In this document: one piece after another, positions 1 to 41,828 of the stretch
Position numbering within the stretch: the stretch's first letter is position 1
Layout of the letters: each line of letters opens with the position of its first letter
DNA from: a virus
Taxonomy: Duplodnaviria > Heunggongvirae > Uroviricota > Caudoviricetes
IMG/VR virus record: IMGVR_UViG_2541047798_000006
Direction: 5' to 3' (one strand)
DNA length: 41,828 nt
Notes under the pieces: generated by a model
Seen by the model: only the letters and a program-made list of their open reading frames with translations
Told to the model about the DNA's origin: nothing
The model's database searches: none
Position numbers and translations under genes: made by a program

Positions 1-9
1 TTGTCTCCC

Positions 10-291
10 TCACATCCAGCCACGAAGTTGATGTTCAACTACAACCGCGTATTCATCGAATATTGACGATTTTTTTGCATCATTAATGATGCGCACGTTT
101 ACAAAATATCCATCTTCCTTAACACATACCGGTTCGCCATCTTCAGTCAGTTCTCCGGTTTCTTTGTACACGTTACCTATCACGTCAATAAGAATATCAT
201 CCTGCATCGACTCGTCATCATAATAGCCAATGCTATCCATAAAGGCCGAAAAGTCGGCCCTGTCTGCAAATTTGAGTGTTAAATCTTTCAT
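10..291 (-). CDS. hypothetical protein immediately downstream of side tail fibre gene (tfa position, not Tfa-like)
   Basis: 93-aa ORF; its start overlaps the stf stop at 291; acidic, no recognisable Tfa motifs. Confidence 0.45.
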   Translation of the reverse strand: MKDLTLKFADRADFSAFMDSIGYYDDESMQDDILIDVIGNVYKETGELTEDGEPVCVKEDGYFVNVRIINDAKKSSIFDEYAVVVEHQLRGWM

Positions 292-2663
292 TAGATTGAC
301 TCCCCCATCTGAGCATCAGTCAATGCCTTGTGCCATATTCTGAAATTCCTGACATGACCAAATAAATGACGCAACCCGGCTGTAGTCTGGCCTCCAATAC
401 GGATAATTGCGGAGTTCTGAATATAGGACCATGTGGCTTTCTTTTCGCTGGATATACGCCCGTTACTTACTGAGCACGTAGACTGATCTGACTTTACACG
501 CATCCCCATAACCATTTTTTCAAGCGATGCGTTTTCGTTTACCCGTCTGTTAGCCAAACCTATATCACAATAAGGAAATCCGTCGTAATCTGTTGAACGA
601 CCGAAGCCAAGAATAATAGCCGCTCCGGTTTGATGACCGCCGGTATCAAAAACACGCGGTGCTGCATTTGGCGTTTTATACCAGTTCTTATGTACCTCAC
701 AAAGAACCGTAAAAGGAAGATTATAAAGATTATTCTTAATTGGAACTGTAACTATATCGCTTGCGCGGGTCGCCGCCGTCGCTCCTGATATAATAAAAGA
801 TGATACACAAGGCCCATCTTCTACTTGTGGGGTGGCCAGATAAATATAGTCACCAGATACGGTTGCCCCGCTCTGCTTAGGAGAATACTGTATCTGAGAG
901 CCTATTTTTAACTCCCCATCAATTGCCTGAATTGTTGCCTCTGCAAAAATCCATCCGGTAGCTTCGTCCTTTCTGACTCTCGCTGTAATTCTTGAGGCAG
1001 CACCGCCTGTCATATTAATTTCAAGCGTTTGTGTATCAATATACGCATCACCAAGAAAAGTTGTTGCGCTACCGTCATATTTATCAAACCGGATACGCAA
1101 CCTTACCTGCAGTTCTGTTTTAAAACGACATGAGGTTGTCACGTGTTTATTATCGCCTGAGACATCAACTGACTTTGTTGCAGCAATTGATGCCATATTA
1201 ATGGCTGAGGTTTGCCCAATCAGAGAATCGTTGCAGACAAACTTTCCATAGGTAAAACCAAAATTATCCGTCCCTGTTTCGGGCACATCCATATTTGACG
1301 ATCGCCCCCAACTGGCAGGGCTTTCCGAATTGAGCATGTAGTTTGTTCTTTGCCCCTCAATAAGCAGGCCATCACGTTCAAATCGTGGCTCGTCAATGGC
1401 AGCCTCTGTCAGCACACCAGATTTGTTAATATAGGTTGCTTTCGATGCACGTTTAAACTTAACAATCTTGTCGCCAGGCATCGTTATTTCATCGTCACCA
1501 ATAACAATTTTTTTATATGATGGCGAAAAGCCCGTAATCATATCCAGCGAATCGTTAAATGGTATCCACACATCAGGCAGCGGCTGTAAGACATATTTAT
1601 ACGGCTCCGCAGCCTGGCTTGCGTACTCTCTGGCTGCATCTTCGCTTGCTTTAGCTGCCGTCTGGCTTGCTGCCGATGCTTTCGCTGAGTTCGCAGCCGC
1701 TGTTTCGCTCACCTTTGCGTTGGTTTCACTGGTTTTTGCTGCTTTTTGACTGTTAGCTGATGCAGTAGCAGAAGCAGCCGCCGCGCTTGCAGAACTGGCT
1801 GCGGCACTCTCGCTTTGGGCCGCTGCATCCTGACTGCTTTTCGCCGCAGTTTCACTGGCTTTGGCATTCGTTTCGCTGGTCTTCGCTGCCGTCTGGCTGG
1901 ACTTTGCGTTAGTTTCACTCGTCTTCGCAGCTTTCTGGCTGTTAGCCGCAGCAGTTGCTGATCCAGCTGCTGAAGTCGCAGAACCGGCTGCCGCGCTCTC
2001 GCTTTGGGCTGCTGCAACCTGGCTGTTTTTTGCCGCAGTTTCACTGGCTTTAGCATTCGTTTCGCTGGTCTTCGCTGCCGTCTGGCTGGACTTTGCGTTG
2101 GTTTCGCTCGTCTTTGCGGCTGTCTCGCTATTTTTCGCGTTGGTTTCTGATTTTTTAGCTGCTGTTGCGGAGTTTGCCGATGCAGTCTGCGAGGCCGCTG
2201 CCGCCTGTGCGCTGTTAGCTGCATTCGTTTCTGAGGTTTTCGCCGCGTTCTTCGATGATGCCGCTGCAGTTTCGGATTTCTTTGCCGCCGCTGCGCTCTG
2301 AGAGGCGGCTTCAGCGTTGCGTGCCGCTTCTTCCACCATCTGCTCAAAGCGGCGCAGTGCCTCCGGTCGGACATCATCCTCCGTCATGGCACCGAGAAAA
2401 TCATTCAGCGTACCTGGTCTGGAACCTTCATAGACGGTAATGGTCCCGGCATGTGAAGGCGGAAAACCTTCAACCAGCAGGGTGACGCTGTACTGACCAT
2501 GCTCAACATCCATGCTGTAACGTCCGGCTTCATCCGGATTTTCAGAGGCCACCGTGTTCACCACCACCGTGCTGCTGGTTCGTCTGGCCTTCAGCACAAT
2601 GGTGCAGTTCTGTACTGGTTTTCCTGTGCCATCTTTAAGCACGCCAGAAATTTTTACTGTCAT
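291..2663 (-). CDS. stf: side tail fibre protein, lambda Stf-like N-terminus with Ala/Ser/Thr-rich repeat shaft and a different C-terminal domain
   Basis: N-terminus MTVKISGVLKDGTGKPVQNCTIVLKA...GFPPSHAGTITVYEG matches lambda Stf from memory; C-terminus ends ...HVRNFRIWHKALTDAQM, a lectin/LamG-like signature. Confidence 0.85.
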   Translation of the reverse strand: MTVKISGVLKDGTGKPVQNCTIVLKARRTSSTVVVNTVASENPDEAGRYSMDVEHGQYSVTLLVEGFPPSHAGTITVYEGSRPGTLNDFLGAMTEDDVRPEALRRFEQMVEEAARNAEAASQSAAAAKKSETAAASSKNAAKTSETNAANSAQAAAASQTASANSATAAKKSETNAKNSETAAKTSETNAKSSQTAAKTSETNAKASETAAKNSQVAAAQSESAAAGSATSAAGSATAAANSQKAAKTSETNAKSSQTAAKTSETNAKASETAAKSSQDAAAQSESAAASSASAAAASATASANSQKAAKTSETNAKVSETAAANSAKASAASQTAAKASEDAAREYASQAAEPYKYVLQPLPDVWIPFNDSLDMITGFSPSYKKIVIGDDEITMPGDKIVKFKRASKATYINKSGVLTEAAIDEPRFERDGLLIEGQRTNYMLNSESPASWGRSSNMDVPETGTDNFGFTYGKFVCNDSLIGQTSAINMASIAATKSVDVSGDNKHVTTSCRFKTELQVRLRIRFDKYDGSATTFLGDAYIDTQTLEINMTGGAASRITARVRKDEATGWIFAEATIQAIDGELKIGSQIQYSPKQSGATVSGDYIYLATPQVEDGPCVSSFIISGATAATRASDIVTVPIKNNLYNLPFTVLCEVHKNWYKTPNAAPRVFDTGGHQTGAAIILGFGRSTDYDGFPYCDIGLANRRVNENASLEKMVMGMRVKSDQSTCSVSNGRISSEKKATWSYIQNSAIIRIGGQTTAGLRHLFGHVRNFRIWHKALTDAQMGESI
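1620..2330. repeat. intragenic tandem repeats in stf shaft (about 189-nt period, with roughly 30-nt sub-repeats)
   Basis: near-identical DNA blocks starting at about 1801 and 1990; protein shows reiterated AKTSETNAKSSQTAAKTSETNAKASETAAK. Confidence 0.7.
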
Positions 2664-2674
2664 ACTTTTCCACC

Positions 2675-2708
2675 AATAAAAAAAGCCCGCAGCAGTGACG
2701 CCACGGGC
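2675..2708 (-). terminator. candidate intrinsic terminator after lom
   Basis: - strand reads gcccg...cgggc stem followed by T8. Confidence 0.5.
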
Positions 2709-2814
2709 TTCAGGACAGTGTAACTTTACGTTTCCTCAAACGCAGTTCACCCCATAAGGTGGATGAACCTGCGTATCATAACAATATTTACAGAAGATAA
2801 ATCGGCGTCTGTTG

Positions 2815-3414
2815 TCAGAAACGGTATCCGATACCAACAATAAATGCATCCGTTCGCCAGTCGCCACTGCCGGAGCCTTCATAAGCAATATCAATGGCCA
2901 CGGATTCGGTCGGGTTAAACTGCACGCCAGCCCCCCACGCCAGAGACGTGTTGCTGTGGCGACCGTCATCACTTCCGGTCAGCACATCGTGCGTTTTCCC
3001 CGTATTGTCGGTCACCTGCAGATAATCCCCGGAGAAAGTCGACACACGGCTGTAAGCCACACCCGCCATCGCATACGCGCTGAACCATTCATTCACGCGC
3101 ACAGACGGCCCCGCCATCACGCTGAACCAGCGGTTACGCACGGAATCTTCATGCCAGCGGGTATCGCTGTAATGCGTTTTTTGCTCATCTTCAGCGTTGG
3201 CATAACTGAATGACGTAATCAGCCCCAGCGTGTCCGTAAACTCATAACGGTATTTCACGTTAATCCCGTTCAGATTATCGCTGCCGGGAGCGTTCGTACG
3301 GGCATGAAGATACCCTGCGCTCAGTGTGGCCTGCTGCTCAGACGCCCATGCAGGCGCACCGGATACGGCCAGACAGATGGCTGCGGACAAAATGGCTGCA
3401 CAAACTTTACGCAT
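2815..3414 (-). CDS. lom: Lom outer membrane protein (Ail/Lom family)
   Basis: 199 aa; signal peptide; ...[24 protein letters not shown]-terminus as in lambda Lom. Confidence 0.9.
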
Positions 3415-3435
3415 AATTACCTCTCGCTTTTCTGC

Positions 3436-3462
3436 AATAAAAAAGGCACCATTTCTGGTGCC
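3436..3462 (-). terminator. candidate intrinsic terminator after J
   Basis: - strand ggcacc-agaaat-ggtgcc followed by T6, between J stop and lom start. Confidence 0.5.
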
Positions 3463-3481
3463 CGTATCTGGGTTATAAAAT

Positions 3482-6400
3482 TCAGCTAATCGTGATGCCT
3501 GTAGTGGCTTTCTTCATCACCACAACCAGCAAATCGCTGATACTTGCTGTGGGATACCAGTTATTTACCAGCCATGCTGACACCGAAAACTCCAGTGTCA
3601 TGTGACCGTGACCGGCAGGCATATCAATAACGCCACTGTAAATCAGCGTATTATCCAGCGCGGTACGGTTATAAATTTCAGCACCGTTTTTCCGCACTAT
3701 CAGACGGCATGAGGAGTAAATATCAGTATGCTCTTTCTCATGTTTAGCGCCGCTGAATGCCACCGCCGGAATAACAATCTGCCGGTCAAACGGCTGATCG
3801 TCATAAACCCTGACGGTAATGGTTCCTGATGGCCACCGCTCCGGTGCACGGGAGTCCCGGGGGAAAGCTTTGCCCACTGTTTTAACGAGATCGCCTTCAA
3901 TCTGGTTCGCGGACAATTTTCCCAGAACCCGACAGTTCTCGTTAATCGTGACGTTGTTGAGCGTCCCGGAGTTCGCATTCACGTTACCGCTGATATCGGC
4001 ATTTTTCGCCGTCAGCCGCCCGTCCGGTGTCAGGGAAAATGCCGGAGGATTACCGCCGCTGGTAATGGTGGGGGCCGTCAGGCGTTTCAGGAACACTTCA
4101 TTCATGAATATCTGATCGCCCTGACCAACAAACATCGGCTTTGTGTTGCCATTCGCAGGATTAATCATCGCAATCCTGTCTGCTGCCAGCAGCACCTGAC
4201 TCTGCATGCCGTCAGGGGTGTTCTCAATACCGGCACCGATACCCGCAATATAAAGGCGTCCGTCCTGCATCTGCTGCAGCTTCACTGCCCACATGCTGTT
4301 CAGGTTATTATTTGTATCAACCTGAACCTTCTGTATCTGCTGGATCGCTGCACTCTGGTCTTCCAGTTTCTTATTGACGGTCTGTGTTATTTCATTGCTG
4401 ACATCCGTTATGGACGTCCTGATTTCAGTCAGGTCAGGCGCAAGCTGACCGTTATCAATCTGCGTCCACAGCTCCTGAGCCAGATGGGTTTTCCCTATCT
4501 CGCCTTTGAAAAAATCCAGATAGCCTGATGCATCATCACTCGGCTGACCGACAGCCTCCACGAATGCCGATTTGCCAACGGTGTTCACACTGCGAACGTA
4601 AAAATAATAATCATGGCCCGGTTTGATATTGATACTGGCGGCTATCCAGTACAGTGCCGTACCAAGATAACGCGCGCTGGTTTCAACCTGCCTGATATCC
4701 GCAATCCGTTTTTCCGAGAACCAGAACTCAAACTGTACCGTCGGATCATAAACCGCAAGATGCGGCGTGGCGGTTATCTGAAAATAGCCCGGCGTCAGCT
4801 CAATCCGCGACGGTGCTGCCGGTGCGGCAATCCGGAATGATACCGACGCCGGATCACCCTGCTGCCCCCAGGCATTTACCGCCCTGACTGTCAGCCTGTA
4901 GTTTCCCAGCGCCAGTTGCCTGAAGCGGTATGTGGTTTCCGTCGTCCGGGCCGTGCTGACCAGCCGCTCACTGCCGTCATCCGCTGCCACGGTCAGGCGA
5001 AGCATAAAGCTCACCCCCTTCACCACCTTCGGCGTATCCCAGCGCGCCAGCACCTGGTATTCCCCGCTGTCTGCGGTGACTTCTGCGGTCAGGTGCTGCA
5101 CTGCTGGCGGCGTGACACCGTTCACCGTTCCGCTCTGGTCGCCGTCAAAGTGCGCCCCGTTATCCACGATGGCTTCTTTCTCCGGCACATGCTGCACGGC
5201 AGTGATGGCATACGTGCCGTCATCGTTCTCACGGATACTCACACAGCGGAACAGGCGCTGGCGCAGCGTCGGCAGCTTCAGCCCCCATACGCTGTATTCG
5301 GCAACACCGTCAGGAACACGGCTCACTTTTACCTTCACGCCGTCGGTGACGGACTGAACCTCCACGCTGACCGGATTGCCACTTCCGTCAACCAGGCTTA
5401 TCAGCGTGGTACCGGAGGATGGCAGCGTGATTTCACGGTCGAGCGTCAGTGTCCGCGTCTGGCTGTTCACCGCCAGCACGCGCCCGCCGATGCTGATACC
5501 CGCATAGTCATCATCACAGATTTCAATGACATCGCCCGGTACATGGCGAAGCCCTTCTGCACCCACGCTGAAGTCCACGGTCTGCGTTTCCAGCAGCTCC
5601 GTTTTAATCAGCCACAGCCCGGCGCGGTGTGCCTGCCCCCGGCTGGTACAGCCAAAGGCATCCATCTTCGTGACGTTACGACCGTAACGGAGAATGGCCT
5701 GCGTATCTTCAACAAGCTCTGTCGCCGTCTCCCAGCCGTTATTCGGGTCAATCCAGTTCACCTCAACGGCATTATGGCGGTCCTTCAGGGCGCTGAAGCT
5801 GTAGCGGAACGGCGCGCCATCATCCGGCATCACCACATTACTGCGGTTATAGGTCCACACCTTATCCGACGGTCGGTCCTGCACGAACGTCAGCGTCTGC
5901 CCGTTCCATACCGGCATACAGCGCATCGCCGAGCAGAAATCACTGAGAACATCCCACGCCTTACGCTGTGTGGTCAGGTAGGCATTACAGGTGATGCGCG
6001 GCTCCGTGCCACCAAAGCCATCCGGCACTGACTGATCGCAATACTGGCCGATGACATACAGCGCCCATTTGTCCACATCCGCCGCACCAAGACGTTTCCC
6101 CATGCCGTAGCGCGGGTGGGTCAGCATATCCCACAGACACCAGGCCATGTTGTTGCTGTATGCCGGTTTAAACGTCCCGTCCCAGATACCGCTGTATTGC
6201 CGCGTCTGCGGGTTATAGTTCGATGGCACCTGCAGAATGCGCCCGCGAAGATGATAATTACGGCTCACCTGCTGGCTGCCGAACTGTTCCGAGTCCACCT
6301 GCACGCCGACCAGTGCCGTGTTCGGGTAGCACTGTTTCACATCGATGATTTCAGTGTATGACGACCAGAGCGTTTTGTTCTGCAGCTGGTCTGTGGTGCT

Positions 6401-6961
6401 GTCCGGCGTCATCCTGCGCATCCGGATATTGAACGGTCGCGGCGGCAGGTTATCCACCACCACCGAGGCCAGATACTGCGACGTGGTTTTGCCCTTAATG
6501 GTGATGTCTTTTTCCGTCACCCAGCCACCGTTACGTTGTATCTGAACCAGCAGGCGGACTTCCGACGGATTCCGGTCACCCTTTGAGGTGGTTTCCACCA
6601 GTGCCTGCACACCGAAGGTAAAGCGCAGACGGTCGATGTTTGCAGACGTGATGGTCCGGGTGATCGGCGTGTCGTATTTCACTTCCGTACCCAGCACCGT
6701 CTCGGAACCGGAGGATTCAAATCCCTCCGGCGGTGTCTGCTCCTGCTCACCTGCCCGGAACACCACCGTGACACCGGAGATGTTGGTATTCCCCTCACTG
6801 TCCAGCACCGGTGTACTGTTCAGCAGCACGCTTTTTAATCCATCCACCGGACCTTCAACCGGCCCTTCGCTGATGGCATCGATCACACTCAGCAACTGCG
6901 TGGACTTCAGGTTGTCCTTCGCTTCGCGCGGGGTATGCCCCTTACTGCTTCCTTTACCCAT
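3482..6961 (-). CDS. J: central tail fibre / host specificity protein J
   Basis: 1159 aa; C-terminus ...[42 protein letters not shown] matches the lambda J LamB-binding end from memory. Confidence 0.95.
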
Positions 6962-7021
6962 TCCTCACGCTCCATAAATGACAAAACCGCCCGCAGGCGG
7001 TTTCACATAAAACATTTTGCA

Positions 7022-7693
7022 TCAGCGACCAATCACCACAACCTGACCACCGTCCCCTTCGTCTGCCGTGCTGATCTCCTGAGAAACCACGCGTGACCCC
7101 ACGCGCATTTCCCCGTACAGAACAGGCAGAACATTGCCCTGGGCAACCATGTTATCCAGTGAGGAGAAATAGGTGTTCTGCTTACCGTTATCCGTTGTCT
7201 GTGTACGGGGAGTTCTGGCTTTCGGTGCCAGCATCTGCGCCACACCACCGAGCACCATACTGGCACCGAGAGAAAACAGGATGCCGGTCATACCACCGGC
7301 CCCAATGGCTGCCCCCCATGCTGCAAGGGTGGCTCCGGCGGTAAAGAATGATCCGGCAATGGCGGCAGCCCCCAGGACAATCTGGAATACGCCACCTGAC
7401 TTGGCCCCGGCGACTCTGGGAACAATATGAATCACAGCGCCATCAGGCAGAGTCTCATGTAACTGCGCCGTTAACCCGGACGTGCTGACGTACCGCCCGG
7501 CAATCCGTACCTGATACCAGCCGTCGCTCAGTTTCTGACGAAACGCAGGGAGCTGTGTGGCCAGCGCCCGGATGGCTTCGGCCCCCGTTTTCACACGAAG
7601 GTCGATGCGGCGGCCAAATCGTTGTAAATCCCCGTAAAGGCAGATGCGTGCCATGCCCGGTGACGCCAGAGGGAGTGTGTGCGTCGCTGCCAT
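7022..7693 (-). CDS. I: tail assembly protein I
   Basis: 223 aa, MAATHTLPLASPGMARICLYGDLQRFG... Confidence 0.9.
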   Translation of the reverse strand: MAATHTLPLASPGMARICLYGDLQRFGRRIDLRVKTGAEAIRALATQLPAFRQKLSDGWYQVRIAGRYVSTSGLTAQLHETLPDGAVIHIVPRVAGAKSGGVFQIVLGAAAIAGSFFTAGATLAAWGAAIGAGGMTGILFSLGASMVLGGVAQMLAPKARTPRTQTTDNGKQNTYFSSLDNMVAQGNVLPVLYGEMRVGSRVVSQEISTADEGDGGQVVVIGR

Positions 7694-8334
7694 TTGTCGG
7701 TATACCTCTCTCGTTTGCTCAGTTGTTCAGGAATATGGTGCAGCAGCTCGCCGTCACCACAGTAAATGGCGGCATGATTCGGCACAGATGAACCAAAACA
7801 GCACAGCAGCACATCGCCCGGCTGCGCCGCTGACAGCGGCACCTGATACAGCCCTGCGGCCTCCAGATTATCCAGATAGAGATTCTGACCGTTACGCCAC
7901 CAGTCATCCTCACGATGAAAATCCGGCATCTCAATCCCCGCCAGATGGTAAGCATCCCGGAACAGCGTGTAACAGTCCGTCACCCCGTGCTCAAAGAGCC
8001 GCCCGGTGAGATGCGGCACACAGCGGAATTTATGAATCGCCCCCCGGCAGACCAGCCACCACGGCAAATCACTCTGCACCTGCAACCGCCGGTCGGCCTC
8101 ACTCAGCCAGGGCAGACCACCGGGATGGCTGTGCACCAGCGCCACAATCTCACCCTGCATTTCTGCCCGCAGCCAGTCCTCCGGCGACATCCGGAAATAC
8201 GCCTCCGGCTCACCGGAGATATTTACGCAGGGAAGATATCTGTCTCCCTCCGGCGTTCTCACCACAAAGCCGCACGACTCCGCTGGCGCACATCGCCGGG
8301 CGTGCGCCAGAATCGCTGATTCTGTCTCTGTCAT
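7591..8334 (-). CDS. K: tail assembly protein K (JAB/MPN plus NlpC/P60-like)
   Basis: 247-aa ORF, HSHPGG motif; 3' end overlaps I by about 100 nt. Confidence 0.85.
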   Translation of the reverse strand: MTETESAILAHARRCAPAESCGFVVRTPEGDRYLPCVNISGEPEAYFRMSPEDWLRAEMQGEIVALVHSHPGGLPWLSEADRRLQVQSDLPWWLVCRGAIHKFRCVPHLTGRLFEHGVTDCYTLFRDAYHLAGIEMPDFHREDDWWRNGQNLYLDNLEAAGLYQVPLSAAQPGDVLLCCFGSSVPNHAAIYCGDGELLHHIPEQLSKRERYTDKWQRRTHSLWRHRAWHASAFTGIYNDLAAASTFV

Positions 8335-8339
8335 GGGAT

Positions 8340-9038
8340 TTACTGCGAAAGTTTGTCAATGGAAAGGAAGCCGCCAAAGTTGCCGACGTTATTGCGAAAC
8401 TTACAGCCACTCAGGCATTTGCTGCATTTATCCTTCGTGATATCGGTTGTCGGCTGGTCATATTCATCCGCGACAGCCGGACCGTGATAACCGCACTCAT
8501 CACCGCGATAGGTCCAGGTGCAGGTGTTGGCCAGCATGATACGTCCCGGAAAAACAGCGCCATCCGTTTCCGTCGGCGTGGACAGTACAAAGGAGGCACT
8601 GACCGCGCTCAGTTCGCTGCACTGCTCGATGCGCCAGCGGCTGATCACCTCCTGCTCCGGATCGGCGTCGCTGTTTCCGTTGACGAAGTTCACCGCATCC
8701 AGAAAACGGGCATAAACCTTACGCCTGACCACCGTTCCGCCGACCAGACTCTGCAGGTCTTCCGCCATCCCGGTGACCATACCGTACAGGTTAGAAACCG
8801 TCAGCGTGGGGCGCGTACTGGTACCTTTGCCATTCAGTTCGAAACCACTCCCCTGAATGGGATACGCCTGATACTGTCGCCCCTGCCAGGTGACCGGCTC
8901 ACCTTTTTCGTTCTGCTCATTACAGAAAAAATAACGTTCTCCACCAACCTCTGTCAGATCGATTTCCCAGAGCACCACGCAGGCAGACTGCTCCGCACGG
9001 GTGCATTCATTCAGTGTTTCCTGTCGGATATCCTGCAT
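8340..9038 (-). CDS. L: tail tip protein L
   Basis: 232 aa, lambda L-like. Confidence 0.9.
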   Translation of the reverse strand: MQDIRQETLNECTRAEQSACVVLWEIDLTEVGGERYFFCNEQNEKGEPVTWQGRQYQAYPIQGSGFELNGKGTSTRPTLTVSNLYGMVTGMAEDLQSLVGGTVVRRKVYARFLDAVNFVNGNSDADPEQEVISRWRIEQCSELSAVSASFVLSTPTETDGAVFPGRIMLANTCTWTYRGDECGYHGPAVADEYDQPTTDITKDKCSKCLSGCKFRNNVGNFGGFLSIDKLSQ

Positions 9039-9367
9039 CAGTTCACCACCTGTTCAAACTCTGCGCTGAACTCAACACGCAACATACTGACCCGCGACGA
9101 CCATTTTGCGCAGGTCACCTTTATCTGCCGCCAGTCATAAGGCGGCGTCCACAGAAAGGCTTTCCAGCCTCCGTGCTCTGCCAGAAACGATTCCAACGCC
9201 GTGGCCTCCCAACGGGGGACAGAAATCGTCACGCTGTACGTTTTCAGGTTGGCATTCAGCCCGGCAGGCGCGCGCTGGGAATAGCCATCACCAAAGCGCA
9301 CCTTCCTGACGGAAGGAGCCGAAGCCACATCCATACCGGGTTTCACTTTCCAGCGGAAGGTTTTCAT
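9038..9367 (-). CDS. M: tail tip protein M
   Basis: 109 aa, lambda M-like. Confidence 0.9.
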   Translation of the reverse strand: MKTFRWKVKPGMDVASAPSVRKVRFGDGYSQRAPAGLNANLKTYSVTISVPRWEATALESFLAEHGGWKAFLWTPPYDWRQIKVTCAKWSSRVSMLRVEFSAEFEQVVN

Positions 9368-11863
9368 CGTCCACCTCCGGAGAACAGACCACCATCACGC
9401 ATCTGCCCGGTCACAACATCCATTGCCGCCTTGCGGGCCATGTCATACACTGCCTTCAGCATCTGTGGACCTGGCAGACCATTCGTGCCGTCGTTATTAA
9501 TCACCACATGGTTATTCTGCTCAAACTTCCCGGACGCCTGCGACCGGCTGTCCGCCAGGCTGCCCGGTGTACCGACATAACCACCGGTGGCATAGCCGCG
9601 CATCAGCCGGTAGAGATTCCCCACGCCAATCCGGCTGGTTGCCTCCTTCGTGAAGACAAATTCACCACGGTGAACAATCCCCGCTGGCTCATATTTGCCG
9701 CCGGTTCCCGTAAATCCCCCTGTCGCAAAATGGAATTTCGCCGCAGCTGCCTGAATGGCTGTACCGCCTGACGCGGATGCGCCGCCACCAACAGCACCGC
9801 CAATGGCGCTGCCGATACTCCCGACAATCCCCACCATTGCCTGCTTAAGCAGAATTTCTGTCATCATGGACAGCACGGATCGGGTGAAGCTGCGCCAGTT
9901 TTGTTCACTGCCGGTCAGCATCGCCGCCATATTCTGTGCAATACCATCAAAGGTCTGCGTGGCTGCACTTTTAACCTGCGACATACTGTCCGTGGCGCTC
10001 TCTTCCCACTCACTCCAGCCTGACTTGAGGCCTGCCATCCAGCTCCCGCGAAGCTGGTCTTCAGCTGCCCAGGTCTTTTTCTGCTCTGACATGACGTTAT
10101 TCAGCGCCAGCGGATTATCGCCATACTGTTCCTTCAGACGCTGTTCCGTGGCGTCCCGCGCTGCCTGCCGGTCAGTCAGCCCCCGGTTTTTCGCATCAAT
10201 GGCTGCCCGTTTTGCCCGTTGTTGCTGTGCGAATTTATCCGCCTGCTGCGCCAGCGCATTCAGGTGCTCCTGATACGTGACCTTATCGCCAAGTGCAGCC
10301 AGCTGGCGTTTGTACTCCAGCGTCTCGTCTTTATGCGCCAGCAGGGATTTCTCCTGTGCGGACAGCTGGCGACGTTGTGCCGCCTCCTCCAGTACCGCGA
10401 ACTGACTTTCTGCCTTCCACAAATCCCGGCGCTGCTGGCTGATTTTCTCATTCGCTGTCTTCCTGACGATCGCCCGCAGACACCTTCACGCCGGACTGTT
10501 TCGGCTTTTTCAGCGTCGCTTCATAATCCTTTTTCGCCGCCGCCATCAGCGTGTTGTAATCTGCCTGCAGGATTTTCCCGTCTTTCAGTGCCTTGTTCAG
10601 TTCTTCCTGACGGGCGGTATATTTCTCCAGCGGCGTCTGCAGCCGTTCGTAAGCCTTCTGCGCCTCTTCGGTATATTTCAGCCGTGACGCTTCGGTATCG
10701 CTCTGCTGCTGCGCATTTTTGTCCTGTTGACTCTGCTGTTCAGCCTTCTTTCGGGCGGCTTCAAGCGCAAGACGGGCCTTTTCACGATCATCCCAGTAAC
10801 GCGCCCGCGCTTCATCGTTAACAAAATAATCATCCTTGCGCAGATTCCAGATGTCGTCCGCTTTCTTAAACGCAGCCTCTGCCTTAATCAGCATCTCCTG
10901 AGCGGTATCAGGACGACCAATATCCAGCACCGCATCCCACATGGATTTGAATGCCCGTGCTGTCCTGTCTGCCCAGGTTTCCAGCGTGCCCATGTTCTCT
11001 TTCAGGCGTCGGGTCTGGTCATCAAACCCTTTCGTTGCGGCCTCGTTCGCCGCCTGCAATGCCCCGGCTTCATCGCCGGAACGCTGCAACTGAGCAACAT
11101 ACGCAATCTGCTCCGCCGTCACGTTATGGAACTGGCGCGCCATCGCCGTCAGCCCCGACGTCGGGTCAGTGGTCAGCTTCCCGAAGGCTTCAGCGACCTT
11201 GTCCACCTCCACACCGGATGCAGAGGAGAAACGCGCCACACTCTGGCTGATGGACGCAATCTGAGCCTCACCGCTTACCCCCGCCTTAACCAGTGCACTG
11301 AGTGACTCGCTGGTCTGGTTAAACGTCAGCCCTGCAGCCTGCCCGGCTCTGGACAGGACCAGCATACGATCTGCCGTCAGTCCCGCCTGATTACCGGAAA
11401 GGACCAGCGTTTTGTTGAAATCGGACAGGGTTGAGTTACCCTGATACCAGGCATACGCCAGCGCACCGGTCGCCACCGCCAGCGAGGTGGCCCCGACCAT
11501 CGGCAGGGTGATCGCACCGGCAAGCCCCCGGAACATGGGGATCATCCCGCCGAAGGAGTCCTTAACCTGACCACCCTGTTGCAGCAGGATCAGCCACGGG
11601 CTTTGCCCGCCTGCAAGCTGCGTGGCCACGTCGGTGAACTGTGCAGGCAGCATACGCATGGCGGCTTTATACTGCCCGACGGAAATCCCCGCTTTCTGTG
11701 CAGCCAGCGCCTGTCGGCTCAGCGACTGTTCAACGACTGCCGCTGTTTTTTTCGCATCACTTTCCGTACCGGAAAAATGACGCCTGACTCTGGCCATCTG
11801 CTCGTCAAATCTGGCCGCATCCAGACTTAAATCAACGACCAGATCGCCTACCGGTTCAGCCAT
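9364..11863 (-). pseudogene. H: tail tape measure protein H, split into two reading frames
   Basis: N-terminal piece 10448..11863 (471 aa, ends TGA at 10448) and C-terminal piece 9364..10422 (352 aa, TTG-initiated in the ORF track) are both lambda-H-like but in different frames; the second frame is open upstream to 10485. Confidence 0.7.
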
Positions 11864-12297
11864 ACCGGACTCCTCCTGCGATCCCTTCTGATACTGTCAT
11901 CAGCATTACGTCATCCTCCGTCATGCCCGCCATATCCGGGGAAGCGGGGATAACTTCATTTCCGTCCGGGTCAAAGCGGACGCCTCCGGTAAGCCCTGCC
12001 GCTTTCTGCATCAGCACATCATCTTCAGGCTCTTCGTCATCCTCACGCCGGTTCAGCAAACTGAAATCCAGCGGATGCATATCCGGATCGCTGAAAAACA
12101 GGCTGAGCACAGTGTACGTCAGCCCGGAAAAGTGCATATCCAGCAGAACATCATGAAAATAATGGGTACTGTAAAAGCGGTGCCAGTCGGCATACTCCGT
12201 GGATGACATCCCGGCAAGCATGGCGCGCCAGTCAGGTCGCCCCATCTCTCGCGCCAGTTTCAGGGCAAAACTCAGCTCACCGTCGAACACTTTCCCG
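11856..12297 (-). CDS. T: T segment of the G-T tail assembly chaperone fusion (made by -1 frameshift from G)
   Basis: -1 frame ORF overlapping the G 3' end; slippery heptamer present. Confidence 0.75.
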
Positions 12298-12694
12298 CAG
12301 AAACAGGCTCTGCAGGCCCGGCGTCCTCTGTCTGGTCAGGGGCATCATTCACCACAAACTCATACATTCCGGACAGCCGGTACACCACGTTTTCAGCATG
12401 AGAAATTGCCTCTGTAGGCCAGGTGGTAAGCACTTCCTGCTCAATCTGTTTAACGGCTTCATTCATGGACGGCATCTGCGTCTTCTTCGGATGGTTATGC
12501 CACAGGGACATCGCCACCACAAAAGCGCCGGTTCTGATGGCGTCTTCCACAGTAAACTTCCGGTTGCTGTCTGACTCCGCCTGTTCTGCCTGCCGTTTCA
12601 TCAGGGCGAGATGCTCAATACGCTGTAGGGCTGACAGTTCAGAAAGCGTGACGGTCACGCCGTTATGTTCAAATGATTCGGTTTTCAGGAACAT
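12272..12694 (-). CDS. G: tail assembly chaperone G
   Basis: 140 aa MFLKTESFEHNGVTVTLSELSALQRIEHL... Confidence 0.9.
   Translation of the reverse strand: MFLKTESFEHNGVTVTLSELSALQRIEHLALMKRQAEQAESDSNRKFTVEDAIRTGAFVVAMSLWHNHPKKTQMPSMNEAVKQIEQEVLTTWPTEAISHAENVVYRLSGMYEFVVNDAPDQTEDAGPAEPVSAGKCSTVS
12291..12297 (-). other. programmed -1 ribosomal frameshift slippery site G GGA AAG
   Basis: + strand ctttccc at 12290-12296, read as GGGAAAG on the - strand near the end of G. Confidence 0.7.
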
Positions 12695-12709
12695 CGCTGA
12701 CTCTCCGGA

Positions 12710-13450
12710 TTAACTGGCGGTGACGGTGATTTCTGCAACCGCAGCAAACTCACCATTACCGGATACGACCGGAATGTTGACCTTGCCTGCAGCAACGCCG
12801 TTCACGGTGATGGTCATACCACTGACCGACACGGTGGCTTTTGTTTTATCCGCAGACACCGCACGGAAGCTCTTGTCGGTTGCGCCTTCCGGCTGGAATG
12901 CCACGGTCAGCGTGGTGCTCTGCCCTTTCACTACGGAAGCACTGGCTGGCGTTACCGTCATGCCGGTGGCCGCCGTCACCGTGCTGCGATCTTCTGCCAT
13001 CGACGGGCGTCCCACATTGGTGACCTTCACCGTGCGGGTAATCACTTCCTTCGCCGTCACCGCCTTACCGATACTGCTGACCCAGCCACGGAACACATCG
13101 ACCGTGCCGTTCGGGAAGCGGATTTTATAGGCACGGGTATCACCTTCATTAAACCACGCCAGCAGCGCCTGCTGCCCCTGCTCTCCGGGCATCCACGCCA
13201 GCGTGAAGCTGGTATCTCCGGCTGACTTCTGCCCCTGTCCGGTCGCGGTCCAGTCCGCATCTTCATCATCGAGATAACTGTCGTCATAGGACTCAGCGGT
13301 CAGTTCGCCGGGCGTCAGGTCTTTAACTTTAGCCAGACGCGACCAGTCAACGTCTGAAAGCGGGTTCGCATAAGGGTCACCGTTCCCCTTATAAACCCAC
13401 AGTGTGGTCCCGGCACCTTTCACCGGCATTGTTGGATTTGGTACAGGCAT
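12710..13450 (-). CDS. V: major tail tube protein V
   Basis: lambda V-like; start placed at [14 protein letters not shown] rather than the extended ORF start. Confidence 0.9.
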
Positions 13451-13457
13451 AGCGTCC

Positions 13458-13853
13458 TCACATTTCATAGGTAATGACATAAGTCAGATCGGCTGAACTC
13501 CACAGGCCCGCATCATCGTCGCGCCGGTAGTCATAGCCACTGGCCACCATACTGGTGATCAAATCTGACAGTGCCGGGATATCGCTCATCACCGGATAAA
13601 TCCGGGACTCCATCCACGAATCCAGCTCTGAATCCGGCACCTGAGCAGGCAGGAAAACTTCAATATGCAGCTCCGCCTGCCAGGTATCGCTGTCCAGCTC
13701 TTCGCCCGTGTATTCAGCGCCGGTGAGATAAACGGCAATTGCCGGAAAATCCGCCTCATCAAAAACAGCGGGGCGACCATCAAAAAGCGTCGCCCCGGTG
13801 TCATGCTTCTCCAGTGCATCCAGTACGGCTGCACGGAGTTCAGTATGTTTCAT
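13458..13853 (-). CDS. U: tail tube terminator protein U
   Basis: 131 aa lambda U-like. Confidence 0.9.
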
Positions 13854-14428
13854 CGCTTTATTACCATTCTCAGTTGATGCTGCAGCGCATAGCCCAGCTC
13901 TTTCGGAAGACGTTCACGCCGTATCCGTTCAATATTCTGTTTAAACGCCGTGGTAAGCGGCACCGCCATCGGGATTTTCACCACATCAATGGGGTAACGG
14001 TTTTTCCCGGCCACACGCTGCATGACATGCCACCGCCCATTTTTCAGTTGCTGAATAAACGCGCCGGGAATACGACGGTTACCCACCACAAGCACGCTGC
14101 CGCCACCTTTCAGGGATGAACGCTGCCCCTTTTTACGACGCCTGCGGCGGGACAGGACAACCCGCGCATTACCCAGCTTGATTACGGGCAAATCCCCCCG
14201 GTTAACTTTGATTCTGGCCTGCGGATTTTTGACCGTGGCCCTTTTCAGCCTGGCCCTTTCCTTTACCAGTTTCCGGCGTACCTTTGTCTCACGGGCAACC
14301 TGTGACGCAGACTGCGATATCACGGATGAAGCAACGCGGTTAATGGCCATTGCGGCGGCACCAGGCACCGCCGTTTTGCTGATACGGCTGAGGTTTTCAA
14401 CGGCCTGCTCAAGACCTTTTATGGCCAT
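13850..14428 (-). CDS. Z: tail completion protein Z
   Basis: 192 aa lambda Z-like. Confidence 0.9.
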   Translation of the reverse strand: MAIKGLEQAVENLSRISKTAVPGAAAMAINRVASSVISQSASQVARETKVRRKLVKERARLKRATVKNPQARIKVNRGDLPVIKLGNARVVLSRRRRRKKGQRSSLKGGGSVLVVGNRRIPGAFIQQLKNGRWHVMQRVAGKNRYPIDVVKIPMAVPLTTAFKQNIERIRRERLPKELGYALQHQLRMVIKR

Positions 14429-14439
14429 ACATCCCCCTT

Positions 14440-14793
14440 TCAGCGGCGACGGTTAACGGCAGGCGGTACGCCCCGCCCAAGCCAGAGATGACAGCTTCCA
14501 CCATCATCCGGCGAAACCCGGTCTATCCAGAAGTTTTCCTCACCGATGGTCAGCGTGTCTCCACGCCGCAGCTGCCGCACATCATCAGTCCGGACAAACA
14601 GGGACGGGCTGGAGCCTTCAACGCGCACGCCCTGTCCGGCATAGCTGATATTTTCAGGGTCATCAAAAACACCACGTATTACTGCGCCGGACTGCTCACC
14701 GGATGTCATGGTGGCTGACGTTCCCATGTACCCGCGTATCGTTTCATCGGCGCGGACAATGGCAGCATCGAACAGGTTATCGAAATCAGCCAC
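14440..14793 (-). CDS. FII: head-tail joining protein FII
   Basis: 117 aa lambda FII-like. Confidence 0.9.
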   Translation of the reverse strand: MADFDNLFDAAIVRADETIRGYMGTSATMTSGEQSGAVIRGVFDDPENISYAGQGVRVEGSSPSLFVRTDDVRQLRRGDTLTIGEENFWIDRVSPDDGGSCHLWLGRGVPPAVNRRR

Positions 14794-14804
14794 AGCGCCT
14801 CCCG

Positions 14805-15200
14805 TTATTGCATTCTGGCCAGGCCGCGCTCTGTCATTTCGGCTGCCACACCGGCAGAGACACGAAACGCCGTTCCCGGCAGCACAAATGCCACAGGTTC
14901 ATCCCGCGTGGCGTGAAGTGCATCGGTATGCAGCGTCACCAGTGCCACAACCGTGACCAGAACAGCCGTATCAGTCACGGTATCCGTCTGTGCTGATACC
15001 ACCTCATTTTCATGTCCGGTCAGCGCATTTTCCGGGCTGACAGACGTGTCCTGACCGGCTCCGTCATCCTTGTCATCAAGCTCCTCTTCCAGCTCTGCCA
15101 CACGGAGCGCCAGTTCTTCTTTCGTCCCCGTCAGGCTGACATCACGGTTCAGTTGCTCACCCAGCGACCGGAGACGGGCAATCAGTTCATCTTTCGTCAT
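14805..15200 (-). CDS. FI: DNA packaging protein FI
   Basis: MTKDELIARLRSLGEQLNRDV...; start trimmed to the ATG at 15200. Confidence 0.85.
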   Translation of the reverse strand: MTKDELIARLRSLGEQLNRDVSLTGTKEELALRVAELEEELDDKDDGAGQDTSVSPENALTGHENEVVSAQTDTVTDTAVLVTVVALVTLHTDALHATRDEPVAFVLPGTAFRVSAGVAAEMTERGLARMQ

Positions 15201-15241
15201 GGACTCCTCCACAGAGAGAAAATGGCCCCGAAGGGCCATGA

Positions 15242-16267
15242 TTACGCCAGTTGAACGGACACGAACTCATCAGGATCAGCCAGCAGCATCAGCGGTGCTG
15301 ACTGAATCATGGTGAACTCACGCGCCGGATCGCCGCTGGTCACCCAGTTTTTCGGGTAGCGGGCAGAAGCGTTAATACCTTCGCGCTGTGCGTCCGCATC
15401 CTGAATGCAGCCATAGGTGCGCAGACCGCGAGCCTGAGTGTTCCCCAGCACCATCGTGTTGTCCGGCAGAAAGTTCTTTTTGACGCCGTTTTCCACGTAC
15501 TGTCCGGAATACACGACGATGGCCACATCGCCATACATCCCCTTATAGGACACCGCTTTGCCCAGGTCTTTCACCGCTGTCTCCAGCTCGGAATGAGAGC
15601 CGCGACGGGTATCCAGCTTCTCCCTGACGGCTTTGAAGGAACGGAACAGCGCCCAGCCTTTCGGATCAAAAACGATAATATTCACCACACCGCTGGCGTT
15701 CAGCGCGTAGGCTTCGATATCGTCGGTCGGGTCATACGTGGACTTGTCGCGCTTGCTCCACTCCGTGCTGCCGGACTGCGTGATGTTATTCGCTTCACTG
15801 CGACCCATATCCACCTCAACCGGATCGAAGGCTTCACCGGTCATGGTGTATTTGCCCTTAAGCACGGCAGAAACGGCCTGCATCTCTTCGACCTGAGCAA
15901 TGGCCAGCTCTTCGTCTCGCATGTTCTGCATGATGATGCGACGGCGGCGGTAAGCCGGGTCCGCCAGATTCTTCGGATCTTCATCCGGCAGGCGACGCAG
16001 GGTCATCTGCGGATTCACCTCATGCTTGGGCTTGACATATCCCGGTGTAAATTCAGAGGTGGAGCCGCCACGGGAGCGGATAACCTCACCGGAAACAATC
16101 GGCGAAACGTACAGCGCCATGTTTACCAGTCCCGGAATTTGTGAGAGATAGACTTTCTCCGTGGTGAAGGGATAGCTCTCACGGAAAAAGAGACGCAGAA
16201 ACAGCGGATCAAACTTAAATTTCTGCTCATTTGCCGCCAGCAGTTGGGCGGTTGTGTACATCGACAT
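15242..16267 (-). CDS. E: major capsid protein E
   Basis: 341 aa lambda E-like. Confidence 0.95.
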   Translation of the reverse strand: MSMYTTAQLLAANEQKFKFDPLFLRLFFRESYPFTTEKVYLSQIPGLVNMALYVSPIVSGEVIRSRGGSTSEFTPGYVKPKHEVNPQMTLRRLPDEDPKNLADPAYRRRRIIMQNMRDEELAIAQVEEMQAVSAVLKGKYTMTGEAFDPVEVDMGRSEANNITQSGSTEWSKRDKSTYDPTDDIEAYALNASGVVNIIVFDPKGWALFRSFKAVREKLDTRRGSHSELETAVKDLGKAVSYKGMYGDVAIVVYSGQYVENGVKKNFLPDNTMVLGNTQARGLRTYGCIQDADAQREGINASARYPKNWVTSGDPAREFTMIQSAPLMLLADPDEFVSVQLA

Positions 16268-16274
16268 AAAAAAT

Positions 16275-16303
16275 CCCGTAAAAAAAGCCGCACATGCGGC
16301 CTT
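16275..16303 (-). terminator. stem-loop plus T-run between D and E (possible attenuator)
   Basis: - strand gccgca-tg-tgcggc followed by T7. Confidence 0.4.
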
Positions 16304-16321
16304 TAGTGATGAAGGGTCAGG

Positions 16322-16654
16322 TTAAACGATGCTGATTGCCGTTCCGGCAAACGCGGTCCGTTTTTTCGTCTCGTCGCTGGCAGCCTCCGGCCAGAGCACA
16401 TCCTCATAACGGAACGTGCCGGACTTGTAGAACGTCAGCGTGTTGCTGGTCTGGTCAGCAGCAACCGCAAGAATGCCAACGGCAGCACCGTCGGTGGTGC
16501 CATCCCACGCAACCAGCTTACGGGTGGAGGTGTCCAGCATCAGCGGGGTCATTGCAGGCGCTTTCGCACTCAATCCGCCGGGCGCGGTTGCGGTATGAGC
16601 CGGGTCACTGTTGCCCAGCGGCTGGTAATGGGTAAAGGTTTCTTTGCTCGTCAT
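16322..16654 (-). CDS. D: capsid decoration protein D
   Basis: [12 protein letters not shown]...; start at second ATG with better SD spacing. Confidence 0.9.
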
Positions 16655-16663
16655 AAACATCCC

Positions 16664-17963
16664 TTACACTGGTGTGTTCAGCAAATCGTTAACGGCATCA
16701 GATGCCGGGTTACCTGCAGCCAGCGGTGCCGGTGCCCCCTGCATCAGACGATCCAGCGCAGTGTCACTGCGCGCCTGTGCACTCTGTGGTGCTGCGGCCA
16801 GAATGCGGCGGGCCGTTTCCACGGTCATACCGGGGATTTCGGCCAGCACGCGGGCCTGTTCTTCGCGTCCGTGAGCCTCCTCACAGTTGAGGATCCCCAT
16901 AATGCGGCTGTTTTCTGCCGCAACCGCAGCGGTGATCTGCGCGTTCACGTCCGGCTGCGCCGCGCTGGCGTTTTCGCCCTCCGTCGCTGGCACCACGTCA
17001 GTAACGTCAGCCTGCGAAGCAGTGGCTGAAACAGTTGTTGATTGAGTCTCTTTGGTCATTCGCCCTCCTGAGAGACGGGATTTACGTGCATCCAGTGCAT
17101 CACGCATAACGGTGATCGCATCGGTGCTGTTGACAAGTTCATCAGCCAGTCCGGCATCAATGGCCTCCTGACCGCTGTACACTGCAGCCTCGGTATCCAG
17201 CACAGCCTGCACGGACAGGCCGATATATGCCGACACCTTCTGCGCAAACATCTGGCGGGTTGCATCCATCCGGGACTGCAGTGTCTCCCGGACGTCATCC
17301 GGAAGATGGCTGTAGGGGTTGCCATCCACCTTATGGCTGCCGCTGTAAATCAGCGTGATTTCCACGCCCTGTTTCTCCAGCGCAGCACCGTAATTACTGT
17401 GAGCCATCATGACGCCGATGGAGCCTGTCCGGGCGGTCTGCGTGACCAGACGCCGGGAGGCGGCGCTGGCAAGCAGCTGCCCTGCACTGCAGTTCATGTC
17501 ATTGGCCAGCGCCCATACCGGCTTTATGTCACGCACACGGGCGATGATGTCAGCGCAGTCAAATGCCCCTGCCACCATCCCGCCTGGCGTATCCATATCG
17601 AGCAGAATGCCGTCCACCATCGGGTCGCTGGCAGCCTGTTGCAGACGGGCGATAATGCCGTTGTAACCGGTCATCCCCGAATACGGCTGCAGCGCTCGCG
17701 TCCGGCTGACCAGCGTACCGGACACCGGCAGCACGGCGATGCCGTTCATGACCTGATAATTGCGGGCCTGTCGTGGTCCGTCATCATCACCGGATAACGC
17801 CAGCGCCGCGGGTGCCTCTCCGGCAGTCAGGCTGTCGCCGGACACCGCATCCGTCAGGCGACTGATCCCAAGCTGGCCTGCAAGCGCACAAAAGAAAACC
17901 CGCGCATAGGCGGGTTCAAGCATCAGCGGCTCATTAAAAGCCATGCTGGCAATATGCGGGAGA

Positions 17964-17983
<20 letters not shown>
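16664..17983 (-). CDS. C: capsid assembly protease C (scaffold Nu3 nested in frame)
   Basis: GTG start after GGAGGAG SD; MTAELRNLPHIASMAFNEPLMLEP... Confidence 0.85.
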
Positions 17984-21664
<3,681 letters not shown>

Positions 21665-21690
<26 letters not shown>

Positions 21691-22210
21691 TCAGCAACCC
21701 CGGTATCAGTTCATCCAGCGCGGCTGCTTTGTTCATGGCTTTGATGATATCCCGTTTCAGGAAATCAACATGTCGGTTTTCCAGTTCCGGAAAACGCCGC
21801 TGCACCGACAGGGGGATCCCGTCGAGAATACTGGCAATTTCACCTGCGATCCGCGACAGCACGAAAGTACAGAATGCGGTTTCCACCACTTCAGCGGAGT
21901 CTCTGGCATTCTTCAGTTCCTGTGCGTCGGCCTGCGCACGCGTAAGTCGATGGCGTTCGTACTCAATAGTTCCTGGCTGGAGATCTGCCTCGCTGGCCTG
22001 CCGCAGTTCTTCAACCTCCCGGCGCAGCTTTTCGTTCTCAATTTCAGCATCCCTTTCGGCATACCATTTTATGACGGCGGCAGAGTCATAAAGCACCTCA
22101 TTACCCTTGCCACCGCCTCGCAGAACGGGCATTCCCTGTTCCTGCCAGTTCTGAATGGTACGGATACTCGCACCGAAAATGTCAGCCAGCTGCTTTTTGT
22201 TGACTTCCAT
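21665..22210 (-). CDS. nu1: terminase small subunit Nu1
   Basis: 181 aa MEVNKKQLADIFGASIRTIQNWQEQGMPVLRGGGKGNEV... Confidence 0.95.
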
Positions 22211-22432
22211 TGTTCATTCCACGGACAAAAACAGAGAAAGGAAACGACAGAGGCCAAAAAGCTCGCTTTCAGCACCTGTCGTTTCCTTTCTTTTCAGAGG
22301 GTATTTTAAATAAAAACATTAAGTTATGACGAAGAAGAACGGAAACGCCTTAAACCGGGAATTTTTCATAAATAGCGAAAACCCGCGAGGTCGCCGCCCC
22401 GTAACCTGTCGGATCACCGGAAAGGACCCGTA
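22211..22432 (-). other. cos region (cosB, cosN, lambda right-end junction)
   Basis: + strand aggtcgccgccc at 22388-22399 is the reverse complement of the lambda 12-nt cohesive end GGGCGGCGACCT, followed by the reverse complement of the lambda right-end sequence. Confidence 0.85.
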
Positions 22433-22598
22433 AAGCGATAATGATTATCATCTACATATCACAACGTGCGTGGAGGCCATCAAACCACGTCAAATAATCA
22501 ATTATGACGCAGGTATCGTATTAATTGATCTGCATCAACCTAACGTAAAAACAACTTCAGACAATACAAATCAGCGACACTGAATACAGGGCAACCTC

Positions 22599-22832
22599 AT
22601 GTCAACGAAGAACAGAACCCGCAGAACAACAACCCGCAACATCCGCTTTCCTAACCAAATGATTGAACAAATTAACATCGCTCTTGTTCAAAAAGGGTCC
22701 GGGAATTTCTCAGCCTGGGTCATTGAAGCCTGCCGCCGGAGACTGTGCTCAGAAAAAAGAGTTTCGCCTGAAGCAAACAAAGAAAAGAGTGACATTACTG
22801 AATTGCTCAGAAAACAGGTCAGACCAGATTGA
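22599..22832 (+). CDS. small hypothetical protein conserved near cos in lambdoid phages (possibly YlcI/DUF3950-like)
   Basis: 77 aa MSTKNRTRRTTTRNIRFPNQMIEQINIALVQKGSGNFSAWVIEACRRRL; family assignment from memory. Confidence 0.55.
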   Translation: MSTKNRTRRTTTRNIRFPNQMIEQINIALVQKGSGNFSAWVIEACRRRLCSEKRVSPEANKEKSDITELLRKQVRPD

Positions 22833-22889
22833 AGCAATTTAGATAATCGTGCAGACTACGCCCCCTCATATCACATGGAAGGTACTACA

Positions 22890-23300
22890 ATGGCTCAGGT
22901 TGCCATTTTTAAACAAATATTCGATAAAGTGCGAAATAATTTAAACTATCACTGGTTTTATTCTGAACTAAAACGTCACAATGTTTCACATTACATTTAC
23001 TATTTAGCCACAGAGAATATTCATCTTGTTCTTGAAAACGATAATACGGTTTTAATAAAAGGACAGGGTAAGGTTGTAAATGTAAGATTTTCAAAAAATA
23101 AATGCCTTATAGAAGCCACCTTAAAAGGATTCAAATCAGGAGAGTTATCATTTTACGAATACAGGAAAAATCTTGCTACAGCAGGGGTTTTCAGATGGAT
23201 TACAAATATCCACGAAAACAAAAGGTATTACTATACCTTTGATAATTCATTACTCTTTACTGAGAACATTCAGAACACTACACAAATATTTCCGCACTAA
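22890..23300 (+). CDS. hypothetical protein (possibly YbcV/DUF1398-like)
   Basis: AT-rich ORF; start placed at [11 protein letters not shown] after a GGAAGG SD; family assignment from memory. Confidence 0.55.
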
Positions 23301-23607
23301 ATCATAACGTCCGGTTTCTTCCGTGCCAGAACCGGACTCGCTGGCATGATGAAATATGTGTACCCGGTAACCCCGGTGTGCATCGTTTTTGATTATTCCC
23401 CCACACTTGTGCAGAAGGAGTTCCCCGTCAGGCTACAGTCATAATTAATGCAAGAGTACAGCGACGATACAGCGCACAGAAATAAATCAGGTATCCATTG
23501 ACTTCACAAAGACGGTGCATAGCATCGACAGGAGTAATTGCGTAAATTGAACTCTTGGCACACTTTAGCCACCGGCGAATCTTCAGCGGATTATCCTTGG
23601 CCGGTTT

Positions 23608-24072
23608 TTATCTGAGGCATTGCTCTCGAATGTATAGCTGTGCCCCTTCAAGTTGTTTTTGCATTATTATCAGTCGCGCTCTGAGGGTGAAATAATCCCG
23701 TTCAGCGGTGTCTGCCAGTCGGGGGGAGGCTGCATTATCCACGCCGGAGGCGGTGGTGGCTTCACGCACTGACTGACAGACTGCTTTGATGTGCAACCGA
23801 CGACGACCAGCGGCAACATCATCACGCAGAGCATCATTTTCAGCTTTCGCATCAGCTAACTCCTTCGTGTATTTTGCATCGAGCGCAGCAACATCACGCT
23901 GACGCATCTGCATGTCAGTAATTGCCGCGTTCGCCAGCTTCAGTTCTCTGACATTTTTGTCGCGCTGGGCTTTGTAGGTAATGGCGTTATCACGGTAATG
24001 ATTCAGCCACAGACTAAGCGCACCACAGGCCACCAGCAGGGCAATGATGACCACGCACAGTACGCGGTTCAT
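23608..24072 (-). CDS. Rz: i-spanin Rz
   Basis: 154 aa ...[45 protein letters not shown]... Confidence 0.95.
23670..23852 (-). CDS. Rz1: o-spanin Rz1 lipoprotein, embedded in Rz
   Basis: 60 aa, lipobox VVGC, proline-rich. Confidence 0.85.
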
Positions 24073-24073
24073 T

Positions 24074-24172
24074 TCACCACCAGCGTATCTGACCGATGAA
24101 ATAACCGGAGGCCATAATCACAAACACCAGCCAGATAAGAATGAACTTCCAGGTGGATAATTTTTCAGCCAT
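24074..24172 (-). CDS. candidate 32-aa single-pass membrane peptide translationally coupled to Rz
   Basis: ATG at 24172 preceded by GGGAG SD; [32 protein letters not shown]; TGA one nt before the Rz ATG; not in the ORF track (<60 aa). Confidence 0.3.
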
Positions 24173-24247
24173 CACTCGAATCTCCCGAATCAGTTTGCTA
24201 AAATCAAACACACTTTCTCCTTTGACTTTTCCGGAGTCAGGAAACAC

Positions 24248-24280
24248 AAAACCCCGCTTGGTGCCAACAAACGGGGTTTT
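24248..24280. other. strong stem-loop in R–Rz spacer
   Basis: aaaaccccg ... cggggtttt 9-bp perfect stem, 15-nt loop. Confidence 0.5.
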
Positions 24281-24370
24281 TACTTTTATTCACTTACGTT
24301 TCGCCACTTCGCAGGATTTCATGTTATCCGCCCGCGTGGCCATGCCTTATTTTTCAGCAAAATATTCTGC

Positions 24371-24904
24371 TTATCTGTCGATACCCCAGCACGCCAGCGC
24401 GCTCTCCTGGTCACGACGGGATACCTGACCGTAGCAGTTGTTTGAACGAATACGGCAGTCTCTGCCACCGTCCTTAATCCACCAGCGAATCGCCTCACAC
24501 GCTCCCCTGCGATCACCTGCATTAATTCGTTTGTAAAACGTCGACGGGAAACACTTACCGGGACCAATGTTGTACGGACAGAATGACGCGATCCCCGCTT
24601 TCTGGGGTTCGCTCAATGGCACTTTGATGTTTTTCTCCACCCATGCCAGCGCCTTATCACGCTCAATGGCGTTGACCTGGTCGCATTTTTCCTTCGACAG
24701 TTTCATACCGGGAAAAACGGGTTTTCCATCCACCATCGTGGCCCCCCGACAGATGGTCCAGTTGCCGGAACCATCGCGGTATGCCGTTGTGTGGTTACCC
24801 TCTTTTTCGTCCAGAAACTGGTCAAGTATCTGAGGAGCAGACGCGCCTGCAGCAATCAGCGCCAGAACAGCAGCTGACAGGCCGTATTTGATTTTTACGC
24901 TCAT
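24371..24904 (-). CDS. R: phage lysozyme (GH24, T4-lysozyme fold) with N-terminal signal/SAR-like hydrophobic segment
   Basis: E-x8-D-x5-T catalytic spacing in EGNHTTAYRDGSGNWTI; N-terminal YGLSAAVLALIAAGASAP. Confidence 0.85.
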   Translation of the reverse strand: MSVKIKYGLSAAVLALIAAGASAPQILDQFLDEKEGNHTTAYRDGSGNWTICRGATMVDGKPVFPGMKLSKEKCDQVNAIERDKALAWVEKNIKVPLSEPQKAGIASFCPYNIGPGKCFPSTFYKRINAGDRRGACEAIRWWIKDGGRDCRIRSNNCYGQVSRRDQESALACWGIDR

Positions 24905-24997
24905 GGATATTTATCAGGATGCTACCAATGAAAGATACTGGAAAGCCAACTGCAAAAAGCTAACAACCTGTAATCGAGTTATCAGAACTGTTAATTT

Positions 24998-25258
24998 TTA
25001 TGGTATACCGCGCCTCTGAACAGGGGCGCGTTTCTGGCAACAGCTCGTCCCCTTCACATAACCCGGCAGCAACATCCAGGAAGACCTGGCTGCTGCCTCA
25101 TAAAACTCCAGCGCGGCACCTTCAACACGGTCCAGCGAGATGTCCAGGTCAAAAATTTCACCGTCAAAGCGTTTTTTGTCCCGTAACGCTAAAGTTACCG
25201 TAACTTTATTCTCAAAATTGCGGATCCCTTTCACAATCAGTTCATAGTTTTGAGTCAT
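24998..25258 (-). CDS. small protein between holin and endolysin (possibly YdfR/DUF1327-like, maybe C-terminally altered)
   Basis: 86 aa MTQNYELIVKGIRNFENKVTVTLALRDKKRFDGEIFDLD...; GGAG SD directly after the S stop; family from memory. Confidence 0.45.
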   Translation of the reverse strand: MTQNYELIVKGIRNFENKVTVTLALRDKKRFDGEIFDLDISLDRVEGAALEFYEAAARSSWMLLPGYVKGTSCCQKRAPVQRRGIP

Positions 25259-25262
25259 TGAA

Positions 25263-25478
25263 TTACTCTCCCCGTGCCGCCTTACGACGGTCCTCTCTGA
25301 TTTTGAAATACAGGTTAGTCAGATATGTCAGCAGCCCAAACAGCAGACTCCCCAGCACGCCTATTGCCGCCCACTGAGACGGGGAAACCCTGTCCAGCAA
25401 CTGCAGGAACCAGTAGCCCGTTCCCACCGCTGACGTAGTGTATGACACACCTGTTGTGATTTTTTCCATCTGGTCCAT
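25263..25478 (-). CDS. S: pinholin, phage 21 S-type, dual-start
   Basis: 71 aa [71 protein letters not shown]; two Met codons at positions 1 and 4; GGGAG SD. Confidence 0.85.
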
Positions 25479-25785
25479 ACCCCGTCTCCCGTTATCCGGA
25501 AGCTGACAACAATAAAAAAGCCACCAGTTAACTACTGATGGCTCTGATAACTCATGCAAGCGTCTCAGACGATCCACTGACACTATCGGTGAGTTTAACG
25601 ATACCTTCCATTTGACTGGCTCACTTTTTATGATGATGCCGGTGCATTTATCTCCAGCACCAGACTTTCTATCTCAACGCCATACGTTGCATTTTTGGTA
25701 ATATCCGTCAGCGTCAGTGCATTTAGTCCCACTGCCAGACTGTCTTTTATGGCCTGGAATGCCGGGCCAGTACGATGACGTAGTA

Positions 25786-25989
25786 TCACTCCGGCTCAGT
25801 TGCACCGCTGACCACCACATCACCTTCTGCTGCAATCGCCTGCATCAGGGTATAAGGGGTTATGGCCACCGGACTACCAAACGGCTGCCAGCCCTCTTTC
25901 AGTTTATGTGTCAGCTTTTCCGCAAGATCTGACGGCGGCGCCGCCCTGACAACATCATAGTGTTTAAATGCCATGGTTCTTTCCACCAT
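25786..25989 (-). CDS. small hypothetical protein upstream of lysis cassette (possibly DUF1737-like)
   Basis: 67-aa ORF ...MAFKHYDVVRAAPPSDLAEKLTHKLKEGWQPFGSPVAITPYTLMQAIAAEG... Confidence 0.45.
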   Translation of the reverse strand: MVERTMAFKHYDVVRAAPPSDLAEKLTHKLKEGWQPFGSPVAITPYTLMQAIAAEGDVVVSGATEPE

Positions 25990-26234
25990 CTGAAAAATAA
26001 TTCTTTAAAATGCCTGACATGTAATACAGAAAAAAACACAAAACCATACCTTAAATAAAAACCTGATTATCAAGCAGATATGCATGGATAAACTACAAGA
26101 CGAGATATAAACCACCCTGTATTTAAATAAACAATAAACAACATCAGAAAAATAATTCTGCTCTATGGTTTAATTCAAAAATATCATTTATACTTTTCAG
26201 AACATCACCAGCAAGGCATAAACAAGGAAAGTAA

Positions 26235-26570
26235 ATGAAGTGGATTGTGATTGATACAGTTATCCAGCCATCATGCGGAATATCTTTTTCAGTCATATGG
26301 AGTAAAATAAAATTAATAATCTGGTATCAATCGGATGCTTTCTTACCTCCTGAAAGTATATTTACACTGACTCACACAGGCATCATGCTCAATAACAAAG
26401 TGCTGCCTGTAACCATTTACAACGTAGTACCATTCAATAAAACATTCTGGAATTTAATCAAAAACAGCCAGGAATGCCCTACAAATACAGATAACGTATT
26501 GAATGAATGCTTTAATAACCGTTGCACTCTGCAAATATGTCCTTATGGACTAAAACAACAAAGTCCATAA
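26235..26570 (+). CDS. hypothetical AT-rich cargo protein, Cys-rich C-terminus
   Basis: 111 aa, AAGGAAAG SD 4 nt upstream of the ATG; opposite strand to late transcription; very low GC. Confidence 0.5.
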
Positions 26571-26604
26571 GGAGTTTACTCACATCTGACAAAATCAATA
26601 TAAA

Positions 26605-26626
26605 CAGCCCCTCCGGAGAGGGGCTG
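26605..26626. terminator. candidate bidirectional terminator hairpin between convergent cargo ORFs
   Basis: cagcccctc-cgga-gaggggctg 9-bp perfect stem. Confidence 0.45.
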
Positions 26627-27017
26627 GAGAGTGGCGCTATGTGCCATTGCATGGTGCCGGGTGCCTCCCGGTGAATTCAGTACCAGCACCTGAATCCGCG
26701 ATTATCCCATATACCTACTCGCTGATTGCCCCACCGCACAGGGGGATTCACCATGCCAGTTTCTTTTAACAAACTCCCCGCAAACCAGACAACAGTCAAC
26801 CGCCTGAATTGTGAAGTATTTAAAAATTTCTCCCGCTAACTGATACCCGGCTAACAGTCTGGCGTTTTCTTTTTCAGCAACGGGAAAGCAACAACCACCA
26901 CACCCGCCACCAGCACACCGTCAGCCAGCACTGACATTATCCGGCTGCTGCAATGCCATTCACAAAAACAGTAAGCAATCACTTTTTACCGTAACAGGTG
27001 ATAATCCAGATATGTAT

Positions 27018-27371
27018 CTACCCCAGATGAGTAATCCGAAGTTCATCCATACCACAGGTCCTGGCTATTCTGTTGTACTCCTGAACAAGAGCAAATAATT
27101 CTGAATTAGCAACCATGAACTCATCGCAAACCCTCTGTATAGCATCACTATTCAGAATAATAACGTCTCTTCCCGAAAGACGATCAGGAGTACAGAACAA
27201 AACTGTCAAACGGCTGAAGGCCTTTGCTCGTGCTGCATTGACTATATCAATACGCTGCCTAAGGATGAAACACCCCGACGCCTCATCAATATTCACTCTA
27301 CCCACACCATATGAATGATAAATATTTAATGCTGAAAAAACCATTAGACCGTATAACAAATATTCAATCAA
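27018..27371 (-). CDS. hypothetical AT-rich cargo protein
   Basis: 117-aa ORF (TTG in ORF track; in-frame ATG at 27344 gives 108 aa); no recognisable family. Confidence 0.4.
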   Translation of the reverse strand: MIEYLLYGLMVFSALNIYHSYGVGRVNIDEASGCFILRQRIDIVNAARAKAFSRLTVLFCTPDRLSGRDVIILNSDAIQRVCDEFMVANSELFALVQEYNRIARTCGMDELRITHLG

Positions 27372-27481
27372 TACTTAACAGAACTTTTATTTTTGACAAA
27401 CATATAATATTTTCAACAATATCCTGAGCCAGGTATATTTCAGTATAAGGCTCTGCCGGAAGGAATCTGGAAGAATGAATA

Positions 27482-27558
27482 TGGCGCGCTGTACTGGATT
27501 CGAACCAGTGACCGATTGCTTAGAAGGCAATTGCTCTGTCCGGCTGAGCTAACAACGC
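27482..27558 (-). tRNA. tRNA-Arg (anticodon UCU)
   Basis: 77 nt; acceptor GCGTTGT/ACAGCGC, T-loop GGTTCGAATCC, anticodon loop CTTCTAA, 3' GCCA. Confidence 0.85.
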
Positions 27559-27571
27559 TGAATACCGATAA

Positions 27572-27652
27572 TGGACCGCCATCGGGGACCCGCCCCCCGC
27601 ACCAACAACCCTGTTATCGTGTCGTCTGCTCTTCCTGATAAGCTAATGGCGG
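27572..27652 (-). other. degenerate tRNA-like element between the two tRNAs
   Basis: acceptor CCGCCAT/ATGGCGG with T-CCA tail, D-stem GCTT/GAGC, T-stem CGGGG/CCCCG, but non-canonical T-loop GGCGGGT and no foldable anticodon arm. Confidence 0.3.
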
Positions 27653-27659
27653 TTTGTGA

Positions 27660-27735
27660 TGGTGGCCCTTGCTGGATTTGAACCAGCGACCTGGCGATTA
27701 TGAGTCGCTCGCTCTCACCACTGAGCTAAAGGGCC
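27660..27735 (-). tRNA. tRNA-Ile2-like (anticodon CAU; could be read as Met)
   Basis: 76 nt; closely resembles E. coli ileX from memory; anticodon loop CTCATAA. Confidence 0.85.
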
Positions 27736-27771
27736 GGGAGCAGAATAATAACGGTCCATAATTAATTCCGC

Positions 27772-27800
27772 AATAAAAAACCCGCTCGGCGGCGGGTTGT
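27772..27800 (-). terminator. tR'-like intrinsic terminator downstream of the late promoter
   Basis: - strand cccgc-cgccga-gcggg followed by TTTTTTATT. Confidence 0.6.
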
Positions 27801-27845
27801 AGAAACTCTTCTAACGTCAGGCATAAAACGCCCATCATTATGACG

Positions 27846-27873
27846 AATTTACCACAGATTCCGGAAAAATCAA
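27846..27873 (-). promoter_or_regulatory. candidate late promoter pR' (qut region) directly after Q
   Basis: - strand TTGATT, 16-nt spacer, TAAATT; position matches lambdoid late-operon architecture. Confidence 0.4.
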
Positions 27874-27878
27874 CCTTG

Positions 27879-28700
27879 TTACCTAGTTACCTTTTTTAAC
27901 TGCCGCTCAGCCCATGCTTCTTCAATATCAAACCGGGTCACCAGCGCATCATAGAATTTCTTAACTGTTTTTTCCCATGACGCGCGTGTTATCTGGTTTG
28001 TCACCTCGCATATAGCATTAAATGCCTCCGTTGATGGTAGTCTTTCATAGCCACGACCACCACAACGCTGGCAGTCTCTGATAACAGGCATACCACGTTT
28101 TACCGACTCTTCACGATGAATGGCGACACCACGCCCACGGCAATCCTTACAGGCGGTGGAAACCTCACCCTTTCCGCCACACTCCGGACAGGCAACTTTT
28201 ACCACCTCCCTGACTTTTTTCCATTCTTCCCAGTAAGACGGATACACACCTTTCGTACACTTTGCCCATACCGGCGGCTTACCATCCGGATACTGGACCT
28301 TGTTTGTAAAAACTACGCTTTCAATAAATTTTTCCCCATAGCAACAAGGGCACTGCTTTTTACTCGCTGCGCTGCGGGCATAATCCTCAAAAGCGTACGA
28401 AGCCATAATGCGCATCACTAACGGTTTTATTTCTGCCGGAAGTTTTCTCAACGCCGCCACACGATCGCACCGACTGAGTGCATAATCTGCCAGTAATTCT
28501 GTTGCCCGCGCCCTGTCATTCATACTGATGCCCATTTTCCCCAGGAACGCAGAAAACCCCATCTCAGCCCGATTCTGTGTCATGCCCTGCGCGGCCATCA
28601 CATCAGTGATACTCAGCGCATCTTTTGACGTTGAGGCCGATACATCGGTCAGGCCAGGGGATTTTGGGGAGTAGTATTTCGGTAAATCTTCCAGTTTCAT
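27879..28700 (-). CDS. Q: antitermination protein Q (zinc-finger, phage 82/QuuQ-like)
   Basis: 273 aa with CPECGGKG, CKDCRGRG, CQRCGGRG motifs; sits upstream of pR'/tRNAs/lysis genes. Confidence 0.75.
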   Translation of the reverse strand: MKLEDLPKYYSPKSPGLTDVSASTSKDALSITDVMAAQGMTQNRAEMGFSAFLGKMGISMNDRARATELLADYALSRCDRVAALRKLPAEIKPLVMRIMASYAFEDYARSAASKKQCPCCYGEKFIESVVFTNKVQYPDGKPPVWAKCTKGVYPSYWEEWKKVREVVKVACPECGGKGEVSTACKDCRGRGVAIHREESVKRGMPVIRDCQRCGGRGYERLPSTEAFNAICEVTNQITRASWEKTVKKFYDALVTRFDIEEAWAERQLKKVTR

Positions 28701-29071
28701 TTTTTGACCTGCTCTTCATGCATTATGGGGTAAATCTTCACCCCCATACGTCCACCAGATACTGGCTGACCACGAACGATATTGATTTCATCAAACTGCT
28801 CATCGTCCATTAACACTCCCGCATGCGTCAGCGCATCCAGCGGTGCTTTCAGGATATTGTCCAGGTCGCGACGACGCTTATCCGGTGGCTCTGCAATCAC
28901 CTTTATCGCCAGCCTTCCGGACAGGCTTAATTTCAGCCGCTGCTGGCGAACAATAAGCGCCACAGCCCGGCGATAACGCTTTCCCTCCTCCGAGATAAAA
29001 TATGTGCTGCCACGGCGTCGCCAGTAAGTGTTCACCGTCGGCGGGTAAGGTAAAACCAAATCTATGAGCAT
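28697..29071 (-). CDS. rusA: Holliday junction resolvase RusA
   Basis: 124 aa ...LPYPPTVNTYWRRRG...PDKRRRDLDNILKAPLDALTHAGVLMDDEQ. Confidence 0.85.
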   Translation of the reverse strand: MLIDLVLPYPPTVNTYWRRRGSTYFISEEGKRYRRAVALIVRQQRLKLSLSGRLAIKVIAEPPDKRRRDLDNILKAPLDALTHAGVLMDDEQFDEINIVRGQPVSGGRMGVKIYPIMHEEQVKK

Positions 29072-29083
29072 CAGTCACCTCTT

Positions 29084-30133
29084 TTACCCAAGCACGCCAG
29101 TTGCAAAGGCGTGATCAAGAAAACGAAAAATTAAATCAACCTGAGAACCATGCTTTTGTTCGAACGCCAGAGGATCCGCATGAAGCTCGTTGTGATGCTC
29201 CCGACACAGCGGTAGCGTGAAAATATCGTGAGATTTTGTCCCCATTCCGCCCTGACCATGACCAATCAGGTGATGGGGATCGTCGGCTGGCTTACCACAA
29301 CACGCACACGGCTGTGTCTTCACCCAGCGTGTGTATTTCTCGTTAACCCAGCGGCGACGTTTAGGTCGTTTCATGAAAGATTCCGGAGACTCAGGATCAA
29401 CGGCAATGCTGACCACCGTCTTTTCCTGTGGTGGGTTCTGTTGCTGGTGGGCGTGAGGCAGCGGCGCAATATTTTTTGTGCGCTGTTTCAGTATGCTGGT
29501 GGCGGTCTGCTCTCCCGGTACGATGTCGCTTTCACGGTACATTGAGCGGATTTTTTCCGCACGCAACCCCAGCGAACGACGTAATACCGCTTCCGGTAGC
29601 GCGTCCGCCACCTGATTGCGGACCGCCCACCAGGATAATTCAGCCAAAGATAATTCACGCTCCTGCGTACCGCTTATTGCGTGACCGATGACGTCAATCA
29701 TCCATGCTGACAGGTTTTGATGAGCAAGTTGCCCGAGTGATTCGGATGTCTGGTCACGCAGCTGGTTGTCGCAGTGCCAGCACAACACCATTGCGCCGGT
29801 ACCATAACGGTGAATGACGGTTTCGCTGTGATGATAATCGCCGTGTGGCCACTGGCAGGATTTAATATGGCGCAACAGCCAGTCAGACAATGCACCAGCA
29901 CCACCAGCAGCACGAATTACCCGTGCGTTACTGAAAAACGGCAGCAATGTTTTGTCTTCCACCAGCGGCTGGCGAACGGCAGGAACGACCCCGGACGGCA
30001 GATTACGCATGCTTTTCGGTTCCGGCTCCACCAGTAGCCGGGTATTGTGGAATACCGGCATGGATTCACGGCCCGGCTTAACGATCACCAGCCCGAGTTC
30101 CGGTACCAGAACAGGTCGAAGTAATACCCGCAC
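29084..30133 (-). CDS. DUF968/YdfU-like protein with C-terminal HNH-like Cys/His cluster
   Basis: 349 aa; C-terminus CACCGKPADDPHHLIGHGQGGMGTKSHDIFTLPLCREHHNELH; GTG start. Confidence 0.6.
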   Translation of the reverse strand: MRVLLRPVLVPELGLVIVKPGRESMPVFHNTRLLVEPEPKSMRNLPSGVVPAVRQPLVEDKTLLPFFSNARVIRAAGGAGALSDWLLRHIKSCQWPHGDYHHSETVIHRYGTGAMVLCWHCDNQLRDQTSESLGQLAHQNLSAWMIDVIGHAISGTQERELSLAELSWWAVRNQVADALPEAVLRRSLGLRAEKIRSMYRESDIVPGEQTATSILKQRTKNIAPLPHAHQQQNPPQEKTVVSIAVDPESPESFMKRPKRRRWVNEKYTRWVKTQPCACCGKPADDPHHLIGHGQGGMGTKSHDIFTLPLCREHHNELHADPLAFEQKHGSQVDLIFRFLDHAFATGVLG

Positions 30134-30134
30134 G

Positions 30135-30413
30135 TTACCTCCAGATGCGTTGCTGGAATGTACGGGACGGACGCGGTGGGCGTTCGGAGTAAGGCAATCT
30201 GACTGAGATTATCCAGTGACGGTAGTCGAGACTAAGAGCTTTCTTAACCTCGTATCCGCGCCTGCGGTAACACTGAATTATCCATTCAGCCTGCTCTTCA
30301 GTGCATGGAGGGTGCTGGAACCATTCAGACTTGAATGCGTGAGAATACCGCTCGTGCGTGCAGGCAAGAACGGGCGAATTATCAGAATTGTAATATTTTA
30401 CGTTGCGTGCCAT
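30135..30413 (-). CDS. hypothetical protein translationally coupled to the DUF968 gene
   Basis: 92 aa; stop at 30135-30137 one nt from the downstream start. Confidence 0.45.
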   Translation of the reverse strand: MARNVKYYNSDNSPVLACTHERYSHAFKSEWFQHPPCTEEQAEWIIQCYRRRGYEVKKALSLDYRHWIISVRLPYSERPPRPSRTFQQRIWR

Positions 30414-30479
30414 CGGTTTTCTCCGGTGGCACGGTGTTACTCAGCGGGAGTTCAGCCCCGCGCAAGATTGTAGATGAGT

Positions 30480-30731
30480 TTATTCTTCTGCAAAAGCTGA
30501 AAAGCCTGCTTTTATTCCGATCTCTTTCAGTGCCTGTAATGAAGTGACAAACTCACCTTCGCGCAAGATAAATCCGTCTGTCACTCGACCATCCACAAAA
30601 TTAATTAACGCAGCCCCATTCTTTCGCAAACACATAATGCGGTAATGACTAACAAGATTTCCATTTTCAACGCACACAGCATAGAGGCCATCTTCACAAA
30701 AAATTTTACGCAGTTCTTCGATGTTCATCAT
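30480..30731 (-). CDS. rem: Rem-like small protein
   Basis: 83 aa, placed next to hok as rem is next to hokD in Qin (from memory). Confidence 0.5.
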   Translation of the reverse strand: MMNIEELRKIFCEDGLYAVCVENGNLVSHYRIMCLRKNGAALINFVDGRVTDGFILREGEFVTSLQALKEIGIKAGFSAFAEE

Positions 30732-30846
30732 CAGAATCCTTCCGGATAATTAGCTCTCCCCTTTAAGGGACCATCCCTCTTATCCCTGCGCGCTACTTAA
30801 GTATTTTTGATTCTATTCCGGCACCGTCCAGAACTTCAAACGCGTG

Positions 30847-30878
30847 AAAATAAAAACAAAAACCCGCCGAAGCGGGTT
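30847..30878 (-). terminator. intrinsic terminator at hok mRNA 3' end
   Basis: - strand aacccgcttcggcgggtttttgtttttatttt. Confidence 0.65.
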
Positions 30879-30917
30879 AAGTGCGGGTGCGTTGAGGATA
30901 CCTGCCACATCAGAGGT

Positions 30918-30939
30918 GGCGAGGGATTTCTCCCTCGCC
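30918..30939 (-). other. 9-bp perfect hairpin just after hok stop (hok mRNA 3' structure)
   Basis: ggcgaggga-tttc-tccctcgcc. Confidence 0.6.
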
Positions 30940-30946
30940 GGGTCTC

Positions 30947-31102
30947 TTACTCCTCAGGTTCGTAAGCTGTGAAGACAGCGACCTCCGTCTGGCCGGTTCG
31001 GATTCGTACCTCGCAGAGGTCTTTCCTCGTTACCAGTGCCGTCACTATGACGGTTAAACAGATGACGATCAGGGCGATTAACATCGCCTTTTGCTGCTTC
31101 AT
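30947..31102 (-). CDS. hok: Hok-family type I toxin (HokD/RelF-like)
   Basis: 51 aa MKQQKAMLIALIVICLTVIVTALVTRKDLCEVRIRTGQTEVAVFTAYEPEE. Confidence 0.85.
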   Translation of the reverse strand: MKQQKAMLIALIVICLTVIVTALVTRKDLCEVRIRTGQTEVAVFTAYEPEE

Positions 31103-31650
31103 AGCCTGCTTCTCCTTGCCTTTCGGCACGTAAGAGGCTAACCTACATGTGTCTAGCATGAAATTGGCCTCAGATTAATGTTAAGCGTCTTGCAGGACGC
31201 GTAATGTTAACTGGGGCTTTTCTCTATCTGCCGTTGGTGTTATGCCCGAGGCAGATAGCCTCAAGCACCCGCAGCCATTCTACTTAACTACCGTTACCTC
31301 GCCAATGTGAAATCAGTCAGAAAGGCGATCCATAAGAACAATAGCAAGACAATAAATCGCCATTACAGCCGTAATAGCCAGCGCACATTTGAGAACCAGC
31401 ACCACAACCTCCTGTATTGGACGTACACCAGTCCTGATGAATATGAGGCTGTCTCGTCAGTGATTCAATACAACTATTGGGTATAGTTTCTCTGATTTTT
31501 TCTGTGGAAATGGGGCTCAACCACTAGTCATTTAATACGCAAAGTCCGATACAAGCTAACCTTCTAGTCCGCTTTGAGCGAAAAGCGGACGTTGGAAGTT
31601 TAAAACTCGCGAACTACTCAGCGTCCATTGATGCGTATTGTGTAACGTGA

Positions 31651-32295
31651 TTAACCACAGATGATATTGAAACGTTCTCCGGAAATCTTGACCATAATGT
31701 CAGACAGTTCGCTGACGGCATGGGCTTCAGATGATCCCAGAGCGTCAGGCTGAACAGCTATTACCGAAGCTCCACTTGCCAGCCCTGCTTTTATACCCGC
31801 AGATGCATCCTCAAATACCACGCATTCACCAGGCTCAAGGCCCAAAGCCAAAGCTGCTTTGATGTAACCCTCGGGACTTGGTTTTCCCGTCATTACATCT
31901 TCTGCACACACCATTACTATGGGTAAGGGGAGATTAGCCGCTTTCATCCTGTTTTCTGCAAGCATTCTGCCTGCAGAAGTGACAAGTGCCCAGCTATCCG
32001 GTGGCAGTTTTGATAAGAGTGCAGCGGCCCCTTTTACTTCAGTAACGCCTTCTGTCATGTTGATTTCAACCTCTTCGAGTGAGGCCGCGATTTTATTGGT
32101 TTTCTCACCTGCACCAATAAAATGCGTCAGTGTATCAATCGTTTGCCGCCCGTGTGCGTAAGCAATCACAGCCTGAGTATCAAGACCGTATTCTGCACAA
32201 AAATCTCTCCAGACGCTTTCCACTACGGCTGTTGAATCAACCAGCGTACCGTCCATATCGAATAAAAAACCCTTAGCGTTGAATATCATTGCCAT
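31651..32295 (-). CDS. HAD-superfamily hydrolase (phosphatase-like)
   Basis: 214 aa, DxDGTL-type motif FDMDGTLVDS near the N-terminus. Confidence 0.8.
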   Translation of the reverse strand: MAMIFNAKGFLFDMDGTLVDSTAVVESVWRDFCAEYGLDTQAVIAYAHGRQTIDTLTHFIGAGEKTNKIAASLEEVEINMTEGVTEVKGAAALLSKLPPDSWALVTSAGRMLAENRMKAANLPLPIVMVCAEDVMTGKPSPEGYIKAALALGLEPGECVVFEDASAGIKAGLASGASVIAVQPDALGSSEAHAVSELSDIMVKISGERFNIICG

Positions 32296-32318
32296 TCCTT
32301 AATGGTTGCAGAAGAAAG

Positions 32319-32957
32319 TTAATCAAACCATGTTTTTTCATCACCTTTCGCTACTCTCAGGCTGACAGCAATCTGCTCAGGCACAATTCTTGAAAGCGAC
32401 AATTCAGGCAGGTCGTTGACATCAAAAAAATCAGCATCGAGTGACTCATGGCTGATTGACAGGCTGCCACCTACTTCTTCACAGAGAAAAATCAGCTTGT
32501 AAACATGCCAGGGTAAAGGCGGATGGCCGTGAAGATTACGATCCCAAACTCCCAATAGTTTAGTCACTCTGACTTTTAATCCGGTTTCTTCTTCGACTTC
32601 TCGACGCACAGCTTCAGAAGGTGTATCTCCAACATCTGCCCATCCGCCAGGAAGACTCCATAATCCATCTGCAGCCTCTTTCACCATCAGAATACGATTA
32701 TTACGCAGGATAAACGCACGCACATCTGTTTTGGGCGTCGCGTAACCCGTTTCCGATACATGAAACAAATCATTGCGGCTAATATCAAACTGCGAACTCA
32801 GCAGTCCAGCGGCAATTTCACGCAAGGCTTCATAGCGTTCCTTGTCAAAGACGTCTTTTGAATAGGTCAGGCCTGACTGCGCGAGGGCCTTTAGTCTCTG
32901 GGCAACAAAAATAAGCTTTTCTTGGGTCAACACTTCAGACATGTTTTTCATCTTCAT
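32319..32957 (-). CDS. NUDIX hydrolase with N-terminal extension
   Basis: 212 aa; Nudix box GGWADVGDTPSEAVRREVEEETGL; 23 nt upstream of the HAD gene on the same strand. Confidence 0.8.
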   Translation of the reverse strand: MKMKNMSEVLTQEKLIFVAQRLKALAQSGLTYSKDVFDKERYEALREIAAGLLSSQFDISRNDLFHVSETGYATPKTDVRAFILRNNRILMVKEAADGLWSLPGGWADVGDTPSEAVRREVEEETGLKVRVTKLLGVWDRNLHGHPPLPWHVYKLIFLCEEVGGSLSISHESLDADFFDVNDLPELSLSRIVPEQIAVSLRVAKGDEKTWFD

Positions 32958-33153
32958 TTATGTATTCAGAGTTCCTGTTAAGGATACTGCTCAATTCAAT
33001 GAAGAATAACAAATGCATCTGGCACCTGCTATGTCCGCTTCTGGCACAAAGCGGACAACCACGCCAGATCTACCCTGTGCCATGAAAAATGAGAATGTCA
33101 ATTCACTCCTGAACTAATGCTTTTTAATCTAGTAACGTCTAAAATACCTAACA

Positions 33154-33555
33154 TTATCCCTGATAAAATGCCAGTATGCGCTGCATAACTTCACTCATCC
33201 GGCACTCGCGACAGATTATGTTTAGGCGACTGTCGTAGCGACGTATTTCTCCATCAGGTAACGACCAGATAAGGTCCGGATCAACCACAGCTGTTTTCTT
33301 CACCTTTGCCCTCGATAGTTTTTTGCGGGCGTTTTGCCAGTCCTTACGCGCCTGTTCAGACGGGAATAACCCGTAGCCGGAGTTGTATACATCGCCACTG
33401 GCTACCAGCTCTCTGGCAAGAACGCTCATCAGATATCTAGTCGCACCTGTTTTAGCTTCCAGTTGCCGTAACGTCTCACGACCGCTCTGGCGCACGAGTT
33501 CCACCACCTGCCCTTTAATTTTTTCCCGCTCTTCTTGTGTAAAAACTTTTGCCAC
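33154..33555 (-). CDS. hypothetical protein (basic, CxxC motif)
   Basis: 133-aa ORF downstream of the replication gene. Confidence 0.45.
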   Translation of the reverse strand: MAKVFTQEEREKIKGQVVELVRQSGRETLRQLEAKTGATRYLMSVLARELVASGDVYNSGYGLFPSEQARKDWQNARKKLSRAKVKKTAVVDPDLIWSLPDGEIRRYDSRLNIICRECRMSEVMQRILAFYQG

Positions 33556-33595
33556 AAGTCCCCCTTAAAATTACCTCATGACCTGAAATCAAAAC

Positions 33596-34561
33596 TTATC
33601 CTCTGAAACCAGGCGGAATTTCTGTATCCGGTTCAGAAATATGATTCACACAACGCTGTACAGGTGAACGTCCCAGGCGGATGACCAGTTCGTCCCATTT
33701 TTCGCGGAGTTTTGACGGGCTCATGATGTTTTTTACCCAGAATGGATCCCGCTGTACCCGACCAAACATTTCGCAAATTTGTCTGTGGCTTCTGCCATCC
33801 AGCATCCGCATTGTGCGCACGTCATTGGCCCAGGCTGTCCAGTTAGGCTCTTTTGGTCGCATGATCTCTCCATCGTCGCTGGCAGCCTGTTCGTAAAGGT
33901 TCACGATCCGCCCCCAAATCCACTGCGCACACGCCAAATCCTCCCTGCTACCCCACTGGCGTTTTTTCACACTAAACACAACCGCGTCGGGGTTCCGGGT
34001 TAAAAAATCCTGTTCAGTCGTCTGCGGGTCCGGTTGCGAAGCTTCCGGACGAAAAGTGTTTTTATTCTCTGTAGTAATCTCTGTTGTATTCTCTGTAAGA
34101 TCATCAGGCCATTTTGACCCGATGACATTGGGTCGTTTTGAACCAATGGAGCGTTTCATTTTGACCTCTTCCATCGTGTCATTTTGACCTGATGGAGCGG
34201 CGCATTTTGAACCGATGGATTCGTTCAATTTGCCACCATCTAAAAGCTCGCTCCCATAGTTGATCGTGTAGAAATTGGTCATATCGCGCTTTGATTTATT
34301 GAGCTTTTCACAACGCAAAAGCCCCTGCGTTTTCAGACTTGCAAACGCGCGTTTTAACGTTGACTCTGACCAGAATGGGAACTGTTCCAGCCATTGTTCC
34401 GTTGTGTTATAAATCCAGCGAACACCATCACATTCCATACCGGAGTTGGTATCTCTCAACCAGTAGTGCAGTTGTTGCAAAACAATGGCTTCGTTTAAGC
34501 CGATTTTCATTGCCAGCTGCGTGTTTATAACCAGTGGGCGTTCAGCAAAAAGAAGACTCAT
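33596..34561 (-). CDS. phage replication protein (replisome organiser N-domain, DnaT-like C-domain)
   Basis: N-terminus ...MKIGLNEAIVLQQLHYWL...; start trimmed to the ATG at 34561. Confidence 0.6.
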   Translation of the reverse strand: MSLLFAERPLVINTQLAMKIGLNEAIVLQQLHYWLRDTNSGMECDGVRWIYNTTEQWLEQFPFWSESTLKRAFASLKTQGLLRCEKLNKSKRDMTNFYTINYGSELLDGGKLNESIGSKCAAPSGQNDTMEEVKMKRSIGSKRPNVIGSKWPDDLTENTTEITTENKNTFRPEASQPDPQTTEQDFLTRNPDAVVFSVKKRQWGSREDLACAQWIWGRIVNLYEQAASDDGEIMRPKEPNWTAWANDVRTMRMLDGRSHRQICEMFGRVQRDPFWVKNIMSPSKLREKWDELVIRLGRSPVQRCVNHISEPDTEIPPGFRG

Positions 34562-35051
34562 AATTCCATCCAGCTTTTTGTTGGTATTGCTGTCGATACG
34601 CAAGCTTGAAAGCAATTGCTTTTTCTATAAGTTCGTCAGTTTCACGATCTACAACGGCAGGATCTGCAAAAAGCAGTCCAGATTCCACCACATCGCCATA
34701 TTCTTTATTTAACCCGGCGATCATGTACGTAATACTTTTTTCACGATACAACCTGAAATCACTAATCCGGATAGCCTCCATAATTGCAGGCACTAGCGCT
34801 GTGAACTTTTCACGCTTATCCCTGGTGTCGATAGCCTTCCAGCGTTCGAATATCTTCACTCGATTAACGCTAAGCGCTCGCTGATCAACCGCGCCACCTT
34901 CATATGTGACACGCTGAACATCGATGTTCGGGCGCTCTTTCAAAGCCCAGAATGCTTCAGTGATTAATATCGTCGCCTGCTCCTGTGTCATTCCTGGTCG
35001 ACATATCCAGGCATCCAGAGCCTCACGAGCCTGTTCAGGAGTGATTTTCAT
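34542..35051 (-). CDS. YdaT-like protein (CII-position regulator)
   Basis: 169 aa; WKAIDTRDKREKFTALVPAIMEAI resembles the YdaT segment W..ET..REK...L.PAI (from memory). Confidence 0.45.
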   Translation of the reverse strand: MKITPEQAREALDAWICRPGMTQEQATILITEAFWALKERPNIDVQRVTYEGGAVDQRALSVNRVKIFERWKAIDTRDKREKFTALVPAIMEAIRISDFRLYREKSITYMIAGLNKEYGDVVESGLLFADPAVVDRETDELIEKAIAFKLAYRQQYQQKAGWNYESSFC

Positions 35052-35262
35052 TGTTCAACCGCCCCGTCCGCTTCGTCTTACGATATTCGTCATAAACTTT
35101 GGGATCATACTGAAGCTCCCCGCCAGATGCCTCCTGTAGACGCATCGCGCGACCTTCAGGAACCAGTATCCCCCAGGCAGCAACACTTGCCAGTCTCACT
35201 CCTGCGGCATTGGCAAGCTTTGTTTTGCTGCCAAAAAAAGTAATTGCGTCAACTTTAAGCAT
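35035..35262 (-). CDS. Cro-like HTH regulator (DicC/YdaS-like)
   Basis: MLKVDAITFFGSKTKLANAAGVRLASV...EGRAMRLQEASGGELQYDPKVY; divergent from the repressor; GAGGGGG SD. Confidence 0.7.
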   Translation of the reverse strand: MLKVDAITFFGSKTKLANAAGVRLASVAAWGILVPEGRAMRLQEASGGELQYDPKVYDEYRKTKRTGRLNNENHS

Positions 35263-35275
35263 CAAAGCCCCCTCT

Positions 35276-35293
35276 TGTTAGACTTTTCTAACA
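35276..35293. promoter_or_regulatory. candidate operator palindrome in the repressor/Cro intergenic region
   Basis: TGTTAGActttTCTAACA perfect 7-bp arms; related half-sites at 35786-35805. Confidence 0.5.
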
Positions 35294-35342
35294 TTATTGT
35301 GCGCGGGATACCTAAGTCAAGAAAAATTAGAATTACCTAACT

Positions 35343-35750
35343 ATGGATACAAGAACCCTAGGCCAGCGAGTTCTGGCGCGACGAAAAGAATTACGCTTAA
35401 CACAACGAGAAGCTGCGCGCCTCGCTGGAGTTGCTCACGTCACAATTTCACAATGGGAAAGAGACGAAACCCAGCCAGTCGGAAAACGATTGTTTGCTTT
35501 AGCGGATGCTCTGAAGTGCTCACCTACATGGCTAATGTTTGGTGATGAAGACAAGGCACCAGTGCCTGCACAAGAACTTCATGTGGAAACAGAGCTAACT
35601 CCCAACCACAAAGAATTGATCGAATTATTCGATGCTCTTCCATCTTCCGAGCAGGAAGCCTTGCTGTCTGAAATGCGCGCAAGAGTAGAAAACTTCAACA
35701 AACTCTTCGAAGAAATGCTTAAAGCGCGTAAAAATAAATCAATAAAATAA
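35343..35750 (+). CDS. prophage repressor, DicA-like (HTH-XRE, no S24 peptidase domain)
   Basis: 135 aa ...LTQREAARLAGVAHVTISQWERDETQPVGKRLFALADALKCSPTWLMFGDED...MRARVENFNKLFEEMLKAR. Confidence 0.8.
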   Translation: MDTRTLGQRVLARRKELRLTQREAARLAGVAHVTISQWERDETQPVGKRLFALADALKCSPTWLMFGDEDKAPVPAQELHVETELTPNHKELIELFDALPSSEQEALLSEMRARVENFNKLFEEMLKARKNKSIK

Positions 35751-35785
35751 CATTCTTTTCAAGTGATTAGTTGCGCCCACTCTTT

Positions 35786-35805
35786 TTGTTAGACCAACCT
35801 AACAA
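35786..35805. promoter_or_regulatory. second operator-like palindrome downstream of repressor gene
   Basis: TTGTTAG-accaac-CTAACAA; a third partial copy at about 35823-35838. Confidence 0.4.
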
Positions 35806-35918
35806 AAAACACTTGCCTCTCATGTTAGGTTATTCTAAATTACTTTCCATCAAGACACCGCACGGTGTTCTCAGCAAACAGTTCCGCTACCCCGGCGTTA
35901 AGGGGAAATGAGGTCAGC

Positions 35919-36074
35919 ATGGATACTATCGATCTTGGCAACAACGAATCTCTGGTATGCGGCGTGTTTCCCAACCAAGACGGCACGTTCACCGCGATGA
36001 CGTATACCAAAAGCAAAACGTTTAAAACCGAAGCTGGCGCGCATCGCTGGCTGGAAAGAAATTCAGGTGAGTGA
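35919..36074 (+). CDS. YdfA-like small protein
   Basis: 51 aa MDTIDLGNNESLVCGVFPNQDGTFTAMTYTKSKTFKTEAGAHRWLERNSGE. Confidence 0.6.
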   Translation: MDTIDLGNNESLVCGVFPNQDGTFTAMTYTKSKTFKTEAGAHRWLERNSGE

Positions 36075-36075
36075 T

Positions 36076-36204
36076 ATGGATTTCGACGCAATCATGGAAA
36101 AGGCTTACGAAGAATACTTCGAAGGCCTTGCCGAAGGCGAAGAAGCTCTCAGCTTCAGCGAATTTAAACAGGCGCTTTCCAGTTCGGCAAAAGCTAACAA
36201 CTGA
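36076..36204 (+). CDS. YdfB-like small protein (42 aa, not in ORF track)
   Basis: MDFDAIMEKAYEEYFEGLAEGEEALSFSEFKQALSSSAKANN read directly after the ydfA-like stop. Confidence 0.5.
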   Translation: MDFDAIMEKAYEEYFEGLAEGEEALSFSEFKQALSSSAKANN

Positions 36205-36358
36205 GAGGTTTATGATGGAATTGAGAGTTTGTTTCAAACTCTCAATAAACCAGAGGCAGGTAAGGAGCGTTAAATTATTGCTTGAAAGCAATAAGATCAC
36301 TCAATCTCACCGCTATAGGCATTCCATCTGAGCATGAGGGTACGCCAGAAAATATCGT

Positions 36359-36829
36359 TTATGTGCAAAACACAGTATGGATTTTCGTCGGGAAGGAGTT
36401 GCCCTTCCATGGGGAGCAAAATATTAGCAGATACCAGTTTTTTATATCAGAATCATTGCGTACAGCATGGATCACAGGATAGTTCCTCGATAATGCCGTA
36501 ATAAGAATTTTTTTCTGACCCGCAGTCAAGGAATCGATAACTGCATTGATATGACTGATTGTTTTTTGTTCTCTTGTATTGTTCCGGTGACTTCGCCAGA
36601 CCTTACGAAGAAATAAAGCTAAACGTTGGAGATTTATAGCCAGCACAAAAGAAAAGGCAAAAACGAATACCGGGTAAATATAAGGAATGCTGATTTTGTC
36701 TTGAACATACTCCGGTACAGAATCAGGCATAAAGAGCAATATCAAAACAAAGATAATAAGCATATACATAAGGCGCTCTAAGGGTTCGTTACTGAATAAC
36801 TTGCTCAACAAGCCGAATACATCAGGCAT
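36359..36829 (-). CDS. hypothetical membrane protein, antisense to the early-left operon
   Basis: 156-aa ORF, two N-terminal hydrophobic segments, AT-rich, GAGAG SD-like sequence upstream. Confidence 0.35.
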   Translation of the reverse strand: MPDVFGLLSKLFSNEPLERLMYMLIIFVLILLFMPDSVPEYVQDKISIPYIYPVFVFAFSFVLAINLQRLALFLRKVWRSHRNNTREQKTISHINAVIDSLTAGQKKILITALSRNYPVIHAVRNDSDIKNWYLLIFCSPWKGNSFPTKIHTVFCT

Positions 36830-37140
36830 ATTAATAACTCTCTACTGTAAGGGTATTAAAATGCTATCACAGACTCTCGCTGTAGGGGTATAGCCGAGAC
36901 CACCGAGCCTGAAGTGGTAAAAAGACAGGCACACAACACGAAAGCGCACGGCGAGGCTGTTAGTTCATAAATGGTCTGTCGTTAAATTTTCGTCGACCGT
37001 GCGCTTCCGGTTGTGGCAATCCGCGAAATGGCGCGGCGGTAAGTATGGCGGGGTTATTCCTTCCCCGTTGAGGACACCGGGTTGTCAGGTTGACCATACG
37101 CTTAAGTGACAACCCCGCTGCAGCGCCCTCTGTTATCAAT

Positions 37141-37198
37141 TTTCTGGTGACGTTTGGCGGTATCAGTTTTACTCCGTGACTGCTCTGCCGCCCTTTTT
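37141..37198 (+). ncRNA. dicF: DicF sRNA (ftsZ-targeting)
   Basis: tttctggtgacgtttggcggtatcagttttactccgtgactgctctgccgccctttttaa matches the DicF sequence from memory. Confidence 0.8.
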
Positions 37199-37372
37199 AA
37201 AGTGAATTTTGTGATGCGGTGAATGCGGCTGAGCGCACGCGGAACAGTTAAAACCGAAAACTGTGTTATGGGTGGATTCTCTGTATCCGGCGTTAATTGT
37301 TAACTGGTTAACGTCACCTGGAGGCACCAGGCACCGCATCAACAAAGTTCATTTGTAAAAATGGAGATAATT

Positions 37373-37594
37373 ATGATTGCTCATCACTTCGGAACTGATG
37401 AGATTCCTCGTCAGTGCGTGACTCCCGGTGATTATGTTATTCATAAAGGAAGAACATATATTGCTTCGGTAAACAACATTAAAAAACAACGGCTCTATAT
37501 TCGTGATTTTTCCACACAACACTGTATTAAGGAAACCATGATTAAAGTCTTCCTTGGTCGTGATGGTTTACCTGTAAAAGCAGAGTCATGGTGA
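37373..37594 (+). CDS. hypothetical small protein in the dicB position
   Basis: 73 aa from the ATG at 37373 (GGAGA SD); not similar to DicB as remembered. Confidence 0.5.
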
Positions 37595-37717
37595 GCAGTA
37601 ATAAAATAACTGCCACAATACGACATTCAGCTTAATGAATACATCAGATTTGATTCTTATATGCCAGCAATGGCAGGGATTTGTTCACCCTTAAATCTGT
37701 AATGAGGTTAAAACAAA

Positions 37718-40192
37718 ATGAGTAAAGTCTTTATTTGCGCCGCCATTCCTGACGAACAGGCAATTAAGGAAGAAGGTGCAGTTGCTGTAGCCACTGCCAT
37801 CGAAGCTGGTGACGAACGCCGCGCCCGAGCCAAATTTACCTGGCAATTCCTGGAGCAATATCCGGCTGCTCAGGACTGTGCTTATAAATTTCTTGTCTGC
37901 GAGGATAAACCCGGCATGGCCCGCCCTGCCCTTGATTCCTGGGATACCGAATATATGCAGGAAAACCGCTGGGATGAGGGATCGTCTTCCTTTGTCCCGG
38001 TCGAACCAGAGCCGAATACAGAAATTGTTAACTTTAATCAGTTATCCGACGACAAACAGGCCGCTGTTCTCGTTAAGTTTGGCGCACATGAAAACGTCAC
38101 CGTGGATATGGTCATCAACGCAAGCGGGCTTCTTGGCGATGACGACATGATGACCTTTGACGGACACCTCGCAGAGGCAATTATCCGGACTAAAGAAATT
38201 AACGCCATGTATCCGGAACGTCAGATTGAATACATCAACGATGCCAGACGTGATTTAAAACCAACCGCCAAATGGCCCGACGTTCAGGCATATTTTCTCG
38301 ACCGTAAAAAACGCATGGAAAAGGAGCGCAAAGAAGGTGGTGCATATGCTTCTGTTGTTGATCTTGCCCGTGCCAGCGTCAACCGGCAGAACACTGAAAA
38401 CTCAGTAGCAAAAATCAACCCTGTCACTACTGCCATTCGTCGCGAATACAAGCAGACATGGAAAACACTGGATGATGAACTGGCCTATGCTCTGTGGCCT
38501 GGGGACATTGATGCCGGAAACATTGACGGCAGCATCCATCGCTGGGCAAAAAATGAAGTTATCGACAACGACCGCGAAGACTGGAAGCGTATCTCGGCAT
38601 CAATGCGCAAACAGCCTGATGCCCTTCGCTACGACCGCCAGACTATTTTTGGCCTTGTCCGTGAACGTCCGATCGACATTCACAAAGACCCTGTGGCACT
38701 GAACAAATACATTACTGAATACCTGACTACAAAGGGCGTGTTTGAAGATGAAGGAAGAAATCAGAGCGCAACTGATACTCTCTCGTCGCCAGTACCAGAA
38801 ACTGATGCAGTGGAAACGGCAATTCCGGACAACGAAAAAACCGAATGCAAAGTGGAAATCGAACCATCTGTAGAGCGTGAGGGGCCGTTCTACTTCCTCT
38901 TCACCGACAAGGATGGCGAAAAATACGGTCGCGCAAACAAACTTTCTGGTCTGGATAAGGCACTGGCTGCCGGGGCTACTGAAATCACGAAAGAAGAATA
39001 TTTCGCCCGCAAAAACGGTACATACTCAGGTTCACAACAAAATACTGGTGCATCTGACACGACCGCACAACCAGAGCCGGTAAAAGTTACCGCTGACGAA
39101 GTAAACAAAATTATGCAGGCAGCCAATATCAGCCAGCCTGACGCCAATCAGCTGCTTGCAGTATCACGTGGTGAATTTGTTGCAGGGATTAGCGACCCGA
39201 ACGATCCGAAATGGGTGAAGGGGATTGAAACCCGCGATTCTGTGAACCAGAACCAGCAAGAAACGGAACAGAACGACCAGAAAGCGGAACAAAACAGCCC
39301 AAATGCGTTACAAAACGAGCCAGAAACGAAACAACCTGAGCCAGTAGCGCAACAGGAAGCGGAAAAAGTCTGCACCGCCTGTGGTCAGACCGGCGGCGGC
39401 AACTGCCCTGATTGTGGTGCGGTGATGGGCGACGCAACATACCAGGAAACATTCGATGAAGAGAATCAGGCTGAAGTTCAGGAAAATGATCCGGAGGAAA
39501 TGGAAGGCGCTGAACATCCACACAAGGAGAATGCTGGCAGCGCTCAGGACCACGCCAGCGATAATGAAACTGGCGAGACGGCAGATTCCTTAATTGCGGT
39601 GAACGGTCATCACGTTATCACATCCACCAGCAGAGTGTGGCACCATCTGATGATCGACCTTGAAACGATGGGAACAAATCCTGATGCGCCAATCAACTCT
39701 ATTGGCGGTAAATTCTTTGATCCCGAAACCGGAGAGATGGGGCCGGAATTTAGCAAGACCATCGATCTGGATACTGCTGGCGGAGTCATTGATCGTGACG
39801 TCATTAAATGGTGGCTTAAGCAATCACGCGAGGCGCAATCTGCCATTCTGACCGATGAAATCCCGTTAGATGATGCACTACTGCAATTGCGGGAATTTAT
39901 CGACGAAAACTCCGGTGAATTTTTTGTTCAGGTCTGGGGAAATGGAGCCAACTTCGACAACGTGATTTTACGCCGTTCATACGAACGGCAGGGGATCCCC
40001 TGCCCGTGGCGTTATTGCAACGATCGCGATGTGCGCACAATCGTTGAGCTGGGAAAAACCCTGAACTTCGATGCCAGAACGGATATTCCATTCGACGGTG
40101 AGCGCCACAATGCACTTGATGACGCCCGTTACCAGGCAAAATACGTTTCAGCTATCTGGCAAAAACTGATCCCGAGTCAGGCTGATTTTTAA
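37718..40192 (+). CDS. large early-region protein with C-terminal DEDDh (DnaQ-like) 3'-5' exonuclease domain
   Basis: 824 aa; motifs MIDLETMG, WGNGANFDNVILR, HNALDDARYQ; central CTACGQTGGGNCPDCG zinc ribbon; acidic/Gln-rich linker. Confidence 0.7.
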   Translation: MSKVFICAAIPDEQAIKEEGAVAVATAIEAGDERRARAKFTWQFLEQYPAAQDCAYKFLVCEDKPGMARPALDSWDTEYMQENRWDEGSSSFVPVEPEPNTEIVNFNQLSDDKQAAVLVKFGAHENVTVDMVINASGLLGDDDMMTFDGHLAEAIIRTKEINAMYPERQIEYINDARRDLKPTAKWPDVQAYFLDRKKRMEKERKEGGAYASVVDLARASVNRQNTENSVAKINPVTTAIRREYKQTWKTLDDELAYALWPGDIDAGNIDGSIHRWAKNEVIDNDREDWKRISASMRKQPDALRYDRQTIFGLVRERPIDIHKDPVALNKYITEYLTTKGVFEDEGRNQSATDTLSSPVPETDAVETAIPDNEKTECKVEIEPSVEREGPFYFLFTDKDGEKYGRANKLSGLDKALAAGATEITKEEYFARKNGTYSGSQQNTGASDTTAQPEPVKVTADEVNKIMQAANISQPDANQLLAVSRGEFVAGISDPNDPKWVKGIETRDSVNQNQQETEQNDQKAEQNSPNALQNEPETKQPEPVAQQEAEKVCTACGQTGGGNCPDCGAVMGDATYQETFDEENQAEVQENDPEEMEGAEHPHKENAGSAQDHASDNETGETADSLIAVNGHHVITSTSRVWHHLMIDLETMGTNPDAPINSIGGKFFDPETGEMGPEFSKTIDLDTAGGVIDRDVIKWWLKQSREAQSAILTDEIPLDDALLQLREFIDENSGEFFVQVWGNGANFDNVILRRSYERQGIPCPWRYCNDRDVRTIVELGKTLNFDARTDIPFDGERHNALDDARYQAKYVSAIWQKLIPSQADF

Positions 40193-40261
40193 TGTTCAAC
40201 CATCGCCGGTTGTAACTGGTATTCTGCAACCGGCGCTCATCTGAAGTAAGAGATAAAAGCA

Positions 40262-40513
40262 ATGAGCGAAGTAGTCATGATTGTCTCTCCCGGTAAATGG
40301 GTATCCGAAGAACAGCTAATTGCACTGAAAGGAATAAAAAAGGGAACGCTAAAAAAAGCCAGGGAAAAATCGTTTATGGAAGGAAGAGAGTATAAGCATG
40401 TCGCCCATGACTGTATGCCATGGGATAACAGCCCATGCTTTTACAACCTGGAAGAAATTGACCGCTGGATTGAGCGCCAGGCATTAGCAAGACCAAGACG
40501 CCATCTTACTTGA
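40262..40513 (+). CDS. xis: excisionase-like small protein
   Basis: 83-aa ORF immediately upstream of the integrase. Confidence 0.45.
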   Translation: MSEVVMIVSPGKWVSEEQLIALKGIKKGTLKKAREKSFMEGREYKHVAHDCMPWDNSPCFYNLEEIDRWIERQALARPRRHLT

Positions 40514-40547
40514 CTAAAAGCCACACTAACCAATGAGAGAAGCTGAA

Positions 40548-41828
40548 ATGAAATATCCGACAGGCGTGGAAAACCATGGAGGGAAATTGCGTATCTGGTT
40601 TGTTTATAAAGGTGTAAGAGTCAGAGAAAATCTGGGGGTTCCTGACACGGCAAAAAACAGGCGCATTGCAGGTGAGCTGCGCGCCTCTGTTTGTTACGCA
40701 ATAAAAACTGGTGTTTTCGACTATGCAAAACAGTTTCCCTCCTCACACAATCTGGAAAAATTTGGTGAGGCCCGACAAGATTTAACCATAAAGGAACTGG
40801 CTGAAAAATTTCTGGCACTGAAAGAAACGGAAGTCGCAAAAACGTCACTCAACACGTACCGTGCCGTCATCAAAAATATTCTGAGCATAATCGGTGAAAA
40901 AAATCTTGCATCGTCGATTAATAAAGAAAAATTGCTGGCGGTACGTAAAGAGTTACTTACTGGATACCAGATCCCCAAAAGTAATTATATTGTTACGCAA
41001 CCGGGGAGATCGGCTGTCACCGTAAATAATTACATGACAAATCTTTACGCCGTGTTCCAGTTTGGTGTTGATAACGGTTACCTGGCAGATAATCCGTTTA
41101 AGGGGATCTCGCCATTAAAGGAATCAAGAACCATTCCTGATCCTCTTTCACGGGAGGAATTTATCCGTCTTATCGACGCCTGCAGGAATCAGCAGGCCAA
41201 AAATTTATGGTGCGTTTCTGTTTATACAGGCATTCGCCCTGGTGAGCTGTGCGCGCTTGGCTGGGAGGACATAGATCTGAAAAATGGAACAATGATGATC
41301 AGAAGAAATTTAGCAAAAGATCGTTTTACGGTACCGAAAACACAGGCTGGTACCAATCGGGTAATTCACCTTATCAAGCCTGCAATCGACGCTCTCAGGA
41401 ATCAGATGACACTAACGAGGCTGAGCAAAGAGCATATTATTGACGTTCACCTCAGAGAGTTTGGCAGAACAGAAAAACAAAAATGCACCTTTGTTTTTCA
41501 ACCTGAAGTGTCAGCGAGAGTAAAAAATTATGGTGACCATTTTACCGTTGACTCAATAAGGCAGATGTGGGACGCAGCGATAAAGCGCGCTGGCCTCCGC
41601 CACCGCAAATCATATCAGTCGAGACATACTTATGCCTGCTGGTCGCTGACAGCCGGTGCCAACCCGGCATTCATAGCAAACCAGATGGGACATGCAGATG
41701 CGCAAATGGTGTTTCAGGTATACGGGAAATGGATGTCTGAAAACAATAATGCACAGGTAGCCCTGTTAAATACACAGCTAAGCGAGTTTGCCCCAACCAT
41801 GCCCCAAAACAAGGCGACGCAAAATTAA
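40548..41828 (+). CDS. int: tyrosine site-specific integrase
   Basis: C-terminal catalytic region ...HRKSYQSRHTYACWSLTAGANPAFIANQMGHADAQMVFQVYGKW...; ends at the window edge. Confidence 0.9.
   Translation: MKYPTGVENHGGKLRIWFVYKGVRVRENLGVPDTAKNRRIAGELRASVCYAIKTGVFDYAKQFPSSHNLEKFGEARQDLTIKELAEKFLALKETEVAKTSLNTYRAVIKNILSIIGEKNLASSINKEKLLAVRKELLTGYQIPKSNYIVTQPGRSAVTVNNYMTNLYAVFQFGVDNGYLADNPFKGISPLKESRTIPDPLSREEFIRLIDACRNQQAKNLWCVSVYTGIRPGELCALGWEDIDLKNGTMMIRRNLAKDRFTVPKTQAGTNRVIHLIKPAIDALRNQMTLTRLSKEHIIDVHLREFGRTEKQKCTFVFQPEVSARVKNYGDHFTVDSIRQMWDAAIKRAGLRHRKSYQSRHTYACWSLTAGANPAFIANQMGHADAQMVFQVYGKWMSENNNAQVALLNTQLSEFAPTMPQNKATQN

Follow-up and report, generated by a model that had tools for sequence, protein, structure and literature searches.

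The locus at the beginning of the window (the whole 41,828-nucleotide stretch of DNA analysed here, IMG/VR record IMGVR_UViG_2541047798_000006) raises two questions. What kind of tip does a side tail fibre carry when its N-terminus is that of lambda Stf and its C-terminus is not, and what, in the place occupied by the chaperone gene tfa in lambda, does the small acidic protein encoded directly behind the fibre do? A first-pass annotation had read the arrangement as a swapped receptor-binding module lacking a Tfa-like chaperone. Here we examine the fibre part by part, follow its tip and its small neighbor through related loci, and weigh the roles that the neighbor may have.

A side-fibre locus of an E. 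coli lambdoid prophage

The window DNA is identical to a stretch of the chromosome of E. coli CU37RT-2. The element is a lambdoid prophage inserted at the E. coli ydfJ/rspB site, and the extent of it matched by the window runs from the integrase beside rspB to the gene for a 93-aa protein, referred to here as p93. The order of the genes J, lom and stf is that of lambda. The stop codon of the fibre gene and the start codon of p93 have nucleotide 291 in common, forming the sequence TAATG with a 1-nt TAA/ATG overlap. The features on which the following sections draw are these:

3482..6961, minus strand: J gene, 1159 aa, upstream of the fibre gene (ORF list, Pfam)
2815..3414, minus strand: Ail/Lom gene, upstream of the fibre gene (ORF list, Pfam)
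291..2663, minus strand: side (lateral) tail fibre gene, 790 aa (ORF; PHROG 1419; annotation of the identical E. coli record)
2271..2663, minus strand: lambda-type Stf N-terminal domain, residues 1-131 (PF08400, PDB 9e7m)
1608..2360, minus strand: Ala/Ser/Thr-rich heptad-repeat shaft, residues ~102-352 (composition, register, homology to lambda)
1713..2129, minus strand: 189-nt tandem repeat, two 63-aa units, residues 188-313 (TRF)
762..1601, minus strand: conserved junction (PLPDVWIPFNDSL...) and first beta-sandwich domain, residues 355-634 (NF048003, AF2 model, invariant alignment columns)
294..761, minus strand: C-terminal Laminin_G_3/ConA-like beta-sandwich, residues 635-790, ending ...GHVRNFRIWHKALTDAQM
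10..291, minus strand: p93, 93-aa acidic protein, WP_000654140.1, PHROG 1361 (ORF, profile match, synteny)

RefSeq lists the 790-aa fibre as a ‘prophage tail fiber N-terminal domain-containing protein’ (WP_021537978.1). The locus is cut by the window edge, and in the source genome one further fibre gene follows p93. The tape-measure gene of the prophage is annotated as frameshifted, and because of this the prophage copy may be silent and its fibre perhaps never assembled into virions.

A lambda-type collar and a shaft of variable length

The first ~120 residues of the fibre had been likened to lambda Stf, and this likeness is borne out by two matches. Residues 1-131 fall under Pfam PF08400 (phage_tail_N; E=1.5e-68, 229.4 bits against a gathering cut-off of 26.6), and the collar chain of lambda Stf in the solved structure 9e7m is matched by residues 1-94 (E=2e-47). 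In the Ur-lambda structure paper these same 94 residues of Stf form the collar that anchors the fibre on the tail (PMC12617516). In BLASTP, lambda orf-401 is 58% identical to the fibre over 342 aa comprising the N-terminus and the shaft, the alignment reaching residue 328. The long Ala/Ser/Thr-rich shaft described at first pass is equally plain, with these three residues making up 63% of its composition in a clear 7/14-residue register, and homology to the proximal coiled coil of lambda Stf (residues 102-393) predicts that the shaft is a coiled coil. Gifsy-1 Stf, taken up as a lead from the literature, was dropped since it is lambda-type along its entire length.

The ~189-nt tandem repeats noticed in the shaft were recovered when TRF was run on the window (period 189, 2.2 copies, 84% matches, score 603). 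Between the two 63-aa units, 56 of 63 positions agree in protein and 160 of 189 in DNA, and the longest exact run in register is 47 nt. Since the repeats had also been proposed as a source of length variation, we measured shaft length in database homologues and IMG/VR loci as the number of residues separating the N-terminal KISGVL motif from the PDVWIPF junction. Lengths fall into classes of 254, 296, 359 and 422 residues, with the window fibre at 359, and the latter three classes differ by exactly 63 residues per step, corresponding to one, two or three units (locus L078 is an example with three). In relatives the 63-aa unit thus does occur once, twice or three times, as the proposal would have it. 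Shaft length would in part be set by this unit, and unequal recombination between the 189-nt repeats could give rise to shorter and longer alleles; taking a helical rise of ~0.15 nm per residue, the coiled coil would grow by ~9 nm with each unit.

The C-terminal module consists of two predicted lectin-like sandwiches

The distal half of lambda Stf, orf-314, shows no similarity to the fibre in BLASTP (best E=5.2). Residues 434-634 of the fibre instead match NCBIfam NF048003 (GTA_spike_fiber) with 50.5 bits (cut-off 36) and E=3.3e-13 over profile positions 1-181 of 182. An exhaustive profile-free search with residues 355-790 returned 2027 related clusters (at 50% identity), 443 of them at E<=1e-10. 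The alignment behind our AlphaFold2 (AF2) model of this module comprised the query and 29 diverse representatives of these relatives, and the model is a confident one (mean pLDDT 90, pTM 0.87, with blocks mostly at pLDDT >90). It consists of two all-beta domains, at about model residues 45-265 and 275-425, the last of which is predicted to adopt the two-sheet jelly-roll beta-sandwich fold of the Laminin_G_3/concanavalin-A-like superfamily. The top fold matches of the module are carbohydrate-binding domains, and the matches recorded were the following, each with its score:

carbohydrate-binding domain 4 of arabinanase AbnA: 19.4
baseplate protein gp46 of phage Pa193: 17.2
botulinum toxin Hcn domains: 15-17
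sialidase CBM40 lectin domains: about 15
pentraxins and laminin-G domains: 12-14

A LamG/concanavalin-like signature had been recognised in the final residues of the fibre. The fibre itself gives no match to Pfam Laminin_G_3 (PF13385, gathering score 27.6 bits) at E<=0.1, so the LamG assignment draws on homologues and on the predicted fold, and these two agree. Laminin_G_3 is matched by 19 of the 30 aligned family members at E<=0.01 (best E=6e-12), by phage 21 Stf at residues 560-681 and by a relative designated P0304, in which the match (41.4 bits, profile positions 8-151) ends at the C-terminus of the protein. Because relatives match Laminin_G_3, and in P0304 do so to the very end, the motif picked out earlier is the last strand of a Laminin_G_3 domain. 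This last domain (residues 635-790) is also the most variable part of the module, ranging from 48 to 99% identity among fibres that are otherwise nearly identical.

The one relative that has been studied experimentally is the head-spike fibre of RcGTA (rcc01080), which binds capsular polysaccharide (PMC10218006). It shares with the window fibre the NF048003 domain and a predicted two-domain, lectin-like beta architecture, but it sits on capsid vertices by means of a 10-residue N-terminus rather than on a tail and has no coiled-coil shaft. Most likely, both sandwich domains of the window fibre bind surface polysaccharide, be it O-antigen, capsule or LPS core.

The tip is a common cassette

The locus is by no means confined to one prophage. 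Identical DNA is present in at least 8 E. coli assemblies, and a survey of 5426 complete genomes gave 453 (about 8% of complete E. coli genomes) in which at least 80% of the 2.7-kb query is present. At 96-97% identity the locus also occurs in the isolated phages PhiR63_1, HannyBb, Tritos and 2G7b. The fibre aligns over its whole length with PHROG 1419, ‘tail protein’ (residues 1-790 on positions 1-793 of 793, 1484.8 bits). The tip module, moreover, is found on lambda-type, Drexlerviridae-type (tunus) and P2/Mu-type (PF12571) N-termini, having passed between phage groups as a cassette. The notion of a swapped receptor-binding module is therefore right in that the C-terminal half is foreign to lambda and behaves as a cassette, but what the window holds is no rare swap; it is a common E. 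coli side-fibre allele. As a whole the locus is an ordinary, widespread and already catalogued mosaic side-fibre allele, and a homologue is in print (PMC11990801). A literature search for the protein accessions of the fibre and p93 returned no paper containing them.

p93 accompanies the tip

The protein encoded directly after the fibre has a pI of 4.17 and an Asp+Glu content of 22.6%. The first-pass annotation described it as acidic and unlike lambda Tfa and our searches concur, with a best E of 34 against Tfa and no family in Pfam or NCBIfam. The full match to lambda Stf and Tfa that the same annotation had named beforehand as telling against its reading was thus found neither here nor, as described above for orf-314, in the fibre. 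Over its entire length p93 matches PHROG 1361, catalogued as of unknown function (residues 1-93 on positions 1-92 of 92, E=8e-47). The AF2 model of p93 has a pLDDT of 85 and a fold search with it gave no informative match; neither in sequence nor in fold did we find similarity to the tail fibre chaperones Tfa/Caudo_TAP, gp38 and gp57A.

Gene order is more telling. Using the tip as query we found 80 IMG/VR loci, and a p93 homologue immediately follows the fibre in each of the 78 whose sequence continues beyond the fibre stop. Conversely, a fibre ORF with a LamG-type end lies directly upstream in 154 of 155 p93-family loci, with an overlap of 1 or 4 nt. The arrangement holds in distant loci as well. 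Their tips share 30-58% identity with a family member whose own identity to the window is ~31%, and an acidic p93-family ORF of 93-100 aa sits at the fibre stop in each of the 74 in which the fibre ORF is complete. These counts come from loci sampled with the fibre or p93 as query, and cases of absence could be under-sampled in them. Among isolated phages, p93 homologues adjoin fibre genes in 183, belonging to six or more groups that include lambdoid phages, Drexlerviridae, Dhillonvirus, Queuovirinae, T5-like and rV5-like phages. A scan of genome contigs with a single peptide pattern returned eight loci, in Aeromonas, Leclercia and Silvania, which gives a rough idea of host range only.

Because this synteny is invariant, even among relatives only ~30% identical, p93 is likely a dedicated partner of the tip. 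Judging from gene order, it is most likely a dedicated non-Tfa factor for assembly or folding, or else an accessory of the tip. The earlier statement that the locus has no Tfa-like chaperone accordingly holds as far as similarity to Tfa goes but misses that p93, a strictly conserved and overlapping partner, is an obvious candidate for that role. We also considered p93 as an allele-specific partner that co-varies with the LamG domain and rejected it, the locus comparison showing no such co-variation. In loci L070 and L076 the LamG domain is 48% identical and p93 about 90%, while in L049-L056 the LamG domain is 87% identical and p93 42%. This argues against a tightly allele-specific contact of p93 with the variable surface of the tip.

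Phage 21 (CPT_21_22/CPT_21_23, OL657228) has a closely similar locus. The N-terminus, the junction and the first sandwich domain are highly conserved, the last domain is of the LamG type, the p93 homologue has 92 aa and is 53% identical, and sitABCD lies downstream at the corresponding prophage end. Its fibre differs in being only 686 aa long with a shorter shaft and in having clearly more divergent last ~150 residues, and the distal S74 gene described in the next section is missing.

The pairing of the 93-aa family with the tip is absent from the literature searched and is the new element of this work; the passages searched in the DT57C structure paper make no mention of a chaperone, a lectin-like domain or a small partner protein. 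As to whether the p93 family, taken as PHROG 1361 plus the distant members starting with M[KR]D[LI]YLRF, constitutes an unrecognised class of dedicated fibre assembly or tip-accessory proteins, obligatory for head-spike-fibre/LamG tips in gamma-proteobacterial sipho- and myoviruses and similar in function to Tfa, gp38 and gp57A without being related to them, we find the balance about even.

A distal fibre gene outside the window and the alternatives for p93 and the tip

Beyond p93, the identical genome has genes for a 234-aa protein and a 97-aa membrane protein and then sitABCD. The 234-aa protein has a coiled coil at its N-terminus and carries a Peptidase_S74 intramolecular-chaperone domain (PF13884, 27.4 bits against a cut-off of 22). 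Among loci the product of this third gene differs (234, 346, 340 or 583 aa) while its N-terminal motif MATxTxIP is kept, and Gp24 of phage IrisVonRoten shares this motif. In 85 of 147 E. coli-type loci, phage 21 included, the distal fibre gene is missing and the membrane protein comes directly after p93. With the distal S74 gene present here and absent from phage 21-type loci, the appendage is probably a branched two-protein fibre in the window prophage and a single-protein fibre in its phage 21-type relatives.

IrisVonRoten (Bas32, T5-like) offers a model of such a branched fibre. According to a 2025 study based on predicted structures only, its Gp22 forms the proximal fibre, and the T-shaped distal fibre Gp24 docks on a galectin-like domain that protrudes at the C-terminus of Gp22 (PMC11990801). 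The C-terminal module of Gp22 is homologous to that of the window fibre from end to end (about 53% identity overall, higher across the tip), a p93 homologue of 92 aa (38% identical) comes after it, and Gp24 combines the shared N-terminal motif with an S74 C-terminus. The differences lie at the two ends of the appendage: Gp22 has a T5-type N-terminus attached via an LtfC-like collar protein, and Gp24 is a 574-aa dual-RBD fibre where the distal protein here has 234 aa. By analogy, the distal protein of the window prophage may likewise dock on the proximal fibre.

This arrangement suggests another role for p93: instead of acting as a chaperone in folding, it may be a structural adaptor between the distal protein and the proximal fibre. 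The third gene with its MATxTxIP motif, where present, always comes after p93 (62 IMG/VR loci), an S74-type fibre gene follows p93 in many distant loci, and in IrisVonRoten the order is Gp22, the 92-aa protein and Gp24, the 92-aa protein being named ‘tail fiber protein’ in RefSeq. However, the 85 E. coli-type loci mentioned above, that of phage 21 among them, have p93 and lack the distal gene, and some distant loci have, after p93, genes that read from sequence alone as putative baseplate genes. A tie between p93 and the third gene was rejected in view of the many loci with the former but not the latter; the distribution of p93 matches that of the fibre tip, not that of the third gene, and we therefore rank the adaptor role below that of fibre partner and regard it as unlikely, if by no means far-fetched.

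The distal gene also bears on the tip. Since the source genome encodes a distal fibre protein just beyond p93, the description of the tip as the receptor-binding module does not carry over unchanged: the tip may not be the sole or terminal receptor binder. Taken further, the two sandwich domains could be mainly a docking or stabilising platform, with receptor specificity residing in the distal protein or in J. This we find somewhat more doubtful still, because the variability of the last domain is what is expected of a host-contact surface, a distal protein is lacking in phage 21-type loci, and both the capsule binding of the closest tested relative and the best fold matches speak for carbohydrate binding by the domains themselves. 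Finally, that p93 is an unrelated passenger behind the fibre gene, such as an anti-defence or regulatory moron, would fit its want of a recognisable family or fold and the cargo common downstream of lambdoid fibre genes (sitABCD is nearby), but is very improbable given the stop/start overlap in 154 of 154 cases, the retention of p93 in strictly lytic phages of several families and its persistence beside tips only ~30% identical to that of the window.

Discussion

Taken together, our preferred reading, in which we have reasonably good though not full confidence, is of a lambdoid side fibre composed of a collar, a shaft and two lectin-like domains, with p93 as a partner, in a two-protein branched appendage. 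As in the solved structure of the lambda homologue, residues 1-94 would form a lambda-type collar clamping the trimeric fibre to the tail and residues ~102-352 a heptad-repeat coiled-coil shaft. The C-terminal 436 residues would fold into two concanavalin-A-like sandwiches, the first related to the RcGTA fibre and the second of the Laminin_G_3 type, and these would most likely bind surface polysaccharide for a reversible first contact with the cell. p93, from its synteny, would act in place of Tfa as a folding or assembly factor or as a tip accessory, and the distal S74 protein, with its self-cleaving chaperone domain, would dock in the manner of IrisVonRoten Gp24 to yield a branched fibre.

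Compared with Stf and Tfa of Ur-lambda, the window fibre has in common the collar domain, the heptad coiled-coil shaft, the position after J and lom and a presumed role in fast reversible adsorption. It is at the tip that the two systems part, since the gp37-like, OmpC-binding tip of lambda and Tfa are without similarity to the window tip and p93, respectively.

Side-fibre tips help determine which E. coli surface types are within reach of a temperate phage. For host-range engineering by tip swap, the 93-aa gene would probably have to travel along with the tip, and designers of such swaps should bear in mind that a further distal fibre gene is often part of the locus. Apart from this point the locus is a routine case of tail-fibre mosaicism, and the pairing of p93 with the tip makes p93 a candidate non-Tfa fibre partner that can be put to the test.

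Fibre locus beyond the window edge

The window ends one gene short of the complete fibre locus. The remainder lies in the chromosome of E. coli CU37RT-2 (L001 5992-7000), directly left of window position 1, where the gene for p93, the 93-aa acidic partner of the fibre tip, is followed by genes for two proteins:

234-aa "tail fiber domain" protein (the third-gene product), with a coiled coil and a Peptidase_S74 domain
97-aa membrane protein

Next beyond the membrane protein gene in CU37RT-2 are sitABCD, iron/manganese transporter cargo that is likewise present in phage 21. Separately, the fibre/p93 locus occurs twice on the 25-kb viral contig IMGVR_UViG_2724679539_000001, with the copies oppositely oriented (L062 3113-12423 and L063 13074-22384); this may represent two neighbouring prophage ends or an assembly artefact.

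Other genes and annotations in the window

Two additional open reading frames overlap the fibre shaft:

1709-2377, minus strand, other frame, 222-aa ORF
1861-2301, plus strand, 146-aa ORF

Both look like by-products of repeat composition; lambda has an annotated antisense orf206b inside orf-401 at the equivalent place (L085 1248-1868). Elsewhere the annotated genes include:

9364-11863, minus strand, tape-measure gene
25552-25611, minus strand, lysis-region CDS of 19 codons that bears the annotation "tail fiber protein"
27482-27558 and 27660-27735, minus strand, tRNA-Arg and tRNA-Ile genes
27879-28700, late antiterminator gene, which the tRNA genes adjoin
31651-32957, minus strand, adjacent HAD-family hydrolase and NUDIX hydrolase cargo genes, in the stretch that separates the replication genes from the antiterminator

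The 19-codon CDS probably reflects a gene fragment or an artefact of annotation. Since the RefSeq annotation of the identical genome marks the tape-measure gene as frameshifted, the prophage may be defective.

The fibre cassette in other phages

In phage VogelGryff, the p93 homologue is followed by bas25_0024 (L252 3767-4933), a 388-aa protein annotated as a "putative lateral tail fiber chaperone". At its C-terminal end, bas25_0024 is similar to the corresponding part of the S74-bearing third-gene product (E=3e-4), and it therefore appears to be a distal fibre protein, not a chaperone in its own right. The database homologues P0245 and P0047 join the same two-domain tip to an N-terminus of the P2/Mu "tail-collar fibre" type (PF12571), so the cassette moves between the fibres of siphoviruses and those of myoviruses.

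Follow-up and report, generated by a model that had tools for sequence, protein, structure and literature searches.

The length of the lambda tail is set by the full-length tape measure protein gpH, as described by the protein-ruler model that came from the work of Katsura and Hendrix. In the lambdoid element considered here, the gene corresponding to H is divided between two reading frames, which raises the question of whether this split is a genuine lesion, an artefact of assembly or a site of translational recoding, and what it would mean for the capacity of the element to build tails. We addressed this question on IMG/VR record IMGVR_UViG_2541047798_000006, hereafter the window, i.e. the whole 41,828-nt stretch of DNA that was analysed, whose numbering is used throughout. 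Over its first 25 kb, the window shows 100% identity to Escherichia coli O16:H6 strain CU37RT-2 (NZ_CP082774.1, from position 2447151), and the integrase gene of this strain ends at position 2488978 of NZ_CP082774.1, which corresponds to the end of the window. CU37RT-2 is a gut isolate of phylogroup B2 and sequence type ST144 from a non-IBD context (PMC8553045). Our overall reading, to which we attribute a probability of about 90%, is that a 62-nt deletion made H a pseudogene in the ydfJ prophage of ST144, and that this prophage is presumably tail-defective when alone.

A tape measure gene in two reading frames

The sequence-only reading of the window had interpreted two ORFs of the minus strand as the N- and C-terminal parts of a lambda-H-like tape measure protein lying in different frames, and the ORF list, the Pfam searches and the alignments all agreed with this interpretation (Table 1). 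The 471-aa ORF carries a TMP_2 domain (PF06791; residues 54-256, E = 2.3e-70) and the 352-aa ORF a Tape_meas_lam_C domain (PF09718; residues 126-200, E = 1e-21), while the locus sits between the G/T chaperone genes and M-L-K-I-J, as expected of gpH-type genes. The ends of the two frames were also found as they had been described. According to the ORF list and the sequence, the first ORF finishes with SAGDRQEDSE followed by TGA, its terminal stretch reading ...KVSAGDRQEDSE before the TGA at 10450-10448 (minus strand). The second frame is open upstream as far as a TGA at 10488-10486 and reads RCLRAIVRKTANEKISQQRRDLWKAESQ. The 352-aa ORF itself begins at a TTG start with the residues MWKAESQ, and the open frame to which it belongs reads ...TANEKISQQRRDLWKAESQ. 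This frame is +1 relative to that of the N-terminal ORF, and the C-terminal fragment corresponds to gpH residues about 491/503 to 853.

The alignment to lambda H that the same reading had proposed gave two pieces separated by a single gap, with 96.4% DNA identity over the full length of the H stretch (J02459 10542-13103); the identity to the H gene of phage 434 reached 97.5%, again in two pieces. Lambda gpH is a protein of 853 aa, and the prophage gene has in common with it both its position, from G-T to M-L-K-I-J, and its Pfam domains, but differs from it in missing lambda nucleotides 11949-12010 and in being divided into ORFs of 471 aa and 352 aa. In the window, no single frame of about 853 codons joins the N-terminal end of H to the tip-binding C terminus, and PGAP annotates the gene as 'phage tail tape measure protein, frameshifted' (NZ_CP082774.1, 2456514-2459013). 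Because of the 62-nt deletion, the stop after codon 471 and the position of the remainder in the +1 frame, the split H can be classified, on sequence grounds, as a pseudogene of the lambda gpH family, without functional membership of this family.

Table 1. Features of the split H gene and of its neighbours in the window
Feature	Position	Strand	Remarks
Whole tape measure gene, lambda H homologue (putative pseudogene)	9364..11863	-	2500 nt vs 2562 intact
N-terminal fragment ORF, 471 aa	10448..11863	-	gpH residues 1-470 plus one new Glu, then TGA
Premature stop TGA from frame change	10448..10450	-	two codons past junction
C-terminal fragment, +1 frame	9364..10485	-	open from 10485; 352 aa from TTG at 10422
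Deletion junction GAC-AG-CG	10453..10457	-	from alignments to intact H of MRSN346647, GmF052 and lambda
G-T programmed -1 slippery heptamer GGGAAAG	12290..12296	-	intact, upstream of H
Gene G	12272..12694	-	full length
Gene T	11856..12290	-	full length
Gene M, 109 aa	9038..9367	-	overlaps end of H; intact

The deletion, its carriers and its intact sister allele

A short out-of-frame deletion had been put forward as the cause of the split, together with the statement that lambda H has roughly 20 more residues between the two fragments, and both propositions proved right. In GmF052, an intact 2562-nt H is found in the same prophage at the same site, and the allele of the carriers differs from it solely by one gap of 62 nt; intact relatives have 62 extra nt at this place, i.e. 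20 residues plus 2 nt. In the alignments with MRSN346647, GmF052 and lambda, the missing 62 nt correspond to lambda nucleotides 11949-12010, give or take 2 nt, and the gap starts at gene position 1408 of H, removing gpH residues A471-G490 (AHAALLTLQAELRTLEKHAG) plus two bases. At the breakpoints, the intact allele reads GAAGAC-AG-TGCTCATGC...CATGCCGG-AG-CGAATGAG, whereas the window reads GAAGAC-AG-CGAATGAG at the junction. The AG at 10456-10455 is a 2-nt microhomology found at both breakpoints of the intact allele, which leaves the placement of the gap ambiguous by 2 nt, and GAA-TGA is created immediately past the junction. No longer direct repeat was found at the breakpoints, which share AG only, or three of four bases when AGTG and AGCG are compared. 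One 62-bp deletion between two AG dinucleotides has thus hit the H gene of a lambda-like prophage, its simplest origin being replication slippage or illegitimate recombination; a slippage mechanism is inferred, but a microhomology of two bases is a minimal argument for it and the lost segment is not stabilised by a hairpin. Chance does not come into question here: the lesion sets this allele directly apart, at the sequence level, from an intact one that is identical in every other respect. Hairpin-assisted slippage was also considered and set aside: the intact 97-nt region, folded as DNA, reached -14 kcal/mol (z = -0.27 vs shuffles).

An assembly error had been left as the alternative, according to which H would really be intact and 62 nt would have been lost during a nanopore-based assembly. 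CU37RT-2 was indeed assembled from nanopore reads with the basecaller Guppy 3.2.2 (PMC8553045), and this kind of assembly is prone to indels. However, nanopore errors are homopolymer indels of 1-2 nt and not clean losses of 62 nt, and the lesion recurs far beyond this strain. Using a 41-mer query spanning the junction, which is unable to seed on intact alleles, we matched it in 7 of 5,426 complete E. coli genomes (CU37RT-2, GN02050, GN06667, GN05476, AR_0017, SCU-125 and B2.3), always at the ydfJ/sitABCD locus; these genomes were assembled independently by different laboratories and their junctions are identical. In addition, a large protein collection contained the exact 471-aa product on 77 contigs and the exact 352-aa product on 74, drafts and metagenome assemblies being among the roughly 75 contigs concerned. 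The named draft carriers of the truncated products include KOEGE 10 (25a) and HVH 175, and the junction was seen in the drafts GCA_000458745.1 and GCA_000459595.1 as well as in several human-gut metagenome assemblies. Every contig copy that was fetched displayed the order E-FI-FII-Z-U-V-G-T-H-M-L-K-I-J with the junction present, and the four carriers fetched with their surroundings all had the ydfJ/sitABCD site and an H marked 'frameshifted' by PGAP. The lesion is reproducible across independent complete, draft and metagenome assemblies, so that an assembly error behind the split H is effectively refuted and deserves practically no credence. The same 41-mer had no match in 50,697 phage records.

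The comparison of the carriers with GmF052 also informs on the age of the genuine 62-nt deletion. Across the five genomes compared, no difference was seen in the tail genes Z-T or in 5.1 kb of chromosomal flank, and the C-terminal half of H shows 0 substitutions when set against the intact allele, so that no relaxed selection can be shown there. A 301-nt junction query revealed one H-like place in GmF052 and one in SCU-125, and two in CU37RT-2 and most other carriers. Because its genome has one H-like place only, the GmF052 allele is more likely ancestral than repaired. As for CU37RT-2, the second lambda-H-like gene located elsewhere in its genome might supply gpH in trans, or might repair the deletion by gene conversion. 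Judging from these alignments, the deletion is a single and recent event, inherited within one clone.

Subsequent divergence among the carriers is concentrated in dense patches, notably in the J, lom and stf region at 1-7000 of the window, with 83 differences in J, 71 in lom-stf and 69 in M-I (B2.3), and the head genes and chromosome flank show 0-5 differences between near-identical prophage copies. The dense patches of the tail tip indicate repeated gene conversion even in an H-defective element, the donors of which were probably co-resident lambdoid prophages. Mosaicism of L/K/I/J was likewise found among the metagenome copies. Differences in the gene calls of K and I among these metagenome copies were attributed to gene-caller effects and to mosaic patches, K being intact in all of them. 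In SCU-125, an IS903B insertion splits gpJ and represents a second tail lesion, later than the H deletion, which is consistent with relaxed selection on the tail genes.

The product of the GmF052 allele has 21 differences from lambda gpH over 853 residues, and these differences are clustered, 10 of the 21 falling at residues 817-840, i.e. in the gpI-contacting helix (818-842). Similarly, the last ~50 nt of H (region 9364-9420; gene positions 2445-2493) are mosaic and hold 14 of the 15 differences from MRSN346647. The 3' end of H may represent a module boundary that co-varies with the tip genes.

Translation of the split gene and consequences for tail assembly

The two frames overlap by 36 nt, and one +1 shift would rejoin them. 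A +1 frameshift or a termination-reinitiation event (10485-10448) could yield an H of ~832 aa, or the two fragments could assemble non-covalently, and the phage would then remain viable, its tail being slightly shortened. An AGGA is present a few bases before the stop, and 'saviour' frameshifting at indels is reportedly a documented phenomenon, covered by a review, which we counted in favour of a recoding of H. However, the overlap (GTG AAG GTG TCT GCG GGC GAT CGT CAG GAA GAC AGC GAA TGA) contains no known +1/-2 motif: +1 motifs of the CUU-U, CCC-U or UUU-Y type are absent from it and, by inference from prfB and other known sites, the tRNA-Glu on GAA could not re-pair on AAU. Reinitiation fares no better, as neither an ATG nor a GTG restart codon was found in the overlap, and the only standard start, the TTG at 10422, has a GGGA just 1 nt upstream, too close for a Shine-Dalgarno sequence. 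Furthermore, the two-frame arrangement is restricted to one clone and found in no isolated phage, the opposite of what conserved recoding sites show, and a single intact H frame is found in lambda, 434, 21 and HK630, among others, as well as in most of the 3,703 matching E. coli genomes. The comparison with the -1 frameshift of lambda G-T is instructive in this respect: the latter, whose site is intact immediately upstream in the tail operon of the window, relies on a slippery site, whereas the H split has no slippery site, would need a +1 shift and occurs in one clone only. The programmed frameshift evoked by the sequence-only reading was consequently dismissed, intact relatives reading through H in one frame and the overlap being devoid of a slippery motif; with the motif absent and the arrangement unconserved, the split H is not a programmed frameshift. 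Its rescue by recoding is unlikely, and a viable phage obtained by recoding, by reinitiation or from two separate fragments seems to us highly improbable.

The prophage should then be considered with a broken H. Lambda gpH is a trimer inside the tail tube, and its C-terminal helix (residues 818-842) makes up a coiled coil that rests on the gpI tripod of the tail tip (PMC10721106). In the window, H is translated no further than codon 471, and the other 40% of the gene lies in a different frame. By removing codons 471-490, shifting the frame by +1 and halting translation after 471 residues, the deletion severs the C-terminal 40% of gpH, including the coiled coil that seats it on the gpI plug of the tail tip, from the N-terminal ruler and chaperone-binding part. 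Without the tip-binding end, the 471-aa fragment should neither nucleate nor measure a tail, and the prophage alone would be expected to produce DNA-filled heads and no functional tails. The chaperone genes G and T are unaffected by the deletion. Because no essential morphogenesis gene other than H is broken, it is specifically tails that the prophage, on its own, is probably unable to build.

The deletions of lambda H studied by Katsura and Hendrix offer a point of comparison: being in frame, they reportedly keep the C-terminal tip-binding end and give viable phages with proportionally shorter tails. The prophage deletion hits the same central, helical part of gpH but, unlike them, shifts the reading frame, which leaves the C terminus disconnected.

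A truncation of this kind could also be functional and selected, either because the fragment poisons the tails of other lambdoid phages or because the loss of tails locks a sitABCD prophage in the chromosome. In this respect, the allele persists in at least ~75 assemblies, across isolates whose tail-tip genes have been reshuffled by recombination, and the prophage carries sitABCD and further cargo (lom, iraM and hokD). Nevertheless, the carriers are essentially one clone with 0 flank differences, so that vertical inheritance suffices for this persistence, and an intact-H sister exists within the same clone. In addition, the late genes are silent in the lysogen and a poison fragment would rarely be made. 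A selected truncation is thus very doubtful. More broadly, we see scarcely any chance that the split H is still alive in one of these forms, be it through recoding or reinitiation, as a two-piece ruler, or as a dominant-negative 471-aa fragment acting against other lambdoid phages; if true, the dominant-negative fragment would explain the retention of the allele in at least ~75 assemblies.

The disrupted H is an ordinary case of prophage decay. Inactivation of prophages by small deletions is commonplace, and the lesion is already known to annotation, RefSeq labelling H as 'frameshifted', so that its importance beyond annotation is small. It nonetheless means that an otherwise complete, sitABCD-carrying prophage of B2/ST144 is probably locked in the chromosome, tail-less by itself. 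GmF052 on one side, and CU37RT-2, AR_0017 and others on the other, provide a natural isogenic pair for the earliest step of prophage domestication, and the 62-nt junction can be used as a lineage marker.

Gene content and integration site of the prophage

Apart from the split H, the sole broken essential morphogenesis gene, the annotation shows every head, tail, lysis, integration and regulatory gene of the window at full length. The early and regulatory genes comprise int, xis, exo, kil, sieB, a repressor/cro pair, an O-like gene, hokD, rem, rusA and Q, and Q is followed by two tRNAs, then by the holin, lysozyme and Rz genes. Morphogenesis is represented by nu1, A, W, B, C, D, E, FI, FII, Z, U, V, G, T, H, M, L, K, I and J, beyond which lie lom and the tail fibre genes. 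The sitABCD genes are located just outside the window, flanked by the tail fibre genes and the ydfJ' junction, i.e. inside the prophage boundaries. The spacer between int and rspB encodes the N-terminus of YdfJ (MTIEKHERSTKDLVKAAVSGWLGTALEFMDF), and the remainder of ydfJ is found past sitA. Both ends of the prophage are thus present, sitABCD is cargo and the site is that of Qin. From this arrangement, the element is a lambdoid prophage of the Qin site, ~46 kb long, with both ends present and an iron/manganese transporter as cargo. No att direct repeats of at least 12 nt were found between the prophage ends, which a shorter and imperfect att core around the ydfJ codons ...EFMDF... explains.

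Qin of E. coli K-12 and this prophage share an integration site, where ydfJ is split and int has rspB as its neighbour, and have hokD, rem, the dicB/kil region, nohD and ynfO-like genes in common. Qin has lost most of its structural genes, whereas the ~46-kb prophage is complete, with H as its only broken essential gene. The prophage is thus at a very early stage of decay, resembling the first step on the path that led to Qin.

Several minor observations accompany this gene content. The two tRNAs downstream of Q, on the minus strand at 27482-27558 and 27660-27735, are a tRNA-Arg(TCT) and a tRNA with a CAT anticodon, the latter being called Met by ARAGORN and Ile by PGAP (presumably a lysidine-modified Ile2 type); such a pair of rare-codon tRNAs recalls the ileZ-argN-argO region found in Stx phages. 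The gene annotated by PGAP as 'phage replication protein O' (321 aa; 33154-34561, minus strand) has no Pfam match at E<=1e-3. It is directly followed by a DUF977 gene, and the window has no annotated helicase loader of the P or DnaC type; this could be an unusual or an incomplete replication module. A 19-aa ORF called 'tail fiber protein' by PGAP lies between the holin gene and a DUF1737 remnant, and a DicB fragment, one of the older scars of the element, is found near kil, at about 37260-37350. Finally, remnants of DUF1327 and DUF1737 in the lysis region, at about 25080-26000, represent further older scars, which are also present in GmF052, where H is intact.

Follow-up and report, generated by a model that had tools for sequence, protein, structure and literature searches.

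A conserved 45-codon gene of family PHROG 6632 in a small mobile cassette between the endolysin and Rz genes of an Escherichia coli prophage

What is encoded between the endolysin and spanin genes of this prophage, and does it take part in lysis? The window, which is the whole stretch of 41,828 nucleotides of the virus record IMGVR_UViG_2541047798_000006, carries its lysis genes on the minus strand. They are a P21-type class II holin of 71 aa (MDQMEK..., 25263–25478), the phage lysozyme R (PF00959, 24371–24904), whose Gly/Ala-rich hydrophobic N-terminal stretch resembles the membrane-tethered (SAR) type, and the i-spanin Rz (PF03245, 23608–24072), in which the o-spanin lipoprotein Rz1 is embedded (23670–23852). 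R ends at position 24371 and leaves a spacer of 298 nt. A first-pass annotation had already recognized the endolysin upstream, Rz downstream and a spacer of about 300 bp, as we also find. It had placed in the spacer a gene for a 32-aa membrane peptide, with an ATG at 24172 behind a GGGAG Shine-Dalgarno (SD) sequence and a TGA one base ahead of the Rz ATG, and had suggested that it might be a lysis accessory protein or a remnant. All these signals are present in the sequence.

The gene is longer than this. A GTG codon at 24211, which has the sequence AAGGAG (SD1, 24217–24222, minus strand) 5 nt ahead of it, opens the same reading frame further upstream. The CDS that starts there and ends at the same TGA (24211–24074, minus strand) codes for 45 aa: the 13 N-terminal residues MFDFSKLIREIRV followed by the 32 aa of the earlier frame. 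The latter, which runs from the internal Met14 (ATG 24172–24170) to the stop (24074–24172, minus strand), makes up the last two-thirds (3' side) of this conserved gene. Among 17 diverse copies 14 have GTG and three have TTG as the homologous start codon; none has ATG, and each of these starts stands behind a ribosome binding site (RBS). The length counted from this codon is 45 aa in 15 of the 17 loci and 47–48 aa in the other two. The main product has 45 aa and begins at the GTG, as its homologues do, instead of the 32 aa counted from the ATG. When two more distant copies which use ATG are included, 18 of 20 start with GTG or TTG; the lesson for annotation is that choosing the first ATG mis-calls such a gene.

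By its length alone, a 32-codon ORF is not beyond chance. We hold the gene to be real because it is conserved, as judged by pN/pS and dN/dS, and not because of the length of the shorter frame. The median pairwise dN/dS is 0.15 across 15 copies which span different genera, with dS mostly above 1. The uncorrected pN/pS is 0.31 in frame, versus 0.76 and 1.81 for the two alternative frames. Purifying selection is found over all 45 codons; with such values the gene is not a decaying remnant. The best 80 viral contigs all have an intact and identical protein and are uninformative on variation. Across orders the protein identity is 31–67%. When 24 members with identities down to 31% are aligned, conservation is highest in the N-terminal block SK-IRE-R-M-EKL-W(K/R)F, with E10, M14 and F23 nearly or fully invariant; the C-terminal RWW is not universal among members. 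The 13 residues that had been omitted lie within this block, so that we consider them to be part of the functional core. Met14 is conserved in at least 90% of the proteins, and it is absent in one distant member (P0059).

The protein belongs to an already catalogued, uncharacterized family. It matches the profile of PHROG 6632 with E=1.2e-29, residues 1–45 falling on positions 1–45 of 45. In some identical E. coli loci PGAP calls the exact 45-aa CDS as WP_000459345.1, under the names "hypothetical protein" or "phage protein"; the identical protein is annotated, for example, at the identical locus of E. coli AR_0017. About five of the 17 full-length E. coli rows that we sampled have an annotation. 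The gene had been described as unannotated, which is right for most of its copies and wrong for the loci called by PGAP, and does not take into account the PHROG match. Searching 5.8 billion proteins we have found 36 relatives, among them proteins of 45 aa in E. fergusonii (82% identical) and Salmonella (67%), and 41 matches, 32–86 aa long, came from 1.84 billion representatives searched with a profile. At the DNA level there are copies in Escherichia, Salmonella, Citrobacter, Edwardsiella, Yersinia, Pantoea, Brenneria, Sodalis, Izhakiella, Trabulsiella and Symbiopectobacterium, and further afield in a Pseudomonas phage and an Azoarcus metagenome-assembled genome (MAG). Pfam, NCBIfam and PADLOC have no family for the 45-aa protein, and searches of Pfam, PHROG, NCBIfam and PADLOC gave no likeness to any holin, toxin or defence family. 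Full-text searches of the literature brought up neither fragments of the peptide nor an account of a small gene in the R–Rz interval, and the supplement of the ribosome-profiling paper on small ORFs in strain Sakai has no sequence matching it. The sources that we searched hold no transcription start, ribosome-profiling signal or peptide for this gene.

The product is predicted to be a small protein with a single membrane helix, which is the nature that the first-pass annotation had given it and which conservation, dN/dS and the AlphaFold model bear out. The model (pLDDT 85) has a helix at residues 4–17, a break at 18–19 and a second helix at 20–44. The transmembrane helix comprises 18 residues, F23–G40, and is followed by a tail of five, QIRWW. 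Ahead of F23–G40 there are five Lys/Arg versus three Asp/Glu, and behind it there is one Arg. From this charge distribution the positive-inside rule gives a single-pass inner-membrane topology with the N-terminus in and the C-terminus out. The basic, amphipathic N-terminal helix is accordingly predicted to be cytoplasmic and the tail ending in RWW periplasmic.

Upstream of the gene we find two hairpins. Hairpin 1 (24248–24280, minus strand) has a G+C-rich stem of 13 bp flanked by an A-tract and a T-tract, which makes it terminator-like on both strands, and the scan scores it as a terminator-like element. Compensatory changes are found at seven of 12 pairs and the hairpin is kept in every context, including a stand-alone copy (L113) which has nothing phage-like upstream. 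It is also found in baseplate operons of phages without Q-type antitermination, which is hard to square with efficient termination. After hairpin 1 a U/C-rich tract pairs with SD1 and forms hairpin 2 (approximately 24216–24244, minus strand). Its inner stem is TGACT/AGTCA in this prophage, while other copies have CCTTG/CAAGG, CGTTA/TAACG, CATG/CATG or CCTTCTG/CAGAAGG. In local folds SD1 is paired in 16 of 17 leaders, with differing inner stems. Hairpin 2 is weak, and shuffled sequences fold about as well as it does at –6 to –9 kcal/mol (mean z –0.66), so that the case for this hairpin is made by the compensatory inner stems. A promoter scan found no sense promoter in the cassette, just upstream of it or between hairpin 1 and the start. 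Rfam at gathering thresholds has no match in the spacer; relaxed thresholds gave only sub-threshold matches to the rimP leader and RsmY, which are driven by the terminator and were discarded. PasB, reportedly a prophage sRNA embedded in a structural operon, was considered as a counterpart of the hairpin and antisense element described below, and was rejected: it maps to the I–J spacer of prophage PP6 of strain E2348/69 and its sequence is unrelated.

What, then, is the meaning of the ATG at 24172? Its SD sequence GGGAG (SD2, 24182–24186, minus strand) lies within codons Arg9-Glu10 (CGG GAG), 9 nt ahead of the ATG. The check that had been proposed, conservation of the ORF and its SD sequence, came out in its favour: the ATG/GGGAG pair is kept in 18 of 20 DNA copies. 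The exceptions are a copy which has only GAG and another with its first Met at codon 12. A motif of the SD type persists even with differing residues (CAGGGG, AAGGAA, ATGGAG, and GAGGTG in the Pseudomonas phage); in one distant copy the second RBS is only weak. As read from these signals, Met14 and the internal RBS may be a second start, giving a 32-aa product. Met14 could instead be conserved for structural reasons. The synonymous sites of this region are frozen: pS is 0.31 in codons 2–13, versus 0.75 downstream. In 17 copies GAT is the only codon for Asp3, NTT the only form of codon 4 and AGC the only codon for Ser5; Arg9 is either CGG or AGG, Leu11 always TTG and Arg12 always CGA. Codons 7, 8 and 13 are free to vary. 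We attribute the freezing of codons 3–12 to two overlapping signals, the internal RBS with its ATG and a motif on the other strand.

This motif, TGCTAAAAT, is the reverse complement of codons 3–6 (GAT TTT AGC A) and resembles an extended –10 element (24196–24204, plus strand). The pattern TGnTAnnnT is found in all 20 DNA copies, and it is kept even where they encode N-F-I-K, N-S-S-K or H-I-S-R rather than D-F-S-K. Its –35 sequence (TCGAAT) is poor, and the consensus scan did not report the site. The antisense site which the scan did flag, at 24089–24118 (CTGACC-18-CATAAT), was dropped, as it is not conserved in the homologues. A transcript from TGCTAAAAT is predicted to start opposite the GTG, cross SD1 and hairpin 2 and stop at hairpin 1. 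It would be a cis-antisense RNA of about 80 nt (24211–24293, plus strand) ending at hairpin 1 plus UUUUUACUUUUAUU, with the upstream A-tract of the hairpin as the source of its U-tail. The predicted RNA, taken as 86 nt, folds at –23.2 kcal/mol (z –3.1), with the terminator at its end. Another explanation is that the frozen codons 3–6 could serve initiation at the GTG start. No description of this regulatory anatomy (hairpins, non-ATG start, internal start, antisense motif) was found in the sources that we searched.

Judging from the sequences that surround its copies, the gene travels in a mobile cassette of about 210 bp which has been inserted between genes of phage late operons. In lysis cassettes it is always found between endolysin and i-spanin, although the neighbours differ: there are five endolysin types, including PF00959, GH19, GH108 and phrog_873, and two spanin families, PF03245 and DUF2514. 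The E. coli prophage studied here has a P21-type holin, a signal-anchored lysozyme and a PF03245 Rz, the Salmonella copy an HP1-type holin, a lysozyme and a PF03245 Rz, and the E. fergusonii copy a holin_8, a GH19 endolysin and a DUF2514 spanin. The endolysin is GH108 in Edwardsiella and phrog_873 in Citrobacter, and Salmonella phage SPN3UB has another copy of this kind. The cassette is not specific to lysis cassettes. It is found between the baseplate genes V and W, in the order V, X, W, in phage Rac-SA53, Salmonella phage SEN34, Yersinia, Pantoea and Serratia. In Sodalis, Izhakiella, Brenneria and Symbiopectobacterium it lies behind tail-fibre or tail genes, in Pseudomonas phage YMC11/02/R656 in a moron-rich tail region, and in the Azoarcus MAG in a structural region. 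The stand-alone copy is found among ParE, RelB and HicB genes, beside a terminase. One Serratia locus (L025) keeps only the short form from Met14 and has lost everything upstream. The cassette is absent in lambda and in the K-12 prophages DLP12 and Qin, where R and Rz overlap and leave no spacer. A role as lysis accessory, which the first reading had offered as one possibility, is not established in view of the copies among baseplate, tail and toxin-antitoxin genes and of the lack of the cassette in lambda, DLP12 and Qin. Of 5426 complete E. coli genomes, 903 have the cassette with a coverage of 80% or more between hairpin and stop, mostly without annotation. It is carried by 53 phage records, most of them Stx phages, including H-19B.

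At its downstream end the gene nearly touches Rz. The junction TGA-A-ATG (24070–24076, minus strand) is formed by the stop codon at 24076–24074, a single base at 24073 and the Rz start at 24072–24070. Among the best 80 viral contigs 79 have the same junction and one has TGA-T-ATG. The lysis cassettes of E. coli, Salmonella, Citrobacter and E. fergusonii have TGA-N-ATG (TAA-N-ATG in SPN3UB); the exception is a draft contig of Edwardsiella, where the 5' end of Rz looks disrupted. Lambda has an ATGA overlap of R and Rz in place of this junction. As far as the sequence tells, translational coupling of the small gene to Rz is plausible. Rz itself is nearly identical to lambda Rz from about codon 24 over some 45 further codons aligned, while its transmembrane-coding 5' part differs. 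Since the 5' end differs and the part aligned behind it is lambda-like, we think that in this lineage the insertion brought a different Rz N-terminus with it. The position is all that ties the protein to lysis, and many lambdoid phages do without it.

The slot between R and Rz is used by other genes too. In other prophages it contains one to four other small single-helix ORFs, of families phrog_4493, 4906, 1115 and 12997; they share position, size and single helix with our gene, and their PHROG families are different from 6632. The upstream part of the spacer (24281–24370, minus strand) is common to Sakai Sp15, O157 F7508 and strain 2/0, and partly to Salmonella and Edwardsiella. In O157:H7 F7508 the same leader is followed by a truncated ORF and then by a phrog_4493 protein of 37 aa which ends in IRWW. 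Strain 2/0 has four small single-helix ORFs in a row, and the spacer of Sakai Sp15 has ant and ECs_5741 (phrog_4906), with the cassette absent, so that the Hfq-crosslinking table of Tree et al. for Sakai has no bearing on it. Two phrog_4493 ORFs (L116 and L117) end in IRWW and are followed by the TGA-N-ATG of Rz. An extra phrog_12997 ORF in E. fergusonii ends in KWW; it was considered as a paralogue and rejected, as hhalign aligns the last five residues only. The sources searched hold no description of interchangeable small membrane ORFs in this slot.

We have compared the gene with known systems of small phage and bacterial membrane proteins. Dual-start holins are known in lambda (S107/S105, with the sdi stem-loop) and in P21 (S71/S68). 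Like them, this is a small membrane protein of a late operon. It has two possible in-frame start sites, both conserved together with their RBS, and a predicted stem in the RNA at the first of them. However, the two sites are 13 codons apart instead of 2–3, and the protein has one transmembrane helix. Unlike holin genes it lies downstream of the endolysin and not upstream, and it is also found outside lysis cassettes. It has no Pfam match above noise and matches only PHROG 6632, and the holin of this prophage is a separate gene of P21 type. By family match and by its C-terminal tail, which is only QIRWW where holins have a highly charged one, the protein is not a holin. With type I toxins (hok/sok, ibs/sib, ldr/rdl) it shares the nature of a hydrophobic peptide below 60 aa, here 45 aa with one transmembrane helix. 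The predicted short antisense RNA would recall these loci and the phage cis-antisense RNAs lambda OOP and P22 sar: its promoter would lie within the 5' part of the ORF, it would have its own intrinsic terminator, and it would cover the translation start. One copy of the gene also lies among toxin-antitoxin genes. On the other hand, in contrast with these loci, we have found no toxin promoter and no match to an Rfam family. The prophage does have a sok, at 31097–31270, away from the cassette. The likeness to morons, such as HK97 gp15 and lambda bor and lom, is in the insertion at variable sites between conserved late genes and in the small membrane product. The extra gene is evident in the 298-nt spacer found here, versus the overlap of R and Rz in lambda, DLP12 and Qin, and in the V, X, W order of Rac-SA53 and SEN34. 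Classical morons have their own promoter and a downstream terminator; in our cassette we find no promoter, and the hairpin that resembles a terminator precedes the gene. Of the features of type I toxins and of morons it has only some.

Our best guess, which we hold with moderate confidence, is that this conserved 45-aa cassette gene gives a late, throttled, low-dose effector which acts on the inner membrane. The reason is that layered repression is typical of potent membrane-active peptides. Having no promoter of its own, the gene would be transcribed only by read-through of hairpin 1 from the late operon, in this prophage by the Q-antiterminated polymerase. Translation of the long form would be throttled by a weak start codon and by the occlusion of SD1 in hairpin 2, and the antisense RNA of about 80 nt would probably cover the region where translation begins, an arrangement known from lambda OOP and from type I toxin-antitoxin loci. 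Two products, of 45 and 32 aa, are possible, as in dual-start holins. Ribosomes which end at the TGA (24076–24074) would probably re-initiate on Rz, whose ATG is one base further on; this would replace the coupling that the ATGA overlap of R and Rz provides in lambda, and TGGTGGTGA would add an RBS-like element for Rz. Such a late effector could tune membrane energization, hence the timing of lysis; in this prophage its possible targets are pinholin triggering, release of the signal-anchored lysozyme and spanin function.

A dedicated lysis accessory, translated together with Rz, would be another role. The protein could be a timer resembling an antiholin or a holin, it could help the membrane-tethered endolysin in the way of a releasin (phage Mu gp25), or it could associate with the transmembrane helix of Rz. 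We find this unlikely. It agrees with the constant place of the gene in five differing lysis cassettes, always in the gap between endolysin and i-spanin and, save in Edwardsiella, one base from the spanin start, and also with the distinct transmembrane-coding 5' end of Rz that accompanies the small gene in E. coli. The small single-helix ORFs of other R–Rz spacers suggest a slot which favours such genes, and the dual-start layout with its structured leader recalls holin genes. But the same gene is found at baseplate V/W, in tail regions and among toxin-antitoxin genes, it accompanies soluble endolysins without signal-anchor (GH19, GH108) as well, so that it is not specific to the membrane-tethered type, which speaks indirectly against a releasin, it has no charged C-terminal tail or match to a holin family, and lambda, DLP12 and Qin do without it. 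If the gene were instead a lysogenic-conversion moron, the prophage would make a membrane protein which protects the lysogen, for example by superinfection exclusion as HK97 gp15 does, or which modulates a host membrane protein. Exclusion factors are often small membrane proteins with a single helix; insertion at several sites, each between conserved late genes, is typical of morons, and the gene is widespread in prophages. Against this, the cassette has no promoter, its sole terminator-like element is upstream of the gene and not downstream, the weak start and the occluded RBS argue against steady expression in the lysogen, and PADLOC gives no match. We take this role to be quite improbable.

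At the opposite extreme the sequence of the peptide could be irrelevant, the frame being either a relay which brings ribosomes to Rz after the overlap was broken or a decaying remnant. Here the strong purifying selection on amino acids, with synonymous sites saturated, is decisive to our mind, together with the conservation of the protein at 31–67% identity across orders, its maintenance where no Rz follows and the intact, identical protein in all of the best 80 viral contigs. The stop one base from the Rz ATG, the coupling of Rz to R through the ATGA overlap in lambda-type cassettes and the resemblance of TGGTGGTGA, as read from the sequence, to an RBS for Rz do fit a relay, and still we regard it as very improbable that the gene is nothing else.

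The preferred reading, a late effector of low dose, can be extended in a tentative way, to which we give little confidence. The cassette might be a new phage regulatory module, promoterless in late operons and held off by an upstream hairpin, an occluded RBS and a cis-antisense RNA. It would give a membrane-active peptide in two isoforms from two starts, and would fire only once the antisense RNA is swamped by late transcription. The R–Rz slot would then be a place for interchangeable modulators, of PHROGs 6632, 4493, 4906, 1115 and 12997, which would set lysis timing or spanin activity.

The cassette sits inside the S-R-Rz architecture, the best-studied among lysis cassettes. Roughly a sixth of the complete E. 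coli genomes carry it, among them UTI89, whose copy is 99.5% identical (NC_007946.1:1407869-1408087), and so do many Shiga-toxin phages. If the antisense RNA exists, the cassette would illustrate in little space how read-through from a late operon can gate a gene. It also illustrates how overlapping signals (coding sequence, internal start, antisense promoter) would freeze synonymous sites. If the protein does modulate membrane energization or spanins, it would be an extra component in the lambdoid lysis pathway, and the timing of toxin release from Stx phages could shift.

The spacer between the lysozyme gene R and the i-spanin gene Rz, which in the window houses the cassette of two hairpins and the phrog_6632 membrane-protein gene, also holds small single-helix ORFs in other E. 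coli prophages, and their sets differ (L numbers denote comparison loci from other genomes). Strain 2/0 has four of them in tandem: phrog_6632, 4906, 1115 and 4493 (L117:1560-2062). O157:H7 F7508 has kept the cassette hairpin and the leader with an ORF shortened to 8 codons, after which comes a 37-aa phrog_4493 ORF (L116:1560-1757). In these two prophages the phrog_4493 ORFs have the C-terminus IRWW and the Rz ATG follows immediately. The Sakai Sp15 spacer contains an antirepressor gene and ECs_5741 (phrog_4906; L112:7749-8464).

Escherichia fergusonii has an additional small transmembrane ORF of 50 aa, phrog_12997 (L010:3736-3908). It lies 5' of hairpin 1, with the GH19 endolysin on one side and the cassette on the other, and ends in WVKWW followed by TGAtATG. 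By hhalign it has no homology to the cassette protein except in the last five residues. The stretch from the R stop to hairpin 1 (window 24281-24370, minus strand; L017:2878-2930; L006:3860-3925) is conserved among different spacer variants. In the window its sole ATG frame has 17 codons (MATRADNMKSCEVAKRK). The Edwardsiella version gives the in-frame reading ...VRWW-DD-AKSC, which looks like what an upstream paralogue with an RWW end might have left behind as a scar.

A natural short form is found in Serratia sp. Ag1 (L025:2990-3114): a deletion fuses the baseplate V stop straight to the internal Met, so that neither hairpin survives, codons 1-13 are lost and the 32-aa form alone remains. Both hairpins are retained with P0056, a distant family member (L113:1418-4124). 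Its gene is isolated, separated by about 600 bp from the genes next to it; the region is crowded with toxin-antitoxin genes of the ParE/RelB, YafQ/RelB and HicB types, and terminase adjoins.

The neighbouring lysis genes have features of their own. Rz has a mosaic boundary (window 23608-24072 compared with lambda, L110:867-1328): from roughly codon 24 on, the aligned part is almost the same as in lambda Rz, whereas the first 23 or so codons, which code for the transmembrane part, are unrelated. The P21-type holin (25263-25478, minus strand) starts with MDQMEK, a sequence which would allow a dual start at Met1 and Met4, as in S21 71/68. Between holin and R there is a DUF1327 (YdfR-like) gene (24998-25258, minus strand), whose profile match is confined to positions 1-60 of 93; PGAP labels it an incomplete pseudogene in an assembly with an R-Rz spacer identical to that of the window.

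Elsewhere in the prophage, Rfam matches at the gathering score are the STnc100 sRNA (26596-26785, minus strand), located upstream of the lysis genes, two tRNA genes (27485-27558 and 27663-27735, both minus), DicF (37142-37193, plus) and the sok antitoxin RNA (31097-31270, minus), which therefore indicates a hok/sok locus.

PasB, a published Hfq-dependent sRNA of 83 nt in antisense orientation, lies inside a 240-bp insertion that separates tail genes I and J of the E2348/69 prophage PP6 (L111:1757-1996). Its sequence is unrelated to the cassette, but it resembles it as a small regulatory element inserted into a late structural operon.

Follow-up and report, generated by a model that had tools for sequence, protein, structure and literature searches.

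The window analysed here, a 41,828-nt stretch of viral DNA (IMG/VR record IMGVR_UViG_2541047798_000006), carried on its minus strand a late-operon lysis cassette that we assign, with a probability of about 0.88, to a defective E. coli lambdoid prophage of the Qin/933W type. Between its holin and lysozyme genes lay a copy of ydfR in which a 16-bp deletion has shifted the reading frame. The gene identities, this frameshift, the mosaic boundaries of the cassette and its prevalence were demonstrated here. The sequence and its program-made list of ORFs gave five minus-strand ORFs, in transcription order of 71, 86, 177, 45 and 154 aa. These and the other features of the region were as follows (window coordinates, with the basis of each in brackets).

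25517..25545, minus strand: terminator-like hairpin, ~38 nt upstream of the holin start (consensus scan)
25263..25478, minus strand: class II (phage 21 S family) holin, 71 aa (PF04971, hydropathy, 933W S)
25266..25273, minus strand: Shine-Dalgarno sequence GGGGAGAG, inside the last holin codons (comparison of the window and 933W junctions)
24998..25258, minus strand: ydfR (DUF1327) pseudogene, 86 aa (PF07041, alignment to the intact allele, RefSeq flag)
24905..24997, minus strand: non-coding spacer of 93 nt, from the stop codon of the frameshifted ydfR to the lysozyme start (sequence)
24371..24904, minus strand: GH24 lysozyme of the Qin RrrQ/933W R type, 177 aa (PF00959, matches to R21 and RrrD, 933W R)
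24833..24886, minus strand: predicted signal-arrest-release (SAR) domain, lysozyme residues 7-24 (hydropathy, composition)
24248..24280, minus strand: terminator-like hairpin with a 13-pair stem, downstream of the lysozyme gene (consensus scan)
24074..24211, minus strand: 45-aa single-TMD ORF abutting the Rz start (RefSeq CDS, hydropathy, phrog_6632)
23608..24072, minus strand: Rz i-spanin, 154 aa (PF03245, 1.4e-52)
23670..23852, minus strand: Rz1 o-spanin lipoprotein, 60 aa, lying within Rz in a different frame (PF06085, 5.4e-20)

The first three ORFs lay where a sequence-only reading of this DNA had placed them, and each had a Pfam match. The holin matched PF04971, “Bacteriophage P21 holin S” (9e-33, 112.5 bits against a cut-off of 26, profile positions 1–63 of 64), and the lysozyme matched PF00959 (4.1e-24, 85.7 bits). 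The 86-aa ORF, whose likeness to YdfR/DUF1327 that reading had noted and proposed to check by an HMM search, matched PF07041 (DUF1327) at 5.7e-30 and 103.8 bits against a cut-off of 25, over profile positions 1–60 of 93 only. The ORFs were thus not chance ones, judging from the strong homologues of every gene. With a P21 S family holin and a lysozyme resembling 933W R, the proposal of a pinholin and SAR endolysin, rather than a lambda S/R pair, was supported.

The 1.3-kb lysis region was 100% identical to several E. coli chromosomes. One of these belonged to strain AR_0017, from which the whole window differed at 159 positions, indicating a close relative. The AR_0017 record was annotated with a complete lambdoid prophage layout, integrase through tail fibres, and with several broken genes: the tape-measure gene was frameshifted, dicB was truncated, a DUF1737 gene was partial and a DUF1327 gene was described as “incomplete, missing C-terminus”. 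Of 5,426 complete E. coli genomes, about 1,900 contained the holin-ydfR-lysozyme layout (at least 80% coverage). This arrangement is already known, already annotated (RefSeq names at near-identical loci were “YdfR family protein” and rrrQ) and discussed in the Stx-phage literature; 99% of Stx phages have been predicted to encode a pinholin and a SAR endolysin (Pinto et al. 2021, PMC8136144).

On comparison with lambda by blastn, window positions 4465..22399 corresponded to lambda 18002..1 at 95–98% identity, spanning head and tail genes, and the cos junction fell at 22399/22400. A further match joined 23617..24008 to lambda Rz (94% DNA identity); the Rz and Rz1 proteins were 86% and 97% identical to those of lambda. 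These two had the character of an embedded two-component spanin, the Rz TMD reaching a Kyte-Doolittle value of 2.95 and Rz1 containing the sequence LVVVGC. As the lambda match stopped at ~24008, the joint was located ~60 nt inside the 5′ end of Rz. From this joint to upstream of S the DNA is, by its sequence, of the Qin/933W type, and S and R of the window gave no BLASTP match to lambda S and R at E<=10. The lambda-like head and tail module and the mosaic joint postulated from the sequence were therefore both confirmed. The 45-aa ORF next to Rz belonged to phrog_6632 (1.2e-29), a family without assigned function, and had no Pfam match.

The upstream hairpin fell within a stretch common to 933W (93% DNA match, beginning at 25547) and would presumably be read through under Q antitermination. 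The consensus scan detected no hairpin within S-ydfR-R, between this one and that downstream of the lysozyme gene; two bracketing hairpins with none internal fit a Q-antiterminated late operon. The 86-aa ORF did have a Shine-Dalgarno sequence of its own, as had been proposed: comparison of the junctions placed GGGGAGAG, within the 3′ end of the holin gene, before ydfR in the window, and the same site directly before R in 933W. Reading the window sequence directly, no obvious Shine-Dalgarno sequence was seen upstream of the lysozyme ATG.

Identity of the holin was 97% to 933W S, 98.6% to the holins of many Stx2a phages and ~80% to an MKSM-type member matching S21. Its hydropathy profile contained a weak TMD1 (about residues 8–28) and a strong TMD2 (about residues 36–58); Kyte-Doolittle values exceeded 1.0 only at residues 31–60 (peak 1.99), residues 8–28 remaining below. 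Family membership and a weak hydrophobic segment followed by a strong one agreed with an S21-like pinholin. A canonical three-TMD holin, which the sequence-only reading had set against its own proposal, was not seen in these 71 aa, and their length alone excludes a class I holin with three TMDs. TMD2 contained G40, S44 and G48, presumably acting as a glycine zipper.

The dual start at Met1 and Met4 proposed for this holin was confirmed. Both methionines were present (N-terminus MDQM, the second in-frame start at 25467..25469), and the M-x-x-M pattern was kept across 120 holin homologues, but the long form began with MDQ and gained no basic residue. In phage 21 an added positive charge makes the long form, S21-71, an antiholin (PMC9636201); residues 2–3 of the window holin were Asp-Gln. 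Since MDQ adds no positive charge, the S21-71 antiholin logic need not apply to this holin, and control of lysis timing may, to judge from these residues, differ from that of phage 21. Among the homologues compared, the 933W subgroup started with MYQ (933W itself), MDQ or MNQ and other subgroups with MKS, MYR, MLR or MMK. In Stx phages sharing the 933W subgroup of holins without the antiholin charge, lysis timing, and hence toxin release, may depart from the textbook model.

Intact YdfR is predicted to be a small cytoplasmic protein of three beta strands and one long helix. In its AF2 model (pLDDT 79–94 over residues 1–70), strands were formed by residues 5–14, 18–27 and 34–43 and the helix by residues 50–72, with a disordered tail from residue 73. 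The protein had no transmembrane segment (maximum hydropathy 0.95). Foldseek found no match in BFVD at E<=0.001, and the fold searches with YdfR gave no convincing match and none pointing to a lysis function. Every PHROGs family matching YdfR was listed without an assigned function. The DUF1327 family was very small, comprising 260 clusters at 90% identity, and a profile search of 1.84 billion representatives returned 76 clusters, all of them DUF1327, with no link to a known family.

Intact ydfR was found in 101 of 50,697 phage records. The holin of this cassette was found in 427 phage records, of which the same 101 carried ydfR, and in all three loci inspected the intact gene directly followed an S21-type holin. 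Phages bearing it included the plaque-forming or inducible Perceval, PhiR47_1, H-19B and BP-4795 and many Stx1a phages. Because S directly precedes R in 933W and only this fraction of the holin-bearing records contained ydfR, the gene is optional: a moron-like accessory gene rather than a core lysis component. The more distant DUF1327 members were free-standing proteins of 72–76 aa, equal to the structured core. Some of their genes lay between tail genes M and L and another between I and J; some lay upstream of holins of other families, and one directly after an S21-type holin. A convergent gene of 70–100 aa accompanied six of the seven distant loci, and these partner genes were heterogeneous and unannotated. 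PADLOC gave no defence match for YdfR, the distant partner genes or the 45-aa ORF, the one match returned being insignificant (16.8 bits). From the varied contexts and the convergent partner gene, DUF1327 behaves as a mobile accessory (moron) module; given the DUF1327 genes adjoining holins of other families, a role linked to lysis is still conceivable.

The one biochemical lead for DUF1327, a recent one, is the binding of RNase E. K-12 YdfR interacted in a two-hybrid assay with RNase E 1-597, its catalytic N-terminal half, and co-purified with RNase E 1-598; residues 1–72 of YdfR were sufficient for binding, the protein pulled down DNase-resistant nucleic acid, and RNA co-purified with it (PMC13232886). 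Over-expression of YdfR barely altered the transcriptome, and the interaction was defined by over-expression and two-hybrid data (PMC13232886). Because K-12 YdfR binds RNase E and RNA, an effect on the fate of late mRNA appeared likelier than an attack on membrane or murein. It is thus possible, though on the whole rather doubtful, that intact YdfR, encoded by the phage, modulates RNase E or binds RNA and so tunes the stability or translation of late or lysis transcripts and thereby lysis timing or burst size. If this were true, DUF1327 would represent a mobile moron of two genes that in its E. coli branch has settled between holin and endolysin, and the window would show only a decayed copy.

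Could YdfR instead be a dedicated cytoplasmic regulator of lysis, either an antiholin like T4 RIII or a SAR-release factor like the Mu releasin, so that loss of ydfR in the window would alter lysis timing? The position of the gene speaks for this, since in the E. coli subfamily ydfR always lay between S and R, on the Shine-Dalgarno sequence used by R in 933W, and one distant homologue lay just upstream of another holin pair and a second directly after an S21-type holin. Other distant homologues, however, were in tail modules, and 933W and most phages with this holin lyse without ydfR. The Keio ydfR mutant was envelope-leaky in a CPRG screen (Paradis-Bleau 2014), but this phenotype could be polar on the downstream lysozyme gene. 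Taken with the lack of a transmembrane segment and of any fold match toward lysis, we regard a dedicated lysis regulator as unlikely, and DUF1327 as an accessory module that may act on RNA is preferred.

The hydrophobic N-terminus attributed to the GH24 lysozyme was also present, residues 7–27 having a Kyte-Doolittle value of about 1.7–1.8; for residues 7–24 it was about 1.7, against 2.95 for the Rz TMD. SAR segments have been described as 2–3 basic residues followed by ~18–20 weakly hydrophobic residues rich in Gly, Ala and Ser (Young laboratory, PMC9239132). The lysozyme fitted this description: after K4 and K6 came YGLSAAVLALIAAGASAP, an 18-residue segment with 11 small residues (7 Ala, 2 Gly, 2 Ser). 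The segment was conserved among 33 lysozyme homologues from many Enterobacteriaceae, as were, invariantly, eight cysteines. The catalytic triad E-X8-D-X5-T corresponded to E35, D44 and T50, invariant or nearly so among the homologues. A disulfide-caged endolysin of the P1 Lyz type, in which a Cys within the SAR segment isomerises with a caging disulfide, was rejected, since all cysteines of the 33 homologues lay at residue 52 or beyond.

With phmmer, lysozyme residues 12–174, and so the N-terminal segment too, aligned to R21 (3HDE, 1.5e-15) and to DLP12 RrrD (4ZPU). The AF2 model had a pLDDT of 79 overall and of 93–94 for residues 11–30; its TM score was 0.69–0.77 over 169–174 columns against full-length R21 (3hde), and its TMq was 0.52 against truncated R21 (3hdf). 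In the predicted fold the N-terminal segment is thus packed within the enzyme, as in full-length R21, which the model matched better than the truncated form. The lysozyme was 93% identical to 933W R, and the hydrophobic N-terminal segments were identical. 933W R, made as a construct that goes back to Kuty's 2011 thesis, has been listed and used in experiments as a SAR endolysin, and the Mu releasin makes its release more efficient (PMC9239132). By analogy with these proteins, SAR behaviour of the window lysozyme is very likely. At ~30% identity to R21, and with eight invariant Cys that R21 lacks, the lysozyme was placed in a Qin/933W subtype, and its activation step may, from these differences, not be that of R21.

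A secreted enzyme with an ordinary cleavable Sec signal peptide was considered as well; its activity would have to be restrained otherwise, possibly by formation or isomerisation of four predicted disulfides, and the holin would then only depolarise the membrane. The N-terminus has an n-h-c layout with small residues at AGA/S and ASA/P (the slash marking the cut), AGA/SA being a formally possible cleavage site, and eight invariant Cys are expected of an oxidised periplasmic protein. Against this, Pro adjoined every AxA site in the family variants AGASAP, AGAPAS and GGAPAT of the 33 homologues, and at +1 or -2 it spoils most candidate cleavage sites family-wide; the hydrophobic segment was conserved and confidently placed in the fold by AF2, as in full-length R21; and the near-identical 933W R is treated as a SAR endolysin enhanced by the Mu releasin. 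A cleaved signal peptide is accordingly improbable, and the SAR endolysin is retained.

By homology to 933W and phage 21, a pinhole and SAR mechanism would be expected for this cassette, its steps being taken from the phage 21 paradigm. Upon Q antitermination the holin would build up in the inner membrane; TMD1, being weakly hydrophobic, would exit the bilayer, and TMD2 would oligomerise into small pinholes. Pinholes of this family would be ~2 nm wide and heptameric and would not release a cytoplasmic endolysin. The pinholes would collapse the proton-motive force, and the lysozyme, already exported by Sec and kept inactive by its N-terminal SAR segment, would on depolarisation be freed, refold and cleave murein. 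The Rz/Rz1 spanin would afterwards fuse the inner and outer membranes.

When aligned with a locus of 98% identity whose “YdfR family protein” is intact at 104 aa, the ydfR copy of the window lacked exactly 16 bp, CAGAAGGAGCATCAGA. The deletion was flanked by CAG microhomology and lay after codon 58, at ~25088/25089, so that codons 1–58 (25085..25258) were native and the next 28 out of frame. A frameshift at the C-terminus had been suspected from the sequence alone; it was real, but affected 28 residues, not about 25. The cut fell inside the sole helix of the YdfR model, leaving the window copy without an intact core of three strands and helix to about residue 72, and the lost segment held F65, V68, A69 and L72, invariant or nearly so in an alignment of 18 family members. 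As the deletion truncates this helix, the window copy was considered a pseudogene, and RefSeq gave the identical allele the same status. With a query spanning the junction, the deletion allele was detected in 9 of 5,426 complete E. coli genomes, the extra 16 bp being present in all others among the matches listed; the deletion is of recent origin and belongs to a small clade. The 86-aa ORF is very unlikely to be a functional shortened variant of YdfR: it keeps all three beta strands and nine residues at the start of the helix, residues 1–72 of the K-12 protein are enough to bind RNase E (PMC13232886) and the family has many length variants, but the native sequence already ends at residue 58, those four conserved residues and most of the sheet-packing helix are gone, the allele is rare (nine genomes), the prophage holds other broken genes, and RefSeq flags a pseudogene.

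The locus itself is of little importance, since cassettes of this type are on record from K-12 Qin, Stx phages and about one third of complete E. coli genomes; its one unusual element is the dead ydfR copy. The value lies at the level of the family, as DUF1327 sits in the lysis operon of ~100 sequenced phages, Shiga-toxin phages included.

Among named systems, small accessory proteins of lysis cassettes include the Mu gp25 releasin, which acts at the cytoplasmic side (PMC9239132), and T4 RIII, a cytoplasmic antiholin (PMC8385771). YdfR showed no sequence or fold similarity to either, and it lacks the TMD that gp25 has.

Lambda S105/S107 and the R transglycosylase occupy the same late-operon position as S and R of the window, but they represent another holin class and another enzyme type; Rz/Rz1, cos, head and tail of lambda were nearly identical to those of the window. 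The window holin shares with phage 21 S21 the Pfam family, the M-x-x-M dual start and the two-segment layout; the long form starts with MKS in phage 21 and with MDQ, which adds no positive charge, in the window. R21 (PDB 3HDE, 3HDF) and the window lysozyme have the E-X8-D-X5-T triad in common and agree in fold, N-terminal segment included, but R21 is only ~30% identical to the window lysozyme and is without its eight invariant Cys. Phage 21 is not known to carry ydfR.

The upstream hairpin and the Shine-Dalgarno sequence at the 3′ end of S are common to 933W and the window. In 933W there is no ydfR and R starts 4 nt after S, whereas the window has ydfR between them; DNA similarity between the two ended at the holin stop codon and resumed ~27 nt inside R. 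Between R and Rz, 933W carries ant, and in the window this slot is filled by the 45-aa membrane ORF. Phages Perceval, H-19B and BP-4795 and Stx1a phages also contain the trio in the same gene order. The essQ-ydfR-rrrQ genes of K-12 Qin likewise have the order of the window, with an S21-family holin, a 4-nt gap, ydfR, a spacer and a 177-aa lysozyme. The window differs from the Qin trio in two respects: its ydfR has lost 16 bp and is a pseudogene, and its cassette adjoins Rz/Rz1 genes and a head and tail module that are both of lambda type.

The three residues preceding Met4, the second in-frame start, set the holin subgroups when the window (25470..25478) was compared with 120 homologues (P0305-P0424). 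Starts MKS, MYR, MLR and MMK contained a basic residue, and MYQ, MDQ and MNQ, the group including the window holin and that of Stx phage 933W, contained none. Because the latter starts are without the basic residue that makes the long form (from Met1) an antiholin in phage 21, it is questionable whether the long form acts as an antiholin among the holins of Stx phages.

Eight cysteines of the lysozyme (24371..24904), C52, C74, C109, C118, C136, C150, C157 and C172, were invariant in all 33 homologues examined, and most of them were missing from R21, the SAR endolysin of phage 21. This pattern suggests that the periplasmic lysozyme has four disulfides and that its activation may involve a redox element.

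Distant homologues of the adjacent ydfR (DUF1327) pseudogene lay at four loci, each with a convergent partner:
L009 511..966, DUF1327 gene and partner
L010 449..1001, DUF1327 gene and partner
L011 4001..4506, DUF1327 gene and partner
L013 529..1070, DUF1327 gene and partner
The DUF1327 genes encoded 72-94 aa and the partners, of unknown function, 70-100 aa. The pair resembled a two-gene moron in its placement: some copies separated tail genes M and L or I and J, and others preceded holins of unrelated families.

The lambda cos junction was located at 22399/22400, where lambda position 1 adjoins position 48502. The window is thus colinear with a lambda-like late region that is integrated and circularly permuted, at a DNA identity of 97-98%. 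In the annotation, the early region is Rac-like, with xisR, kil, ydaT and a recE-like exonuclease. The tape-measure gene was broken:
9367..11863, minus strand, lambda H-like tape-measure gene, split across two reading frames near 10455
Matches to lambda H residues 1-470 and 491-853 were in different frames, and ~60 bp of lambda sequence was absent. Since this gene is split, the prophage probably cannot make tails.

Among and upstream of the lysis genes were the following features:
24074..24211, minus strand, 45-aa ORF with a single TMD, between lysozyme and Rz (phrog_6632, function listed as unknown)
25628..25989, minus strand, pair of short ORFs on the upstream side of the holin gene, both matching phrog_143
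26235..26570, plus strand, iraM anti-adapter gene, between the Q antiterminator and holin
27482..27558 and 27660..27735, minus strand, tRNA-Arg and tRNA-Ile genes, between Q and holin
The two short ORFs separately matched positions 1-58 (N-terminal) and 582-632 (C-terminal) of the 634-position phrog_143; the first was a DUF1737 protein with 44% identity to the start of the 933W NanS-p esterase. By these matches, the pair looks like what is left of a nanS-p-like gene after deletion of the central part. The 45-aa ORF, whose stop was one base from the Rz ATG, could be an additional lysis accessory; this slot is occupied by ant in 933W. The iraM, tRNA-Arg and tRNA-Ile genes lay where Stx phages carry stx.

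Follow-up and report, generated by a model that had tools for sequence, protein, structure and literature searches.

The interval between the late-gene antiterminator gene Q and the holin gene of this lambdoid prophage is very probably a mosaic of independently acquired accessory cassettes set on an Stx-phage-like backbone, and not one system. The DNA analysed is a stretch of 41,828 nucleotides (IMG/VR record IMGVR_UViG_2541047798_000006), referred to here as the window. An earlier note, made from its letters, had singled out positions 25990 to 27480 as an AT-rich cargo island in the position where Stx phages carry toxin genes, with two convergent, uncharacterised ORFs separated by a hairpin. 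Both ORFs are present, one of 111 aa at 26235..26570 on the plus strand and one of 117 aa with a TTG start at 27018..27371 on the minus strand. The word uncharacterised suits only the second, whose core belongs to phrog_2873, a family of unknown function; the first is identified by homology as IraL, a characterised RssB anti-adaptor. Apart from the function of phrog_2873, the island is ordinary and largely already known.

Organization of the Q-to-holin interval

The late operon of the prophage is on the minus strand of the window. Read 5' to 3' on that strand, the order is Q, a tR'-like terminator, tRNA-Ile2, tRNA-Arg, a 92-aa phrog_2873 gene, DUF3927, and STnc100 with its terminator, followed by iraL on the opposite strand, the remnant of a nanS-p gene (DUF1737), a class II holin gene, lysozyme, and Rz (Table 1). 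Q, whose product contains a DnaJ-type zinc-finger region, bounds the slot upstream, and the holin gene bounds it downstream. Since the terminator lies directly downstream of Q, late transcription across the slot should need Q; in position this agrees with the pR'/terminator arrangement of Stx2 phage 933W. The DUF1737 fragment is a leftover of a nanS-p-type esterase gene, from its 5' end, and about 1.5 kb found at this remnant in an iraL-free locus (L028) is absent here.

Table 1. Features of the Q-to-holin interval, in window coordinates
Feature	Position	Strand	Evidence
Class II holin (phage 21 S type)	25263..25478	-	Pfam Phage_holin_2_1, E=3.7e-32; RefSeq class II holin
DUF1737 fragment	25786..25974	-	Pfam DUF1737, E=4.2e-17; RefSeq pseudogene without C-terminus
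iraL cassette, 630 nt, ~32% GC	25976..26605	+	Empty-site comparison with iraL-free locus L028
iraL promoter region and start mapped in CFT073 (= window 26202)	26160..26202	+	5' RACE sequence match (PMC4045071)
iraL, 111-aa RssB anti-adaptor, IraM/IraL family	26235..26570	+	NCBIfam NF007393; 8twd; WP_000871291.1
STnc100 sRNA gene (Rfam RF02076)	26596..26785	-	Covariance-model match
9-bp hairpin, intrinsic terminator of STnc100	26605..26626	-	Terminal stem of Rfam alignment
DUF3927 (TciB-like) small hydrophobic protein, 43 aa, GTG start	26851..26982	-	Pfam PF13064; phrog_1470; WP_000562553.1
92-aa protein gene, GTG start, phrog_2873	27018..27296	-	Profile match, dN/dS, homologue starts
tRNA-Arg(TCT), reads AGA	27482..27558	-	ARAGORN; Rfam 68 bits
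tRNA-Ile2(CAT), ileZ-like, reads AUA	27660..27735	-	ARAGORN; Rfam tRNA 72.5 bits; RefSeq tRNA-Ile
tR'-like intrinsic terminator just 3' of Q	27779..27798	-	Scan: 7-bp stem, then TTTTATTG
Late-gene antiterminator Q, 273 aa	27879..28700	-	Pfam Antiterm PF03589, E=2.6e-55; RefSeq antitermination protein

The region had been described as very low in GC, which holds for it as a whole (39.2%, the whole window having 51.5%) but not along its entire length. The stretch from 25990 to 26595 (32.2%) is the lowest 600-nt stretch of the window and that from 26983 to 27480 has 38.2%, whereas the middle part, 26596-26982, is at 51.7% about the window average. Nor is the hairpin the sole separator of the two long ORFs, as the 447 nt between them also hold the DUF3927 gene and the complete STnc100 sRNA gene. 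Two 28-aa ORFs reported from the same stretch are found at 26753..26839 on the plus strand and 26851..26937 on the minus strand. The first sits within a 37-aa ORF; like a RefSeq pseudo-CDS at 26641..26766, it is antisense to STnc100, and the two are probably spurious. The second is the ATG-start part of the 43-aa DUF3927 ORF.

E. coli SCU-125 has a lambdoid prophage next to rspB that matches the window at 99.9% identity over 36 kb; in it the tape-measure gene is frameshifted and the J gene incomplete. Given these damaged genes in a near-identical prophage, induction of the late operon may be irrelevant.

Position relative to the stx genes of phage 933W

The description of the interval as accessory (moron) DNA between Q and the holin of a lambdoid prophage was borne out, and the backbone is collinear with that of Stx2 phage 933W, which has, in order, Q, pR', tRNAs, stx2AB, STnc100, AsxR (on the opposite strand), nanS-p (L0105), and S. 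The tRNA block is 86.6% identical between the two, STnc100 about 70%, and the holin gene 93% identical to S; the first 109 nt of L0105 align to the DUF1737 fragment with 84% identity, nanS-p being a gene in 933W and only a fragment here. These aligned blocks place the stx2AB-equivalent slot at 27473..26815, where the window has the phrog_2873 and DUF3927 genes and 933W has stx2AB. The 933W copy of STnc100 lies 75 nt after stxB, and STnc100 thus closes the cargo slot in both phages.

The assignment of the whole island to the stx position therefore stands in part: the 92-aa gene and DUF3927 fill the slot between tRNA-Arg and STnc100, but iraL lies outside it, at the AsxR-equivalent site between STnc100 and nanS-p and, like AsxR, on the opposite strand. 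This positional map puts iraL at the AsxR-equivalent site and not at the stx site. The slot had also been called free of toxin genes, and we agree: neither the ORF listing nor the Pfam and NCBIfam family scans revealed Stx A or B subunits, and there was no Stx family match to an A-subunit (~319 aa) or B-subunit (~89 aa) gene in 27473..26815.

Independent exchange of cassettes

Viral loci were compared using the 80 IMG/VR loci that carry the 92-aa gene. The unit phrog_2873, DUF3927, STnc100 is constant in this order wherever enough downstream DNA is present; what follows it on the 3' side varies. In 56 of the 80 loci the next elements are iraL (on the opposite strand) and DUF1737, in 15 they are two TolA-like genes, and in 2 DUF1737 comes directly; at least 17 of the 80 carry the 92-aa gene without iraL. 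The reverse is seen in E. coli O157:H16 98-3133, where the tRNAs and STnc100 are followed directly by iraL, with no phrog_2873 and no DUF3927. Of 5426 complete E. coli genomes, 1446 have iraL, 1185 have the 92-aa gene, and 863 have the whole island (at least 80% covered); in hundreds of E. coli genomes the island is 99-100% conserved. Every mapped cassette junction coincides with an STnc100 copy.

The iraL cassette itself was delimited by comparison with the iraL-free locus L028, in which homology ends at window position 26606 and resumes at 25975. The STnc100 terminator marks one of its edges and the beginning of the DUF1737 ORF marks the other, and we conclude that the iraL cassette is an independently inserted moron.

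The two long ORFs are convergent and AT-rich and occupy a classic moron site, and the genomes in which both occur together over at least 80% of the island are numerous, as counted above; all of this could be taken to mean that they form one toxin-antitoxin, exclusion, or anti-phage pair with the hairpin as a shared terminator. The earlier note had proposed a virulence, exclusion, or defence function and had asked whether the same pair recurs in this slot in other prophages. In the 80 viral loci and in O157:H16 98-3133 the two genes are inherited independently. Their unequal spread and separate occurrence indicate that iraL and the 92-aa gene are independent cargo and not a functional pair. In addition, the hairpin is part of the intervening sRNA gene and has a T run on one strand only, IraL has a demonstrated and unrelated function (PMC4045071), and no PADLOC model matches the 92-aa protein, DUF3927, or IraL at E<=0.1, which also counts against the proposed defence function. 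We regard a single paired system as hardly credible and favor cargo cassettes that are exchanged independently of one another.

The 111-aa ORF encodes the anti-adaptor IraL

The 111-aa protein, a member of the IraM/IraL/RssC family of RssB anti-adaptors, matches NCBIfam NF007393 ("anti-adapter protein IraM") with 162 bits against a cutoff of 121, over residues 1-110 of 111. In the remote-homology search that had been suggested for it, its first 78 residues matched a solved structure of IraM, chain 8twd_A, with E=9e-32. The same protein accession, WP_000871291.1, is shared by the window and the phi-potB prophage of uropathogenic E. coli CFT073, the genes differing by 1 nt. In CFT073, IraL binds RssB and raises the level and stability of sigma-S in log phase, and iraL has a mapped sigma-70 start site of its own and is active in log-phase lysogens (Hryckowian et al. 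2014, PMC4045071). The K-12 homologue IraM, which is encoded on the e14 prophage, is 58.9% identical to IraL, and iraL is enriched among uropathogenic E. coli and Shigella isolates (PMC4045071). IraM acts upon Mg2+ starvation, and in its complex with RssB it keeps RssB open yet inhibited and unable to bind sigma-S (PMC10844676).

The likeness to CFT073 extends beyond the gene. In phi-potB, Q, the tRNAs, DUF3927, STnc100, iraL on the opposite strand, the DUF1737 fragment, and the holin gene occur in the same order, and the late region is 97-98% identical in DNA sequence, whereas the remainder of that prophage is mosaic at 76-92%. CFT073 has an IS200 between Q and the tRNAs, of which it has three; the window has two tRNAs and no IS200. 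By comparison with CFT073, iraL in a lysogen of this prophage would be transcribed from its own sigma-70 promoter, and IraL would bind the adaptor RssB so that sigma-S (RpoS) is not handed to ClpXP. Sigma-S would then build up during exponential growth and prime the general stress response. IraL is a horizontally acquired means of raising RpoS in growing cells; its recognition accounts for the island, and the mechanism gains nothing new. The expectation that the 111-aa ORF is late-operon cargo, expressed when the phage is induced, does not fit a gene that is antisense to the late operon and that has its own sigma-70 start in CFT073.

Upstream of iraL, the -10 element TATACT and the start-site sequence are intact at window 26188-26202 (plus strand). 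Compared with CFT073, the predicted -35 region has lost 1 nt, a deletion that changes TTTACA to GTTTAA with the spacing unchanged; further differences are G to A at -1 and, directly ahead of the start-codon sequence AAATG, CC to GT. Because of the -35 deletion and the changed bases before AAATG, expression of this allele is only putative. In JJ1886, the copy with a variant -35 region is iraL2, for which the expression status is given as not known (PMC4045071). As iraL lacks a dedicated terminator, its transcription may continue into STnc100 in antisense orientation, and if it does, Q-driven late transcription might silence iraL on induction.

The -35 deletion also bears on whether the whole island is inert debris of a defective prophage, with iraL silenced by the loss in its promoter together with H-NS coating. 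The cassette has a GC content of only 32%, nanS-p and DUF1327 survive as remnants, and the tape-measure gene of the sister prophage in SCU-125 is frameshifted, all of which would agree with decay. Against this, IraL is undamaged and has the sequence of the active protein from CFT073, its gene retains the -10 element and the start site, the island is conserved as described above, and STnc100 copies are expressed in uninduced EDL933 (PMC5331693). We therefore consider inert debris unlikely and retain the reading of the interval as a set of exchangeable cassettes.

The hairpin is the terminator of an STnc100 sRNA gene

The sRNA gene matches the full STnc100 model (positions 1-206 of 206) with 130.5 bits against a gathering score of 47 (E=1.4e-29), its central region being shorter than the Rfam consensus. 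The hairpin at 26605-26626 is real, with 9 pairs, 7 of them G-C, and a 4-nt loop; the terminator scan of the minus strand finds it followed by TTTATATTGA. The minus-strand 3' flank reads TTTATATT, whereas the plus-strand flank, GAGAGTGG, has no T run, and the hairpin therefore terminates on the minus strand only.

EDL933 carries 11 STnc100 copies, which are transcribed; expression was seen in uninduced cells, and a Northern blot verified one of the copies (PMC5331693). EcOnc27, an Hfq-binding sRNA, overlaps the copy that lies downstream of stx2B (PMC12711010), and PasD, a family of Hfq-dependent sRNAs from prophages, is a relative of STnc100 (bioRxiv 10.64898/2026.05.13.724894). The site described for PasD/STnc100, downstream of Q and upstream of an esterase gene, is the site occupied here (bioRxiv 10.64898/2026.05.13.724894). 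The sRNA of the window, as a member of this prophage family, would likewise associate with Hfq. The window has a single copy, whereas one STEC prophage (L004) has five, four of them in tandem. In the lysogen, the STnc100 terminator probably also halts transcription arriving from the tRNA and cargo side, and after induction Q-modified polymerase would read through it.

A conserved 92-aa gene within the 117-aa ORF

The 117-aa ORF is best understood as a 92-aa gene that begins at an internal GTG (27296), preceded by an N-terminal extension that looks non-coding; the 92-aa frame is the real core. Residues 1-92 match phrog_2873 with E=5.6e-58. Full-length distant homologues are 91-95 aa long and start at the position of the internal GTG, and in two homologous loci (L007 and L008) this start has a ribosome-binding site, AGGAG or AAGGGA, in front of it. 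Against one homologue of 55% identity, taken from an STEC prophage, the core (codons 28-117) has a dN/dS of 0.26 and codons 1-27 have one of 0.68; within the 90 codons of the core, positions 1, 2, and 3 differ 24/23/43 times, a third-position excess, while no codon-position bias is seen in the first 26-27 codons. This pattern of substitution indicates that the 92-aa gene is under purifying selection.

RefSeq has no feature under the 92-aa gene in any record examined, including all 11 full-length matches listed from the 1185 genomes, and this silence would be explained if the region were non-coding spacer or decayed DNA with an ORF there by chance. The 117-aa ORF has a TTG start, no clear ribosome-binding site, and an unbiased beginning (its first 26 codons). 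Its length is also weak evidence of a gene, because 2000 Markov shuffles gave a longest ORF of at least 111 aa in 8.8% (and two such ORFs in 0.3%); the reality of the genes rests on homology instead. That homology speaks clearly against a chance ORF: homologues down to 32% identity keep the 91-95 aa length and the same motifs, and the selection pattern, the ribosome-binding sites before the short start, the phrog_2873 match, and a confident structure model all point the same way. It is very unlikely that the region is non-coding; we read it as a RefSeq-unannotated, conserved 92-aa prophage gene that occurs in about 22% of complete E. coli genomes.

The structure check suggested for the 117-aa ORF gave a mixed outcome when applied to its core. 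The AlphaFold2 model is a helical hairpin, two long helices joined by a conserved TPDR loop (mean pLDDT 85), but fold searches with Foldseek gave nothing significant (best PDB match E=0.38, to generic helical hairpins; best BFVD match E=0.48). Pfam, NCBIfam, and PADLOC scans of the 92-aa protein had no match. Most members of the family are acidic, with a pI of about 5. A profile search of 1.8 billion representative proteins returned 22 relatives, and a tblastn search of phage records with the 117-aa ORF gave a single record, mEp460_ev081. A locus search with five sequences led to three species genomes only (E. coli, Citrobacter braakii, and a MAG labelled Bacillota), which suggests that the phrog_2873 family is narrow. 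We claim no promoter for the 92-aa gene, since a consensus promoter scan gave 6 promoter-like sites, no better than the 5.6 found in shuffled sequence.

In Citrobacter braakii and the MAG contig, the phrog_2873 gene precedes a TerB-like gene, DUF3927, holin genes, and an endolysin gene. The homologue in an STEC prophage follows an AraC-like regulator, and others follow a GerE-type regulator or lie near a PapB/usher fimbrial operon. These neighbourhoods of distant homologues point only in general terms to a protein-binding accessory role. Because divergent homologues adjoin AraC-like, GerE-type, and PapB regulators and others precede TerB-like, TciB-like, and holin genes, the 92-aa protein is possibly a small modulator that binds a regulator of the host or of a phage. 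We also considered whether it might be the TciC protein of phage P1 and rejected this, as TciC has 35 aa and no phrog_2873 gene is annotated in that P1 region.

DUF3927 and its association with the 92-aa gene

The 43-aa DUF3927 protein matches Pfam PF13064 over residues 2-43 with 95.6 bits against a gathering score of 25 (E=1.7e-27) and phrog_1470 ("TciB-like") with E=7.8e-13; it is hydrophobic, with a GRAVY of 0.95. Only 35 nt separate it from the 92-aa gene, and the adjacency is retained in phrog_2873 homologues at 38-63% identity. The name TciB comes from phage P1, where the Tci function was itself attributed by homology only. A literature search on DUF3927 returned nothing functional, and one on TciA/TciB returned almost only Trypanosoma papers.

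In the P1 tciA-tciB, Citrobacter, and L007 loci, a TerB-like gene lies immediately upstream of DUF3927. That gene is absent here: no TerB ORF (the TciA-like partner) was found in the 35-nt gap or in the ORF list. Gene neighbourhood suggests, as a best guess, that DUF3927 is a small peptide of the membrane and the 92-aa protein its small, soluble, helical partner; the same neighbourhoods would allow the pair to be what is left of a phrog_2873/TerB-like/TciB cassette, perhaps acting on the host envelope or a host regulator. That the phrog_2873 protein and DUF3927 are an unrecognised lysogenic-conversion or late-expressed factor is a tentative idea that we think more doubtful than probable. P1 TciB and its Citrobacter braakii homologue share with the DUF3927 protein described here the core ...SVLADGVLV...P(L/I)L(K/R)K, whereas the N-terminal hydrophobic segment of both is replaced. 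The P1 tciA-tciB cassette and its counterparts adjoin phage tRNA genes, as DUF3927 does in the window.

Small RNA copies and cargo exchange

Cassette junctions in the compared loci are marked by copies of the small RNA gene STnc100, and these copies could serve as recombination sites for cargo swapping. The interval between the Q and holin genes of a STEC prophage (L004) contains five STnc100 copies (4575-4787 and 6547-7526), four of which lie in tandem immediately upstream of nanS-p. In the window, a trace of the nanS-p-type esterase gene persists as the stump encoding DUF1737; alignment against L028, a locus that lacks iraL, shows that approximately 1.5 kb of L028 is absent from the window at this ORF, and that 16 nt (25755-25770) match both flanks of the deletion. 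The RefSeq pseudogene annotated opposite STnc100 is simply the antisense strand of the small RNA gene; it is therefore probably an annotation artefact that has been propagated across genomes.

Features of the prophage discussed in this section, with window coordinates
Feature	Coordinates	Strand	Details
AT-rich patch no. 2	22599-23300	+	31-36% GC; downstream of lysis genes
DUF1737 ORF	25755-25975	-	stump of nanS-p-type esterase gene, together with the 16-nt match
iraL	26235-26570	+	cargo gene
RefSeq pseudogene	26641-26766	+	"hypothetical protein, incomplete"
phrog_2873 gene	27018-27296	-	92 aa, conserved; also in L004, L005 and L010
Phage tRNAs	27482-27735	-
Q antiterminator	27879-28700	-
Sok antitoxin RNA	31097-31270	-	Rfam RF01794, 118 bits
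DicF sRNA	37142-37193	+	RF00039, 76.7 bits; early left operon

The cargo genes and their neighbors

Of 5,426 complete E. coli genomes, 1,185 carry the conserved 92-aa phrog_2873 gene. RefSeq places no annotation at its position in the 11 full-length matches listed from E. coli genomes, nor does it in SCU-125, CFT073, and strain 07-4299. A distant homologue, P0069 (91 aa), was observed on a metagenomic contig (L095, 2507-4276), where genes for a PapB-type regulator and a fimbrial usher are located 1.2 kb away in divergent orientation; here the family occurs outside a phage setting.

Rare codons matching the adjacent phage tRNAs are abundant in both cargo genes: ATA accounts for 6 of the 13 Ile codons in iraL and 3 of 9 in the 92-aa gene, and 5 of the 10 Arg codons in the latter are AGA or AGG. 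Within the Q antiterminator lies a zinc-finger segment of the DnaJ type (CXXCXGXG), scored by Pfam below cutoff at E=2e-6; it may explain the label "Fels-1 prophage chaperone" reported for a common neighbor of STnc100.

Other accessory regions

The second AT-rich patch encodes DUF1398 (ydfO-like) and YlcI/YnfO-family genes; as their orientation is opposite to that of the late operon, the patch is a further moron site. Two other small RNAs were found in the prophage: Sok adjoins the toxin gene hokD in the region of the early-to-late transition, and in the nearly identical sister prophage of SCU-125, DicF lies close to kil and to a truncated copy of dicB.

Follow-up and report, generated by a model that had tools for sequence, protein, structure and literature searches.

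Pseudo-tRNAs can have regulatory instead of decoding roles, as for example the tRNA-Other of Bacillus cereus, and tRNA-like structures can act as signals for RNase P, as for example mascRNA at the 3' end of MALAT1. The 81-nt element described here, which lies between two tRNA genes of a lambdoid prophage, is similar to tRNA-Other in being a gene-encoded tRNA shape, annotated as undetermined or pseudo, for which decoding is not expected; it differs in its unrelated sequence and in belonging to another phylum and another context. The similarity to mascRNA is that of a mimic of the acceptor and T arms able to direct RNase P cleavage without decoding, which for the element is a prediction, whereas mascRNA is eukaryotic and of unrelated sequence.

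Closer systems are found in the lambdoid phages. In the 933W-type Stx2 phages (AP012540, LC567829), argN, the gene for a tRNA-Arg(UCG), is located between ileZ and argO. In phiP27 and in Stx2e prophages, the same slot is occupied by an 81-nt allele that has the length and the 28-nt middle (between the D and T stems) of the element, but keeps the canonical T loop TTCGAGT, which in the window reads GGCGGGT. This allele scores 26.4 bits against the Rfam tRNA model, for which the gathering score is 29, and its PGAP label in Stx2e strains is tRNA-OTHER (e.g. NZ_CP080233, 2269778-2269858). The 81-nt element is unannotated in the phiP27 record (AJ298298), and one survey of Stx phages counts just two tRNA genes in the Stx2e phages (PMC7366253), so that the middle element has been overlooked there.

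The late-operon tRNA cluster and the arms of the element

The window is the whole stretch of 41,828 nucleotides that was analysed. Every feature of its tRNA cluster (27482-27735) and of the region upstream is on the minus strand, as listed here from upstream to downstream.

27879..28700, minus strand: Q antiterminator gene (PF03589 Antiterm, E=2.6e-55)
27846..27873, minus strand: promoter-like TTGATT-16-TAAATT, candidate pR', from sequence inspection
27772..27798, minus strand: intrinsic terminator-like hairpin AACCCGCCGCCGAGCGGGTT with a T-run (tR'-like)
27660..27735, minus strand: tRNA-Ile2 (anticodon CAU) of the ileZ type (ARAGORN; Rfam RF00005, 72.5 bits)
27572..27652, minus strand: 81-nt tRNA-like element with acceptor, D arm, anticodon-like arm, T arm, and encoded CCA
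27482..27558, minus strand: tRNA-Arg (anticodon UCU) of the argO type (ARAGORN; Rfam RF00005, 68 bits)

This is in agreement with the original prediction of an Ile2-like (CAU) and an Arg (UCU) tRNA in the context of an Stx-type lambdoid phage, as both tRNAs are called by ARAGORN and by Rfam, with a Q gene and a terminator upstream. Sequences identical to the two window tRNAs are annotated as tRNA-Ile (ileZ) and tRNA-Arg (argO) in Stx phages, in phiP27, and in RefSeq E. coli genomes, and the Q gene is annotated as an antitermination protein in near-identical public records. The promoter-like sequence begins 5 nt past the Q stop codon and has a TG upstream of the -10 hexamer; it scores 8/12, which is under the threshold of the promoter scan, and is put forward as a candidate pR' only. 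The gap between the two tRNA genes is 101 nt and contains the 81-nt unit. When aligned with Stx2 phages bearing ileZ-argN-argO, as had been proposed, the window region matches in one piece and the element takes the place of argN: Q lies upstream, tRNA-Ile2 precedes it, tRNA-Arg(UCU) follows it, and the spacers on both sides are similar.

Read on the minus strand, the element is CCGCCAT TA GCTT ATCAGGAA GAGC AG ACGAC ACGATAACAGG GTTGT TGGTG CGGGG GGCGGGT CCCCG ATGGCGG T CCA, and the coordinates 27572..27652 that had been assigned to it are exact. Its parts are as follows.

27646..27652, minus strand: 5' strand of the acceptor stem, CCGCCAT, pairing with ATGGCGG (27576-27582)
27628..27643, minus strand: D arm, GCTT ATCAGGAA GAGC, with an 8-nt D loop having GG and an A20-like A
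27605..27625, minus strand: anticodon-like arm, ACGAC/GTTGT closing the 11-nt loop ACGATAACAGG
27583..27599, minus strand: T arm, CGGGG GGCGGGT CCCCG
27593..27598, minus strand: run of six G across the T stem/loop boundary, polymorphic in length
27572..27582, minus strand: 3' strand of the acceptor stem, ATGGCGG, discriminator T, and encoded CCA

The acceptor, D, and T stems and the CCA tail are indeed retained. All pairs are standard (acceptor 7/7, D 4/4, T 5/5), and the 7-bp acceptor stem, the D arm with G18 and G19, the 5-bp T stem, and the encoded 3' CCA are those of a tRNA. The T loop was also rightly described as non-canonical, as it reads GGCGGGT and lacks the T54-Psi55-C56-R57-A58 (TTCRA) consensus. 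The description of the spacer as having no foldable anticodon arm has to be abandoned, since a stem ACGAC/GTTGT of 5 bp (6 bp when counting a G.U pair) is present at the expected position and is homologous to the stem of the relatives. The canonical geometry of the anticodon arm, in which 5 bp close a loop of 7 nt, is lacking: the stem closes an 11-nt loop, and in the alternative given by the RNAfold MFE structure, an overlapping 7-bp helix CGAUAAC/GUUGUUG carries an AGG triloop. The 11-nt loop and the T loop that has turned into a G-run leave no normal tRNA elbow and no presented anticodon, and hence no decoding, so that the element cannot be a standard decoding tRNA.

The tRNA finders are in line with these geometries. 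ARAGORN makes no call on the element, the flanking tRNAs being its only calls there, and the Rfam tRNA model RF00005 has no match to it at E<=10 (27540-27680), contrary to the possibility that a covariance model would fold the spacer as a standard tRNA. When the whole of Rfam 15 is searched at a permissive threshold, the element has matches only to eukaryotic families, at chance level, and neither the element nor its chromosomal relative described below is matched by tmRNA, YrlA-type, or other curated tRNA-like RNAs of Rfam 15. On the plus strand, a 40-aa ORF is all that the element offers, with no match to an RNA family, and its 27-nt middle has no second copy or complement within the window, when allowing up to three mismatches. 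The MFE z-scores of the element (-1.0 to -1.5) are unremarkable, as is that of the true tRNA argN (-0.9), and the case for the element is therefore one of homology and structure-aware scoring, not of thermodynamic stability.

Relatives in the Escherichia chromosome and in phages

Relatives were found when one genome of each species was scanned with the ends of the element alone as the query. The same body is found as a stand-alone chromosomal unit in E. coli, Shigella, E. albertii, E. ruysiae, E. whittamii, and Escherichia sp. E1V33, and the scan also matched two Salmonella subspecies and, after an ileZ-like gene, Lelliottia. In E. coli K-12, the following features are concerned.

NC_000913.3 345334-345414 (locus L234, 4335-4415), plus strand: unannotated 81-nt tRNA-like gene between yahL and yahM
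L234 4253-4435: xtpA (b4845), annotated ORF overlapping the tRNA-like gene
L234 4405-4650: yahM (b0327), the start of which overlaps the tRNA-like gene

The chromosomal gene and the element are both of 81 nt and share the acceptor stem, the 8-nt D loop, the AG link, the ACGAC/GTTGT stem, and the CCA, with 69 identities over 85 columns in the global alignment; the D stem differs solely at GCTC (chromosomal gene) versus GCTT (element). When the middles are compared, there are 22 identities over 32 columns, the differences being two substitutions and three gaps (4, 3, and 1 nt), and none of 5000 shuffles scores as well. For the Salmonella copy and for the phage type L248, the corresponding numbers are 39 and 226 of 5000 shuffles. 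The chromosomal gene differs from the element in its 7-bp stem, which closes the 6-nt loop CCAGGA, in its canonical T loop TTCGAGG, and in being a stand-alone gene with its own promoter-like TTGACA-16-CATAAT about 90 nt upstream. Its MFE fold is a clean cloverleaf, which ARAGORN calls an odd tRNA-Ser, and Rfam and PGAP make no call on it. A literature search, mostly of openly readable papers, gave no description of the element or of this yahL-yahM relative.

The chromosomal gene is present in 5169 of 5426 E. coli genomes (4822 records at 99% identity or higher) and is identical at 81/81 positions in E. albertii, E. ruysiae, E. whittamii, and Escherichia sp. E1V33, with 200-nt flanks that are about 70% identical or unalignable. 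In this comparison across species, 25 of the 81 nt are fixed by the search pattern; the remaining 56 are free and are identical too. The xtpA frame is broken in the other Escherichia species and in one E. coli, by a stop at codon 4, by the lack of an ATG, or by a frameshift, and the annotated ATG of yahM falls inside the 3' strand of the acceptor stem. The identity of the 81 nt amid diverged flanks, together with the broken xtpA frame, indicates that the conserved unit is an RNA or DNA element and not an ORF. Judged from this conservation, the chromosomal copy, at least, is under strong constraint, and signals that have been assigned to xtpA or yahM may stem from a tRNA-like RNA.

The origin of the chromosomal copies was also considered. 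For the E. coli copy, a remnant of ileZ upstream, as expected for a prophage relic, is not supported (z=-0.9 versus shuffles). The copy of Salmonella enterica subsp. diarizonae (L218, about 2680-2762), which is of 74 nt with the 6-nt loop CGGGAT, is the only one that is preceded by a recognisable decayed ileZ (z=6.6, 0/1000 shuffles), which points to an origin as a prophage relic in that case. The exact chromosomal-type middle has no match in the IMG/VR phages, so that a phage donor or sink of that form is not found there.

In phages, further members of the family are located after ileZ-like genes, with spacers of 1-13 nt to the neighbouring tRNAs. They share the body (acceptor CCGCCAT/ATGGCGG, 8-nt D loop, T stem CGGGG/CCYCG), and their anticodon arms vary widely. 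Some have the 6-nt loops CTCGCT, CTCAAT, or CACGCT, and AUU-like and UAA-like loops also occur among the ileZ-adjacent members (Lelliottia L227, 4607-4683, and the set L237, L248, L251, L254, L255, and L245). The same body is found with UGG, one base from the UCG of argN, in phage TL-2011c (L257, 601-677), with UUU in phage Evi (L258, 601-677), and as 'tRNA-Pseudo-TTG' in Yersinia phage YeP1 (L256, 1201-1278). When considering the distinct tRNA-like loop types, six of the nine are 6-nt loops, for two of them as given by the MFE fold.

A covariance model, R1, was built from eight relatives (the E. coli chromosomal copy, the two Salmonella copies, L237, L248, L251, L245, and Lelliottia), with the window-type alleles and argN excluded. 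It matches the element over its full length (positions 1-84) with all 21 pairs standard, at 66.4 bits and E=2.3e-16, the E-value being rough because of the short calibration; for the true tRNAs on either side, R1 gives 41.9 and 29.8 bits. With this score and the homology to the ends of argN, the opposite possibility, that the spacer has no tRNA resemblance at all, is overturned. The structural comparison of 17 sequences was done in the hand-made, N-padded alignment A3, which, like A5, was fitted to the proposed structure; these two were used instead of the MAFFT alignments A2 and A4, in which the anticodon region is not aligned structurally. In A3, 98% of the cells are paired, versus 31-57% in slid controls. 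The acceptor strand CCGCCAT, which is also that of argN, is invariant, and the anticodon-like helix is 98.8% paired, with all five pairs changing on both sides, mostly between subgroups; inside the tRNA-like subgroup alone, the covariation consists of wobble-compatible transitions only.

The element has the D arm of the family, with the 8-nt D loop ATCNGGAA, in which the fourth base is A, G, or T, and also its anticodon-like arm, with a link of 1-2 nt, a stem of the RYRAC/GTTGT type, and a loop that is usually not of 7 nt; Lelliottia is an exception in its stem and, together with L245, in having a 7-nt loop. The T loop TTCGAG(G/T), kept by all other members, is absent from the window allele (GGCGGGT). 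On the basis of these comparisons, we assign the element to an unannotated family of tRNA-shaped genes. The preservation of the chromosomal copy amid its diverged flanks suggests that this family is probably functional in some manner.

Prevalence and allele variation

About one-third of the complete E. coli genomes (1813-1863 of 5426) carry the element, nearly always without an annotation, and so do isolated phages such as mEp460, which, like phiP27, has the same middle. The element is therefore not restricted to dying prophages. The exact window allele is found in just 64 of the 1813 E. coli records carrying the element. For the neighbours, ileZ is 100% identical in 2776 of 3068 records and in 111 of 116 IMG/VR loci, and argO has a compensated T-stem change among related loci.

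In the IMG/VR sample, which is anchored on the neighbouring tRNAs and comprises 120 clusters, a window-type element is found in 31 and a middle gene that is positive with the tRNA finder, mostly Arg-UCG, in 86. When polymorphism is compared by sub-region in this unbiased subset (n=31 loci), the element is very uniform, which is compatible with constraint or with recent spread. Among 114 window-type copies of IMG/VR loci, the G-run varies from 4 to 18 G, and its length also differs among E. coli genomes; the T loop is 5-19 nt long among related window-type alleles. Changes of the acceptor stem that are uncompensated (ATGGCGA, ATGACGG, ATAGCGG, CCGGCAT) occur in 15 of the 114 loci, and U8G in 14. 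The longer G-runs travel with the U8G change. The L250 allele has the middle of the element combined with the T loop TTCGAGT, and its three transitions in the anticodon-like arm preserve the pairing.

In five loci (L016, L058, L059, L077, and L134), argO is truncated just past the anticodon loop, and the junction runs into sequence that, by eye, resembles an ORF which in the window follows argO at a distance of some 500 nt. The possibility that the truncated argO is an integration site was considered and set aside, as the junction, judged by eye, suggests a deletion of the 3' half of argO and not an insertion.

Possible roles of the element

We lean towards the view that the window element is a degraded allele, which is co-transcribed and excised like a tRNA, and is otherwise inert. 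In the late operon of the lambdoid prophage, it would come second in a group of three genes, after tRNA-Ile2 and before tRNA-Arg. Q would let RNA polymerase read through the terminator, by which the element would be transcribed from the Q-dependent late promoter together with its neighbours, and RNase P and 3' exonucleases would cut it out on account of its intact acceptor/T-stem helix and its encoded CCA. By the same excision, tRNA-Ile2 would gain its free 3' end and tRNA-Arg its free 5' end, and the freed RNA would have no further role in the window phage. The analysis shows what the element is, its homology, its compatibility with the structure, and its pattern in the population; its transcription, its processing, and its lack of function are what we infer here. 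The degraded state is indicated by the loss of the T-loop consensus in the window class alone, by the slipping G-run, and by the uncompensated stem changes. Against this view stand the conservation of the family, which is not junk, the retention of the body with different arms in several phage lineages, and the high prevalence, which extends to isolated phages; a co-option as a processing signal or sRNA, as originally suggested, is a plausible hypothesis.

It is possible, but less probable, that the element itself is a functional, non-decoding tRNA-like RNA under selection, acting as a processing scaffold for its tightly packed neighbours, as a decoy or competitor for a host or defence factor that binds tRNAs, or as a regulator similar to pseudo-tRNAs. 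A canonical T loop or anticodon loop is not required in such roles. The extreme conservation of the chromosomal relative is in agreement with a functional RNA, as are the recurrence of the same body with a loop not of 7 nt in unrelated phage lineages, the retained anticodon-like stem, in which the L250 transitions keep the pairing, the high prevalence that includes viable phages, and the short distance of 1-13 nt to the neighbouring tRNAs. Against this stand the variable length of the T loop and the loss of its consensus in the window allele class only, the uncompensated stem changes, and the covariation within the subgroup, which is limited to wobble-compatible transitions.

A proposal of wider scope, which we regard as rather improbable, is that the element belongs to an as yet unrecognised class of non-decoding RNAs, tRNA-shaped and functional, in Enterobacteriaceae and their lambdoid phages, having one body, a deliberately non-canonical anticodon arm (often with a 6-nt loop), and one copy that is fixed in the Escherichia core genome and masked by the ORF annotations of xtpA and yahM. 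If so, the phage copies would act in trans instead of being mere spacers, and they might titrate or mislead a host or defence factor that recognises tRNAs, or promote non-triplet decoding.

It is unlikely that the element is argN decayed in place, with a coincidental resemblance to the yahL-yahM gene. The slot and the flanking spacers are those of argN, and the two sequences agree base for base at both ends (the first ~20 and last ~28 nt), the acceptor stem, discriminator, and CCA being identical and the T stem the same; many argN alleles also have defects of the T loop and stems. The middle, however, differs. Whereas argN has a 9-nt D loop, the stem CCAGC/GCTGG, and the 7-nt loop CUUCGAA, and is called by ARAGORN, the element has an unrelated middle with an 11-nt loop, a G-run T loop, and no call. 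When its 28-nt middle is compared with two argN alleles, 3068 and 2673 of 5000 shuffles score as well, such that neither the argN arm CCAGC-CUUCGAA-GCUGG (anticodon UCG) nor a descent from it is supported, and the 8-nt D loop and the 2-nt link follow the tRNA-like relatives and not argN. The original description as a decayed third tRNA is retained in that the element is tRNA-derived, occupies the argN slot, and is non-decoding, but not as a remnant of argN itself, since its middle is at chance level with argN and is homologous to that of the chromosomal relative (0/5000).

A role at the DNA level, either as a conserved block at which mosaic lambdoid genomes recombine or through a variable G:C run that tunes the read-through into the late genes, is very unlikely. 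Mosaic alleles do combine either middle with either T-loop type, and the length of the G-run varies as in a contingency tract; but the run is not followed by a T-run and lies outside any promoter or coding frame, and recombination in conserved tRNA segments is a by-product that does not require selection. That the spacer is tRNA-like merely by chance, as could be supposed from the MFE z-scores, which are not significant, can practically be dismissed in view of the base-for-base homology to the ends of argN, the R1 match (E=2.3e-16), and the paired fraction in A3 (98% versus 31-57% when slid).

Taken by itself, the window element is of modest interest: annotation pipelines skip a tRNA-shaped relic within a phage tRNA cluster that is itself well known. 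The interest lies mainly with the family and with the chromosomal member, which does not vary. In lambdoid phages, the argN slot has one tRNA body with the arms UCG, UGG, UUU, and pseudo-UUG, with 6-nt loops, and with an 11-nt loop, an unusual evolutionary pattern in which the anticodon is switched or disabled on a fixed scaffold. The element has also led to an 81-nt tRNA-like gene in the chromosome of K-12, which is the same from one Escherichia species to the next and lies under two protein annotations. The nature of this gene could alter how expression data for xtpA and yahM are read.

Further features are observed elsewhere in the window. Directly downstream of argO there is a 117-aa ORF (27018-27371, minus strand) without a Pfam family; strain AR_0017, which is identical across the 101-nt spacer, has no gene annotated at the matching stretch. 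A 111-aa ORF (26235-26570, plus strand) appears to be the counterpart of the AR_0017 gene annotated as iraM (anti-adapter protein). Three RNAs score above the Rfam gathering score, STnc100 (26596-26785, minus strand, 130.5 bits), the sok antitoxin RNA (31097-31270, minus strand, 118 bits), and DicF (37142-37193, plus strand, 76.7 bits), and these are typical RNAs of Qin/lambdoid-type prophages.

Follow-up and report, generated by a model that had tools for sequence, protein, structure and literature searches.

A YdfU-type DUF968 gene of a lambdoid Escherichia coli prophage is predicted to encode an HNH endonuclease and follows a conserved small ORF

Introduction

What does the gene in front of rusA and the antiterminator gene Q encode in this prophage, and is the small open reading frame (ORF) that ends one nucleotide upstream of it the gene of a partner protein? 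The window analysed here is the whole 41,828-nucleotide stretch of IMG/VR virus record IMGVR_UViG_2541047798_000006. A preliminary description of it had noted a 349-aa DUF968 protein with a C-terminal HNH-like Cys/His cluster, translationally coupled to a 92-aa ORF, and had considered a nuclease with a small partner to be plausible. YdfU-type genes are very common and are retained in prophages that have decayed, Qin among them. The assignment of DUF968/YdfU to the His-Me/HNH finger nucleases, as group 7, is already published (Jablonska 2017, PMC5714182). The searched literature yielded neither biochemical nor genetic work on YdfU or on any enterobacterial DUF968 protein, nor a published nuclease assay for YdfU or YbcO.

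Results

The two ORFs and their junction

Both ORFs were found on the minus strand (Table 1), and the previously described gene order (hokD, rem, 92-aa ORF, DUF968 gene, rusA, Q) was confirmed. The minus strand 5′ of the small ORF reads CCACCGGAGAAAACCG-ATG, and the letters at the junction of the two ORFs are ATC TGG AGG TAA C GTG. The one-nucleotide gap that had been reported is real: the small-ORF stop codon TAA (30137..30135) is separated from the GTG start of the DUF968 gene (30133..30131) by a single spacer base at 30134. A GGAGG sequence (30142..30138) lies 4 nt before this GTG, inside the two codons (Trp-Arg) that close the small ORF; the W-[R/G] at the end of its product varies little or not at all across genera. 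Of 87 related loci, 85 have the junction ATCTGGAGGTAA[C/T]GTG, and the small ORF with a gap of exactly 1 nt is present in all 80 close IMG/VR loci; the pairing of the two ORFs exceeds chance. The GTG start is supported because ATG, GTG or TTG stands at the aligned DUF968 start in all 80 species-level homologues. Because the GGAGG sequence falls within the last codons of the small ORF and the gap is one base, translation of the nuclease gene is probably coupled to that of the small ORF. Of the coupling described earlier, the geometry is thus confirmed, and coupling itself is plausible, as judged from spacing.

Table 1 Features of the DUF968 locus in the window (positions are those of the whole stretch)
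Feature	Position	Strand	Basis or remark
GGAG Shine-Dalgarno-like site	30421..30424	-	7 nt 5′ of the small-ORF ATG; read from sequence
92-aa small ORF	30135..30413	-	ORF list; basic, pI 9.7
Putative coupling junction TGGAGG-TAA-C-GTG	30131..30143	-	Read from sequence
DUF968 (ydfU-type) ORF, 349 aa	30133..29084	-	GTG start
YdfU N-terminal domain, residues 1-130	29744..30133	-	Alignment, AF2
Helical segment (131-190) and variable, low-confidence linker (191-249)	29387..29743	-	AF2
C-terminal His-Me/HNH finger domain, residues 250-349	29087..29386	-	Pfam, hhalign, PDB profile, AF2
Stop codon of the DUF968 gene	29084..29086	-	
rusA, Holliday-junction resolvase gene	28697..29071	-	Pfam RusA E 2.6e-17; 12 nt downstream of the DUF968 gene
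Antiterminator Q gene	27879..28700	-	Pfam Antiterm E 2.6e-55; shares 4 nt with the end of rusA

The 349-aa protein is a YdfU-type member of DUF968

The 349-aa gene is an ordinary DUF968 gene of the ydfU type, carried by a lambdoid E. coli prophage, and its product (called YdfU here) shares 85% identity with YdfU of E. coli K-12 over all 349 residues. Its membership of Pfam DUF968 (PF06147), as named in the preliminary description, was borne out by HMM search (E 4e-77, 258.5 bits; gathering cut-off 27.8 bits), with residues 160-346 covering the full model (positions 1-171), and all 28 aligned relatives also match this family. The phrog_96 model, 'HNH endonuclease', matches over the full length of the protein. 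The match to Pfam HNHc_6 (PF16784) was confined to the HNH part and sub-threshold (22.3 bits versus a cut-off of 26.6 bits); the protein is related to HNHc_6 at the domain level and is not a member. There was no match to Pfam YbcO/DUF1364 (PF07102; 92-position model) at E up to 0.1, to RecA_dep_nuc (Ref, PF16786) or to NinG/Rap (PF05766), and searches of NCBIfam and PADLOC returned no matches. YdfU is predicted to be a zinc-stabilised HNH DNA-cutting enzyme of a known family. A segment matching the small ORF and DUF968 gene pair was found in 4555 of 5426 complete E. coli genomes. Inducible lambdoid phages that have the module include mEp460 and HannyBb, whose DNA is 96% identical. Pairwise dN/dS, computed per gene and per segment, was 0.11 for the whole 349-aa gene. 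The AF2 model of the full protein (pLDDT 85) gives the domain order as an orphan N-terminal domain, a helical segment with a flexible linker, and the His-Me finger.

The C-terminal domain carries the residues of an HNH finger

The Cys/His motifs pointed out earlier are present as C276-A-C-C279-G, P-H287-H288-L and L-P-L-C310-R-E-H313-H314-N-E-L-H318. The HNH reading placed on them held in hhalign, where these residues align to the zinc-ligand and catalytic positions of HNH enzymes; the possibility that they lie off the HNH catalytic positions is countered by a residue-for-residue match to PhiNM1 Gp16 (95% probability, E 4.7e-8), a RecA-interacting HNH nuclease of Pfam HNHc_6 (NAR 2026, PMC12817073). 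The six Gp16 residues mutated in that study (C148, C181, H184, H157, H185 and H189; PMC12817073) correspond to C279, C310, H313, H288, H314 and H318 of YdfU. Mutation of the catalytic His residues of Gp16 relieved its toxicity only partly (PMC12817073). The C-terminal ~75 aa of YdfU also match YbcO (PDB 3G27; hhalign 85%, E 6.6e-6) and, in the HNH core, P1 Ref (78%, E 1.8e-5), and H288 is aligned to H157 of Gp16 and to a His of both YbcO and Ref. Searches of PDB sequences with the single sequence and with the full-length profile found nothing; with the C-terminal profile, 3G27 was the top match at a statistically weak E of 0.033, and the IscB alignment in the PDB profile search puts D303 at the position of the motif Asn. 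AF2 predicts a beta-beta-alpha unit at 285-319 (strands 285-288 and 306-309, helix 311-319), with a pLDDT of 94-98 over most of the unit and 78 over the loop 291-300. A Foldseek search with the whole model gave no significant match (E at least 0.59), and the weak top matches were all HNH enzymes.

The features of the finger are a basic RPK motif (K258), the set C276/C279/C310/H313, His288, D303, and a helix bearing H314 and H318. Going by these alignments and the model, C276, C279, C310 and H313 would hold a structural zinc, H288 stands at the general-base position, and D303, H314 and H318 stand where the catalytic metal is organised or bound. Conservation among 28 diverse relatives is 25/28 for each of H287, H288, H314 and H318 and 28/28 for D303; in the zinc-ligand columns, C276 is kept in 28/28, C279 in 23/28 and C310 in 24/28, and position 313 is Cys in 14 and His in nine. 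Catalysis is not universal in the family, because the HH pair and the last His are lost in three of the 28 relatives and zinc Cys ligands are missing in five. Within the protein, constraint is strongest on the HNH domain (dN/dS 0.05).

The N-terminal domain and linker

The N-terminal domain (dN/dS 0.10) is modelled as a mixed alpha/beta fold that closes with a beta-hairpin plus helix (pLDDT 91). It contains a second Cys/His site, formed by C93, H101, C118 and C121 and followed by D122, which is probably a zinc site given its conservation in the alignment of 28 sequences (C93 28/28; position 101 Cys in 16 and His in 11; C118 28/28; position 121 His in 21 and Cys in seven; D122 26/28). The hairpin and helix with C118-x-x-C121-D122 resemble a treble-clef knuckle. 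The preliminary description had missed this large domain and its separate Cys/His site. No significant fold match to the domain model was found in the PDB (best E 3.7) or in BFVD (best E 0.52). Gram-positive DUF968/HNHc_6 proteins have an Orf/NinB-like N-terminal domain (PMC4118853); such a relationship was rejected for YdfU, lambda NinB giving an hhalign probability of 0.1%. Also rejected was an internal duplication in which the N-terminal cluster (SCQWPHGDYHH...LCWHCDN) would be a degenerate HNH copy, as the two halves align with an hhalign probability of 0.5%. In metagenome proteins the domain is seen fused to tail-fibre, portal or capsid domains; these fusions were discounted as real architectures and read as assembly chimeras or prophage deletions.

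Between the two domains, AF2 places helices at 131-154, 163-172 and 181-187, and pLDDT falls below 50 at 228-238. The linker region varies in length among relatives, and dN/dS is 0.12 in the helical segment and 0.24 in the linker.

Position in the nin-like operon

The neighbouring rusA, annotated in RefSeq as a RusA family crossover junction endodeoxyribonuclease, is part of the same recombination-nuclease block as the DUF968 gene, and Q closes the nin-like early operon. The DUF968 gene is the last or next-to-last gene of the early-right (nin) operon, beside RusA and before Q. In about 71 of 80 species-level loci, the gene that follows DUF968 directly is a Q gene, of one of at least four families; RusA is the immediate DUF968 neighbour in 21 of the 80. 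That the Q genes after DUF968 come from four unrelated families speaks against a specific partnership with Q. NinG/Rap or YbcO is found at this operon position in other lambdoid phages, and none of 240 DUF968 loci has NinG, YbcO or NinB within the 3-5 kb flanks covered, in lineage-biased samples. Mosaic breakpoints occur at the edges of the DUF968 gene, and the terminase genes are about 6.9 kb from it.

The small ORF is a conserved gene that is not confined to DUF968 loci

The 92-aa ORF is a genuine small basic protein gene, as its core has a dN/dS of 0.10. An Escherichia-specific N-terminal extension of 26 aa precedes a conserved core of 66 aa (residues 27-92), and dN/dS is 0.20 for the whole ORF and 0.59 for the extension. 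The core matches the whole of phrog_1212 (model positions 1-66; E 5.3e-36). The ORF has no Pfam family and no similarity to NinF or NinE. Invariant positions in a cross-genus alignment are K28, Y49, L60, D63, W67, L73, P74, P80, R81 and W91, and the tail is conserved, basic and Pro-rich. The family comprises 359 clusters, almost all named hypothetical, with one 'Prophage protein'.

The suggestion of a nuclease and small partner was weakened by the distribution of the two genes: pairing is not obligate, and of 80 species-level loci with DUF968, 58 lack a small-ORF homologue within 5 kb. Where it is missing, Rha/ANT, KilA-N, RusA or methyltransferase genes stand upstream of DUF968, equally tightly joined. 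An apparent rule that the small ORF always precedes DUF968 (160/160 loci, from two samples of 80 that contain the closest relatives only) was overturned by isolated phages in which NinG, YbcO or other genes come next. Across the 80-locus samples and 10 isolated phages that make up the neighbour evidence, the small-ORF family lies directly 5′ of NinG in Gifsy-1, SPN3UB and GF-2, directly 5′ of YbcO in mEp237 and phiES15, and beside unrelated genes in N15 and PY54; in three phages other genes intervene between it and NinG. RusA stands between the small ORF and DUF968 in 13 genome loci and eight viral loci, and the small ORF is often directly 3′ of an Orf/DUF1367 gene. Allele divergence of the small ORF tracks rem (Spearman rho 0.77), not DUF968 (rho 0.19 and -0.01). 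Since there is no obligate co-occurrence, no co-variation and no PADLOC match, the pair does not have the marks of a toxin/immunity or defence pair. On these sequence comparisons, the small ORF is best seen as a conserved resident 5′ of nin-region nucleases (DUF968, YbcO, NinG, RusA) and not as a dedicated subunit or inhibitor of YdfU.

Discussion

Taken as a whole, the evidence is probably best explained by YdfU being a metal-dependent endonuclease of the nin slot and the small ORF a co-transcribed resident of that slot, not a dedicated partner. During lytic growth, YdfU would cut intermediates of recombination or replication (DNA that is branched or bound by RecA), a role that we infer from gene position and from analogy, and that would parallel those of NinG/Rap, P1 Ref and PhiNM1 Gp16. 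The N-terminal domain may supply substrate or partner recognition, and the small ORF would be transcribed together with the nuclease gene and probably be translationally coupled to it.

Other readings give the small protein a function towards the nuclease. It could be a general accessory factor, such as a junction-, SSB- or RecA-binding adaptor, that serves RusA and whichever His-Me nuclease is present in the nin region, and its place directly 5′ of DUF968, YbcO, NinG or RusA, its frequent position directly 3′ of Orf/DUF1367 and the strong purifying selection on its core are in keeping with this; we consider it rather unlikely, however, as mosaic lambdoid phages can conserve a gene order without any physical cooperation, as the small ORF adjoins unrelated genes in N15 and PY54, and as genes intervene before NinG in three phages. 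More specific, and more doubtful, is the proposal that the 66-aa-core protein is a shared cofactor of DUF968, YbcO and NinG on the same intermediate and that the YdfU N-terminal domain is a new DNA- or RecA-recognition module. A nuclease-inhibitor pair, in which the small protein binds and restrains a potentially toxic YdfU and protects the cell by being translated first, would account for the tightly coupled upstream position of the small ORF and for its presence before DUF968 in both sets of 80 close-relative loci; the related Gp16 nuclease is toxic on expression (PMC12817073), and the conserved tail of the small protein could be a binding peptide. Such a pair is nevertheless improbable in view of the 58 species-level loci that have DUF968 and lack the small ORF, the loci where RusA separates the two, the phages in which the small ORF precedes NinG or YbcO, and the absence both of allele co-variation with DUF968 and of PADLOC matches.

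The nuclease activity itself can also be questioned. YdfU might retain the HNH scaffold and yet be mainly a non-catalytic DNA-binding or regulatory protein, acting for example in late-gene switching near Q. The three relatives that have lost the catalytic His residues and keep the zinc Cys and the remainder, the adjacency to Q, an Arsenophonus member annotated as a transcriptional regulator, and the finding that Gp16 toxicity hinged more on the zinc ligands than on the catalytic His (PMC12817073) fit this reading. It is very unlikely given that 25 of 28 relatives retain the residues at the catalytic positions and all 28 retain D303, that the HNH domain is under the tightest constraint, and that the downstream Q genes are of four unrelated families. 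We give hardly any credence to YdfU being a homing endonuclease of the selfish, free-standing kind or an HNH protein that assists the terminase, like HK97 gp74: phage HNH genes are often mobile or packaging-linked (PMC12315714) and the gene has mosaic breakpoints at its edges, but its syntenic position before Q is fixed across genera, it has a large conserved N-terminal domain under strong purifying selection, it is carried by 4555 of the 5426 E. coli genomes, and the terminase genes are not adjacent.

The preferred reading, a nin-slot endonuclease preceded by a slot resident, fills in annotation and leaves the view of lambdoid phages unchanged. The likeness to Gp16 together with the NinG/YbcO slot gives YdfU a concrete, testable function with named candidate catalytic residues, and the recurrence of the small ORF before three nuclease families makes it a cheap target for knock-out or interaction experiments.

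Comparison with known systems

The closest known counterpart, K-12 YdfU of the Qin prophage, shares Pfam DUF968 and a 92-aa ORF upstream, which is likewise separated from ydfU by 1 nt and carries no annotation in the K-12 reference record; in Qin the gene right after ydfU is ydfT (Q), whereas rusA lies between the DUF968 gene and Q in the prophage described here. PhiNM1 Gp16, from a Staphylococcus phage, has an identical C-terminal arrangement (CxxC, x8-H, CREHH, x3-H) and scores above the DUF968 cut-off (29.1 versus 27.8 bits), but it has a NinB/Orf-like N-terminal domain, to which that of YdfU has no similarity, and it adjoins SSB in a Gram-positive phage, a context that differs from that of YdfU. 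YbcO (DUF1364; DLP12, phage 82) aligns over all its 96 aa to residues 274-348 of YdfU and takes the same place ahead of RusA and Q; it lacks the roughly 250-aa N-terminal part of YdfU and has A-H in place of H-H. YbcO has been tied to Ref by FFAS (Kaur and Subramanian). The core of P1 Ref (RecA_dep_nuc, PDB 3PLW), a RecA-dependent HNH endonuclease, aligns to YdfU over PCxxC, LHHI.G and LPLCRxHH, although Ref belongs to a separate Pfam family, has a disordered basic N-terminus where YdfU has a folded Cys/His domain, and lies in another genomic context. Lambda NinG/Rap, a branched-DNA endonuclease, shares with YdfU the pre-Q operon position and the His-Me finger superfamily, but the two have no family-level similarity (hhalign 6.5% over 18 columns, in the CxxC region only).

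The 92-aa and 349-aa ORFs are both genes

As the preliminary description had it, the 92-aa ORF ends one nucleotide before the 349-aa DUF968 gene: the minus-strand junction reads ATC TGG AGG TAA C GTG, placing the GGAGG site ahead of the 349-aa gene within the final two codons of the small ORF, which has its own GGAG 7 nt upstream of its ATG. The gene order is hokD with sok RNA, rem, the pair, rusA, Q and then two tRNA genes (tRNA-Arg and tRNA-Ile by annotation in an identical RefSeq genome), in agreement with the earlier placement of the pair between rem/hok and rusA. The window DNA is an E. coli lambdoid prophage with 100% identity to strain AR_0017 and others, and the two-gene segment was matched in 4555 of 5426 complete E. 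coli genomes. Promoter-like sites and the strong terminator after hokD, all of them consensus matches, suggest that rem and the pair may also be transcribed locally. The HAD-family and NUDIX hydrolase genes look like cargo (moron) genes, and an STnc100 match with tRNA genes downstream of Q is typical for lambdoid and Stx-type prophages.

Coordinates of the pair, of nearby features and of small-ORF homologues in K-12 and N15
Feature	Coordinates	Strand	Details
92-aa small ORF	30413..30135	-	ATG start
349-aa DUF968 gene	30133..29084	-	GTG start
Strong intrinsic terminator	30878..30861		
hokD/sok type I toxin-antitoxin locus	30947..31270	-	Longest ORF 70 aa; RefSeq annotation is a 51-aa Hok
sok	31097..31270		Rfam
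HAD-family and NUDIX hydrolase genes	31651..32957	-	Between replication genes (O, DUF977) and hokD
STnc100 sRNA match and two tRNA genes	26596..26785 and 27485..27735	-	Downstream of Q; STnc100 130 bits
K-12 MG1655 92-aa ORF	NC_000913.3 1644306..1644584 (locus L082, 4307..4585)	-	1 nt upstream of ydfU
Phage N15 small-ORF family member	NC_001901.1 35939..36151 (locus L247, 2501..2713)		HMM E 2.8e-13; unannotated

Both ORFs are real genes, as shown by their dN/dS values and by conservation of the junction and start codon. Median pairwise dN/dS was 0.11 for the 349-aa gene (63 distinct ungapped alleles; HNH domain 0.05, N-terminal domain 0.10, linker 0.24) and 0.20 for the 92-aa gene (47 distinct alleles; codons 27-92, 0.10; codons 1-26, 0.59). 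The junction sequence was conserved in 85 of 87 loci, and the aligned codon was a start codon in all 80 species-level DUF968 homologues (GTG 41, ATG 36, TTG 3). K-12 MG1655 carries an intact homologue of the small ORF that is absent from the reference-record annotation and belongs to a family under purifying selection.

The C-terminal domain of YdfU aligns with HNH proteins

The 349-aa protein is 85% identical to K-12 YdfU, matches Pfam DUF968, the family named in the preliminary description, at 258.5 bits, and matches phrog_96 ('HNH endonuclease') over its full length. DUF968 and DUF1364/YbcO (PDB 3G27) have been put in group 7 of the His-Me finger superfamily by a study that mentions YdfU by name and suggests a part in recombination or repair (PMC5714182), and for YbcO a nuclease function and kinship with P1 Ref have been predicted (PMC4999995); a literature search for ydfU function found no functional study.

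The HNH assignment was examined using a profile of 28 relatives at 26-83% identity, which matched PhiNM1 Gp16 (95% probability, E 4.7e-8), the whole of YbcO (85%, E 6.6e-6) and P1 Ref (78%, E 1.8e-5), and gave no meaningful alignment with lambda NinG (6.5%). In a search of PDB sequences with a C-terminal profile, 3G27 ranked first (E 0.033), and D303 of YdfU aligned with the motif Asn in IscB. Experiments have characterised Gp16 as a RecA-interacting nuclease, and six of its residues (C148, C181, H184, H157, H185 and H189) were mutated (PMC12817073); all six are identical in the 349-aa protein (C279, C310, H313, H288, H314 and H318, respectively). The Cys/His cluster, which with corrected numbering is C276-A-C-C279, H287-H288 and C310-R-E-H313-H314-N-E-L-H318, thus aligns to HNH catalytic positions, and its reading as an HNH motif holds. 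The AF2 model (mean pLDDT 85.4) contains a beta-beta-alpha unit at residues 285-319, and Foldseek matches to the whole model were weak (E >= 0.59), the best ones all being HNH enzymes. The C-terminus very likely has a His-Me fold, and the window copy is probably catalytically active.

Catalysis and zinc binding are not universal in the DUF968 family, since three of the 28 relatives (P0334, P0348 and P0365) have lost the HH pair and last His (H287/H288, H314, H318) and five others lack cysteine ligands with their histidines kept. The former three are full-length and keep the CxxC...CxxC cysteines and the N-terminal domain; their sequences suggest catalytically dead variants that may retain a structural or binding role.

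YdfU carries a separate N-terminal Cys/His domain

Residues 1-130, which did not feature in the preliminary description, form a separate domain outside the Pfam DUF968 coverage (model pLDDT 91, confident). Among the 28 aligned relatives, C93 and C118 were invariant and D122 was present in 26, position 101 was Cys in 16 and His in 11, and position 121 was His in 21 and Cys in 7. Cys/His interchange is a behaviour of metal ligands. This swapping at two positions, together with placement of the last two ligands where a beta-hairpin meets a helix in AF2 models, points to a putative second zinc site. Searched by fold, the domain model matched nothing significantly in PDB (best E 3.7) or BFVD (best E 0.52), and the domain showed no similarity to lambda NinB/Orf or to the HNH half of the same protein. 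In five predicted proteins (P0263, P0313, P0314, P0245, P0293) it is joined to tail-tip, tail-fibre, portal or capsid domains; these are probably assembly chimeras or large prophage deletions and not real architectures.

The small gene as a likely resident of the position 5' of the nuclease block

The small ORF matched phrog_1212 over residues 27-92 and had no relative in Pfam, NCBIfam, PADLOC or PDB; its profile, searched against 5.8 billion proteins, recovered only 359 clusters, and the source-named matches listed were all from Enterobacteriaceae, almost all 'hypothetical' and one a 'Prophage protein'. Members from outside Escherichia are 66-67 aa long (consensus MKKxWFQH..LT.EQA.ELV.RY....TEKSL..D...W.VSA.LPE...PPR...YQQ..W[R/G]); the Escherichia form has an extra, weakly constrained 26-aa N-terminus, and the 92-aa protein is basic (pI 9.7). 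Kinship with NinF or NinE was rejected because no similarity to either was found; these two occupy comparable places in lambda and DLP12. Phage records ON470612.1 and ON470583.1 name it 'toxin to Rem', a name for which support was not found.

A nuclease with a small partner had been called plausible; the nuclease-family part stands and the partner part is weakened. The small ORF precedes DUF968 by 1 nt in 80/80 close loci, and when the 66-aa form was used to seed a further set of 80 loci from IMG/VR, DUF968 followed it in every one (72 adjacent, 8 with RusA between). However, this constancy among close relatives does not extend to the species-level DUF968 loci, 58/80 of which have no small-ORF homologue within 5 kb, and across 87 loci small-ORF divergence tracks rem (Spearman 0.77), not the DUF968 N-domain (0.19) or HNH domain (-0.01), which indicates a mosaic breakpoint at the pair's junction. 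In isolated phages the family lies directly before NinG (Gifsy-1, SPN3UB, GF-2), before YbcO and then RusA (mEp237, phiES15), a few genes ahead of NinG (Eho59, Meifeng, MII_001) or beside unrelated genes (N15, PY54); all ten members were confirmed in the family (E 1e-13 to 1e-25). An invariable association with DUF968 was therefore an artefact of sampling closest relatives only. It is rather unlikely that the small protein works directly, in any way, with YdfU. The most fitting description of the small gene is a conserved occupant of the site immediately 5' of the nuclease block in the nin region. In N15, gene 41, with RNase_T exonuclease and Lar domains, lies just downstream of it.

In Gifsy-1, mEp237 and SPN3UB a 200-aa gene precedes the small ORF and then NinG or YbcO, a hint of a conserved recombination cassette of three genes. 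Pfam identifies the 200-aa gene as DUF1367 in Gifsy-1 only; in mEp237 and SPN3UB its size and annotation suggest the same identity. DUF1367 is annotated as NinB/Orf-related in a phage record.

A survey of 80 DUF968 loci sampled across different species (by record title, mostly Enterobacterales; 46-95% identity) found antiterminator Q, of at least four families, directly 3' of DUF968 in about 71 and RusA, as in the window, in three. Directly 5' were Rha+ANT (25), RusA (18), KilA-N (10), the small-ORF family (9), cytosine methyltransferase (4), Dam-like (3) and others, and the joint was nearly always a 4-nt overlap or few-base gap whichever the neighbour, so tight coupling is an operon property and not specific to the pair. 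RusA was present in 42/80 genome loci and 79/80 close viral loci. None of 240 DUF968 loci, lineage-biased samples with flanks of 3-5 kb, contained NinG, YbcO, NinB, YbcN, NinE, NinF, NinH or NinI, and from the absence of NinG and YbcO, DUF968 looks like an alternative occupant of their position.

Discussion

The analysis shows membership of the family, alignment of the motifs, a predicted fold, selection, synteny and a conserved junction, whereas the enzyme's action is inferred. YdfU would be a DNA endonuclease stabilised by zinc and dependent on Mg/Mn, translated from the early-right transcript immediately ahead of Q with its translation coupled to that of the small ORF; its N-domain would provide recognition, and it could act on branched or RecA-bound DNA in phage replication and recombination, like NinG/Rap, Ref and Gp16. 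By gene position and this analogy, a role on recombination intermediates is tentatively proposed, at somewhat below even chances.

K-12 has a named gene of which the 349-aa gene is a close allele, and the superfamily placement is published, so the finding is already known in kind and nothing unusual in a lambdoid prophage. New here are the residue-level match of YdfU to Gp16, itself newly characterised; the orphan Cys/His N-domain; the argument for DUF968 in the NinG/YbcO slot; and the description of a small-ORF family recurring before three nuclease families. Being unlike NinB/Orf, the N-domain sets YdfU apart from the Gram-positive Orf-HNH proteins of Curtis et al. (PMC4118853) and from Gp16, and the C-terminal ~75 residues of YdfU are equivalent to a whole YbcO.

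What the first reader, a model, noticed from the sequence alone, without database searches (positions are those of the whole stretch)
30847..31320. hok-type toxin locus without relBE
The Hok protein is essentially HokD/RelF as remembered, with the expected mRNA architecture: a 9-bp inverted repeat in the 5' leader (31224-31232 / 31251-31259), a strong 3' hairpin (30918-30939) and a terminator. The upstream neighbour is not relE/relB but an unrelated 67-aa ORF and the HAD gene. This looks like a stand-alone hok/sok-style addiction locus within the nin-like region.
Basis: partly seen in the sequence, partly recalled or inferred. Interest (0 to 1): 0.4.

Follow-up and report, generated by a model that had tools for sequence, protein, structure and literature searches.

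The report
Intact hokD/sok toxin-antitoxin in prophage
This is a complete copy of a well-known small toxin gene (hokD) with its antisense-RNA antidote, sitting in an E. coli prophage; about three quarters of complete E. coli genomes carry the same kind of locus, so it is ordinary.

Summary
Window 30851-31305 (- strand) holds a complete hok/mok/sok type I toxin-antitoxin locus. The 51-aa protein is identical to E. coli K-12 HokD (RelF).

The leader matches Rfam RF01794 at 118 bits (gathering score 59). All the classical regulatory elements are present: hok promoter, tac/fbi 5'-3' pairing, ucb/dcb switch, a mok frame with its own SD, an antisense Sok gene with promoter and terminator, a 3' hairpin and a terminator.

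Sequence shared with K-12 Qin stops 14 nt upstream of the hok ATG. K-12's relBE-hokD therefore lacks the promoter, tac, the mok start and sok, and looks like the truncated form; this copy looks like the intact one.

The locus is about 93.5% identical to hokW-sokW of Stx2 phage Sp5, which has been shown experimentally to be a working toxin-antitoxin pair. The Sok promoter stretch is identical in the two.

Leader-bearing hokD-type loci occur in 4036 of 5426 complete E. coli genomes, and RefSeq annotates them as hokD.

- The "addiction" role is untested.
- The 67-aa upstream ORF is spurious.
- A conserved, unannotated 29-aa hydrophobic ORF lies there instead.

Already known; low interest.

The parts
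31277..31305 (-). hok mRNA promoter: -35 TTGGCG (31305-31300), 17-nt spacer, -10 TAGAAT (31282-31277). Predicted start is G at about 31270.
   Evidence: Promoter scan, 9 of 12 matches. The -10 box and the start region are conserved in Sp5, Rac-442/2, mEp460 and hokC. The Rfam model starts at 31270.
30853..31270 (-). Full-length hok (mok-hok) mRNA, about 418 nt.
   Evidence: MFE -171.3 kcal/mol, z -7.74, 0 of 100 shuffles as stable. Bounded by the promoter and the terminator.
31250..31270 (-). tac (translational activator) element at the 5' end of the mRNA. It pairs with fbi in the full-length RNA, with ucb in the truncated RNA, and with 31242-31252 in a metastable hairpin seen in the fold ended at 30899.
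   Evidence: Inverted repeats I2 and I5; folds of the full-length and 3'-shortened RNAs; Rfam consensus pairs.
31213..31219 (-). ucb (anti-SD) box. It pairs with the mok SD in the full-length RNA and with tac after 3' truncation.
   Evidence: Pair tables. The element names come from the R1 model in PMC9841398.
31168..31171 (-). mok Shine-Dalgarno GAGG, 8 nt upstream of the mok ATG.
   Evidence: Sequence. Sequestered by ucb in the full-length fold and paired with dcb (31134-31138) in the truncated fold.
30947..31159 (-). mok reading frame, 70 codons, in frame with hok. Its product is an N-terminally extended Hok.
   Evidence: ORF list. Same layout as the annotated MokW of VT2-Sakai and K-12 mokC/hokC, which share a stop codon. 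The Rac-442/2 allele has a 1-nt insertion that puts mok out of frame, as in hokB.
30947..31102 (-). hok toxin CDS, 51 aa, identical to K-12 HokD/RelF. SD AAGGAG lies at 31117-31112.
   Evidence: Pfam PF01848 at 82.9 bits; exact HOKD_ECOLI sequence; CDS invariant against K-12.
31116..31144 (+). Sok antisense promoter: -35 TTGCCT (31116-31121), 17-nt spacer, -10 TAACCT (31139-31144).
   Evidence: Coordinates. Identical to the stretch in Sp5, where sokW is expressed from its own promoter (PMC8621323). Aligns with TTGCGC-17-TATCCT of the R1-type locus. Too weak a consensus match (7 of 12) for the generic scan to list it.
31151..31227 (+). Predicted Sok antitoxin RNA, about 77 nt: single-stranded 5' tail, long hairpin, U-run. 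It is complementary to the mok translation initiation region.
   Evidence: The annotated K-12 sokC and sokB ends both map to 31151 and 31227. The sokE 3' end maps to 31226. Fold -30.5 kcal/mol, z -5.25. The R1 Sok ends implied by the primers in PMC1635323 agree.
30918..30939 (-). 3' UTR hairpin, 9 bp with a GAAA loop.
   Evidence: Perfect inverted repeat I6. Compensatory changes at 30935/30922 in Sp5 and Rac-442/2.
30882..30906 (-). fbi (fold-back inhibition) element, pairing with the mRNA 5' end.
   Evidence: Repeats I2 and I5; MFE pairs 31270-31259 with 30885-30897; duplex -38.6 kcal/mol, 0 of 200 shuffles as good. Still present, without its partner, in K-12.
30851..30878 (-). Intrinsic terminator of the hok mRNA: stem 30878-30861 followed by a T-run.
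   Evidence: Terminator scan.
30962..30964 (-). Tyr47 codon TAC inside a UACG motif, a candidate site for TadA A-to-I recoding of Tyr to Cys.
   Evidence: Sequence; invariant in the alignment. Editing of hokD at this cysteine position is stated in bioRxiv 10.1101/2025.08.07.668861. It was not tested here.

Best explanation
This is an intact hok/mok/sok type I toxin-antitoxin module of the hokD/hokW type. It is carried in the nin-equivalent region of a Qin-type lambdoid prophage integrated next to rspB in E. coli.

Regulation, inferred from sequence and folding against the plasmid R1 model:
1. A weak promoter makes a stable ~418-nt mRNA. Its 5' end (tac) is clamped to the 3' fbi element, and the mok SD is hidden by ucb, so the RNA is neither translated nor bound by Sok.
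2. Slow 3' trimming removes fbi. tac then pairs with ucb, and the mok ribosome site and the Sok target loop open up.
3. While the short-lived ~77-nt Sok RNA is being made from the opposite strand, it binds the mok start region, blocks mok translation and hence hok translation, and the duplex is cut by RNase III.
4. When Sok synthesis stops, mok/hok is translated. The 51-aa (or 70-aa) membrane peptide then depolarises the inner membrane.

Most likely biological role, by analogy with hokW-sokW: Hok is released on prophage induction and helps lysis and phage release. The locus runs in the same direction as its flanking genes, which make up the replication-to-Q gene block. Read-through transcription on induction could therefore silence the Sok promoter head-on. 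That step is my inference and is untested.

K-12's relBE-hokD appears to be the derived, truncated form of this locus.
For: - Toxin: identical to HokD. Pfam HOK_GEF at 82.9 bits.
- Leader: Rfam RF01794, full length, 118 bits against a gathering score of 59.
- hok promoter and terminator.
- tac/fbi pairing.
- Folding switch: reproduced in silico, including the ucb-to-dcb change of partner for the mok SD and a metastable 5' hairpin in one 3'-shortened form. It matches the R1 model described in PMC9841398 and PMC1635323.
- Sok: promoter, ends and fold.
- Closest tested relative: about 93.5% identity to Sp5 hokW-sokW, with an identical Sok promoter stretch. hokW-sokW is a tested toxin-antitoxin pair in which mitomycin C removes sokW RNA and raises HokW in a RecA-dependent way, and its deletion halves phage release (PMC8621323).
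- Toxicity: the HokD coding sequence is toxic when expressed (bioRxiv 10.1101/2025.08.07.668861).
- K-12 comparison: homology ends at window 31116, 14 nt before the hok ATG, yet K-12 keeps fbi.
- Integrity: no IS element or frameshift in this copy, unlike K-12 hokA, hokC and hokE.
- Context: prophage setting and gene orientation.
Against: - No expression or toxicity data exist for this copy.
- The Sok -10 box (TAACCT) matches only 3 of 6 consensus positions, and the generic promoter scan did not list it.
- This allele has two private changes relative to mEp460, Sp5 and Rac-442/2: a 1-nt deletion in the tac-stem loop (31242) and T for C at 30900, beside the fbi pairing. Their effect is unknown.
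- Chromosomal hok loci free of IS elements were reported not to mediate post-segregational killing or to respond to rifampicin (cited in bioRxiv 10.1101/2025.08.07.668861).
- In Sp5, hokW sits in a different part of the phage genome, so its role may not transfer.
- MFE folds of truncated RNAs depend on where the 3' end is placed.
Confidence: 0.88

Rival explanations
1. Prophage addiction module. Cells that lose or excise the prophage lose the unstable Sok RNA, keep the stable hok mRNA, and are killed, which stabilises the prophage.
For: All the elements needed for post-segregational killing by R1 hok/sok are present. The R1 mechanism, with a Sok half-life of about 30 s and a hok mRNA half-life of about 30 min, is described in PMC1635323.
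Against: The chromosomal loci hokA, hokB and hokC without IS elements did not mediate post-segregational killing (cited in bioRxiv 10.1101/2025.08.07.668861). The nearest tested relative was shown to promote phage release, not retention (PMC8621323). Strains carry up to 9 hokD-like places, and a closely related Sok from another copy might cross-protect.
Confidence: 0.2
2. Inactive relic. The locus looks complete but is not expressed or no longer toxic, like the K-12 chromosomal hok loci.
For: Weak consensus match of the Sok -10 box. Two private substitutions in or beside structural elements. Precedent of silent chromosomal hok loci (bioRxiv 10.1101/2025.08.07.668861).
Against: There is no IS element, frameshift or truncation, unlike K-12 hokA, C, D and E. 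The toxin sequence is one shown to be toxic. Every regulatory element is conserved against a locus shown to work. The 3' hairpin shows compensatory changes. The locus is kept in 4036 of 5426 genomes.
Confidence: 0.08
3. Abortive-infection defence. Shut-off of host transcription by an infecting lytic phage depletes Sok, and Hok kills the cell before the invader matures, protecting the lysogen population.
For: [quoted passage not shown]
Against: The same preprint found no enrichment of hok next to defence systems. There is no test at single copy, and none for hokD or hokW.
Confidence: 0.12

Closest known systems
hokW-sokW of Stx2 prophage Sp5 / VT2-Sakai (E. coli O157:H7 Sakai; PMC8621323)
   Same: About 93.5% nucleotide identity from the hok -10 box through fbi. 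The Sok promoter stretch, tac, ucb, mok SD and hok SD are identical. mok is 70 codons and in frame. Hok is 47 of 51 residues identical. Both lie in lambdoid prophages and run in the same direction as their flanking genes.
   Different: The last seven Hok residues differ (TAYEPEE here, VDYESEK in Sp5). The -35 region and everything upstream are unrelated, as is the sequence downstream of fbi. hokW lies next to ead/Ea22-like genes rather than in the nin region. Six substitutions fall in the Sok 5' part and the SD-to-AUG spacer.
hokD (relF) of the K-12 Qin cryptic prophage, downstream of relBE
   Same: Identical Hok protein. Near-identical 3' UTR, fbi and terminator, and the same downstream genes rem and ydfU. 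Same chromosomal site next to rspB.
   Different: In K-12, homology starts only 14 nt upstream of the ATG. The hok promoter, tac, ucb, mok start and the whole Sok gene are replaced by relE/relB. The relE-hokD junction is found in 1165 of 5426 genomes, against 4036 with the full leader.
hok/sok of plasmid R1 (parB), the reference system
   Same: Same order of elements: promoter, tac, ucb, Sok terminator, mok SD and ATG, Sok promoter, hok SD, hok, fbi, terminator. Same predicted refolding switch. Both belong to Rfam RF01794.
   Different: Sequence is divergent (60% mean column identity over the six-locus alignment). In R1, mok is out of frame with hok (my own knowledge). The Sok hairpin here carries roughly 20 extra nt, giving about 77 nt against 64 (PMC1635323). 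The setting is a prophage rather than a plasmid.
hokC/mokC/sokC (gef) of the E. coli chromosome
   Same: mok is in frame with hok, with the same N-terminal extension pattern (MLxTCR...). The leader is closely aligned, and the annotated sokC ends map cleanly onto this locus.
   Different: The K-12 copy is cut by IS186 20 nt after the stop codon, so it has lost fbi. Its Sok hairpin is shorter.

Membership tests
[quoted passage not shown] | Hok/Gef-family small hydrophobic toxin | tested here: met
   PF01848 at 82.9 bits against a cut-off of 22. Exact match to HOKD_ECOLI.
[quoted passage not shown] | Conserved structured hok mRNA leader (Rfam RF01794) | tested here: met
   118 bits against a gathering score of 59, model positions 1-157 of 157, E=2e-26.
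[quoted passage not shown] | mok reading frame with its own SD, starting upstream of hok and overlapping it | tested here: met
   ATG at 31159 with GAGG 8 nt upstream. 70 codons, in frame with hok as in mokC and MokW.
[quoted passage not shown] | cis-encoded antisense Sok gene (promoter, 5' tail, terminator hairpin) covering the mok translation initiation region | tested here: met
   TTGCCT-17-TAACCT at 31116-31144. Ends at 31151 and 31227 by homology to annotated sokB and sokC. Hairpin plus U-run, z -5.25. Shown at sequence level only.
[quoted passage not shown] | Long-range tac/fbi pairing between the 5' and 3' ends of the mRNA | tested here: met
   9-nt perfect and 15-nt 87% complementary arms. 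Present in the MFE fold. Duplex -38.6 kcal/mol, 0 of 200 shuffles as good; hokB shows compensatory changes.
[quoted passage not shown] | ucb/dcb switch that frees the mok SD after 3' processing | tested here: met
   In-silico folds: the mok SD pairs with 31213-31217 in the full-length RNA. After fbi is removed, tac pairs with 31213-31219 and the SD pairs with 31134-31138. The real 3' processing site is unknown.
[quoted passage not shown] | Sok RNA is expressed and neutralises Hok toxicity | not testable with these tools
   Shown only for the ~93.5%-identical hokW-sokW (PMC8621323) and for R1.
Plasmid-type addiction (post-segregational killing) module | Loss of the element kills the cell and stabilises the element | not testable with these tools
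   Chromosomal hok loci are reported negative for this (cited in bioRxiv 10.1101/2025.08.07.668861). No data exist for this copy.
relBE-hokD (relBEF) operon arrangement of K-12 | relB and relE immediately upstream of hokD | tested here: not met
   The upstream genes are NUDIX and HAD hydrolases. Homology to K-12 ends at window 31116.

The most novel reading that the evidence does not exclude
The conserved, unannotated ~300-nt module fused to the hok promoter (window 31593-31306, - strand) may encode a real 29-aa single-helix membrane peptide, MLVLKCALAITAVMAIYCLAIVLMDRLSD. It could be a functional partner of hokD-type loci, for example a second small toxin or a membrane modulator. A separate possibility is that prophage hok loci are triggered on induction by read-through early transcription colliding with the Sok promoter. 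That would answer the question left open for hokW-sokW of what removes Sok RNA.
Probability: 0.2. Interest if true: 0.45.

Novelty: already known. Interest (0 to 1): 0.12.

Why it matters
It matters little for discovery. The family, its mechanism and its presence in prophages are all described, and RefSeq already labels the gene hokD.

It has some use as a reference point. It shows what the intact ancestor-like form of K-12's truncated relBE-hokD looks like, with every regulatory element mapped to the base. It also places an intact hokD in the same Qin-type prophage and chromosomal site.

For annotation, the mok frame and the Sok RNA gene are not annotated in the matching RefSeq record, and neither is the conserved 29-aa ORF upstream.

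Tried and rejected
- The 67-aa ORF (31317-31520) as the upstream gene: rejected. It is frameshifted or carries stops in 4 of 7 related loci and has no Pfam or NCBIfam hit.
- A known RNA family in the upstream module or elsewhere in 30780-31680: only sub-threshold hits. The best was isrK at 26 bits against a gathering score of 50, over the hok 3' end. I treated these as chance.
- Stable RNA structure in the upstream module: z=-0.40, so no support. No internal direct or inverted repeats that would suggest a trans-pairing sRNA.
- Full-text search for the 29-aa peptide sequence: no papers.
- Mapping the sokE 5' end onto the window: unreliable, because hokE is too divergent around mok.
- K-12 hokC as a check on tac/fbi: uninformative, because IS186 has removed its 3' region.
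- I did not run the large protein-database searches, structure prediction or collection scans. They would not change the verdict.

Full report
**What is there**

Reading the - strand of window 30400-31900 and listing ORFs shows a 51-codon ORF at 31102-30947. Its product is MKQQKAMLIALIVICLTVIVTALVTRKDLCEVRIRTGQTEVAVFTAYEPEE.
- It matches Pfam HOK_GEF at 82.9 bits against a cut-off of 22.
- An exact-sequence look-up returns it as HOKD_ECOLI, "toxic protein HokD".
- The alignment with K-12 MG1655 shows the coding sequence is invariant.

- The leader repeat is perfect over 9 bp at 31258-31250 / 31232-31224, one base off the stated coordinates. It is part of a longer imperfect repeat.
- The 3' hairpin is 30918-30926 / 30931-30939, with a GAAA loop.
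- The terminator is 30878-30861 followed by a T-run.

**Where it sits**

Window 18700-41828 is 99.98% identical to a prophage of E. coli AR_0017 that ends at an integrase gene next to rspB. That is the chromosomal site of the Qin cryptic prophage in K-12. The window also carries DicF, a Qin hallmark, and shares the dicA/dicC, rem, ydfU and intQ segments with Qin.

The gene order around the finding is: replication O, DUF977, NUDIX, HAD, hok, rem, a hypothetical gene, DUF968 (ydfU-like), rusA, Q. All of these are on the same strand. The locus is therefore in the nin-equivalent region, and relBE is absent.

**The regulatory anatomy is complete**

- Leader: Rfam family RF01794, which models the hok leader, matches 31270-31097 over its full length at 118 bits against a gathering score of 59.
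- hok promoter: TTGGCG-17-TAGAAT ends 7 nt before 31270.
- mok: it starts at ATG 31159, 8 nt after GAGG, and runs in frame into hok for 70 codons. An in-frame mok is not an anomaly. K-12 mokC and hokC share a stop codon, and VT2-Sakai annotates the same 70-aa "MokW-like" CDS. hokB and a Rac-type allele have mok out of frame.
- Sok promoter: on the + strand, TTGCCT (31116-31121), 17 nt, TAACCT (31139-31144) faces the mok start. The -10 box is a weak consensus match, so the generic scan missed it. It keeps T, A and the final T. It aligns with the TTGCGC-17-TATCCT stretch of an R1-type plasmid locus.
- Sok ends: transferring the annotated ends of K-12 sokC and sokB through the alignment gives the same positions both times, 31151 and 31227. 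The sokE 3' end maps to 31226. The R1 Sok ends implied by published in-vitro transcription primers agree (PMC1635323).
- Sok fold: the 77-nt RNA folds as a 5' tail, a long hairpin and a U-run (-30.5 kcal/mol, z -5.25).

**The folding switch**

The full-length RNA (31270 to 30853) folds at -171.3 kcal/mol with z -7.7.
- In the full-length fold, the 5' end 31270-31259 pairs with 30885-30897 (tac/fbi). The mok SD pairs with 31213-31217 (ucb).
- The 5'/3' duplex alone is -38.6 kcal/mol, better than all 200 shuffles. hokB reaches the same pairing through compensatory changes. K-12 hokC, cut by IS186, does not.
- When the RNA is ended at 30907, removing fbi, the 5' end pairs instead with 31213-31219 and the mok SD pairs with 31134-31138 (dcb).
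- When it is ended at 30899, a hairpin forms between the 5' end and the sequence just downstream of it.

These are the states of the R1 model as summarised in PMC9841398 and PMC1635323. The true 3' processing site is unknown, and MFE folds are only indicative.

**Relation to known loci**

K-12 relBE-hokD: sequence shared with K-12 runs from rem/ydfU up to window 31116, 14 nt before the hok ATG, and then stops. K-12 therefore keeps hok, its SD, the 3' hairpin, fbi and the terminator. It lacks the hok promoter, tac, ucb, the mok start and Sok. An fbi element without its tac partner argues that the K-12 form is the derived, truncated one. This agrees with what I recall of Pedersen and Gerdes 1999, a paper I could not retrieve here.

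hokW-sokW of Stx2 phage Sp5/VT2-Sakai: this is the closest characterised relative.
- Identity is about 93.5% from the -10 box through fbi.
- There is no difference in tac, ucb, the mok SD, the Sok promoter or the hok SD. One change falls in the Sok hairpin loop and six around the mok start. The 3' hairpin has compensatory changes.
- HokW differs from this Hok at 4 of the last 7 residues.
- hokW-sokW was shown to be a toxin and RNA-antitoxin pair. Mitomycin C removes sokW RNA and raises HokW in a RecA-dependent way. Deleting the locus halves phage release (PMC8621323).

Phage mEp460 carries a 99.2% identical copy, in a comparable position upstream of rem and the DUF968/rusA/Q block.

**How common it is**

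- A 261-nt probe spanning the leader and the hok 5' end finds at least 80% coverage in 4036 of 5426 complete E. coli genomes, with up to 9 places per genome. RefSeq labels the gene hokD.
- The K-12 relE-hokD junction is found in 1165 genomes.
- The HAD-hok-rem arrangement of this window is found in 768 genomes.

**Mechanism and role**

From sequence and folding I can show a complete hok/mok/sok module with every element of the R1 mechanism in place.

By homology I infer that Sok is expressed and represses mok/hok translation, and that Hok is made when Sok synthesis stops.

Which event triggers this in nature is not settled. I favour prophage induction with a lysis-assisting role, as shown for hokW. 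The locus points the same way as its neighbours in the replication-to-Q gene block, and in Sp5 the same way as the flanking ead/Ea22-like genes. Read-through on induction could therefore interfere head-on with the Sok promoter. This is my inference and is untested.

Addiction and abortive infection remain possible. A silent relic is unlikely given the intact state and the conservation, but it is not excluded. This allele has two private changes, a 1-nt deletion at 31242 and T at 30900.

**Seen in passing**

- The roughly 290 nt between the end of the HAD region and the hok -35 box (31593-31306) form a conserved block. It accompanies hok in other upstream contexts: next to an acetyltransferase gene in phage Evi, a DUF262 gene in strain KKo009, and an unrelated gene in phage Tritos. 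In strain AR_0119 the module is present but the sequence beyond it is taken up by an IS3 element.
- The block matches DNA in 1732 genomes, and no feature is annotated there in the records listed.
- A 29-aa hydrophobic ORF (GTG 31402 to TGA 31313, with SD AGGAGG) is intact in all 7. Its variable sites fall 2/2/8 by codon position.
- The ORF has no family match, appears in databases only as "hypothetical protein", and is not mentioned in the searchable literature.
- The block shows no unusual RNA stability.

**Verdict**

The object is a known, very common locus in its intact form. Interest is low.

Noticed in passing
window 31306-31593 (- strand); ORF 31402-31313: A conserved, unannotated ~290-nt module sits directly upstream of the hok promoter. 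It accompanies hokD-type loci in different upstream contexts and matches DNA in 1732 of 5426 E. coli genomes. It contains a 29-aa hydrophobic ORF (MLVLKCALAITAVMAIYCLAIVLMDRLSD) with SD AGGAGG. The ORF is intact in 7 of 7 divergent copies, and its variable sites fall 2/2/8 by codon position. It has no family or literature match.
   Followed up: partly
window 31567-31590 (- strand): A 9-bp hairpin, GTCCGCTTT/AAAGCGGAC, marks the upstream edge of the conserved module. It has no T-run on either strand, so it is not an obvious terminator.
   Followed up: no
window 31651-32957 (- strand): HAD-family hydrolase and NUDIX hydrolase genes sit between the replication genes and hok. They look like cargo genes of this prophage. 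The 3' end of the HAD gene is 98% identical to a phosphatase gene in P2-like phages such as Peduovirus P24C9.
   Followed up: no
window 30962-30964 (- strand): The Tyr47 codon TAC of hok lies in a UACG motif that is invariant among the aligned hokD/hokW alleles. hokD is reported to be recoded from Tyr to Cys at this position by TadA A-to-I editing (bioRxiv 10.1101/2025.08.07.668861).
   Followed up: no
window 26596-26785 (-), 27485-27735 (-), 37142-37193 (+): The window also holds an STnc100 sRNA homologue (130 bits), two tRNA genes downstream of Q (annotated Ile and Arg in the matching RefSeq record), and DicF (76.7 bits). DicF is consistent with a Qin-type prophage.
   Followed up: no
window 31242 and 30900: Compared with mEp460, Sp5 and Rac-442/2, this allele has a 1-nt deletion in the tac-stem loop and T instead of C beside the fbi pairing. 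K-12 also has C at the second site. The effect on regulation is unknown.
   Followed up: no
window 30857-30938 (- strand): The hok 3' UTR and terminator give a sub-threshold hit to Salmonella isrK (26 bits against a gathering score of 50, E=0.002). It is probably chance.
   Followed up: no
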